DNA of 64,000 nt from Chlamydiota bacterium (GTDB taxonomy: Bacteria; Chlamydiota; Chlamydiia; Chlamydiales; RGXB01): assembly GCA_947494155.1 (NCBI GenBank), contig CANLTW010000002.1:1488-65487 (forward strand). Direction: 5' to 3'. Every line of letters begins with the position of its first letter. The stretch's first letter is position 1. Of the stretch, positions 1 through 64,000 are shown in pieces. The notes below the pieces were generated by a model. It did no database searches and was not told where the DNA came from. It saw only the letters and a program-made list of their open reading frames with translations. A program made the position numbers and the translations under genes.

Positions 1-1173
1 CCCCAGCTCCATTTTTTCTTTCCAGAATTTTATGCACTCGATGGAACCGATGAGTCGATCAACATCCTGAAGCAAATGACGCATGATCCTAATATCTACG
101 TGAGAGTCAGTGCAATCCTTTCTGCAGTAAAATATGACCGAGACACCCTCCTTAGCGTTATCAGAGCCGTTGTTACCCATCCCCATCCGGTTGAGCAGGA
201 GGTCGCAGCCCACGCCTTAGGTGTTTTCAAGGACATTGAGGCTAAACCAAAACTCGAAAGATTGACAAAATCCGCAAGTCCCGACGTTCGCCTAGCCTCT
301 TCTTTGGCTTTGCTCAAACTAGGATTTTTTGAACATAAAGACGAGATCGTGCGCCTTGCTCAATCGGGTCACCCGTTTGCGATCTCTACACTTGGAGAGG
401 TAGGCGGAGGGACAAAAGAGCTTTTGGATCTATTGAAAAGTCCCCACCACATGACCCGCTATCGTGCAGCCTATGCGCTCTTAAAACAGAGAGATCCCCG
501 CTGTTTGGCTACCATAATTGAGATCCTTGTAACCCCTACATATGACCTGAATTTGGTCCCTTTCTTTAGCCCGGCAAGGAGCCTGTCCAGTTTTGAGTCC
601 TATTTTGGACCTATCAAAGAGGCCGAATTGAAAAACTCCATCGCCTCTTACACCAATTTCATCAAACAATCGATGCTGATTGAGGCTTTAGATCTAGGCG
701 AATCCTATTTTCTTAATATTGCAACAACTCTTTTCTCTTTAAAAAAATCGGAAATGATCCCCGTCCTTGTCAGACTTTTAGAAAATCTTCAGTCGAAAGA
801 GGCGGTCGATTTACTTAAAAAATCGACACAGATGCCCGGTGCACCATTCATCAGATCCTATGCAAACCTCGCTATGTACCGGCTTGGCAATTACAAAGAA
901 TTTGATAAAGCTACCATCGAATTTGTGAAAGATTCGGTTTCTAGTGAGATGATCTCTTTTCAACCGATGGACCTTGACCCAAGAAACAAAACACAAAATA
1001 ACCCATTTCAGCTCACCCCGTCGGAAAAATCCCAGCTTCTTCTCGAAACCTTTGAGGCACTTCTCATACGTCATGAAAGCGAAGGAATTGATCTTATTTT
1101 AGAATGTATATTGAAAGGTCACCCCAATAACAGGTATGCTTTAGCTGGATTACTCTTAAAGATGATACAGTGA
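1..1173 (+). CDS. HEAT/PBS-lyase-type repeat protein, 5' end truncated by the window edge
   Basis: Frame 1 is open from nt 1 with no stop before the listed ATG at 76, so the gene probably starts upstream of the window. It has repeated units of the form D/S-P-x-VR-x-x-A-x-x-AL (DPNIYVRVSAILSAV, SPDVRLASSLALLKLG, HHMTRYRAAYALLK). The stop overlaps the next ATG by 4 nt. Confidence 0.6.
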   Translation, partial: PQLHFFFPEFYALDGTDESINILKQMTHDPNIYVRVSAILSAVKYDRDTLLSVIRAVVTHPHPVEQEVAAHALGVFKDIEAKPKLERLTKSASPDVRLASSLALLKLGFFEHKDEIVRLAQSGHPFAISTLGEVGGGTKELLDLLKSPHHMTRYRAAYALLKQRDPRCLATIIEILVTPTYDLNLVPFFSPARSLSSFESYFGPIKEAELKNSIASYTNFIKQSMLIEALDLGESYFLNIATTLFSLKKSEMIPVLVRLLENLQSKEAVDLLKKSTQMPGAPFIRSYANLAMYRLGNYKEFDKATIEFVKDSVSSEMISFQPMDLDPRNKTQNNPFQLTPSEKSQLLLETFEALLIRHESEGIDLILECILKGHPNNRYALAGLLLKMIQ

Positions 1174-3197
1174 AATTAGCTTGGTGGCTTTTAGCTATCA
1201 CTCCCCTCTTTGCGCAGGTGAAGATCTATTTAAACGATCTTCAAGTTGTGAACGATCGTTACGAAACACATAACGGTGGGCTGTTCTTTTCTGATCAATT
1301 AAGCTTGCAGGCTCAAAATATCTCTTTCGACCGCGAAAACGGTATCCTTGAAGCAAGTGATGCGCTTTTATTTATCCTGAATGGGCAAATTTTTGTAGCA
1401 AACAGCTTATATATAGACCTAAAAAACCAAACCGGTTTTTTCGAGGATCTGACCTGTAAAATCAATTCCCTTTACATCGAGGCAAAAAAAACGGGTCTGG
1501 ATACCACCGGGGCGATCACTTTTGAAAGAGTGGAGATCACCCCTTTTGACCAACCCCCCTTTTTATTCTCGTTTCAGGTGCTTCAGGGTTCTATCGATAA
1601 AGAGAAGAATTTACAAGCGCAATCTATTTCTGCCCAGTTGATCGGAGCCCCTGTCCTATTTTACCCTCGAATTAAGTGGAATCTTGAACAGCTCCCGACA
1701 AAAGGCGTCCGCTATTTTTTCATGTACAACCAGGGTCAAAACCCCCTCTTTTCTTTTCGCTATCCTCTCATCGCAGAAAAAAATGCGAAGGCCCTTTTTA
1801 GATTTGATTATCGCGTCGGGAAGGGGTTTGGTACCGCCCTTGAGACCGACACCTCATTAAATAAGGATCGTATTCAGTACTGGACAGAAAATTTTTTCGA
1901 CTTCGATACATTTTACAACGATAATAATACCAAAATTTTGCAGGCACGCTATCGGTTCAAAGGGGTTTTAGACGCTTTCCCCAAAGACGAGGATCTTTTT
2001 GTTAAATTCCAATATGACGTACAATCTGATAGAAACCTCAGGCTAAACTTTTATGCGGCCCAATTCGAAGCGCGCGACGTAATGCGCACAGAAGGGCTGC
2101 TAGGAGTTAATAAATTCTTTTCTGAAAATCTTTTAGCCTTTCGTCCCAGAGCCAATACCTATGAGAGCTTAAGCCAGCAACTGCCCGCCCTAAAAATTCA
2201 GGTGGATCCGATTGTTTTTCCTTTTATAGGCCTCCATTTTTATAACACCTTTGATTTGAGCTACCAAGACTACACCTTCTCTAACAATTTGTACCAGGCG
2301 GTGCTCCCTTTTCATGCATCACGGTTACAAACAACGCAAAAACTAGACTGGCCACTAGATTTTGGACCGTTGAAAATCGAACCGGAGGGTCTATTTAGCG
2401 CTATCTACTACAACAACACCCCACTGCAATCTCAAGAGACGCTCGTCTATTTTAACTATGGGATCAAAGCCTCTACTTTGATCGAAAACAGGTCTAAACA
2501 AAACCGACATGTGATCCAACCCTATGTGGATTTTCACGCTTTTTCCACCCCCACCTTATCTCAAAAAGAGCGTTATATTTTCTCGCTAAATGATGGAATC
2601 TACCAGATTCAGGAGCTCAAAACAGGGGTTTTACAAACTCTTAGTTTCGATGCTCTCGATTCGATTTGCACATGGGATCTTTACGGCTTAAATTTCTTTA
2701 CCCAATCGACGTTTAATGTAACCTTCCCTAAATTAAAAAGCTTTTTTACAGTTGAAACCCCCTGGTGCACTTTTAAAAATATTTTTGGGTATAATTTCCA
2801 AAAAAACTCGATCGATATTTTCAATCTTGAATGGGGCTGGACATTCAAAAAAGATTTTGCCTTTCATCTAGACTGGCTCTATAGGGGCCCCTTTGAATGG
2901 AAAAAAGACGACAAAGAGAACTATCAGCTTGATATGGCCTATCCAATCGATACCCTTGCATTGACCCCCCTTTCGGACCGCAGAAATACTTTTATCAGCC
3001 GGCTTGAATGGCACTTTTTGCCTAATTGGACCGTCCGCTTTGAACACCATAATGGTTTTTGGCGAAGCACCGAGCCCCCCTATCTAGAGTTTCGCGCTGG
3101 AATCTCCACTGTCTACCGCTCCGGTTTAGACATCAATTTATCCTTCATTAAATCGATAAACGACATTCAAGTGCTTTTTAGCATGAACCTTGTTTAA
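1170..3197 (+). CDS. Outer-membrane LptD/OstA-like protein (putative LPS-assembly beta-barrel)
   Basis: It has an N-terminal signal peptide (MKLAWWLLAITPLFAQV). This is followed by an OstA-like beta-jellyroll pattern (..LQAQNISFDRENGILEASDALLFILNGQIFVANSLYIDLKNQTGFF). The rest is a long aromatic-rich region of alternating beta-strand character. The assignment is by pattern only. Confidence 0.45.
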   Translation: MKLAWWLLAITPLFAQVKIYLNDLQVVNDRYETHNGGLFFSDQLSLQAQNISFDRENGILEASDALLFILNGQIFVANSLYIDLKNQTGFFEDLTCKINSLYIEAKKTGLDTTGAITFERVEITPFDQPPFLFSFQVLQGSIDKEKNLQAQSISAQLIGAPVLFYPRIKWNLEQLPTKGVRYFFMYNQGQNPLFSFRYPLIAEKNAKALFRFDYRVGKGFGTALETDTSLNKDRIQYWTENFFDFDTFYNDNNTKILQARYRFKGVLDAFPKDEDLFVKFQYDVQSDRNLRLNFYAAQFEARDVMRTEGLLGVNKFFSENLLAFRPRANTYESLSQQLPALKIQVDPIVFPFIGLHFYNTFDLSYQDYTFSNNLYQAVLPFHASRLQTTQKLDWPLDFGPLKIEPEGLFSAIYYNNTPLQSQETLVYFNYGIKASTLIENRSKQNRHVIQPYVDFHAFSTPTLSQKERYIFSLNDGIYQIQELKTGVLQTLSFDALDSICTWDLYGLNFFTQSTFNVTFPKLKSFFTVETPWCTFKNIFGYNFQKNSIDIFNLEWGWTFKKDFAFHLDWLYRGPFEWKKDDKENYQLDMAYPIDTLALTPLSDRRNTFISRLEWHFLPNWTVRFEHHNGFWRSTEPPYLEFRAGISTVYRSGLDINLSFIKSINDIQVLFSMNLV

Positions 3198-3256
3198 AAA
3201 ATTCCCTCCCCTACCCAAATATTGTTTTCAAAAAAAGAACCACCCAAAGAACTCTA

Positions 3257-3285
3257 TTGCAAAAGGGATTCAAAAGGGCTAAAAT
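3257..3285 (+). promoter_or_regulatory. Candidate sigma70-type promoter for tpiA (TTGCAA-17 nt-TAAAAT)
   Basis: TTGCAA lies at 3257-3262, followed by a 17-nt spacer and TAAAAT at 3280-3285. This would leave only a roughly 5-nt leader before the ATG at 3297, which makes the call doubtful. Confidence 0.25.
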
Positions 3286-3296
3286 GGATTTGATAC

Positions 3297-3980
3297 ATGT
3301 ATCTTGTAGCTAATTTTAAAGCCCATTCTCTGGATATTGAAGCCTACATTAAGAGGCTATCGAGCTTAAAGACACTCAAAACAAAAGTTGTCCTCGCTCC
3401 CCCCTATCCCTACCTTTTACAGAAAATCCCCTCCCCTTTTCCGTTGTGCTCGCAGGATGTGAGCGCATTTGAAACTGGCCCCTATACCGGTGAAGTCCCT
3501 GCCCATTTACTAAAATCTTTAGGAGCAAGCTATTGCCTTATTGGCCATTCTGAGCGAAGGAGGCTTTTTCATGAAGACAAAGAGGTCTTAAAGAAGAAAT
3601 TTACTCTTTGTCTCAATGAGGGCTTGCAACCGATTTTTTGCGTTGGCGAAACCCAAGAAGAGCATGAAAAAAATCTTACCCTAGCCACGATTTCCCACCA
3701 GCTGCTCGATGTGATACCCCCCACTTTCAGCTCCCCTATCATCGCCTATGAGCCGATTTGGTCGATCGGCAGCGGGAAAATTCCCGAGGCTTCTACTATT
3801 GCAGCCCTGGTCGAAAATATTAAAAAGCTTTTCCCAAACGCGCTGGTACTTTATGGTGGCTCGGTGAACGCAGCAAACGCCAAAAATCTTGCCAAAGTCG
3901 CTGATGGCCTTTTGGTTGGGAGCGCCTCCAACAACATAGAAACTTTTATCCAAATCCTACAACAACTTGAAACATTATGA
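3297..3980 (+). CDS. tpiA: Triosephosphate isomerase
   Basis: TIM motifs are present: NFKAH, IGHSERR, YEPIWSIGSG and YGGSV. The length is 227 aa, and secG follows immediately, as in many bacteria. Confidence 0.9.
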   Translation: MYLVANFKAHSLDIEAYIKRLSSLKTLKTKVVLAPPYPYLLQKIPSPFPLCSQDVSAFETGPYTGEVPAHLLKSLGASYCLIGHSERRRLFHEDKEVLKKKFTLCLNEGLQPIFCVGETQEEHEKNLTLATISHQLLDVIPPTFSSPIIAYEPIWSIGSGKIPEASTIAALVENIKKLFPNALVLYGGSVNAANAKNLAKVADGLLVGSASNNIETFIQILQQLETL

Positions 3981-4264
3981 TCTTTTTATACTATTTCTCT
4001 TTGATTTTATTTGTTCTTATATGTCTTATCACCTGCTTTAGTGTGCTTATTCAAGAAAGCAAATCCATGGGTCTTGGGGCCACTTTTGGGGGTGAATCGG
4101 CAAGCGCCTTTTTTGGAGCCTCCACAGCCGACGTTTTGAAAAAATTTACAGCGATCCTTGGGGGAATTTTCCTAGCGAGCTGCTTGATTCTTTCGATCTG
4201 GTCCGCCATGATTGAGCCCACTAAAATCGATACTCGTTCTATTGAAGTTGAGCAAAACGGTTAG
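3977..4264 (+). CDS. secG: Preprotein translocase subunit SecG
   Basis: A 95-aa protein with two hydrophobic helices separated by a Gly-rich loop (GLGATFGGESASAFFG). It sits in the conserved position directly after tpiA with a 4-nt overlap. Confidence 0.7.
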   Translation: MIFLYYFSLILFVLICLITCFSVLIQESKSMGLGATFGGESASAFFGASTADVLKKFTAILGGIFLASCLILSIWSAMIEPTKIDTRSIEVEQNG

Positions 4265-4272
4265 ATTTCCTC

Positions 4273-4848
4273 ATGGATCAAAAGCACCAATTGATTATTT
4301 ATCCCAACTCTATTTTGAGAAAAAAAACAGAGGACATTAAAGAGATTACCCCCTCGTTTCTAAACTTCATCGAGAAGATGAAAGAGGTCTGTCTTGATAA
4401 AAAAGGGTTGGGAATCGCAGCTCCTCAGGTGAATGAATCGTTGAGTGTTTTTGTCAGCCCCATGACCGGCACCCATATGAAAACAAAAGATCCCCTTTAT
4501 GCAAAAGAGTCGAAAGACTGGAGTGTTTTCGTGAACCCTAAAATCACAAAATATTCTCAGGAGGCTGTTGGGTATGAGGAGGGGTGCTTATCTTTGCCAA
4601 AGCTCTATCATACAATCTTTAGACCTAAAACGATTGAGGTCAGCTATCAAGATCTCGAACTCAAAACCCACACTAAAGTTTTAACCCACTGGTTTGCTCG
4701 CCTATTCTTACATGAGTATGACCATTTGCAGGGAATTCTTTTTACCGATTACATTTTAGGGAAAATTTCTAACGGCTTTGACCAACAGAGCGATTTAGAG
4801 GATAAAATACGCATTTCCCAAGCCCTTATGGCTTTTGAGAACAGATAA
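4273..4848 (+). CDS. def: Peptide deformylase
   Basis: All three deformylase motifs are present: GIAAPQV, EGCLSLP and HEYDHLQG. Confidence 0.9.
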   Translation: MDQKHQLIIYPNSILRKKTEDIKEITPSFLNFIEKMKEVCLDKKGLGIAAPQVNESLSVFVSPMTGTHMKTKDPLYAKESKDWSVFVNPKITKYSQEAVGYEEGCLSLPKLYHTIFRPKTIEVSYQDLELKTHTKVLTHWFARLFLHEYDHLQGILFTDYILGKISNGFDQQSDLEDKIRISQALMAFENR

Positions 4849-4859
4849 TTAGGATTCTC

Positions 4860-6401
4860 TTGATGTCGATTTCTGTAACCGAGCTTACCCATAGAATTAA
4901 AAGGCATCTGGAACCCTCCTTTAAAGGGATCACAGTACAGGGGGAAATTTCAAATTTCAAAGCCCAATCTTCCGGGCACTATTATTTTACCCTTAAGGAT
5001 GAGGGGTCGCAAATTTCGGTCTCTTTTTTCAACGCGGTGCGATATAAATTTCCCCGCATTCCTAAAGATGGGGACAAGGTAATTTTGCTGGGGGATATAA
5101 CTGTTTATGGACCAAGGGGCAACTACCAGCTTGTCGCTTGCGGTCTTAAATTTGTCGGCGTCGGGGATCTTCTGCTTAGGTTTCACCAGCTCAAAATAGA
5201 GATCCAAGAGCTTGGATGGTTCAATAAAGAGGCGAAAAAATCGCTCCCTGACCATCCTAAAACGATCGGGGTAATCACCAGTCCTACGGGAGCTGTAATC
5301 CAAGACATAATCCATGTTTTGTCCAGGCGGCGGCGCAATTTTCACCTTATCCTCTATCCTGTCAAGGTGCAAGGTGAGGGGGCAAAAGAGGAGATTGCCC
5401 AGGCTATTAACGAAATGAATCGTTATAATCTAGTGGATGTTATGATTGTGGGTAGAGGAGGTGGCTCTATTGAAGATCTTTGGGCTTTTAATGAAAAAAT
5501 TGTTGCTGAAGCTATTTTTCATTCAAAAATTCCGATTATCAGTGCAGTTGGGCATGAGACCGATTTTACGATCGCAGATTTTGTGGCCGATGTGCGAGCG
5601 CCAACCCCCTCCAGTGCTGCCGAAATGGTTTGCCCAAAGAGTGTCGATCTCCTTGAGCGATTCCTTAATTTGCAAAAAAGATTGGATCAGAGGATGGAGG
5701 GGCATCTATCTCAATTGCAACAGGGGCTTGACGGGGCTTTAAAACACCCTTTCGTGCGCGGAATCAGAATTCTTCATCCTTTCATACAGCAGACCGATCA
5801 CATGATCGATTCTTTGGATTTTCAGCTAAGGTCTCTTTTTTCAAACGTAAAAAATAGGTTAGAGGTTCTGACGCTGAGTATCCGTGGTCTTGAGCCAAAA
5901 CAAATCATCAAAGAACAAAAAAATAGCCTTTTGCAAGTTGAAGAAAACCTTAAAAACACTCTTTTACAACACCTTGCAAACCAGAAAAAAGAGTTAGAGA
6001 TCCTCACCTTTAGGCTCGAGGCGCTAGATCCGGCGAAAAAGCTTGAGGAGTGGAAAAATAGCCTTTTGCAAGTTGAAGAAAATCTTAAAAATACTCTTTT
6101 ACAACACCTTGCTAATCAGAAAAAAGAGTTAGAGATCCTCACTCTTAGGCTCGAGGCGCTAGATCCGGCGAAAAAGCTTGAGGAGTGGAAACATCGATTC
6201 AGCAGACTGATCGATCACCTTAAAGCTCTCAATCCTAAACAGATTCTCCAGAGAGGTTTTTGCATCCCCCAAAATAAAAAAGGGGCGATTCTTTGTGGAG
6301 TGGAACAGGTGCAAGATGGGGAAGAAATCGATTTACTTTTTTACAACGGTACTATAGGAGCCCATGTCCATGGAATTCGAAGCAGCCTTCAAACGACTTG
6401 A
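4860..6401 (+). CDS. xseA: Exodeoxyribonuclease VII large subunit
   Basis: It has an N-terminal OB-fold region (GEISNFKAQSSGHYYFTLKD) and a catalytic core (VITSPTGAVIQD, VGRGGGSIEDLWAFN, ISAVGHETDFTIADFVAD). A long coiled-coil tail follows. xseB follows and overlaps it. Confidence 0.9.
   Translation: MMSISVTELTHRIKRHLEPSFKGITVQGEISNFKAQSSGHYYFTLKDEGSQISVSFFNAVRYKFPRIPKDGDKVILLGDITVYGPRGNYQLVACGLKFVGVGDLLLRFHQLKIEIQELGWFNKEAKKSLPDHPKTIGVITSPTGAVIQDIIHVLSRRRRNFHLILYPVKVQGEGAKEEIAQAINEMNRYNLVDVMIVGRGGGSIEDLWAFNEKIVAEAIFHSKIPIISAVGHETDFTIADFVADVRAPTPSSAAEMVCPKSVDLLERFLNLQKRLDQRMEGHLSQLQQGLDGALKHPFVRGIRILHPFIQQTDHMIDSLDFQLRSLFSNVKNRLEVLTLSIRGLEPKQIIKEQKNSLLQVEENLKNTLLQHLANQKKELEILTFRLEALDPAKKLEEWKNSLLQVEENLKNTLLQHLANQKKELEILTLRLEALDPAKKLEEWKHRFSRLIDHLKALNPKQILQRGFCIPQNKKGAILCGVEQVQDGEEIDLLFYNGTIGAHVHGIRSSLQTT
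5919..6188 (+). repeat. In-frame tandem duplication, 2 x 135 bp (2 x 45 aa), inside the xseA coiled-coil region
   Basis: Copy 1 is 5919-6053 and copy 2 is 6054-6188. The unit is KNSLLQVEENLKNTLLQHLANQKKELEILT(F/L)RLEALDPAKKLEEW. By hand alignment I count 6 nucleotide differences, 5 synonymous and 1 giving F to L. Confidence 0.9.
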
Positions 6402-6606
6402 AGAAATTTTAGAAAAAATGCAGGGAGAAAACCCCAGCTTGGATGAGTCTTTAAAACTCTATGAAGAGGCAGATACGCTGATTCAAGTCTGCTCAAAAAA
6501 TTTAGCGAAAGCAGAAAAAAGAATTGAAACGATCATGAAAAATCGTGACAACGCCATAGCGTTGAATTTAGCGCAAGAGCCGGTTTTAACAAATTTTGAG
6601 GCCTAA
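6364..6606 (+). CDS. xseB: Exodeoxyribonuclease VII small subunit
   Basis: An 80-aa helical protein with an xseB-like start (FEAAFKRLEEILEKM...LDESLKLYEEA). It overlaps the 3' end of xseA. Confidence 0.8.
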   Translation: MSMEFEAAFKRLEEILEKMQGENPSLDESLKLYEEADTLIQVCSKNLAKAEKRIETIMKNRDNAIALNLAQEPVLTNFEA

Positions 6607-6645
6607 AGGCATTAAAACTCTTTTAAGGAACATAGGGATTTAAAC

Positions 6646-8415
6646 GTGGAAGATAGAACTCTTGGGATACTTAGTCCTCTGAAATGCGAAGCCAAGGAAC
6701 TTCGTGAAAAGATTATCCATGTTGTGGCAAAAAATGGGGGACACCTGGGTGCCTCGTTAGGAGCTGTTGATCTCATCTTATCCTTACACAAAGTTTTCTT
6801 AAGCCCTTACGACCAGATTATTTTTGATACGGGCCACCAAGCCTACGCTCATAAGCTTCTTACCGGAAGAGCCGATCGCTTCGATACTTTGAGAACCTAT
6901 AAAGGTCTTTGCGGTTTTACAGATCCCACGGAATCGATACATGACCTTTTTTTTGCAGGGCATGCAGGGACAGCCCTCTCTTTGGCTCTTGGGGTTCACG
7001 ACTCCCGCATGGAGGATCAAAATGGACCCTGGACGATAGCTTTAATTGGAGATGCGAGCCTTTCGTGCGGTCTTACTCTCGAGGCTTTAAATAACATCAC
7101 GCAGGCGCATAAACGTTTACTTATAGTGCTTAATGATAACGGCATGAGCATCTCCAAAGGTTGTGGAAATTACCACGAATTTCTACAAAACATCCAAGAT
7201 CCTTCCCCTGATTCACCCAATGATAATTCCAAAAATATTTTCTCTTTGTTTCGTTGTAAATATCTAGGACCCGTCGACGGGCATGACCCCGACAAGCTGG
7301 TCGATTTATGGAAAAAATTAAAAGAGCAAGAGGGGCCTTTTTTAGTCCATGCCAAAACGATTAAGGGGTATGGTCTTGATTACGCTGAGAATTCTCCTAC
7401 AGTATGGCATGGTCCTAAGCCCTTTTGTATTGAATCGGGAACCTTTAAAAAAGTCTCTAGTACAAAAACCCCTTTTCCAAAAATTTTTGGGAAATATCTT
7501 TTTACGCTAAAGAAAAAAGAGCCTAACCTCCACGTGATCACCCCTGCAACAGCAACAGGAGCTTGCCTAGAAGAGTTCCACGAATATTTTCCCTCCAACT
7601 TTCATGATGTCGGAATTGCTGAAGGGCATGCGGTTACCTATGCCGCTGGGTTGAGTCGTTTTCAAAACGTCAAAGTGGTGCTATCCATTTACGCCACCTT
7701 TTTACACCGTGCTTTAGATAATCTCTTTCACGATGTTGTTCTACAAAATATCCCGCTGATTCTTGCAGTCGATCGAGCAGGTCTATCTCCTCAAGATGGA
7801 TCTACCCACCATGGAATTTATGACATCTCGTTTCTCAAAGCGATGCCGGGGCTTTTGATTGCTCAACCACGAGATGGTAGGTTATTGAAAGAACTTTTCG
7901 ACTCTGCATTAACTTATAATCGTCCTGTTGCGATCCGTTATCCCAATTTGGAAACTACCGCTTCAGAAACCCTAACCTGTTACCGTCCGATAGGAAAAGG
8001 GGAAATCCTAGCCAGGGGATCTCCGTATTCGAGAATTCTTTTCCTTCCGTTGGGACATATGGCCCAAACAGCTCTCGATTGCCATAAAAAACTTTTAGAA
8101 AAAGGGATACAATCTACAGTCTTTGATCCTATTTTCCTTAAACCTCTTGATGAAGAGCAGCTTCTCCCCTTAATTGAAGAACATGAATGGATATTTATTC
8201 TTGAAGAACATGCAAAAAACTCTGGTCTAGGGTCAATTATCCTCGATTTTCTCATGGACAAAGAGATCTTTAATAAAAAGGTCTACATATTTGGTATACC
8301 GGATCAATTCTATGCTCACGGAACTTACAACCAGCTGTTGGATGAAGCGGGTTTAACCACAGAAAAAATTTTTGAAAAGATCTCTCTTCTCATGGATAAG
8401 ACAACTTTTTTCTAG
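6646..8415 (+). CDS. dxs: 1-deoxy-D-xylulose-5-phosphate synthase
   Basis: Motifs seen: GGHLGASLG, DTGHQAYAHKLLTGR, the ThDP region IGDASLSCG...LNDNGMSIS, the transketolase-like IAEGHAVTYAAG, and GSTHHG. It uses a GTG start. Confidence 0.9.
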   Translation: MEDRTLGILSPLKCEAKELREKIIHVVAKNGGHLGASLGAVDLILSLHKVFLSPYDQIIFDTGHQAYAHKLLTGRADRFDTLRTYKGLCGFTDPTESIHDLFFAGHAGTALSLALGVHDSRMEDQNGPWTIALIGDASLSCGLTLEALNNITQAHKRLLIVLNDNGMSISKGCGNYHEFLQNIQDPSPDSPNDNSKNIFSLFRCKYLGPVDGHDPDKLVDLWKKLKEQEGPFLVHAKTIKGYGLDYAENSPTVWHGPKPFCIESGTFKKVSSTKTPFPKIFGKYLFTLKKKEPNLHVITPATATGACLEEFHEYFPSNFHDVGIAEGHAVTYAAGLSRFQNVKVVLSIYATFLHRALDNLFHDVVLQNIPLILAVDRAGLSPQDGSTHHGIYDISFLKAMPGLLIAQPRDGRLLKELFDSALTYNRPVAIRYPNLETTASETLTCYRPIGKGEILARGSPYSRILFLPLGHMAQTALDCHKKLLEKGIQSTVFDPIFLKPLDEEQLLPLIEEHEWIFILEEHAKNSGLGSIILDFLMDKEIFNKKVYIFGIPDQFYAHGTYNQLLDEAGLTTEKIFEKISLLMDKTTFF

Positions 8416-8484
8416 AGATATGTTCGATTTAACGGATAACCCTTCAAAGAAAATTCCCGTATTTGTAATCTGATAAAAAATGGG

Positions 8485-9342
8485 ATGTTTATGAAAAAAT
8501 CGCTTTGTTTAGTACCTACGCGGTATAAAGCCTCTACAGTAGAAATAGCCAGAGAGCTAGTGACTATGCTTCGTCAACTCGATTTTGCTATTTTTGTCGA
8601 AGAGGGTTTCGAAGAGGTGGGCGTTCCTTCGATTGCCCCGTTCCAAAAAATCGATTATTTTGTTCTGATTGGCGGAGATGGCAGCTTTGTCGCCAGCGCC
8701 CGCAAATATCTCCCCTGGCAAGCCCCTTTTATTGGAGTGAGTGCAGGGCACTTAAATTTTCTAGCAGATACGTCAATCTCTTTAGCCCTTCTAGATTTCA
8801 AGCAACTTTTGGAGGATAACGTCATTATCGAAGAGCGCGAAATTCTAGAATGCACGATGCCCAATAAAGAAAAGCTATTAGCAATTAACGATATCGTTTT
8901 GCATCGTGGAGTTAACCCGGGAATTATCGAGCTCACGGCTTTTAGCGATGATCAGTTTATATGTGATTACCTTTGCGACGGATTGATTCTATCCACCCCT
9001 ACCGGCTCAACCGCCTATTCCCTTTCTGCAGGGGGTCCTATTGTGTATCCCGAGGCAAAGACAATCACCATGGCGAGTATATGTCCGCAATCGCTTGCGT
9101 ATCGCCCTATCGTCCTCCCCTCAAGTATAGAGCTGGAGATTCAATACATTACGAACCAAAAACCGATACAAGTTTCCATTGACGGGCAAATCAATCGAGA
9201 GTTGGCTCCGATGGAACGTATTTTAGTCAAAGCGGCCCCTGTGAAGATGAAAATGGTCAAACTGAAAAACCACTCCTACTGGGTAAAGTTAAGCCAAAAA
9301 CTCGGTTTGAAAGTCAAAAGCCGAGCAGATCAGCCCGGTTAA
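8485..9342 (+). CDS. nadK: NAD kinase
   Basis: It has the GGDG motif (VLIGGDGSF), the NAD-kinase C-terminal motif (STPTGSTAYSLSAGGPIV), and a typical length of 285 aa. Confidence 0.85.
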   Translation: MFMKKSLCLVPTRYKASTVEIARELVTMLRQLDFAIFVEEGFEEVGVPSIAPFQKIDYFVLIGGDGSFVASARKYLPWQAPFIGVSAGHLNFLADTSISLALLDFKQLLEDNVIIEEREILECTMPNKEKLLAINDIVLHRGVNPGIIELTAFSDDQFICDYLCDGLILSTPTGSTAYSLSAGGPIVYPEAKTITMASICPQSLAYRPIVLPSSIELEIQYITNQKPIQVSIDGQINRELAPMERILVKAAPVKMKMVKLKNHSYWVKLSQKLGLKVKSRADQPG

Positions 9343-9350
9343 AGGAACCC

Positions 9351-9779
9351 TTGATTTTCGACATCACACTATTTTCTGTCGGCAAAAACAAAGAGTCTTG
9401 GCTTGATGAAGCTCTCAGTGAGTATGAAAAAAGACTCAAAGGGAGCATTAAAATCGAATGGGTGCTCTTAAAAAATGATGTCGAACTCGAAAAAGCGGTC
9501 TTTGAAGAAAAAAATTATATTGCGCTTGACCCTCTAGGAAAAGCTTTTTCTAGTGAAGAATTCAGCAAGTTCTTTATTAAAAATATCGAGCAAGACGGGG
9601 GCAAAATGCGACTCGTTATAGGTAGTAGCGAGGGTCTTACTCCTAAACTGCGCTCGAATGCAAAAGCTCTTATCTCTTTATCCCTACTAACTTTTACGCA
9701 CCAAATCACCAGGCTCGTTCTTTTAGAGCAAATTTACCGAGCAGTACAAATTTACAAAAATACCCCTTACCACAAATAA
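9351..9779 (+). CDS. rlmH: 23S rRNA (pseudouridine1915-N3)-methyltransferase RlmH (SPOUT family)
   Basis: A 142-aa protein with YbeA/RlmH-like sequence (EYEKRL, LDPLGKAFSSEEF, LVIGSSEGL, SLSLLTFTHQITRLVLLEQIYRA). It uses a TTG start. Confidence 0.75.
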   Translation: MIFDITLFSVGKNKESWLDEALSEYEKRLKGSIKIEWVLLKNDVELEKAVFEEKNYIALDPLGKAFSSEEFSKFFIKNIEQDGGKMRLVIGSSEGLTPKLRSNAKALISLSLLTFTHQITRLVLLEQIYRAVQIYKNTPYHK

Positions 9780-9798
9780 AAACCTTCTAATAAACAGT

Positions 9799-9826
9799 AA
9801 AAAAAACACCCTCGAAAATGAGGGTG
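9799..9826 (-). terminator. Rho-independent terminator downstream of cydB; the hairpin is shared with the convergent rlmH
   Basis: A 7-bp GC-rich stem (CACCCTC at 9807-9813 and GAGGGTG at 9820-9826) encloses a 6-nt loop. Read on the minus strand, it is followed by a run of 8 T (9799-9806). Confidence 0.65.
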
Positions 9827-9857
9827 CTTGGCTTCAAAGCTCTTTGAACTAGATTGC

Positions 9858-10889
9858 CTAGTAGCTTGTTTTATGCAACGAGGTTTTCCCGCTAAATGTT
9901 TTATACAACCAGGCTCCATAAGCAAAAACCAGAGGCAAACCTAAACCTGCGGCAATCATTAGAATAATCAAGGTTGTTTGTGACACGGCTGTATTGTGTA
10001 GAGTCAGATTATACGATGGATCTAGACTAGAACGGATAATATTTGGATAAAAACCAATACTTGCCAATCCAAAAAGGGTGCTGATGTTCATGCAGGAGAA
10101 AATAAACGCCCACCCCTCCCTTTTTCGTTTAATCGCCTCATGGCACAGATAGACAAACGCAAAAATTAGAATAGGAAATAAGTAGAAGCTGATGTGATCA
10201 TCGTATCTTTCGTACATTTCCGGTACGTCTATCTCCATCGAAATGGAAGAGACAAAATAGCTGATCAAATAGAGAACCATATAAAAAGGAATTGCTTTTT
10301 TCACCCTTTCATAAAGTTCCCCTTCCGTCTTTAAGAGGAGAAAAACACCCCCGTGCATCGCAAAAAGGAATGCCCCCATAAAAGCGACATTGATAGGAAA
10401 AGGGCGTAAAAAAGAGAGAAAGTTTCCCGTAAAAAGGACCTCTCCTGCGTTATTAGTGAAAGGGACACCGGTAACCATTGAGCCAAGAAGGAGCGCTGCT
10501 CCAAACGTCATGATCAAAGAGGCTCCCCCAAAGACGATATCCCACGTAAGTCTCCACTTGGGATTTTCCACTTTAGAGCGAAATTCGATCGCTACAGCTC
10601 GTAAAATAATTCCAAATAAAAGGAACATGACAAGAGTATAGTATATGGAACATACGGCGGCATACGCGGGGGGAAAACCTGCAAAAAGGCCCCCGCCGAT
10701 GATGATCAACCACACCTCGTTACCATCCCAAAGGGGCCCGATGGTGTTGAGCATCAATCTTCTCTCCTGATCCGATTTCCCAAGATACAAAAGGCTTCCA
10801 ACCCCAAGGTCGAATCCATCCAACAGGATATACATCACTACAGCGCTGCAGATGACAAAATACCAAATGATCTCTAAATAATCGGTCAT
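9858..10889 (-). CDS. cydB: Cytochrome bd ubiquinol oxidase subunit II
   Basis: A polytopic membrane protein of 343 aa with a CydB-like start (LDGFDLGVG, GPLWDGNEVWL). It overlaps the cydA stop by 4 nt. Confidence 0.85.
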   Translation of the reverse strand: MTDYLEIIWYFVICSAVVMYILLDGFDLGVGSLLYLGKSDQERRLMLNTIGPLWDGNEVWLIIIGGGLFAGFPPAYAAVCSIYYTLVMFLLFGIILRAVAIEFRSKVENPKWRLTWDIVFGGASLIMTFGAALLLGSMVTGVPFTNNAGEVLFTGNFLSFLRPFPINVAFMGAFLFAMHGGVFLLLKTEGELYERVKKAIPFYMVLYLISYFVSSISMEIDVPEMYERYDDHISFYLFPILIFAFVYLCHEAIKRKREGWAFIFSCMNISTLFGLASIGFYPNIIRSSLDPSYNLTLHNTAVSQTTLIILMIAAGLGLPLVFAYGAWLYKTFSGKTSLHKTSY

Positions 10890-12274
10890 ATTTTAGTCTC
10901 CATTTTTCCATATAGATCCGCATCCTCTTCGTGCTCTCCACCAACAGGATCGGGTCCGTGTTGAATTTTCTTGTTCAATAAGAAGATAAACAGAGCAAAT
11001 AACAGGGTAAACATTATAGAAAACATGGTCAAAGAGCCCATGATTTGCGTGCTAGAGACAGAGGCATTCGTTACCCCGTCTTTGGTCCTCAAAAGCCCTT
11101 GTACAAGCCAAGGCTGGCGCCCTAGCTCTGCCGTCATCCAGCCAGTTAAATTTCCAGCATAGGGCAAAAGGACAGATGCGACACAGACCCTTAAAAGCCA
11201 CTTGGAATTCTCCATTTTCTTTTGTCGATAACGGATATAGGCCCAAAGAATGATAAACACCATCGCGCCCCAAGAGGCAATCATAATATGATAAGATTGG
11301 AAAACGAGCTGCACATTAGGCCTATCTTTAGGATCGGGCGCAAGCTCTTTAAGACCTTTTACAGGCTCTTTAAAATTTTCATTTGCCAAAAAACTCAATA
11401 CACCAGGAATTTTAAGCCCGTAAACTTTCTCGTTTTTTTCATCCACCCATCCAAAAAGGGAAATGGGAGAATATTCCTCTGTATCATATACCCCTTCAAG
11501 AGCCGCAAACTTAATCGGCTGATTCTTGTATACACCTCTTGCGGTCGAATCGGCAGAGATAAATTGTACAATAAGCATTACCGCTAAAAAGAGAATCGAG
11601 ATCCGCTGACACGTCTTTGCAAATAGCTGGTGTCTATTTTTAAGGACATAGTAGCTACTCACACTCAAAATTAAAAATCCCCCAAGCACCCAGCAACCAA
11701 TAAGAACATGGAAAATCCGATCCATGGTGGATGGTGTAAAATAGACCTTCCAAAGATCGACGATCACCGCCCTTTTTTGGGCCCCTGTTCCAATTATTTT
11801 GTACCCATCGGGAGTATGCATCCAGGAATTAGCCATAACAATCCATATGGCACTAAAGTGAGCTCCAAAAACAACCATACAAGTCGAAAGGTAATGCATC
11901 TTACGGCTCACCTTTTCCCATCCAAAAATCATAAAACCGATAAAGCTCGCTTCAAGAAAGAAAGCGAAAATCCCTTCCGGCGCCAATAGAGAACCAAAAA
12001 TATCCCCCACAAAAGTCGAAAACCTCGCCCAATTGTTTCCAAAAGAGAAGAGCTGTACGAAACCTGTCGCGACACCCATCGCGAAAAAAAGGGCAAAAAT
12101 TCGGGTCCAAAAACGGCAAACCTCTTTCATCTCCGGATCTTTTGTCTTTAGGTAGATCCCCTCAAAAATGACCAGCATCAATCCCAAACCTATACTCATA
12201 GGGGGGAAAAGATAGTGAAACGATATGGTCAACGCGTATTGAATGCGCGAAAGTATTAACGATAGTTCATCCAT
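10886..12274 (-). CDS. cydA: Cytochrome bd ubiquinol oxidase subunit I
   Basis: It has CydA motifs (SRIQYALTISFHYLFPP, Q-loop region, GWMTAELGRQPWLVQG). Length is 462 aa. Confidence 0.9.
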   Translation of the reverse strand: MDELSLILSRIQYALTISFHYLFPPMSIGLGLMLVIFEGIYLKTKDPEMKEVCRFWTRIFALFFAMGVATGFVQLFSFGNNWARFSTFVGDIFGSLLAPEGIFAFFLEASFIGFMIFGWEKVSRKMHYLSTCMVVFGAHFSAIWIVMANSWMHTPDGYKIIGTGAQKRAVIVDLWKVYFTPSTMDRIFHVLIGCWVLGGFLILSVSSYYVLKNRHQLFAKTCQRISILFLAVMLIVQFISADSTARGVYKNQPIKFAALEGVYDTEEYSPISLFGWVDEKNEKVYGLKIPGVLSFLANENFKEPVKGLKELAPDPKDRPNVQLVFQSYHIMIASWGAMVFIILWAYIRYRQKKMENSKWLLRVCVASVLLPYAGNLTGWMTAELGRQPWLVQGLLRTKDGVTNASVSSTQIMGSLTMFSIMFTLLFALFIFLLNKKIQHGPDPVGGEHEEDADLYGKMETKI

Positions 12275-12467
12275 ATTTTTATTCTTTACCCAGTCCGATG
12301 TTCCAAAATGTCTTAAAAACCCAAAAAAAGAAATGGGCTAAAAAAACTTTTTAAGCTCTATTGCGATATTTAACTCCAGAACGGTTTTTGTCTAGATTTA
12401 TTTTTTACCCTGGGTTAGGATAAAATAGAAAAGTTAGTGTCTATCATAACTGGGGTTTCTTTCTACA

Positions 12468-13265
12468 GTGCTACAATTTTCGTATATAGTTAGCTCATTT
12501 TTTGAAATCCTGATCATCTCAGTAATGATGAATTATCTTTTAGCTTTTTTCTGGAATACAAGAGCTTTGGATACCTTCATAGGCTTGTCTGCTTTCATCA
12601 CCCTTTACGCTCTCTCCAGCTGGCTTGATTTTCCCGTTTTGCACCAGATTCTTATTTTACTTACTAACGTTGCTTTGATCGCTGTAATAGTTATTTTCCA
12701 ACCCGAACTTAGGGTCGCACTTTCCAAACTCTCTTTTAAGGCAAAACGTTACAAAGAGATCCAAGAATTCGATCAATTTTTAGACGGTTTTGCCAAATCG
12801 GTTTTCAGTTTTGCAGACAAGGGGATCGGGGCTTTGATTGCTATTGAAAACGAAGACAGCCTTGAGGAATTTGGCCCAAAAGGGGTCTTGATGCATGCCC
12901 GCTTTTCGTCGGAGCTTTTGGAGTCCATATTTATCACCTCAACTCCGCTTCATGACGGTGCTGTTTTAATGCGTGAAAAAGAGATTATTGCTGCTGCAGT
13001 TATTCTTCCTCTCACCCAAGGCTCGGGTCTTGCTAAATCGATGGGGACGCGTCACCGAGCGGCTATAGGTTTATCCGAATTTTCGGATGCGATAGTGATT
13101 GTGGTATCAGAGGAGACCCATTTTGTATCGATTGCAAGAGATGGCATCTTGACTAAGAATATTAAAATAGACCGGTTCAAAGCGATTTTAAGAAGCATTT
13201 TTGCTCCAGAAAGAAGAGAGCAGATTGTCTGGTATAAAGAAATACTTGAGTGGTTCCGACAATGA
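12468..13265 (+). CDS. cdaA: Diadenylate cyclase (c-di-AMP synthase), membrane-anchored DAC domain
   Basis: Three N-terminal TM helices are followed by DisA_N/DAC motifs (GALIAIE, PLHDGAVLM, GTRHRAAIGLSE, VIVVSEET). It uses a GTG start and is followed by a YbbR-like gene. Confidence 0.85.
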   Translation: MLQFSYIVSSFFEILIISVMMNYLLAFFWNTRALDTFIGLSAFITLYALSSWLDFPVLHQILILLTNVALIAVIVIFQPELRVALSKLSFKAKRYKEIQEFDQFLDGFAKSVFSFADKGIGALIAIENEDSLEEFGPKGVLMHARFSSELLESIFITSTPLHDGAVLMREKEIIAAAVILPLTQGSGLAKSMGTRHRAAIGLSEFSDAIVIVVSEETHFVSIARDGILTKNIKIDRFKAILRSIFAPERREQIVWYKEILEWFRQ

Positions 13266-14503
13266 AGCAATTTTTACGCGATCTTTTTTTTGAGAACATC
13301 CCAAGAAAATTGGTAGCAATCCTCACCGCAATCATCATATTTTTCTTTGTGAACCAATCTTTGACAGTCACAAAAATTGTCAATAATGTCTCTATTCGTC
13401 TCATCAACGTACCAGTGCAAAAAACGGTCGAAGGGCTTCTTCCGAATGGATACATGACAAAAAAGATCGCTCTCACTCTTGTCGGAAAAAAATCTTTTTT
13501 AGAAGAGATCTCTTCTACCGATTTTGAGGTTGTGATTGATTTATCAGGTAAAAAGGAGAGTTTTACTGCGACAATTACAGAAAGAAACCTTATTTCTTTG
13601 AACCCGCAATTAAAAATCGCTCGTGATATCAGGAAGGTGTCTACAAGGCAGGTCTACATTCAGCTGCTGAACCTTGTGACAGATAAAGTCCCTGTCTACC
13701 TTTTAAAACCTTCTGGAGAGGCACCTAAAGGCTACCAGTTTGTCGACATACATCCCCATGTGGTCTTCGTCGACGTCTCAGGCCCCGATGACCTTATAAA
13801 AAAACTCAAAGGGCAAGGGCTTGTAAAAGTATTCAGCTTAAATGATATTTCTAGCGAAGATTTGGATGGGGTCGCTGCAAAAACTTCTAAAAATGATGTC
13901 TTGACCTACACTGTCCCCCTAGATCAATGTTTTGTATACATCCCCGCTCTCGCCCCGGACAAAAAATTCTATTTTGACCCCTCATCCGATAAAGTGAAAA
14001 TCGATTTTCTCAGAACGCAAAGTCTCCTTATTGATGCAAAAATCCCAGTAAGCTTTTTCATCCCCTCCAAACATCCTAAGGAGATCGACGTAACACAAGT
14101 GGCGATCCAGGAGAGTCCTACGGTTTCTACTTTTCTTGGTATGAAGGTACTTGCACCAAAAATTTACGCCAAAAACGTAAGTCAACCTTTCTTAGAGACA
14201 GTACAATCGATGATGCAGTTGATTATTGTCCCCCCCATTTTACTAGGGCAACGCCCAAGCTGGTCGATCGAATTTATTGGTTCAAAAGAGCTAGAAGAAA
14301 AGTACGTTACCAGAATGATCCAAGAAAGCTCCTCCAGACAAAACGACCAGCCCGAATCGATTCGTCGTGAGCTCTACAAATCCCGCTTCAGAAATTATAT
14401 GAACCAGATGGTTCTCACCCTAGAAGACGGTAGCTTGCTGGATTTTTCGATCCAATTTAAAAACTCTAAAATTACTCTGTTGTCGAAATCTGATGCCAGC
14501 TAA
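13250..14503 (+). CDS. YbbR/CdaR-like regulator of diadenylate cyclase
   Basis: It overlaps the cdaA 3' end. It has one N-terminal TM helix (LVAILTAIIIFFFV) followed by repeated beta-rich modules. The position after cdaA is conserved. The assignment is mainly by synteny. Confidence 0.55.
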   Translation: MVPTMKQFLRDLFFENIPRKLVAILTAIIIFFFVNQSLTVTKIVNNVSIRLINVPVQKTVEGLLPNGYMTKKIALTLVGKKSFLEEISSTDFEVVIDLSGKKESFTATITERNLISLNPQLKIARDIRKVSTRQVYIQLLNLVTDKVPVYLLKPSGEAPKGYQFVDIHPHVVFVDVSGPDDLIKKLKGQGLVKVFSLNDISSEDLDGVAAKTSKNDVLTYTVPLDQCFVYIPALAPDKKFYFDPSSDKVKIDFLRTQSLLIDAKIPVSFFIPSKHPKEIDVTQVAIQESPTVSTFLGMKVLAPKIYAKNVSQPFLETVQSMMQLIIVPPILLGQRPSWSIEFIGSKELEEKYVTRMIQESSSRQNDQPESIRRELYKSRFRNYMNQMVLTLEDGSLLDFSIQFKNSKITLLSKSDAS

Positions 14504-15206
14504 CCGCTATTTTTCCCCACAAGAGCTCTGTGTAGGTTCTGCTATTACTTTAGAAGCTGTTGAGGCCTTACATCTCAAAACCGTCATGCGTAATGAGGTG
14601 GGCGATAGTGTGGAAATCGTTAATGGAAAAGGGGTGCTAGGTTACGCTACTATCGAGGAAATTTCGAAAAAATCGGTGGTTCTAAAGATAGTGCACTCAG
14701 AGTATTTCCCCAAACCCAGGGATTGTATTCTAGGGATTGGTCTACTTGTTCAAGAGCGACTGGATCTTCTTTTAGAAAAAGGTTGTGAGTTGGGATTAAC
14801 TAAAATCTGTTTAATTCGGATGCAAAATACGACTAAGGGGGGATTCACTGACGGTCAAATCGACAGAATGCACAGGGTTTTAATCGCTTCTTTAAAACAA
14901 TCGGGTAGGTTTTGGCTTCCACAAATTGACCTTGTCCCCTCCCTTGAGGATTTTCTTCAAGAGGATGTATGTATCTATTTTGGTGATATCGACCCCTCGT
15001 CTCCCCCGTTTTTTGAGGTATTTGATCTCAAATCACCATTTAAACTTCTTATAGGCCCTGCAAAAGGGTTTACCTTAGAAGAGGTGCATCTACTAAAACA
15101 CAGAAAAAATGCTACAGGCGTTTATTTGAGCGATGCAATCTTGCGAGCAGAAACAGCAGCAATTCTCTTTTTAGGTCTTGCTAACCATGCTTTTTTGCTA
15201 AAATGA
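14493..15206 (+). CDS. rsmE: 16S rRNA (uracil1498-N3)-methyltransferase RsmE
   Basis: It has a PUA-like N-terminus (ANRYFSPQE...HLKTVMR..GDSVEIVNGKG) and a SPOUT C-terminus (LLIGPAKGFTLEE...LSDAILRAETAA). Confidence 0.75.
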   Translation: MPANRYFSPQELCVGSAITLEAVEALHLKTVMRNEVGDSVEIVNGKGVLGYATIEEISKKSVVLKIVHSEYFPKPRDCILGIGLLVQERLDLLLEKGCELGLTKICLIRMQNTTKGGFTDGQIDRMHRVLIASLKQSGRFWLPQIDLVPSLEDFLQEDVCIYFGDIDPSSPPFFEVFDLKSPFKLLIGPAKGFTLEEVHLLKHRKNATGVYLSDAILRAETAAILFLGLANHAFLLK

Positions 15207-16926
15207 CCCCATTTAGCGGATCAAGGGTGACAAAAAGACCCTTATGTATTGCCCTCAAATCTCCACGAGCTCTATAAATACAAGGGATATTCAGCCCTTT
15301 CATCGCTTCAAGGAAATCTTTCTCCTCCTCACCATTTTCCTGCTGGCCGGTAAAAATTACACCTGCAGCATATTTGAGGATAGGGAGGTATCTTTTTTGG
15401 AAGTCGATTAAAAGAACGATATTATTTTTCGCTACATGGGGTGCAATCGGGTTAAGGGGGTAGTTATGGACAATCGGAGCCTCAATAATTTGGTCTCCTA
15501 ACCCCACTCCCCTAAGTAATACCTCCCCGATATTGATTAATTGTATGGTGTTCGTCGTCCCCGGGCGATGGAATGGAAAGCCAAAAGTGACTACCAATAG
15601 GTCCCCTAGTTCCACCCACCCCTTTTCCAAAGCTATTTTTGAGGCAACATTCAACCCCTCTTCCAGATTTTTGTAACTGCCCAAAATTGGGTAGACGCCC
15701 CACTGAATAGCCATGCGGTGGAAGGTTCTTTTTGAAATTGTTAACGCAAAAATAGGATTTGCAGGCCTAAGTGAGCTGATGGAAGAGGCCGATCGTCCAG
15801 TTGTGGAAAAAGTAAAAATCCCTTTTGCATTTGAGTGCATCGATAGTCCAACCGCTCCGTAGGAGATCGCTATATTCATGTCGATATGGTTTTTTGGAGA
15901 CTTCTCAAAAAAACTTAGATTGAAGTCGATATGCTTCTCGGCATCAACTACAATCCGGCGCATCTGTTGAACCGTTTCCAGCGGGTATTTACCAACAGCC
16001 GTTTCGCCCGATAGCATCACAGCTGAAGCCGATTCAAATATTGCATTTGCCACATCGCTCACTTCTGCACGAGTAGGTCTGGGGTTTTCAATCATTGATT
16101 CGAGCATTTGCGTGGCAACAATCGTAAATTTATTCCATTCCTGAGCCTTTTGTAGCAGCATCTTTTGGACGAAAGGGAGCGCCTCAATTTTCATTTCGAT
16201 CCCTAGATCCCCTCTTGCTACCATAATCCCGTCAGCCTCTTGCAAGATCGATTCGTAATTGTTCAAAGAGTTTAATGTTTCGATCTTTGCTATCACCCCC
16301 ACATCCTCGTATCCGTTTTCCAAGAGCAGTTGCTTGATAGCTAGAATATTAGCACGCGAGTTTACAAAGGAGGCGGCAATCAGATCTATGCCGTTCTTGA
16401 TACCAAAAAGGATATCCTTGCGGTCCTGCTCCGTTATTTCGGGGATATCTAGGTGGGCCTCTGGAATATGGCAATTTTTATTTTGCTTCAAAATTCTCTC
16501 ATTTTTAAAAGAGATTTTTACCCCGTCTTCATCTTTACCCACACAATGTGCGACAAGGTACCCATCGTCAAAAAAGAGCTCCATTCCCGGCTCAATCTTG
16601 TGCACCACATCGCTTGGGCGTAAGTGAAAATCTCCCTTAGGTCCAAGAAGATAGATTTTATCTTTTTGAATTTTCAGCTCTTTTTCGGGCAAAGGCTCCA
16701 CGCGGACTTCGTACCCTTTTGTATCCAGCATCATAGCGACGGCCTCTTTGAGCTCGTCACGAATTTTCTCAATCCGTTGAATTATCTCAAGGTGCTCCTC
16801 ATGCGTCCCGTGGCTGAAATTTAACCGAAACACATTGACTCCAGACTTGATAAGACTTCTTATCATATCCTCCGTTTTTGTGCTTGGTCCTAACGTCGCG
16901 ATGATTTTGGTTCTTGGATGGTCCAT
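15181..16926 (-). CDS. pyk: Pyruvate kinase with an extra C-terminal PEP-utilizer-like domain
   Basis: PK motifs are present (KIIATLGPST, NFSHG, MVARGDLGIE, ATQMLESM, MLSGETA). At 581 aa it is about 100 aa longer than the core PK. Its 3' end overlaps convergent rsmE by 26 nt. Confidence 0.9.
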   Translation of the reverse strand: MDHPRTKIIATLGPSTKTEDMIRSLIKSGVNVFRLNFSHGTHEEHLEIIQRIEKIRDELKEAVAMMLDTKGYEVRVEPLPEKELKIQKDKIYLLGPKGDFHLRPSDVVHKIEPGMELFFDDGYLVAHCVGKDEDGVKISFKNERILKQNKNCHIPEAHLDIPEITEQDRKDILFGIKNGIDLIAASFVNSRANILAIKQLLLENGYEDVGVIAKIETLNSLNNYESILQEADGIMVARGDLGIEMKIEALPFVQKMLLQKAQEWNKFTIVATQMLESMIENPRPTRAEVSDVANAIFESASAVMLSGETAVGKYPLETVQQMRRIVVDAEKHIDFNLSFFEKSPKNHIDMNIAISYGAVGLSMHSNAKGIFTFSTTGRSASSISSLRPANPIFALTISKRTFHRMAIQWGVYPILGSYKNLEEGLNVASKIALEKGWVELGDLLVVTFGFPFHRPGTTNTIQLINIGEVLLRGVGLGDQIIEAPIVHNYPLNPIAPHVAKNNIVLLIDFQKRYLPILKYAAGVIFTGQQENGEEEKDFLEAMKGLNIPCIYRARGDLRAIHKGLFVTLDPLNGVILAKKHG

Positions 16927-17136
16927 ATACTGGTTTATCGCTAAAGTCCCCTTTAAATAGCAAAAAATATCTCGATCTTTTTTCTATTACCCATTCTCCT
17001 TTCAAAAAATTTGCCAGAGCTTTCACCTAATACACAGTGAATATCAGGAAAAAACCGGCCAAAATAATCCCGATAACCGCTATATTGGAATCTCGACACC
17101 TTGGGTTACCCCCTTAATAAAGGCTATTATTTTCCT

Positions 17137-20100
17137 ATGCCCCATGAAGAGATCATCCTCAAAAACGTTTGCGTTCACAACCTAAAAGGGGTAGATCTCA
17201 CCCTAAAAACAAACCAACTGATTGTTTTTGCAGGGGTATCGGGTTCGGGGAAATCGTCTTTAGCTTTCGACACCATTTATCTTGAAGGTCAAAGACGGTA
17301 CTTAGAGTCTTTAACTACCTTTGCTAAGCGCCATATTGGGGGATTAAAAAAACCCCAAGCCGATTTGATCCAGGGTTTAACCCCTTGCATAGCAATTGAG
17401 CAAAAAACTATCGGGCGAAACCCCAGATCCACTGTGGGTACCATGACTGGCATATACGATTTTTTACGAGTTTTGTATGCTCGGGTGGGGCTCCCCCGTT
17501 GCCCGGATTCTTTAGAGGTGCTCTCAAAACTTTCAAAAGAAAAAATTCACCAAATTATCCTTCAGGATCACTTGGGCGAGGCGATCTATATTTTGGCTCC
17601 GGTGATTGAAAACAAACGGACTGAGAGCAAAGAGTTGATCCAAGGTTTTTATAAAAAAGGATACACCCAAGCCCGTTTGAACGGCAAATGGATCGAACTT
17701 GATAGCGAAACCGAAATTGATCAGCACCAAAACACTCAGCTTCAGATTGTTGTAGATCGAATCAAAGTTGAGATCAAAGGGGAAAAAAGGCTGATGGAGG
17801 CAATTGACAACGCCTTGCGCATCGGCCAAAAGAAAATGTCAATTGTAGATAGAGATTCGGGTAAAGAGAGTTTTTTTTCGACCGAGAGCTACTCTTTTCT
17901 CTCCAAAAAAGGCTATCCGACACTTGAGCCTTTTCATTTTTCTTTTAATCATCCTGAGGGTATGTGTCCCGACTGCCAGGGTCTGGGGACAGAAAAAACC
18001 TTTCATTTAGAGGGGCTCATTGACTTTGAAAAAAGCATCCCCGAGGGTGCTCTAGATGCGATCACCCCTTTTGCAACCCAAATCTGGGGAAATATCTATA
18101 CCAACTTGGCTAAAATCGGCAGATTTAACCTAAATACCCCCCTTAAAGATCTCCCCGATAAAGCTAAAAAAATTCTTTTTGATGGTGTCGAAGAGAAATA
18201 CCTCACTATGACATTCATCCACCCCAAAACCAAGGAGAGATCAACCCAGTATATTTCCTGGAAAGGGATTAAGGATGAACTAAAAAAACGCTATAATGAG
18301 GCAAAAAGCGATCAGTACAAAGAGAAGCTTAAAGAGTTTGTAATCGATATCCCCTGTTCGGCATGTCAAGGCGCGCGCATTGATCGCTTCCCACGAGTGA
18401 CCCTTTTTCAAGGCAAGATGATCCATGAGCTTACTTTTTATTCCCTCTTAGAGCTCCAAGAATTTTTCTTAAATTGTACTCTAGATCCTTTAGACGTCCC
18501 GATTGCCCAGGAGCTGATTCGCGAAATACAAAGAAGACTCTTTTTTCTCATCGATGTCGGAGTGGGCTACCTCTCGCTCGAGAGAACCTCCTCCACATTA
18601 AGTGGTGGAGAGGCGCAAAGAGTACGGCTGGCCTCACAGTTAGGTCAGGGGCTGGTGGGAACGACCTATATCTTGGATGAACCGAGCATTGGTCTTCATC
18701 CAGCCGATAATCTCAAACTTTTAAAAACTTTGAGGAACCTTACCCAACAAGGTAATACCGTAATTGTTGTCGAACATGACGAGGAGACGATTCGCCATGC
18801 CGATACAATCGTCGATGTGGGACCCTACGGCGGCGAAGCAGGGGGACGAATTGTCGGTTTTGGAAAGGTTCAAGATCTGATGGAAGCTAAGGAATCGATT
18901 ACCGGAAAATATCTTAGTCGAAGCAGTCAGATTCCCGTCCCTAAAAAAAGGAGAAAACCCACAGGATTTCTTCAAATCAAAGGGGCATCCCACCATAATC
19001 TAAAAAATATCGATGTGGCCTTCCCCTTAGGTGTTTTTTGTGCCGTGACAGGGGTCTCCGGATCGGGGAAGTCCTCACTGGTAAATGATATCCTCTACCC
19101 TGTAGCGAGCAACCACTTGATGCAGTCGAGACTTTCTCATGGAGCTTATGCAGGGATAGAGGGGTTAGAGCAGCTCGATAAGGTGATCATGATCGATCAA
19201 CAACCTATTGGGAAAACCCCTAGATCTAACCCGGCAACCTACATCAAAGTCTTCGATGCCATCCGGGATTTATTTGCCTCCCTACCCGAAAGTCTGGCCT
19301 TAGGATTCAAAGCAGGACGTTTCAGTTTCAATGTCAAAGAGGGCTCCTGTCTTACCTGCAAAGGGATGGGTCTCATCCGGATTGATATGGACTTTTTGGA
19401 GGATAGCTGGGTGGAGTGCCCCCACTGTGCCGGAGAGCGATTTGATCCAAGAACTCTGTCCGTCAAGTTTAAAGGGAAAAATATCTATGAGGTTCTAGAA
19501 CTAAGTGTTGATGAGGCGCTTACCCTTTTTGCTGCAATCCCGATGATTGCCAAAAAACTCGAAACTCTTCAGCAAGTGGGTTTGGGCTATATGAAAATTG
19601 GCCAGTCATCCACCACTCTATCGGGGGGTGAAGCCCAGCGAATCAAGCTGGCCAAAGAGCTTTCTCGACCCAGCACCTCTAAAACGTTGTATCTTCTTGA
19701 CGAGCCCTCTACGGGTTTGCACTTTGATGACATCAAAAAAATGATCAAAATTCTAGAGAGGCTTGTTGATAAACAAAACACTGTTGTAGTGATTGAGCAC
19801 AATCTTGACCTGATCAAGATAGCCGACTGGATCATCGATTTAGGACCCAAAGGGGGAAAAGAGGGTGGCTTTATCATGGGAGAGGGCACCCCGGAGATGT
19901 TGAGTGAAAAAAGCTCTCTAACAGGGCAATTTGTGAAGGACGCCTTAAACGACTCTCTTCAATTTTACACGCATCAGGTGGTGAGCGATGAAAAACCTAT
20001 CACCCATATCGAGGTAAAAAATGCGACGCAAAATCACCTTAAAAATATCGATATTACGATCGAAAGAAATGAAATCACCGCCTTCACTGGCCCCTCAGGT

Positions 20101-22776
20101 TCAGGAAAGTCCTCGTTAGCGATCCAAACTATATTTGCTGAAGGGCAAAGGCGCTACTATGAGACTTTGAATGCCTATGCGCGTCAGTTCATAGAGCAAA
20201 GCCCCAAACCCAAAGTGGAATCCATTCAAGGGCTGTCTGCATCGATAGTGATCGAACAAAAACGGCACGCAGGAAATCCCCGCTCTACAGTCGGTACAAT
20301 CACCGAAATTTTAGATTACTTGAGGATTCTCTATGCCAAAGAGGGGATAGCCGTTTGCCCCGAGACAAAAGAGAGGCTTGTACATGTTACCAAAGAATAC
20401 ATAGTAAACGAACTGCTCGAAAAATATCCGAACGAGAAATGTATTGTCTTGGCCCCTATAGTCCCTAAAAAAGAGGAGAGCTACAAAGAACTTTTTGACC
20501 GCTACCAAAAAGAGGGTTTTTTGCGTGTACGCGTACAGGGGGTCATTTATGAACTTGCAGATGAGTACCCGACTCTTAGCGGCCTTAAAGAGAGCTGCGA
20601 ACTTGTGATCGATAGAATCCAGATCCACACGTCTGGAAAAAAAAGATTGCTGGATGCAATTGAAACGGCGACACAAATCGATCCAAGATCGATCCTTTTT
20701 GAACTCAAAGATGGAGCAAAGTCCAAAAAAGAGCTACCTCCCCTTCTCCATTATTACCTTGCTTTCTCCGCCCCCACCACAAAAAAAACCTACCCAAAAA
20801 TAGAACCGAAAACCTTTTCCTTCAATGCGGATGAAGGGATGTGCACAACCTGCGAAGGGATTGGATCTTTAAGCACTGTCGATATAAAAGAGGTGCCTAA
20901 GCTTTTCAAAGCGACTCTTAAAGATATTTTGGATCAGGTTCTCCATTTTGCCTACAATCCGATCCGATCGATTCTTAAGCTTTTACAGGATGCAGGTATA
21001 GATCCAAAAGAGCGGCTCGATAAAATGTCTTTGCCCCACCTCTCTTTTGTTTTGGATGGGGGAAAAATTCCGGGGTCTCCATTAAGATGGATCGGGCTCC
21101 ACCCCTTTTTTGAACGGCTTTTCAGTTTTGGCAAACCTCAGCAAAAAGAGGCTTTGTTACCCCTCTGTCAGAATAAACCCTGCCCCAGTTGCAAAGGGAC
21201 GAGATTAAATCCATTAGCCTCCAACGTCCATATCTCCTCGGTAACCTTACCCGCGCTTTTGCGCATGCCTATCGATGAAGCTTTCGTGTTTATCTCCCAA
21301 ATTCAATCTGAACAAGACTTAAGTGAGGTTCTAGACCCTATTCAAGAGAAGCTCAGGTTGCTGATCCAAATCGGGGTAGAGTACCTTTCGCTAGATCGGA
21401 CATCTTTAACCCTATCGGGTGGTGAGATCCAAAGGATCCATTTGGCAAGACAGTTGGGTGTTAACCTGAGCAATTGCCTATATGTCCTTGATGAGCCCAG
21501 TATAGGATTGCACCCTCACGATCACAAAAAACTTCTCCAAGCGCTAATACAACTCAAAAATGAGGGGAATACCCTGCTTTTGGTAGAGCACGATCCGATG
21601 ACTCTTGAAATCGCAAAAACTATTTTTGAGTTTGGACCCGAAGGGGGAGAAAAAGGGGGGCGAATTCTTGCAAAGGGGAAATTGGAAGAGCTAAAAAAAG
21701 ATCCTCATAGCATCACTGGAAAAGTCTTACGAAAAGAACTTTTTTACCATCGACAAAAAAAGCCGATCGACTCTTTTACCGATTGGATTCAGGTGGAGAA
21801 TGCCACTAAATACTCATTAAAAAAAGTCGATGTAAAAATCCCCAAAAACAGGATTACAGCCCTCACTGGTGTATCGGGATCGGGTAAATCGACACTGATG
21901 CACGAGATTTTAGCCCCTATTTTGAAAAAAACCACCTCTTCAAGAAAACGTTTCGATAGTTTTACTATAGATGGGTGTTTGATCTCGAATATCAAAGAGT
22001 TCAAGCATCTGATCCTTGTCGATCAAAACCCTATCGGAACCACCTCAAGAGCCGACATCTGCTCCTACACAGAGCTTTTAGGGCATTTTCGCTCTTTTTA
22101 CAGCGAGCTCAAGGAGGCGCAAGCCTATGGACTAATGCCTCGCCATTTTAGCCCGAACCACATTCAAGGTATGTGCACCGAGTGTTATGGTTTAGGGCAT
22201 ATCGAGGTAAAGCTCCAACTTCTCCCGCCGGCCATAAAAATCTGCCCACTTTGTCAAGGAAAAAGACTCTCTTTAATCGCCCTCAAAATCAAATACCAGG
22301 GTTTAAGCCTAGGGGATCTTTTCCATATGCGCGCCGTGGATCTAGTGGACATTTTCTCTTTTCATCCAAAAGTTTCTGCAACGTTACAGCTTTTGATTGA
22401 CGTGGGGATGGGTCACCTTAGAATAGGGCAAGAGGTGCAAACTCTGTCCCATGGGGAGTCGCAAAGGCTGAGATTTGTACGAGAGTTAATCACCCCAACA
22501 AAAGGGCCAAGCCTGATTTTTCTAGATGAACCCACAACAGGCCTGCATGATGCCGATATTTTGAAGCTTTTACCAATTTTTGACCGATTGATCGAGCGCG
22601 GAGACACCCTCCTCATCATTGAGCATAATATCACCGTTTTAAAAGAGGTGGATTACCTGATCGAAATGGGGCCTAAGGCAGGTAAAGAAGGGGGGAAAAT
22701 TGTGGCCTATGGCCCTTATGATGTATTTGTAAAAAAACAAAAAGGGATCACAGCTCCCTATCTTCTGGATATTTAA
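17137..22776 (+). CDS. uvrA: Excinuclease ABC subunit A, internally duplicated (two complete UvrA units in one polypeptide)
   Basis: It has four Walker A sites (GVSGSGKSSLAFDT, GVSGSGKSSLVNDI, GPSGSGKSSLAIQT, GVSGSGKSTLMHEI). It has four ABC signatures (3 x LSGGExQR plus LSHGESQR). It also has multiple CxxC zinc modules. I prefer the ATG at 17137 over the TTG at 17101 that opens the listed ORF. Confidence 0.9.
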   Translation: MPHEEIILKNVCVHNLKGVDLTLKTNQLIVFAGVSGSGKSSLAFDTIYLEGQRRYLESLTTFAKRHIGGLKKPQADLIQGLTPCIAIEQKTIGRNPRSTVGTMTGIYDFLRVLYARVGLPRCPDSLEVLSKLSKEKIHQIILQDHLGEAIYILAPVIENKRTESKELIQGFYKKGYTQARLNGKWIELDSETEIDQHQNTQLQIVVDRIKVEIKGEKRLMEAIDNALRIGQKKMSIVDRDSGKESFFSTESYSFLSKKGYPTLEPFHFSFNHPEGMCPDCQGLGTEKTFHLEGLIDFEKSIPEGALDAITPFATQIWGNIYTNLAKIGRFNLNTPLKDLPDKAKKILFDGVEEKYLTMTFIHPKTKERSTQYISWKGIKDELKKRYNEAKSDQYKEKLKEFVIDIPCSACQGARIDRFPRVTLFQGKMIHELTFYSLLELQEFFLNCTLDPLDVPIAQELIREIQRRLFFLIDVGVGYLSLERTSSTLSGGEAQRVRLASQLGQGLVGTTYILDEPSIGLHPADNLKLLKTLRNLTQQGNTVIVVEHDEETIRHADTIVDVGPYGGEAGGRIVGFGKVQDLMEAKESITGKYLSRSSQIPVPKKRRKPTGFLQIKGASHHNLKNIDVAFPLGVFCAVTGVSGSGKSSLVNDILYPVASNHLMQSRLSHGAYAGIEGLEQLDKVIMIDQQPIGKTPRSNPATYIKVFDAIRDLFASLPESLALGFKAGRFSFNVKEGSCLTCKGMGLIRIDMDFLEDSWVECPHCAGERFDPRTLSVKFKGKNIYEVLELSVDEALTLFAAIPMIAKKLETLQQVGLGYMKIGQSSTTLSGGEAQRIKLAKELSRPSTSKTLYLLDEPSTGLHFDDIKKMIKILERLVDKQNTVVVIEHNLDLIKIADWIIDLGPKGGKEGGFIMGEGTPEMLSEKSSLTGQFVKDALNDSLQFYTHQVVSDEKPITHIEVKNATQNHLKNIDITIERNEITAFTGPSGSGKSSLAIQTIFAEGQRRYYETLNAYARQFIEQSPKPKVESIQGLSASIVIEQKRHAGNPRSTVGTITEILDYLRILYAKEGIAVCPETKERLVHVTKEYIVNELLEKYPNEKCIVLAPIVPKKEESYKELFDRYQKEGFLRVRVQGVIYELADEYPTLSGLKESCELVIDRIQIHTSGKKRLLDAIETATQIDPRSILFELKDGAKSKKELPPLLHYYLAFSAPTTKKTYPKIEPKTFSFNADEGMCTTCEGIGSLSTVDIKEVPKLFKATLKDILDQVLHFAYNPIRSILKLLQDAGIDPKERLDKMSLPHLSFVLDGGKIPGSPLRWIGLHPFFERLFSFGKPQQKEALLPLCQNKPCPSCKGTRLNPLASNVHISSVTLPALLRMPIDEAFVFISQIQSEQDLSEVLDPIQEKLRLLIQIGVEYLSLDRTSLTLSGGEIQRIHLARQLGVNLSNCLYVLDEPSIGLHPHDHKKLLQALIQLKNEGNTLLLVEHDPMTLEIAKTIFEFGPEGGEKGGRILAKGKLEELKKDPHSITGKVLRKELFYHRQKKPIDSFTDWIQVENATKYSLKKVDVKIPKNRITALTGVSGSGKSTLMHEILAPILKKTTSSRKRFDSFTIDGCLISNIKEFKHLILVDQNPIGTTSRADICSYTELLGHFRSFYSELKEAQAYGLMPRHFSPNHIQGMCTECYGLGHIEVKLQLLPPAIKICPLCQGKRLSLIALKIKYQGLSLGDLFHMRAVDLVDIFSFHPKVSATLQLLIDVGMGHLRIGQEVQTLSHGESQRLRFVRELITPTKGPSLIFLDEPTTGLHDADILKLLPIFDRLIERGDTLLIIEHNITVLKEVDYLIEMGPKAGKEGGKIVAYGPYDVFVKKQKGITAPYLLDI

Positions 22777-22862
22777 GATATTTATCATTTACACCTACAG
22801 AGCTTTATTTTGTAAAATAAATATTTTAATTTGATCTACTCTTCCCTTAAAGGGGGTGAGTC

Positions 22863-22871
22863 TGCTAGACT
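22863..22871 (+). promoter_or_regulatory. Extended -10 element (TGcTAGACT) in front of the SRP RNA
   Basis: TG lies at 22863-22864 and TAGACT at 22866-22871. This places a transcription start about 6-8 nt downstream, at the predicted 5' end of the SRP RNA closing helix. Confidence 0.35.
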
Positions 22872-22875
22872 AGGT

Positions 22876-22968
22876 ACGAGGATTGGCTGAGCGGTACAGC
22901 TCGAACTGAGTCAGGGCGGGAACGCAGCAGCTATAAGAGCACTGACTGCGGCAGCCAATTCCTCTTTT
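22876..22968 (+). ncRNA. ffs: Small bacterial signal recognition particle RNA (4.5S/ffs)
   Basis: The conserved domain IV core is present: UCAGGGCG-GGAA-CGCAGCAGC, compared with E. coli GUCAGGUCCGGAAGGAAGCAGCC as I remember it. It includes a GGAA tetraloop. A terminal helix is formed by GAGGATTGGCTG (22878-22889) pairing with CAGCCAATTCCTC (22952-22964). A T-run follows. The ends are approximate. Confidence 0.75.
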
Positions 22969-22970
22969 TC

Positions 22971-23924
22971 TTAAAATAGATCCCACTCCACACTTATTGT
23001 TGCGCCATAGAAAACATAGTGATTCTTTCTGTCTATCGACGACCTCTGAAAACCCCTACCCGGTTGAGAAACGGCCGAACCAAGGTAGTTTAACCACTGA
23101 CCTCCAAAAGCCCCTTTTATTCTCAAACTATCAAAAAGGTTGATTCCTAAGAAAACATCCCCTTGAAAGATTGTGCTAGGCCACACATTTTTAGCAACGT
23201 AACTGAAATTTTGCATAGCGCTTATAGGGATGCTCTGCGAAATAGTAGATACCTGTTTATAAATATCTGCATAGACTCCGAAAGAACCCCTTAGTCCCCA
23301 GATAAAAGGCTCAGGCGTTCCAATCCATTCTCCGTAGGCCCTTAACCCGGCAAAATGGTTTGTGGATTGTATGGAGTACTCTTTTAAAAAAGTCACAGAA
23401 CTTATCGTTTGGTCTAACTTATCCTGTAAATAAATATAAGACGGACCTAAAAGTCCTCTCACCCCAAAAAACTTGTCATAGAGAGGAGAAATGTTCCATA
23501 AAAACAATAGATCTGCCGATTCGTAGCGCATTTTGTAATCCTCAATCACCTGGGATCCGCCTGTAAAGGGGATGGGAGATGACGGGGTAATGGCAAGGCT
23601 ATAGGTGAATGCGTTTGATGTAGTGGAGATCGCATACACTCTACTCCATTGTAAAAGGCCTAAATAGCGCCCCTCAATTCCATACTCATCGGTAGGTAGA
23701 ATCGCCATTCTTGCAAAAAGCCCGGGAACCCACTGATTGATCTTAGCCACATCCTGCGCATTGATAACCGGTGTTTCTTTGCCTGCAGTAATTTGGTAGG
23801 TTAAAGTTGTCAAGGGGAGACTCTGCCTTGTCCAGGGTATGATTCCCGCTTCTAGTTCTAAATGCTTCACGTCGGCTGAAATACAACCAAAACCCCATAC
23901 ACATGATAGTAAAAAGCGTTTCAT
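22971..23924 (-). CDS. Putative outer-membrane beta-barrel protein (porin/MOMP-like)
   Basis: It has a signal peptide from the ATG at 23924 (MKRFLLSCVWGFGCISA). Alternating amphipathic beta-strand patterns are rich in Y, G and F. The C-terminus ends in an aromatic residue (SVEWDLF). Confidence 0.5.
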   Translation of the reverse strand: MKRFLLSCVWGFGCISADVKHLELEAGIIPWTRQSLPLTTLTYQITAGKETPVINAQDVAKINQWVPGLFARMAILPTDEYGIEGRYLGLLQWSRVYAISTTSNAFTYSLAITPSSPIPFTGGSQVIEDYKMRYESADLLFLWNISPLYDKFFGVRGLLGPSYIYLQDKLDQTISSVTFLKEYSIQSTNHFAGLRAYGEWIGTPEPFIWGLRGSFGVYADIYKQVSTISQSIPISAMQNFSYVAKNVWPSTIFQGDVFLGINLFDSLRIKGAFGGQWLNYLGSAVSQPGRGFQRSSIDRKNHYVFYGATISVEWDLF

Positions 23925-24209
23925 AGAAAAATCCTTCAACAAAAAATCTTAAAAATCCAAAAAACTAAAAGAGAGGTCTTAATCATTTTAAAAACGATTT
24001 TCTTCAAAAGTTCAAAAAGGGAAATATTCATCCCAAAAAAATTCTAAGATCCTGTTCAAGTAAACCTAAAAGAATATTTTTTAAGCAACAATCCTTGAAA
24101 ATTTTGCAAAAAAATAACGGCTGTTCTTTCCTTAAAGGTTAATAAATTCTTAAAAAGTTGTTGATTAGAAATCTAATAAACCTTTTAAAATACCGCAAAA
24201 AAGGGTTTT

Positions 24210-27041
24210 ATGCTGCAAGGTATCAAAGGGTTTGTAGGGAGCACCACATCGCATCTTCTGACAGGTCTGGGTAGACAACTTGGAGGGCATATTGTGCAAC
24301 GTGTCGCCGGACCCGTACCAAAAGGTATGGAAGAACTTTTACAACTTTGTCAAACGACCCGCACACAAGAAGAGGTGCAACATCTTGCAGGAAGGATCCA
24401 AACTCTAACCCTAAACCCGCAAAATCTTGCCATAAAAAAAACCCTAGAGGGTTGGTACGCGTTAATTTTATCTGCTCAAAAGGAAGATATTCCCCAAATT
24501 TTGCAAAAAATCCAAAATGAAATAGAACAAACCATTCTCCTTCAGACTCCACTGATTGGACACATCTCCTCCCACATGAGCCAAATTCTCAATCAAGCTT
24601 TAAAAGTAGCACCCCCACATATTCTTGATGCGAAACAGCAGCTCTCTTTTAAAAATCGGCACCAGCCTTTTGACAAAGAGAATTTGCGCCAACAGCTTCT
24701 TTTGTGCAGAGATAAAGAGGTTTGGAGTTCTGAGCAAAAACAAATCTTGCAAATGGCAGTCGATTGCCTTTCCACTGATGAAGGGGTCGTAGATTGGCAC
24801 GGAGTACAACTCCTTTTGTCTCAAAAAGAGGCTGAGCTCAATGGCGCATTTGCGCAAAGCTCTGAAAATGTCCGTTGCAAAACACAGCTCCTTTTATCCG
24901 ATTGCCTCAGTACTGTCGGAACAGGGCTTTTCAAACAGGCCGATCCCCTCCGCACAAAGATAGATAACTGTATGGCTCTTTTGCGTAGCATTCTCAACTC
25001 TCAAAAGCCCCAGATGCACCAGCCTACTCTTATGGATACTCTTGAAAACCTGGTTCTGTTTTTAGAAGATGTTTTTCAAGATGACGTGCATTTTCAGGCC
25101 CATCTAAAAGAATTCCAAGAGCTTCTAGTCGAAAAAAATTCCCGAGAACTCCCACCAGAAAAATATTTTCAAAGACTGTATTTGAATCTACAGAAATTCC
25201 TCCCCTACTTTGAATCCTCTGGAGTCGCTGTTCAATTTTTTGAAACTACCTCATCGCTTTTCTTTGGAAATCATCAAGAAAGGAGAAAAGGGCTCCACCC
25301 CCTAGCGATTCCCTACAATTTTTCCCAAACCAATCTAATTGAGCTCCAAAATTCCCCTCGAAGGATCACCCCAAAATTAAAAGGAGTCCCCCTGTCTTTA
25401 GAGGCAGGAGGGGCTCAACAGGCAACAGGTTCTTTAGACGCCCCTCCTGTGAATCTCTCGTTCGAAATCAGATCTTTTCTCCAAGAGAACAAAACCTCCC
25501 TATACCTCCAGTTTGTGGGGAAAATGGTGGAAATTCCCCAAAACTTTTCCTCAAAAGAGAAAGATTTTACTAAGATTAGCAATGAAATATCGCTAAGCTT
25601 TATAGAGGGGAGCTGTAGAGTCCTACCCCCTCTAAAAGAGGTTTTAGCCAAGCGATTTGATAAGGTTTACGATACTCTTATCCAAAAAATCTCCAATTGC
25701 TGGGTACCTAAAATCTTAGAAAATCTAAAAGGGTTCGATGCAACGGGACAGGGTGCTGCTAATGTCAGCCCACTAAAAAATCTTATAAGAACAGTGAACC
25801 AGCTCTCAAGGGATCTAGATAGTTATGGCCAATCACAAACGGTCCTGATGAGGGAAGATTACCTTAAAGAGAGAAGGATTAACAACAAAAGAGGATTTTT
25901 TTCCTCTTTAAAGACAGGGTGGAAAATCGGGGGGTTTTTGACCGATTTTTTAGTTGAGGCTCTTAAAGTACAACCCACCAATCCCGTCAATAGAGTGAAA
26001 AAAATCCAAAATCCGATAACAGCCCCCTTTTCCAAAATACTTGACGTCACAATTGCTATAAGCAACTGGTTACTCAAGAAAGCCCTCTTGGCCACTCTTC
26101 GCTTAAGTTTGAGTTTTATTCCCTACTATCTGATCACCGAAAAAGTTTTAGATCATCTGTTAACTACACAACGATTGCAAAAAATGTATAGATCTTTAAC
26201 TGAGGCGGTTCTAGAGGATTTTCGACAGGGAAATAGAAGTCTTATTGATCTTGAGTTGGGAAAAAGGGTAGATTCCAAAGTCTCAAAAGAGCTGGTTAAA
26301 AGCTTGATTGGGCTCATCCCCAAAAATGAGGGGTGCGATATTTCCGGGCTCAAAGAGAATCCTTTTATGTTACTTCCCTCGATTGCAAGGGGATTTATCT
26401 ACGACAAAGCGACTGAGGGAGTCTGCATGCTATGGGAAAATATGATACACCCCAAGACGGGTAAAATGATGGAGACCTCCCTTGGTAACCTCTTAAAAAA
26501 GATTAATTCCAACACCAGTCCTCTCGATCTGGAGCTTAGTGTGCAAATACCCCTTCCTATTCAGGATATTGAGCATGCCCTAAGCACCTATATCGCTACA
26601 GAAATACTGAAACCAAAAGGGACAGCTGGCGAAGAGGAGATGTTTTTAAAACTCAAAGAACAGATTTTGGACTTACCCGATTATGATGATAATCCCTTCA
26701 ATTTTCAGCTGGTCTTCAAACAACTGGTTAAAGATATAATGGATGCTGGCCAACAAAAAAAACCTGTGATCTTTGGGAGCAACTACCACCGTGTTCTTCA
26801 CCATCTACAATTAGTTCACATATCTTTGGATTCCATGCAAAACCCGACCAAAAAAGTCGAAATTTTAAAAAAAGACGCACAAAACATACAATACGAACAC
26901 CCACTTGAGCCGCAGAAAATGCAGCATGGGGATGAAGCAATAGCTTTTGCTATCCATTTAGGAATGTATCAAATAAGGGAATGGCTTACAGACAGAGAAT
27001 TTTTCAAAAGAGTTCTCTACGATCAACTGCTCCCATCTTAA
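24210..27041 (+). CDS. Large hypothetical protein (943 aa), mostly helical, no family recognised
   Basis: A 943-codon open frame in a genome that appears, by eye, to be of moderate GC content. Codon usage resembles its neighbours. It is preceded by a 267-nt AT-rich intergenic region. No signal peptide and no recognisable motifs were seen. Confidence 0.6.
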   Translation: MLQGIKGFVGSTTSHLLTGLGRQLGGHIVQRVAGPVPKGMEELLQLCQTTRTQEEVQHLAGRIQTLTLNPQNLAIKKTLEGWYALILSAQKEDIPQILQKIQNEIEQTILLQTPLIGHISSHMSQILNQALKVAPPHILDAKQQLSFKNRHQPFDKENLRQQLLLCRDKEVWSSEQKQILQMAVDCLSTDEGVVDWHGVQLLLSQKEAELNGAFAQSSENVRCKTQLLLSDCLSTVGTGLFKQADPLRTKIDNCMALLRSILNSQKPQMHQPTLMDTLENLVLFLEDVFQDDVHFQAHLKEFQELLVEKNSRELPPEKYFQRLYLNLQKFLPYFESSGVAVQFFETTSSLFFGNHQERRKGLHPLAIPYNFSQTNLIELQNSPRRITPKLKGVPLSLEAGGAQQATGSLDAPPVNLSFEIRSFLQENKTSLYLQFVGKMVEIPQNFSSKEKDFTKISNEISLSFIEGSCRVLPPLKEVLAKRFDKVYDTLIQKISNCWVPKILENLKGFDATGQGAANVSPLKNLIRTVNQLSRDLDSYGQSQTVLMREDYLKERRINNKRGFFSSLKTGWKIGGFLTDFLVEALKVQPTNPVNRVKKIQNPITAPFSKILDVTIAISNWLLKKALLATLRLSLSFIPYYLITEKVLDHLLTTQRLQKMYRSLTEAVLEDFRQGNRSLIDLELGKRVDSKVSKELVKSLIGLIPKNEGCDISGLKENPFMLLPSIARGFIYDKATEGVCMLWENMIHPKTGKMMETSLGNLLKKINSNTSPLDLELSVQIPLPIQDIEHALSTYIATEILKPKGTAGEEEMFLKLKEQILDLPDYDDNPFNFQLVFKQLVKDIMDAGQQKKPVIFGSNYHRVLHHLQLVHISLDSMQNPTKKVEILKKDAQNIQYEHPLEPQKMQHGDEAIAFAIHLGMYQIREWLTDREFFKRVLYDQLLPS

Positions 27042-27050
27042 AATGGGTAT

Positions 27051-27089
27051 ACATCTGCCCTAATCCCTTAAGACAGATGTAAACTTTTT
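27051..27089 (+). terminator. Candidate terminator hairpin after the 943-aa ORF
   Basis: A 7-bp stem (ACATCTG at 27051-27057 and CAGATGT at 27074-27080) is followed by AAACTTTTT. The 16-nt loop is large, so confidence is modest. Confidence 0.35.
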
Positions 27090-27097
27090 GACAGAAA

Positions 27098-27247
27098 TTA
27101 TCTGTTTTTACCGTTTTTAGAACACTTATCACATTTGTCGCAATTTTGTGACTTGCTGTTGTTCTTTTTATTCATTTGTCCATTTGCGCATGATACTAGA
27201 CCTGCGGATGCTAAAGCGAATATCGCCAGAGTTAAAAACTTTTTCAT
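27098..27247 (-). CDS. Small Cys-rich lipoprotein (49 aa), below the ORF-track cutoff
   Basis: My hand translation is MKKFLTLAIFALASAGLVSCANGQMNKKNNSKSQNCDKCDKCSKNGKNR. It has a signal peptide with lipobox L-V-S-C. An AGAGG Shine-Dalgarno lies 5 nt upstream of the ATG (27253-27257, read on the minus strand). The gene sits alone in a 360-nt gap. Confidence 0.55.
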   Translation of the reverse strand: MKKFLTLAIFALASAGLVSCANGQMNKKNNSKSQNCDKCDKCSKNGKNR

Positions 27248-27268
27248 ATATACCTCTCTACTTCTTTT

Positions 27269-27297
27269 ATTTAAAAAATTTTAGTATATTCTGACAA
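27269..27297 (-). promoter_or_regulatory. Candidate promoter of the small lipoprotein gene (TTGTCA-17 nt-TTAAAT on the minus strand)
   Basis: The -35 TTGTCA is the complement of 27292-27297. A 17-nt spacer follows. The -10 TTAAAT is the complement of 27269-27274. This would give a roughly 15-nt leader that contains the SD. Confidence 0.35.
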
Positions 27298-27405
27298 GAA
27301 AAATTAAAAAATTTTTTTTAAATAGCTGATAAACAGGGTGTTTAGAGAGGGATAATTCCCCTTATTTTTCTTAAATAAACAAAAAATTGTGGCGAAAGCT
27401 AGAGG

Positions 27406-28200
27406 TTATGGGGTTTTTGGATGGGAAAAAAATTGGTCGAACTCCCTAGGAGCTGGGGATTCAACAAATATTTTTTCACCCGTGAAGGGATGAATGAACT
27501 CTAAAGACGTGCTATGGAGTAGCATCCGCGGAAAGCGCACCTCTTTTTTCCCATAGAGGAGGTCTCCGACAATAGGGAACCCCACTGCGCTCAAATGAAC
27601 TCTGATCTGATGCGTTCTCCCTGTGATCGGCGCACACTCCAAGAGTGTGGCATTCTTTCCAAAGAACAGGGGTTTGGTATTTGTGCTCGCTTTTGCCCCC
27701 AGCTTAGACACGCCAAACCGCTCAAAGCCCGCAACTCGTCCCAGGCGTGCGATAGGCAAATCTATCAATACGGGTTTAAGATAGTTTCCGTGTACAATAG
27801 CCAAGTACCTTTTGCTTATTTTTCTCTCTTTAAAAAGAGCTTCAAAAGCGGCCTTAGCCTCGAGTGTTTTAGCCTGAATGAGAAGACCAGAGGTCTCTTT
27901 ATCCAACCGATGCACAAGACCCTTAAAGCGCTTTGGATCACTAAGAACACCTACCGGTTTATCCCATATTACGATAAAAGGATCCTCATAAACCGCAACA
28001 ATTTTTTCCGGTTTTTTGGGAGCACTATTCTCCTCAGGAATCCTGAGTTCCACCCTATCTTTTGACGAACAGACTGTCGTTGCAATCCGATGCATTTTTC
28101 CATTTAAAAACGCAAATCCCTGGTCAATAGCTGAACGGATCTTGGTCTTTGTGAGTTTTTGGTGATGGACCTCAAAAAGGAGATCTACGAATTTTTCCAC
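27406..28200 (-). CDS. RluA-family 23S rRNA pseudouridine synthase (RluD/RluC-like)
   Basis: It has an S4-like N-terminus and the catalytic motif HRLDKETSGLL. The downstream motif TGRTHQIRVHL is also present. Confidence 0.85.
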   Translation of the reverse strand: MEKFVDLLFEVHHQKLTKTKIRSAIDQGFAFLNGKMHRIATTVCSSKDRVELRIPEENSAPKKPEKIVAVYEDPFIVIWDKPVGVLSDPKRFKGLVHRLDKETSGLLIQAKTLEAKAAFEALFKERKISKRYLAIVHGNYLKPVLIDLPIARLGRVAGFERFGVSKLGAKASTNTKPLFFGKNATLLECAPITGRTHQIRVHLSAVGFPIVGDLLYGKKEVRFPRMLLHSTSLEFIHPFTGEKIFVESPAPREFDQFFSHPKTP

Positions 28201-48293: not shown

Positions 48294-48836
48294 ATGGCAC
48301 TCAATCGCTGGATCATAAACTTAGCCCTTTTAGGTTTTACCGCATTACCTATCAGCGCAAAAGAAAAAGCCCCAAAAATGGCCTACGGATTCGTCAATTT
48401 CGAGACCTGCGTCACAAATAGCCTTCGTGGAAAGAAAGAACGTGAACTCTTGGACAAGCAAAAAACTGAAATGGAAAAGATCCTCAAAGATCTCGAAGTG
48501 CAGTTGAATGATACGCATAAAAAGCGCTCCGACCAGGACTATCTTGACGCCCTATCCCCTCAAGCGATTGATGAGCTCAACCAGACTTACCAAAATCAGA
48601 TCGAAGACATAAAAAAGGCGCAATCTCAGTACTATCAAGTGCTTCAGCAAGCTCAAGGAAGAGTCTATAACGTCATCCATACTGAAATCAAAAGAGCCTC
48701 TGAGAAGGTTGCCAAAGACCGTAACCTTGAGTCCGTTTTGCAATCAGACGCGGCATTCTTTTCCAACAGTGATCTTGATATCACAGAATATGTCGTAAAA
48801 GAAATGGACCGACTATTTTCTCAAGATTCCAAATAA
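48294..48836 (+). CDS. skp: Periplasmic chaperone Skp/OmpH
   Basis: A 180-aa protein with a signal peptide and long charged coiled-coil arms. It occupies the conserved position between bamA and lpxD. Confidence 0.7.
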   Translation: MALNRWIINLALLGFTALPISAKEKAPKMAYGFVNFETCVTNSLRGKKERELLDKQKTEMEKILKDLEVQLNDTHKKRSDQDYLDALSPQAIDELNQTYQNQIEDIKKAQSQYYQVLQQAQGRVYNVIHTEIKRASEKVAKDRNLESVLQSDAAFFSNSDLDITEYVVKEMDRLFSQDSK

Positions 48837-48904
48837 AGCACTAACCCCTCCCCCATAAAGAGGGGTTTAACATTCCCTTGAAAGAACTCTTTTAGGTCCA
48901 AATT

Positions 48905-49951
48905 ATGCTCCTGAAATCCTCCTCATTTAAAACATTTACTCTTCAACAACTTGCCTCTCTTCTTAACGCCGAAGCGGTAGGTTCTTTAGAAACCGAGATC
49001 AACAGTGCAGATGATCTTCTTACCGCAACTCAAGAGGACATCTCCTTTTACTCCAACGAGAAGTATTACTCACAATTTGCCTCCTCAAAAGCGGGGATTA
49101 TTTTAGTCGGGCCTGATGTCGAACTTGTGGAGGGGAAAGCCTACCTCATCCATCCCAAACCCTCTTTAGCTTTTCAAACTGTGTTGCAATTTCTTTTTGA
49201 GCATCGAGACATCCGCTCGGGATTCAAGGATATTCACCCAACGGCTGTAATCCACCCAACCGCTAAGATTGGAGAAGGGGTGCGGATTGGACCAAATGTA
49301 GTGATCGATAGAGAGGTTGTAGTCAGCGACTTTACACAAATTGATGCCGGGTGTGTGATCTATCCGCTTGTCCAGATTGGAAAATACTGCCATTTTTATG
49401 CAAATGTTACAGTGCGCGAAGAGGTAATCATCAAAAATAGGGTGATTCTTCAGCCCAATTGTGTGATCGGGGGCTGTGGTTTTGGCTACGAGTCTGATGT
49501 GCACCGTGGGGTCGTAAAATTGGAGCACTATGGTAAAGTGATTTTAGAAGATGATGTTGAGATTGGCTCGGGCACAACGATCGACCGTGCTCGCTTTAAA
49601 TCTACAAGAATAGGCCGTATGACCAAAATCGACAACCTCGTACAAATTGGTCATAATGTCGATATTGGAATGGCTAATTTCATCGTGGCTCAAGTGGGGA
49701 TTGCAGGATCTACGAAAGTAGGTGATCGAGTGCAGATCGGGGGGCAAGCGGGACTTAATGGCCATATTAAAATTGGATCAGACGTCCAAATCGGAGCTAA
49801 GTCGGGGGTAATGGCCTCTATTCTTGAGCCTGGGATGTATGTGGGATTGCCCGCAGGACCCGCTATGGATCAAGGAAGACTTCATACACGACTAAAAAAG
49901 CTGGATCAGTTATTTAAACGTGTAGATGCCTTGGAAAATTCTAAGGGTTAA
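48905..49951 (+). CDS. lpxD: UDP-3-O-acylglucosamine N-acyltransferase
   Basis: A left-handed beta-helix with hexapeptide repeats ([LIV]G.... periodicity through IGEGVRIGPNVVI...IGHNVDIG...IGGQAGL...IGAKSGV). The N-terminal LpxD-specific domain is present. Length is 348 aa. Confidence 0.9.
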   Translation: MLLKSSSFKTFTLQQLASLLNAEAVGSLETEINSADDLLTATQEDISFYSNEKYYSQFASSKAGIILVGPDVELVEGKAYLIHPKPSLAFQTVLQFLFEHRDIRSGFKDIHPTAVIHPTAKIGEGVRIGPNVVIDREVVVSDFTQIDAGCVIYPLVQIGKYCHFYANVTVREEVIIKNRVILQPNCVIGGCGFGYESDVHRGVVKLEHYGKVILEDDVEIGSGTTIDRARFKSTRIGRMTKIDNLVQIGHNVDIGMANFIVAQVGIAGSTKVGDRVQIGGQAGLNGHIKIGSDVQIGAKSGVMASILEPGMYVGLPAGPAMDQGRLHTRLKKLDQLFKRVDALENSKG

Positions 49952-49959
49952 AAAGGCTT

Positions 49960-50892
49960 ATGATTACAAACTATATCAAACAGACCGAGCAGGACCAGTT
50001 CCAGGTAGTGGATGACCCCAAACCTGGCTGCTGGATTCATGTAGATATGGCTACTAATCAAGATATCACCACAATAGCCCATTTAATCAATATCGATGTA
50101 GCAGACCTCATAGACTGTATTGACCGCTTTGAGATCCCTCGCCTAGAAACTTTTGATGATGTAGCTATTGTTATCACCCGATATCCGTCTAAAACTACCA
50201 CGTCGACCGATATTGGATTATATACCACAACATTCGCAATGGTTTTGTCCAAAGACTATTTTATTACTATTTGTACCGAGAAAAGTTCTCTGGTAAAAAA
50301 TGTTGTCAATCGAAAGAGTGATCTATTGACGGCTCAAAAGACGCGCCTGCTTGTCCTTTTTTTAGGAAAAATTACCCAAGAGTATACTGTAAATATCAAA
50401 TTAATCCGCTCAAATGTCTTGCACCAAGAAAAAGATTTGGGTCAAATCGATTCAGATGATATTAATGCGATGACAATTTATGAAGAAAATCTTAACCAGT
50501 ATCTTTCTGCGCTTGTCCCGTTGCGCTCTGTCTTCGACCAAATTAGCTTAGGAAAGATTTCTTTATTGATAGAGGAGGATCAAGATCTTATTGAAGGGCT
50601 TGTCCATGCGATTCGACAGTCGGAAGATCTTTGTAAAATCAATATGCGCAGTTTAGCAAGGCTCCGTAACTCCTACCAAATCATTTTTACTAATCAGCTT
50701 AACAAAACGATCAAACTCTTGACCGCCTTGACGATCATTCTAAATATCCCCACTATGATTGCTAGTATTTACGGGATGAATATCAACCTCCCCGGCCAAG
50801 ACCTTGCTAATGCCTGGCTTTTTATTATGGTGATGATCTTTGGCGGAACGCTTGCCGGTTTTGTCTATTTTAGAAAAAATAAATGGCTCTAA
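49960..50892 (+). CDS. CorA-family divalent-cation transporter
   Basis: A cytoplasmic N-terminal domain is followed by two C-terminal TM helices. The signature YGMN (ASIYGMNINLPG) lies at the end of TM1. Confidence 0.75.
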   Translation: MITNYIKQTEQDQFQVVDDPKPGCWIHVDMATNQDITTIAHLINIDVADLIDCIDRFEIPRLETFDDVAIVITRYPSKTTTSTDIGLYTTTFAMVLSKDYFITICTEKSSLVKNVVNRKSDLLTAQKTRLLVLFLGKITQEYTVNIKLIRSNVLHQEKDLGQIDSDDINAMTIYEENLNQYLSALVPLRSVFDQISLGKISLLIEEDQDLIEGLVHAIRQSEDLCKINMRSLARLRNSYQIIFTNQLNKTIKLLTALTIILNIPTMIASIYGMNINLPGQDLANAWLFIMVMIFGGTLAGFVYFRKNKWL

Positions 50893-51070
50893 TCCTCAAA
50901 ACCCTCCTCATCGAAAAAAATTAAATCCTTTTTTGTTTAAAACAGTTACCTATAAAATACTCTCTTTAATTCCATCCATTTATTTAAACACCCATCTCCT
51001 ATTTTTAGTTCAATAGTAAAACGCACTTTCGAATTGAGACTTCTAAGATGAAATAGTCAAAAAAATCCTG

Positions 51071-53665
51071 CTAGGTAAGGGCAAAATAGCTGATAAACAA
51101 TGTGATGATAGACCAAACAGGCCAATAAAAATACCGAACATACAAAAAGAATCTCTCATCTTGCCCAATTTTTTGAATTAGGCTCATCGCTTGCACGACA
51201 ATAAGAAGTACCAATGAACCAATATAAACATTTTCAAGAAACGACAAGATTCTGTTTCCTAGGTATCCTCTAAAGCTCACGTACATCAGCAAGACGATAA
51301 ACATCACTGACCCCCATACCGGGATGAAAGTCTTGATATCATCACCCAGCTTCCTTGTAATAAAACTCTGGTACAAGATCGCAAGACCAATTAGCAAAGG
51401 GAGAAGATAGCAGGCAATTACGTGAACGATCCCCCTTTTAAAAACAAATTCGTATTGTAATATAGGGATCTCAATACCTTCTTTTTTGATATATTTACAA
51501 CCCGTTTTAACGAAATCAATCCCCTGAATCTGTAACCGGGATAGTTCCTCTAAATTTTCAAAATCGGGGACAAAAAGAATTTTTTCGTTCGATGCGATCT
51601 GCAACGGTAGTGTTAACTGCCTGGGATTAAAAGGGAACTCTTTAAATTCTGAGTCATCTATATAATCATAGTTAAAAAAATATTTCGGGGGTGATTCCTG
51701 ATTGCTTCTAAGGGTATTTACTCCAGCTATTGCCGTGTAGATATATAGGTCTGTTTTTTCGTCTATTTGTGAGGAAAAATAACCCGCTGCATTTACAATG
51801 TCTATCCCTTTAATCCAAAAACCATCAACCATAAGATTTACCGGTACCAACCTAAGCGGTTCCTCATGGAAAAGATCGTAAGCTTGTTTTATAGATTCTA
51901 CTTGGTTCAAGATCTCCTCTTTATTTGAAAGGACGCTCTTTTGTTCTTCCTTTATGCGATCTTGCAAAATATTAAAGGCGAATACTTGGTAAATTAATAC
52001 GCACAATAAAAAACCGAAGGAGGCAATCGGTAGTACTCTAAAAGAAAAAATCGTATCGAACTGGGTAAAAATCCAAAACAAAACGGAAAGGATAAACAGA
52101 GTGAAAAAAAACAGAAAATGGATTAAAAAAATCTGTTTTGAAAAAGCCACTTTTAACCCCGTTGAGCTAGTGATGAAGTTCCATTTAGCTGCTGGGATAT
52201 TTAACAAAAGGTCAGGATTTGTGGTGATCTGATATTGGTATAAAAAGTGCCCCTCCTGGTCGGTAATAGAAAAGGGTTGACTGTAGGTATGGACCAATAT
52301 TTCCAGAATATCATTGATCGTATTTCCCTCTACAACAATCGAGCATGAGCCTTGATTTCCAATATTTTTTTGGGTTGAGAAAATAAATATAGACCCAAGT
52401 ACGGGATCATTAATTGGCCCCTCAATTTTGAAGTCCTCTGTATATGGATTAGGGAGTAACGTGGTGGGGACCCAGTTGAATTTGTTAAGGGTTAGAGTCT
52501 CTTGATAAACCCCATTTAGAGGTTTTTCGTAAAAATTTACCGCTAAAATACCATACCTATTTAACTGCTCAAGAATTGCGTCATTGGGTCTATTCAACCC
52601 ATACTTTAAGGTAACAAAAGTTTCCAAAACACCTTTAAACTCTTCCAGATATTGGTTGATCTTTACAACAGCACTCCTCGCTGCAAAGTTAAAGGCAGAC
52701 TTTTGCGCTTCGACTGAATCTTTTTTCTCTTTTAAGTAGGCAATACCTAAATACCCTGCTGCACATCCAAGCAAAATGACCAAAAAAATCACCATATGGG
52801 AAAAAACGCTATAACACTTCATTATGCCTGTTATAGAGCAACTATTTTTAGACTCGCTGAAAGGGAGTACAAGACAGCTAATAAGCAAAAGAAATAGGAC
52901 AAACGCCTCGATATAAATCAGGACTGAGTAAAAAGAATAGCTTTCAAGTACAAACCCAAATTTTATATCTGGAAGGTAAAAACAAGCGTAATTTTTGGTG
53001 CCAATTAGACCTATACTCTCTAAAATCTTGTTTTCACCGCTAAGTGCCTGTTGAATAACGTTTGAGCTAACTTTTAGATTTCTGTCAAATTCAATTGGAC
53101 TTGATAACCCATCCTGATAAACATACATCGAGCTGCTGAAATAGTCGTTTTGCGTACCTTGTAAAAATTCCTCGATAAGGAGATCTGCTCGCATAAAACG
53201 AAAAAGGGCGTAGTTCTCGATTTTTTCATTTTTTTTCAAAGGATAGATATAGAAGATCTCGGGTTTAGCACGATTTAACCCACTTATTGTTGCCCACTGA
53301 GGTGTCTGAGAGAGGGGAGATATGAGGAGTAAATCATCTATATTTTTGGTAGAAGGAAGCTGATTAAATTGAGGATCGGTAGTCTTAATAAGCTGTCTAT
53401 TTGCGTCAAAAATGTAGATCGTTAGATTACACGGCAGCCTTGATGTGGGATCTTTAAAGGCTTTTTCAGCTAAAGAATTCAAAAAAACTTGCTTCGATTC
53501 TACGTTTTTATAGATTGTCTTCTGTATTAACAAAAAATTGTTTAGACATTTTTGCTGTTCCTTTTCCCTTTCGGCTTTAAAGGTAAAAACAAACACCCCT
53601 AAACCGATAGAAAAGGCGAGAATCCATCCACAAAATTGAACCTCCCATCTTTTTAGGAACCCCAT
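51071..53665 (-). CDS. 864-aa, roughly 9-TM protein: two Cache-like periplasmic domains followed by a C-terminal pLGIC-like module (short beta-sandwich plus M1-M4)
   Basis: Hydrophobic segments lie at about aa 12-28, 245-268, 287-310, 512-533, 544-566, 746-768, 781-800, 806-830 and 841-862. The C-terminal module (about aa 600-864, nt 51071-51868) shares motifs with the neighbouring pLGIC gene. Examples are FPFNPRQLTLPLQIAS, ILFVPD, QYEFVFKR and the M1 Pro in YLLPLL. The start overlaps the upstream binding-protein gene by 13 nt. Confidence 0.5.
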   Translation of the reverse strand: MGFLKRWEVQFCGWILAFSIGLGVFVFTFKAEREKEQQKCLNNFLLIQKTIYKNVESKQVFLNSLAEKAFKDPTSRLPCNLTIYIFDANRQLIKTTDPQFNQLPSTKNIDDLLLISPLSQTPQWATISGLNRAKPEIFYIYPLKKNEKIENYALFRFMRADLLIEEFLQGTQNDYFSSSMYVYQDGLSSPIEFDRNLKVSSNVIQQALSGENKILESIGLIGTKNYACFYLPDIKFGFVLESYSFYSVLIYIEAFVLFLLLISCLVLPFSESKNSCSITGIMKCYSVFSHMVIFLVILLGCAAGYLGIAYLKEKKDSVEAQKSAFNFAARSAVVKINQYLEEFKGVLETFVTLKYGLNRPNDAILEQLNRYGILAVNFYEKPLNGVYQETLTLNKFNWVPTTLLPNPYTEDFKIEGPINDPVLGSIFIFSTQKNIGNQGSCSIVVEGNTINDILEILVHTYSQPFSITDQEGHFLYQYQITTNPDLLLNIPAAKWNFITSSTGLKVAFSKQIFLIHFLFFFTLFILSVLFWIFTQFDTIFSFRVLPIASFGFLLCVLIYQVFAFNILQDRIKEEQKSVLSNKEEILNQVESIKQAYDLFHEEPLRLVPVNLMVDGFWIKGIDIVNAAGYFSSQIDEKTDLYIYTAIAGVNTLRSNQESPPKYFFNYDYIDDSEFKEFPFNPRQLTLPLQIASNEKILFVPDFENLEELSRLQIQGIDFVKTGCKYIKKEGIEIPILQYEFVFKRGIVHVIACYLLPLLIGLAILYQSFITRKLGDDIKTFIPVWGSVMFIVLLMYVSFRGYLGNRILSFLENVYIGSLVLLIVVQAMSLIQKIGQDERFFLYVRYFYWPVWSIITLFISYFALT

Positions 53666-54864
53666 TTATTCCCCCACTCTTTGTACCAGATGATCATCTG
53701 TTCCTGCCATTCCTTTTTAGTCTTTAAGGAGGGATAGGGTTCGGGTGGGATAGGATTAATAGTTCTCCATACAATCTGGGGCGTCTGTTTATGAAACACC
53801 TTTGCTAATATGATATTTCGATACAGATAAAAAGAGGTGTTAAATCCGATAATCCCTTCTGCTGCATGAATCCCCTGCCCATCAAGGACTTTTTTTAGAT
53901 TTACACGAGACCCATTTTTAGCCATTTCATAGGTATTTGCCCACATTTTTACCCCATTGTAGGCTATTTCCATAGGATCATTAATCACTATTTTTGGATC
54001 AATCCTATTACGAAGTCTTGCTAAAAACTCAAGGTTTATTTCCTCTTTAAGATTTTGAAAATAGCTCCAACATAAAAAATGATTTTGAAGCTCTACACTC
54101 CATGTCTGTATAAGATCTTCGGTAACACTTAATGAGATTATAGCCGTTTTCTTGAGTTGGTCATCATTTTCCAAAAGAGTGAAAAGATTACGATTCCCCT
54201 CCCCATTAATCAAATTAATTATTACATCAGGTTTAGCAAGTCGAATTTTGGCTACCGCTTGAGTAAAATTTTTTTCGCTTAAAGACACTAGCTCACTCCC
54301 AACAATTTCAGCCCCCTGACTTGGCATGTACAAACGTAAAATCTCTAGGGAGGCTTTTGGGTAGATGTAATCAGAACCGATAACATAAAACCTTTTGCCT
54401 ATATTTTTTAAGGCCCAGCTGGCCGCAGGTAAAAGCTGTTGGTTTGGGGCGACTCCTAAATATAAGATATGGGGAGAATCCTCTAACCCCTCAAATTGGA
54501 CAGGATAAAAAAGAATTCCTCCCCTTTTTTCTAAAACCTCGTTTACCGCCTTGCGACTTGCTGAAGTCCAGGTTCCAAAAATTGTAGTTGCCCCCTGGTC
54601 TAACAATCGATTCGCCCCAAGCGCAAACTGTACCGGGTCAGAGGCTCCGTCTTCAACTAGAGGCTCTACCAGCTCGCCATTTATCCCTCCCCCCTGATTG
54701 ATCTCATCAATCGCCGCTAAAGTAGCTAGTAGGACTGGAACCTCGCTTTGCGCCAAGTCTCCTGTCCGAGAATGGAGAATACCCACTTTGATGTTAGCTT
54801 TTATATAAAATGAATATATAAAAAATAATACAAAAAAGACCCTTAGTAAACGCTTGTGATGCAT
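53653..54864 (-). CDS. UrtA/AmiC-family (type 1) periplasmic urea/short-amide-binding protein, with no linked ABC transporter genes
   Basis: It has an N-terminal signal/anchor (LLRVFFVLFFIYSFYIKA). This is followed by UrtA-like motifs as I remember them. These are IKVGILHSRTGDLAQSE, AIDEINQGGGINGELVEPLVEDGASD, IFGTWTSASRKAV, LFYPVQFEGLE, YVIGSDYIYP and DPMEIAYNGVKMWA. Confidence 0.7.
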   Translation of the reverse strand: MHHKRLLRVFFVLFFIYSFYIKANIKVGILHSRTGDLAQSEVPVLLATLAAIDEINQGGGINGELVEPLVEDGASDPVQFALGANRLLDQGATTIFGTWTSASRKAVNEVLEKRGGILFYPVQFEGLEDSPHILYLGVAPNQQLLPAASWALKNIGKRFYVIGSDYIYPKASLEILRLYMPSQGAEIVGSELVSLSEKNFTQAVAKIRLAKPDVIINLINGEGNRNLFTLLENDDQLKKTAIISLSVTEDLIQTWSVELQNHFLCWSYFQNLKEEINLEFLARLRNRIDPKIVINDPMEIAYNGVKMWANTYEMAKNGSRVNLKKVLDGQGIHAAEGIIGFNTSFYLYRNIILAKVFHKQTPQIVWRTINPIPPEPYPSLKTKKEWQEQMIIWYKEWGNKWGS

Positions 54865-54990
54865 AACAACTCCCTTAAGACAGAGAAGATTTAAGCTTCA
54901 ATAGTTTTTTTTGAAAAAAATTTTATTAATTTACGCAAAAATTTTAGAACTGAATGCTCTAGATAAAAACAGCCATAGATTTTTCTTATC

Positions 54991-56067
54991 TTAACTGAAT
55001 GCCAAAACGGGCAACATAATATTGATCAATATATACCATACTCCGATGGTGATCCATGATGCCATATCAATCGCTTTAGAGAACTCTTGTTCATTTTTTC
55101 GCAGGTAAAAATATCCTGAAAGTAAAGTCGCAGCCACACAAATAGTAATTGTCAATAAACCAACCAAAGTCACTAAATCGGTTAATCCAAAATCTCCAGA
55201 TGGGGGCATCAATGCGTTGACCATATACGTATTTGCTACCGCACCAAAGTATGCCGCAGAGGGTATACCATACCTTGGGCCAGTATCTGAAGGGCGGATA
55301 AAAAAGCTACCCAAGGTGAGGAAAACACCCGCAAACATACCGATAAATAGTTTTATATAGAATCCAAACCCTACTCGTTTTAATCTTAGAGCAAAGTTAT
55401 ACTGACTATAAGTGGTATAGTCCCCCTCATTTAGCAGTGGATCTCCGTAATTTGTCTGGTAGGTATGAGGCTCTGAATATTGTGAGAAATTTTTAATAAC
55501 AAATCCGGGAACATTCAATCTAGGACTCTTGTTACTGGAAGAGTCAGGAATATAGACCAGTTTTGTGTCATCCAAGACCGCATCCTCTATCGAGATAGTG
55601 AGCACATGAGACTCTAAAGGCAGTAGCATCGTATTAAAAAAATTCGTAATTCTCGCTTCCACCCTGTAGCACTGATAATGTAAGCCCTCTGGACTAACGT
55701 AGCTATCCTCCAAAATTTTACTGTTTATTTTGCCATCAACTAAATAAAAGGCTTTACCAGGATCTAATCCATCTTCCCCTACCCATCTAAACCATACGTA
55801 ATAAGTAGCAATCCAGTAGGATTCTTTTATCGAGACCGTCTCTATACTGTCTAAGTATATGCCCGTGCTAACCTTTACAGCCCCCTTTTCATCTCTTTCA
55901 GGTGAAACTATTGAAGTTTCTTTTAATTGATCCAGTGCAATTTTGGATCCGTGACTTTTATTGATGATAACAACAGAAAAAAAACCTATCACTAAGTACA
56001 ATAGAGTAAGACCTATCACCAGAATTTTGATATATTTTTGTTGAGAACTGGAAATATTTTTGAACAT
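54991..56067 (-). CDS. Prokaryotic pentameric ligand-gated ion channel (GLIC/ELIC-type pLGIC) homologue
   Basis: An N-terminal signal/anchor helix is followed by an extracellular beta-sandwich pattern. That pattern includes VKVSTGIYLDSIETVSIKESYWIATYYVWFRW and a Cys-loop-equivalent LLPLESHVLTISIED. Next come the pre-M1 LRLKR, M1 through M3, a very short M3-M4 loop, and M4 (ASWITIGVWYILINIMLPVLAF). It aligns colinearly, by eye, with GLIC as I recall it (LTVNTGIYL..., YPFDSQTLHIYL, LRISRQYF...). Confidence 0.7.
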   Translation of the reverse strand: MFKNISSSQQKYIKILVIGLTLLYLVIGFFSVVIINKSHGSKIALDQLKETSIVSPERDEKGAVKVSTGIYLDSIETVSIKESYWIATYYVWFRWVGEDGLDPGKAFYLVDGKINSKILEDSYVSPEGLHYQCYRVEARITNFFNTMLLPLESHVLTISIEDAVLDDTKLVYIPDSSSNKSPRLNVPGFVIKNFSQYSEPHTYQTNYGDPLLNEGDYTTYSQYNFALRLKRVGFGFYIKLFIGMFAGVFLTLGSFFIRPSDTGPRYGIPSAAYFGAVANTYMVNALMPPSGDFGLTDLVTLVGLLTITICVAATLLSGYFYLRKNEQEFSKAIDMASWITIGVWYILINIMLPVLAFS

Positions 56068-56287
56068 GCTAATTTTTCTCTTTTTAAAAACGGCCAGTTT
56101 TTCAAGGCTCTATTTTTTAAATAAGGTCTTTATGCCACTAATTGTCTTTCTCTTAAAACATGGTAATAAAACCTGCAATATTTTTATTTTCATGAATTTT
56201 TTACGAAAAAAACTCATTTGGAAAATTTATGCAATATCAAGTAACTTGTTAAATATCTCATTTTTAATTTGAACAAAATAGACTAAA

Positions 56288-64000: not shown

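Follow-up and report, generated by a model that had tools for sequence, protein, structure and literature searches.

A divergent pentameric ligand-gated ion channel predicted in a chlamydial genome, with Gly-Pro-Arg ahead of the pore-lining helix

We describe a complete gene for a predicted pentameric ligand-gated ion channel (pLGIC, or Pro-loop receptor) in a chlamydial genome, at positions 54991..56067 of the reverse (-) strand of the analysed window, a stretch of 64,000 nucleotides; all features given with coordinates below lie on the same strand. The open reading frame is intact, begins with ATG and encodes 358 amino acids followed by a stop codon, and the ORF list, profile searches, Foldseek comparisons and dN/dS ratios together point to a genuine, very divergent pLGIC subunit. 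Taking the evidence as a whole, we consider it quite probable that the gene encodes a divergent pLGIC, unlikely to be cation-selective in the classical manner, and forms a transcription unit separate from its neighbors. What prokaryotic pLGICs do for the cell is not known in any case (Jaiteh et al. 2016, PMC4795631), two surveys of the family list none from Chlamydiota (PMC549065, PMC4795631), and a full-text literature search found no paper on one. The chlamydial angle is itself modest, as the gene is accessory and comes from an environmental metagenome-assembled genome. What the gene points to is a large bacterial clade mostly overlooked by profile databases, one that deviates from textbook pLGICs in its missing M1 proline, its phenylalanine at 9' and its conserved N-terminal helix, and one subfamily of which no longer has the acidic selectivity ring.

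Profiles were needed for the family assignment because searches with the single channel sequence failed. Pfam returned no match, phmmer against the PDB returned nothing relevant, and the NCBIfam models LIC and LGIC_1 scored far below threshold, with E values of ~3e-4 to 9e-4 and 19-20 bits where 280-500 are required (19.9 bits against 280 for LIC). By contrast, a first family profile (A1), built from 32 homologues, matched GLIC, the proton-gated pLGIC of Gloeobacter violaceus (e.g. PDB 3EAM), over its full length with E values of 1e-24 to 1e-26, and GLIC was the best native PDB match of this profile (E down to 2e-24). Since A1 included distant homologues that already carried Pfam pLGIC domains, we checked for circularity by rebuilding it as a control profile (A2) from 25 close homologues, none of which has a Pfam match. 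The control still reached GLIC (E 4e-14 to 1e-11), and a profile of the wider clade did so with an E value of 1.7e-25.

The predicted fold tells the same story. An AlphaFold2 (AF2) model of the monomer (mean pLDDT 86, pTM 0.75) consists of a beta-sandwich at residues 64-231 followed by helices at 235-256, 262-286, 295-323 and 327-357. In Foldseek, this model matched GLIC with an E value of 4e-18, a TM-score of 0.78-0.82 (normalised to GLIC) and 18% identity; the top matches were GLIC, GlyR, the GABA-A receptor and GluCl (E around 1e-17, TM 0.7-0.8), and the best 50 of the 1107 PDB chains found at E<=1e-3 are pLGICs without exception. Judged by profiles and modelled fold, chance cannot account for the likeness to the family. 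The initial annotation had proposed a pLGIC of the cysteine-less prokaryotic type with its landmarks in order, and this stands, GLIC being the closest solved native relative in both profiles and Foldseek. The three peptides it quoted, VKVSTGIYLDSIETVSIKESYWIATYYVWFRW, LLPLESHVLTISIED and TGPRYGIPSAAYFGAV, all lie within the translation of the reading frame, the pre-M1 basic residues are there (LRLKRVG, with R231), and the four transmembrane helices and minimal M3-M4 loop it described are seen in the model, where the joint is three residues long. The predicted topology, a beta-sandwich and then four helices, also agrees with its description. Residues P150, E152, F189, R231, P288, R265 (0') and F274 (9') fall on the most conserved positions of pLGICs (Jaiteh et al. 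2016, PMC4795631, Table 1), while two of the seven most conserved positions are non-canonical in the window channel, with L149 in place of F/Y and G243 in place of the M1 proline.

On sequence comparison, the channel falls within a large clade of bacterial proteins, most of which go unrecognized by Pfam. A full HMMER scan gave 1535 clusters at 50% identity, even a weak Pfam match was found in only 16 of 48 sampled members, and the source names encountered, e.g. P0019 (Polaromonas sp.) and P0061 (Chloroflexota bacterium), are all 'hypothetical protein'. The unannotated members closest to the window channel, its own family, are 34-67% identical to it over the full length and have in common with it the N-terminal helix, glycine for the M1 kink proline, Pro-Arg at -1'/0', phenylalanine at 9', the loop C pattern Y..GDP and the E-D pair of loop B. 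Within this family, a chlamydial group (the window channel, L001, P0002 and P0003) lacks the VEPGKTPPD linker insert of a group of 366-residue proteins, and its Pro-loop reads LPLE and not VPLD. In a neighbor-joining tree without bootstrap, in which most relatives are without a taxon name, the chlamydial group is sister to the Polaromonas-type group and not nested within it. Some non-chlamydial members have pairs of paralogues (L002, L010-L012), whereas the window has a single copy, and a scan of the genome contigs found only one related locus. The chlamydial host named in the initial annotation agrees with the names of the sources from which identical and near-identical proteins come.

The architecture is that of GLIC: two domains, no Cys-loop cysteines and no intracellular domain, with the Pro-loop proline, the pre-M1 arginine and the M2-M3 proline common to both. 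The beta-sandwich, a predicted periplasmic ligand-binding domain (residues 64-231; 55375..55878), aligns through its AF2 strands with residues 9-192 of GLIC. Its beta1-beta2 region, the first of the quoted peptides, spans residues 64-95 and includes a beta1 strand nearly identical to that of GLIC (TGIYL); W95 and F189 align with GLIC W47 and W160 (GLIC numbering verified). The Pro-loop, the cysteine-less equivalent of the Cys-loop, is LLPLESH at residues 148-154 (55606..55626) in the GLIC alignment; the second quoted peptide covers residues 148-162 and has no cysteine nearby. Here, L149-P150-L151-E152 is aligned with GLIC Y119-P120-F121-D122. In pLGICs, the beta6-beta7 (Cys/Pro) loop has at its tip a proline that never varies (PMC4795631, Table 1), and P150, the counterpart of GLIC P120, is proline in 59 of the 59 close relatives aligned at that column. 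The aromatic residue that precedes this proline in [F/Y]PxD is absent from the window channel (L149), as it is from the close family, where V, L, I or A stands instead; across the wider clade, F or Y is found in 131/150. E152 and R231 align with GLIC D122 and R192, placing both residues of a predicted Pro-loop/pre-M1 salt bridge, and glutamate at the acidic Pro-loop position is a 3% variant in Jaiteh's set (PMC4795631). Loop C, a hairpin at residues 201-221 (HTYQTNYGDPLLNEGDYTTYS; 55405..55467) delimited by hmmalign against GLIC and ELIC and by conservation in the clade, is about 10 residues longer than the short loop C of GLIC and carries a conserved Y203 and G208-D209-P210.

Ahead of the extracellular domain is a hydrophobic helix, residues about 15-36 (55960..56025), which the initial annotation did not mention. 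AF2 places an N-terminal helix at residues 7-51, with a pLDDT of 93-94 over residues 11-30; its best 19-residue window has a Kyte-Doolittle hydropathy of 2.74, its conservation in the close family follows a 100-degree helical periodicity (permutation p about 1e-4), and no A-x-A cleavage motif is visible in the segment. The helix has no counterpart in the mature GLIC chain that was aligned. It is probably not a signal peptide that is cleaved off but a membrane anchor, retained uncut as a fifth transmembrane helix, 'M0'.

The transmembrane domain departs from GLIC most clearly at M1 and M2. In M1 (residues 235-256; 55300..55365, from AF2 and the GLIC alignment), G243 sits at GLIC P204, the kink proline elsewhere. 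The residue is glycine in all 61 close relatives, and glycine or alanine in 104/150 and proline in 8/150 members of the wider clade; the M1 proline is otherwise 77% conserved, with glycine in 5% (PMC4795631). The M1-M2 loop and pore-lining M2 (residues 258-287; 55207..55296) have a register fixed by R265 at 0' on one side and by P288, equivalent to GLIC P247, at 23' on the other. This register runs D261(-4') T G263(-2') P264(-1') R265(0') Y G267(2') I P S A271(6') A Y F274(9') and continues G A V A278(13') N T Y281(16') M V N284(19') A285(20'); the third quoted peptide is residues 262-277. Phenylalanine at 9', N14' and Y16' are invariant across the close family, as are P288 and R265. Pro-Arg at -1'/0' is a signature of the whole clade, and the preceding residue at -2' is aspartate (D-P-R) in 81/150 members of the wider clade as against glycine or serine in the window subfamily. 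GLIC, by comparison, has E222 at -2' and isoleucine at 9'. ELIC, the amine-gated pLGIC of Dickeya/Erwinia, has glutamate at -1', leucine at 9', a canonical FPFD Pro-loop and the M1 proline, but shares the arginine at 0' and a bulky aromatic at 16' (ELIC F247, window Y281). M3 (residues 295-323; 55099..55185) was delimited from AF2 and alignment to the M3 of GLIC and GlyR, and M4 (residues 327-357; 54997..55089), behind the short M3-M4 loop, from AF2 and HMMER alignments, in which a conserved D334 is aligned with the aspartate that starts GlyR M4.

The initial annotation had also likened the segment before M2 to that of anion channels, and this claim holds in part. There is no aspartate or glutamate at -1' or -2' (G263, P264) in the hmmalign register, which sets the channel apart from the acidic ring of the cation-selective GLIC, ELIC and DeCLIC. 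The M1-M2 loop has no gap against the GlyR alpha1 transmembrane domain (TMD), whereas GLIC and ELIC have a two-residue gap there, and a TMD-only profile ranks a GLIC-GlyR chimera (3e-4), GluCl (2e-3) and GlyR alpha2 (6e-3) ahead of GLIC (8e-3 and weaker), by the small margin of 24 bits for the anionic TMDs against 18-19 bits. Indeed, the TMDs of GlyR, GluCl and GABA-A, the top matches of this profile, align from M1 to M4 and score slightly higher than that of GLIC in profiles, and GLIC chimeras with GlyR or GABA-A TMDs outscore GLIC under three independent profiles. These receptors share with the window channel the lack of acid at -1'/-2' and an arginine at 0' followed by x-G-[IL]. What does not hold is the motif itself. 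Anionic receptors have P(-2')-A(-1')-[R/K](0') (PMC4795631, PMC549065), whereas the window channel reads D(-4')-T-G(-2')-P(-1')-R(0')-Y-G-I-P, with G263-P264-R265 at these positions and its proline one position later. It also lacks the Cys-loop cysteines and intracellular loop of the anionic Cys-loop receptors, has Gly, Ala and Ala at 2', 6' and 13' where they are Thr- or Ser-rich, has Phe for their Leu at 9', and has, unlike them, a net-negative extracellular domain. The weak similarity to their TMDs (21-24 bits) could be convergent or ancestral.

With Gly-Pro-Arg at the cytoplasmic mouth, where GLIC (E-2') and ELIC (E-1') have an acidic ring, classical cation selectivity appears unlikely; known cation-selective pLGICs are all reported to have such an acidic filter (PMC9897478). 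Could the channel nonetheless be an ordinary cation channel like GLIC or ELIC, in which D261 (-4') and a net-negative vestibule select the ion and the Gly-Pro-Arg sequence has no bearing on its sign? Aspartate or glutamate does occupy -4' in 59 of 61 close relatives, and the extracellular domain carries a net charge of -6 by a crude count that gives -5 for GLIC and -6 for ELIC (the same crude count over the close family has a median of +3 and ranges from -9 to +6). The prokaryotic pLGICs characterised to date are, to our knowledge, all cation-selective, and because most of the wider clade carries aspartate at -2', the ancestral state was probably cationic as well. In nicotinic receptors, however, the -4' ring influences conductance only slightly, and both the length of the M1-M2 loop and the TMD ranking lean to the anionic branch. 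The P-A-[R/K] motif, for its part, is insufficient for predicting selectivity in prokaryotes (Jaiteh et al. 2016, PMC4795631). On balance, we see an ordinary cation channel as unlikely. With no acid at -1'/-2', a loop of GlyR length and a slight TMD preference, yet an extracellular charge of -6, anion selectivity is plausible only; a preference for anions seems to us possible, if short of probable, and a channel of weak selectivity less likely than that. At stake are whether anion selectivity extends beyond eukaryotes and whether a change from aspartate to glycine at -2' suffices as the switch. The further proposal that this subfamily comprises the first prokaryotic anion-permeable pLGICs, arising through loss of the -2' aspartate and built of five-helix subunits with 'M0' packed on the transmembrane domain, is speculative and on present evidence improbable.

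The gene is followed on the same strand by those for an UrtA-like periplasmic binding protein and an 864-residue membrane protein, in an order shared with L001, where the channel is 79% identical. This arrangement would suit a three-gene sensory module in which the binding protein captures a ligand (urea, an amide or an amino acid, for instance) for presentation to the channel, the 864-residue protein or both, and there is precedent in documented PBP-I-pLGIC fusions and in operons of bacterial pLGICs with PBP or Cache proteins (Tasneem et al., PMC549065). The channel and binding-protein genes are separated by a spacer of 126 nt (54865..54990), in which an uninformative promoter/terminator scan found no terminator-like site (promoter-like sites being fewer than in shuffled sequence), a result that could also be taken in favor of the module. 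However, the last ~70 nt of the spacer is a conserved upstream region of the binding-protein gene, which aligns in L001 and equally in L007, a syntenic relative with the binding protein and an 848-residue protein but without the channel gene; the binding-protein and 864-residue genes overlap by 13 nt, as against the 126 nt to the channel gene; and in L009 the channel gene adjoins CorA, with both the binding protein and the large membrane protein missing. Channel homologues of other taxa have unrelated neighbors. The adjacency is thus confined to the window and L001, L007 and L009 rule out a conserved operon with the binding protein, and we consider the module quite improbable. The neighbors without the channel in L007, and the channel without the neighbors in L009, uphold the stand-alone status proposed in the initial annotation, as there is no obligate link to either neighbor and no extra sensor domain is fused to the channel. 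The channel gene is probably a separate transcription unit and, being present or absent among syntenic relatives, an accessory and not a core chlamydial gene. The premise of the initial annotation, that obligate intracellular bacteria with reduced genomes would keep such a channel only for a specific function, is not supported here, and at least one syntenic relative, L007, can dispense with the gene. Its absence from L007, together with the GC content of the surrounding 50-58 kb region (0.37-0.39, lower than the rest of the window) and a pore lined with bulky rings at F9' and Y16', might suggest a decaying or non-conducting relic, such as a functionless recent transfer or a receptor-like protein with a permanently closed pore. 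Against this, the reading frame is intact in four chlamydial lineages at 62-79% identity, the residues of the coupling pathway are all conserved, phenylalanine at 9' is a known minority state found in 13% of pLGICs (PMC4795631), and ELIC has phenylalanine at 16'. The dN/dS ratio is 0.10-0.15 among the chlamydial orthologues, at near-saturated synonymous sites, and 0.10 against L001; values of about 0.1 indicate purifying selection and rule out a pseudogene, so that a relic of either kind is hardly credible.

A general mode of action for the divergent pLGIC that we favor can be proposed from these comparisons. Five subunits would assemble in the chlamydial inner membrane, with the beta-sandwiches pointing to the periplasm and the four-helix bundles surrounding a central pore with M2 as its lining. 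At the subunit interfaces, a small ligand from the periplasm would dock beneath the long, conserved loop C and beside E161-D162 of loop B, and the binding motion would pass through the Pro-loop (P150, E152) and pre-M1 R231 to M2, where a hydrophobic gate of F274 (9') and Y281 (16') would then open. For the ligand, the ELIC agonist site offers a guide, several of its positions being shared: E131, Y175, F188 and Y38 of ELIC map to E161, Y207, Y220 and Y90, and the E161 column is glutamate in 140/150 clade members. The cation-pi residue of ELIC, F133, maps to A163, and the alignment of loop C is uncertain. Because E161, Y207, Y220 and Y90 match the amine site, a cationic amine is our leading guess for the ligand, held with low confidence. 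Under the improbable reading of an anion-permeable channel with five-helix subunits, a host-derived amine in the periplasm would alter the bacterial membrane potential in an intracellular chlamydia.

Two further observations concern the neighboring genes. By eye, the 864-residue protein resembles a second pLGIC in its C-terminal FPFNPRQL followed by four helices, but hhalign lends the idea no support (E 0.12, probability 0.5%), hmmsearch bit scores are near or below zero, the PDB holds no match, and its AF2 model (pLDDT 44) is too poor for use. The CorA protein is 99% identical where its neighbors are 50-74% identical, as a recent recombination might produce; its nucleotide identity, however, is only 80-84%, and the 99% identity thus reflects strong constraint, not recombination.

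On its own, the channel protein (ORF 54991..56067, minus strand, 358 aa, ATG start) is nearly invisible to sequence searches: Pfam returned no match, phmmer against the PDB nothing relevant, and NCBIfam the LIC and LGIC_1 models with E-values of about 3e-4 to 9e-4, scores that fall far short of the curated cut-offs. A homologue search recovered 68 clusters, the majority of them 366-aa 'hypothetical proteins', and the most distant of these relatives (P0063 and P0065-P0068) have Neur_chan_LBD or Neur_chan_memb domains assigned by Pfam. A profile made from 32 of the homologues matched GLIC over its full length (E 1e-24 to 1e-26); this profile included Pfam-positive rows, and when rebuilt from 25 close homologues, none of them Pfam-positive by the precomputed Pfam column, it still matched GLIC (E 4e-14 to 1e-11). 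Foldseek with the model of the channel also returned GLIC (E 4e-18, TM 0.78-0.82, 18% identity) and, ranked after it, chains of GlyR, GABA-A and GluCl. Purifying selection acts on the gene, with dN/dS of 0.10 against the 79% identical orthologue on the related chlamydial contig L001 and 0.145 against that on a second, L009. Taken together, the profile matches, the structural match and the dN/dS values mark this as a genuine pentameric ligand-gated ion channel (pLGIC, or Pro-loop receptor) gene, functional by selection, and so bear out the identity proposed in the initial annotation.

The anatomy claimed there is likewise present. All three peptides it quoted, VKVSTGIYLDSIETVSIKESYWIATYYVWFRW (residues 64-95), LLPLESHVLTISIED (148-162) and TGPRYGIPSAAYFGAV (262-277), lie in the translation, with no cysteines near the second, and the pre-M1 basic stretch reads LRLKRVG. 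The start codon is supported by an N-terminus conserved in three orthologues (MFKNLSS, MLKNLSS and MFSGLSI). An AlphaFold2 model, for which an alignment of 32 homologues was used, has high confidence (mean pLDDT 86, pTM 0.75) and places a beta-sandwich at 64-231 ahead of four helices at 235-256, 262-286, 295-323 and 327-357, the M3-M4 connection being three residues only. For position mapping, GLIC and ELIC were aligned to the family HMM, using sequences that reproduced the canonical numbering of landmark residues. Among the most conserved pLGIC positions (Jaiteh et al. 2016, PMC4795631, Table 1), the channel keeps the invariant Pro-loop proline (GLIC P120, here P150), the core aromatic labelled 'beta9' in that table (W160, F189), the pre-M1 arginine (R192, R231), the M2-M3 proline (P247, P288) and the basic residue at M2 0' (R265), while the Pro-loop aspartate (D122) is E152, a known 3% variant, and the Leu or Phe of 9' is F274, Phe being a 13% variant. 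Two positions depart from the consensus: the aromatic before the loop proline (Y119) is L149, and the M1 kink proline (P204) is G243, where Gly occupies 61/61 close relatives and Gly or Ala 104/150 members of the wider clade.

That clade is large. Among 1.84 billion cluster representatives, a full HMMER scan identified 1535 relatives at E<=1e-3, of which 780 reached E<=1e-10 and 151 E<=1e-30. Pfam detected Neur_chan_LBD, weakly, in 16/48 sampled members and Neur_chan_memb in 1/48, and every source name among the members examined was 'hypothetical protein'. Besides the replacement of the M1 proline by Gly or Ala, the clade is marked by P(-1')-R(0'), by small residues at 2', 6' and 13', and by Phe at 9' (136/150). 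The channel is new within a known superfamily, in a large, under-annotated and divergent clade; a Chlamydiota pLGIC is not among the members given in two family surveys (PMC549065, PMC4795631), and a full-text literature search for the combination of pLGIC and Chlamydiota found no paper.

One feature goes beyond what had been described for this ORF. A hydrophobic helix precedes the extracellular domain (55960-56025, minus strand), modelled as a long helix at residues 7-51 with a poorly modelled linker at 47-57, and such a segment is clade-wide, occurring in 167 of the 187 members with a complete N-terminus. A cleaved signal peptide might be supposed here, but within the close family the conservation of the segment has a 100-degree helical periodicity, the strongest of the angles tested (permutation p about 1e-4), and its single conserved face would better fit a retained, packed transmembrane helix. 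Because conservation follows this periodicity, we suggest that the N-terminal segment is a fifth transmembrane helix.

Ion selectivity is less easily read. With the M2 register anchored at both ends (R265 at 0', P288 at 23'), the segment runs D261 (-4'), T, G263 (-2'), P264 (-1'), R265 (0'), Y, G (2'), I, P, S, A (6'), A, Y, F (9'), G, A, V, A (13'), N, T, Y (16'), M, V, N (19') and A (20'). The pre-M2 segment had been called anion-channel-like, and this stands as a fair lead, although the motif is G-P-R and not the P-A-R of anionic receptors to which it was likened; it differs equally from the G-E-[KR] of cationic ones. In favor of an anion-preferring pore, neither -1' nor -2' carries an acidic residue, whereas every known cation-selective pLGIC is reported to have an acidic ring there (PMC9897478). 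The -2' position is Asp in 81/150 of the wider clade and Gly or Ser in 57/61 of the channel's subfamily, which has specifically lost an acidic ring. The M1-M2 loop aligns gap-free with that of GlyR alpha1, whereas those of GLIC and ELIC are two residues shorter. GLIC chimeras carrying a GlyR or GABA-A transmembrane domain (TMD) score above GLIC in three independent full-length profiles, and with a TMD-only profile the GLIC-GlyR chimera (3e-4), GluCl (2e-3) and GlyR alpha2 (6e-3) outrank GLIC (8e-3 at best), and alignments run from M1 to M4 for the anionic receptors but from M2 to M4 only for GLIC; no nicotinic, 5-HT3 or ELIC chain is among its best 60 matches.

At the same time, the profile margins amount to a few bits only, the Pro-Arg pair is common to the whole clade and hence not anion-specific, the -4' Asp is conserved, and the extracellular domain carries a net charge of -6, similar to that of GLIC (-5) and ELIC (-6), all of which count against the anionic reading. 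For prokaryotic pLGICs, Jaiteh et al. (PMC4795631) do not regard this motif as a sufficient predictor of selectivity, and both selectivities were already expected among them by Tasneem et al. (PMC549065). On this mixed evidence we tentatively favor an anion-preferring channel, while granting that this falls short of probable; a cation-selective channel seems doubtful, and a weakly selective one rather unlikely.

In the extracellular domain, loop C is about 10 residues longer across the clade than in GLIC, with Y203 and G208-D209-P210, and loop B contributes E161-D162. The length and conservation of loop C speak for a true orthosteric ligand and against gating by protons alone. Part of the amine-agonist site of ELIC is retained (E131 as E161, Y175 as Y207, F188 as Y220 and Y38 as Y90), the first of these positions being Glu in 140/150 clade members; ELIC F133 is not kept, its counterpart being A163. 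By this analogy a cationic amine is the leading guess, one we hold with low confidence. In L008, a locus outside the chlamydial group whose homologue is 67% identical, a 453-aa AA_permease gene lies in the same orientation as the channel gene and ends 21 nt upstream of it (401-2862), and the two may form an operon in which the channel would be tied to the uptake of amino acids or amines. Also outside that group, family members often occur in paralogue pairs: L002 (8001-10216) has tandem channel paralogues, 33% identical, whose genes overlap by one base, and in L010 (340-4339), L011 (1789-5788) and L012 (350-4350) two paralogues lie either side of a 530-aa rhodanese-domain protein, arrangements that may point to heteromeric channels or to a context related to sulfur.

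Assignment of the contig to a chlamydial genome is also supported. In NCBI MAGs, proteins identical or >90% identical to those of the contig bear the source names Chlamydiia, Chlamydiae or Chlamydiota bacterium, and the chlamydial histone-like Hc1 is encoded on a related contig. The window carries cytochrome bd, other housekeeping genes and a 1891-aa UvrA with duplicated ABC ATPase modules (17101-22776, plus strand), double-length UvrA being typical of chlamydiae; in many environmental chlamydiae genome reduction is not strong. In a neighbor-joining tree, built without bootstrap, the channel groups with the homologues P0002 and P0003; the sisters of this group are two small ones (P0010/P0034 and P0006/P0043), and all of these together have the Polaromonas-type 366-aa group as their sister. 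Plus-strand ORFs of 943 aa (24210-27041), 675 aa (1170-3197), 575 aa (30190-31917) and 269 aa (56288-57097) have no Pfam match, and the last, next to the channel locus, is conserved in L001 and L007, a further related contig.

Next downstream, in the orientation of the channel gene, are genes for a 403-aa UrtA/AmiC-like periplasmic binding protein (53653-54864; Peripla_BP_5, 9e-98; TIGR03407 at 309 bits, under the cut-off of 493) and for an 864-aa polytopic membrane protein (51071-53665), the two genes overlapping by 13 nt. The locus is flanked on one side by the 269-aa gene and pyruvate dehydrogenase genes (E1 alpha, E1 beta, E2) and on the other by CorA, LpxD, OmpH and BamA, OmpH being assigned by synteny with L007. 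L001 has the same gene order, its contig ending inside the binding-protein gene. L007 is syntenic, with pyruvate dehydrogenase genes, a 268-aa gene, the binding protein, an 848-aa protein and CorA (99% aa identity), and lacks the channel gene in this interval; in L009 the channel gene (62% identical) abuts CorA (98.7% identical), and the binding protein and large membrane protein are absent from the locus. Homologues elsewhere have unrelated neighbors (a permease, a rhodanese-domain gene, a tandem paralogue and assorted others). Since the channel and the two downstream genes each occur without the other and neighbors elsewhere are unrelated, the channel gene is an independent, accessory unit, and its description as stand-alone was correct.

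Gene content from CorA to the 269-aa gene (49960-57097) varies among related chlamydial contigs. The binding-protein and large-membrane-protein pair (51071-54864, minus strand) recurs on L007 and on another related contig, L006, with no urea ABC transporter genes adjoining it in the window, L006 or L007, and a stretch of about 70 nt preceding the start of the binding-protein gene is conserved between the window, L001 and L007. The pair may constitute a binding-protein-dependent sensor or transporter of undescribed kind; the 864-aa protein has no match in Pfam, PDB or NCBIfam and only 8 clusters of homologues. Its C-terminal part (residues about 600-864; 51071-51900, minus strand) looks pLGIC-like by eye, with FPFNPRQLTLPL followed by a conserved Arg and four helices, but comparisons do not support a second pLGIC module there: against the pLGIC family, hhalign yielded E 0.12 and a probability of 0.5%, hmmsearch bits were near or below zero, and the PDB gave no match. 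The AF2 model of this protein has a pLDDT of 44. GC is 0.37-0.39 across 50001-58000, which holds the 864-aa, binding-protein, channel and 269-aa genes, and 0.40-0.47 in the remaining window. The CorA protein (49960-50892, plus strand) is 99% identical to the L007 and L009 copies at 80-84% DNA identity, while proteins neighboring it share 50-74% identity; constraint on CorA is unusually strong.
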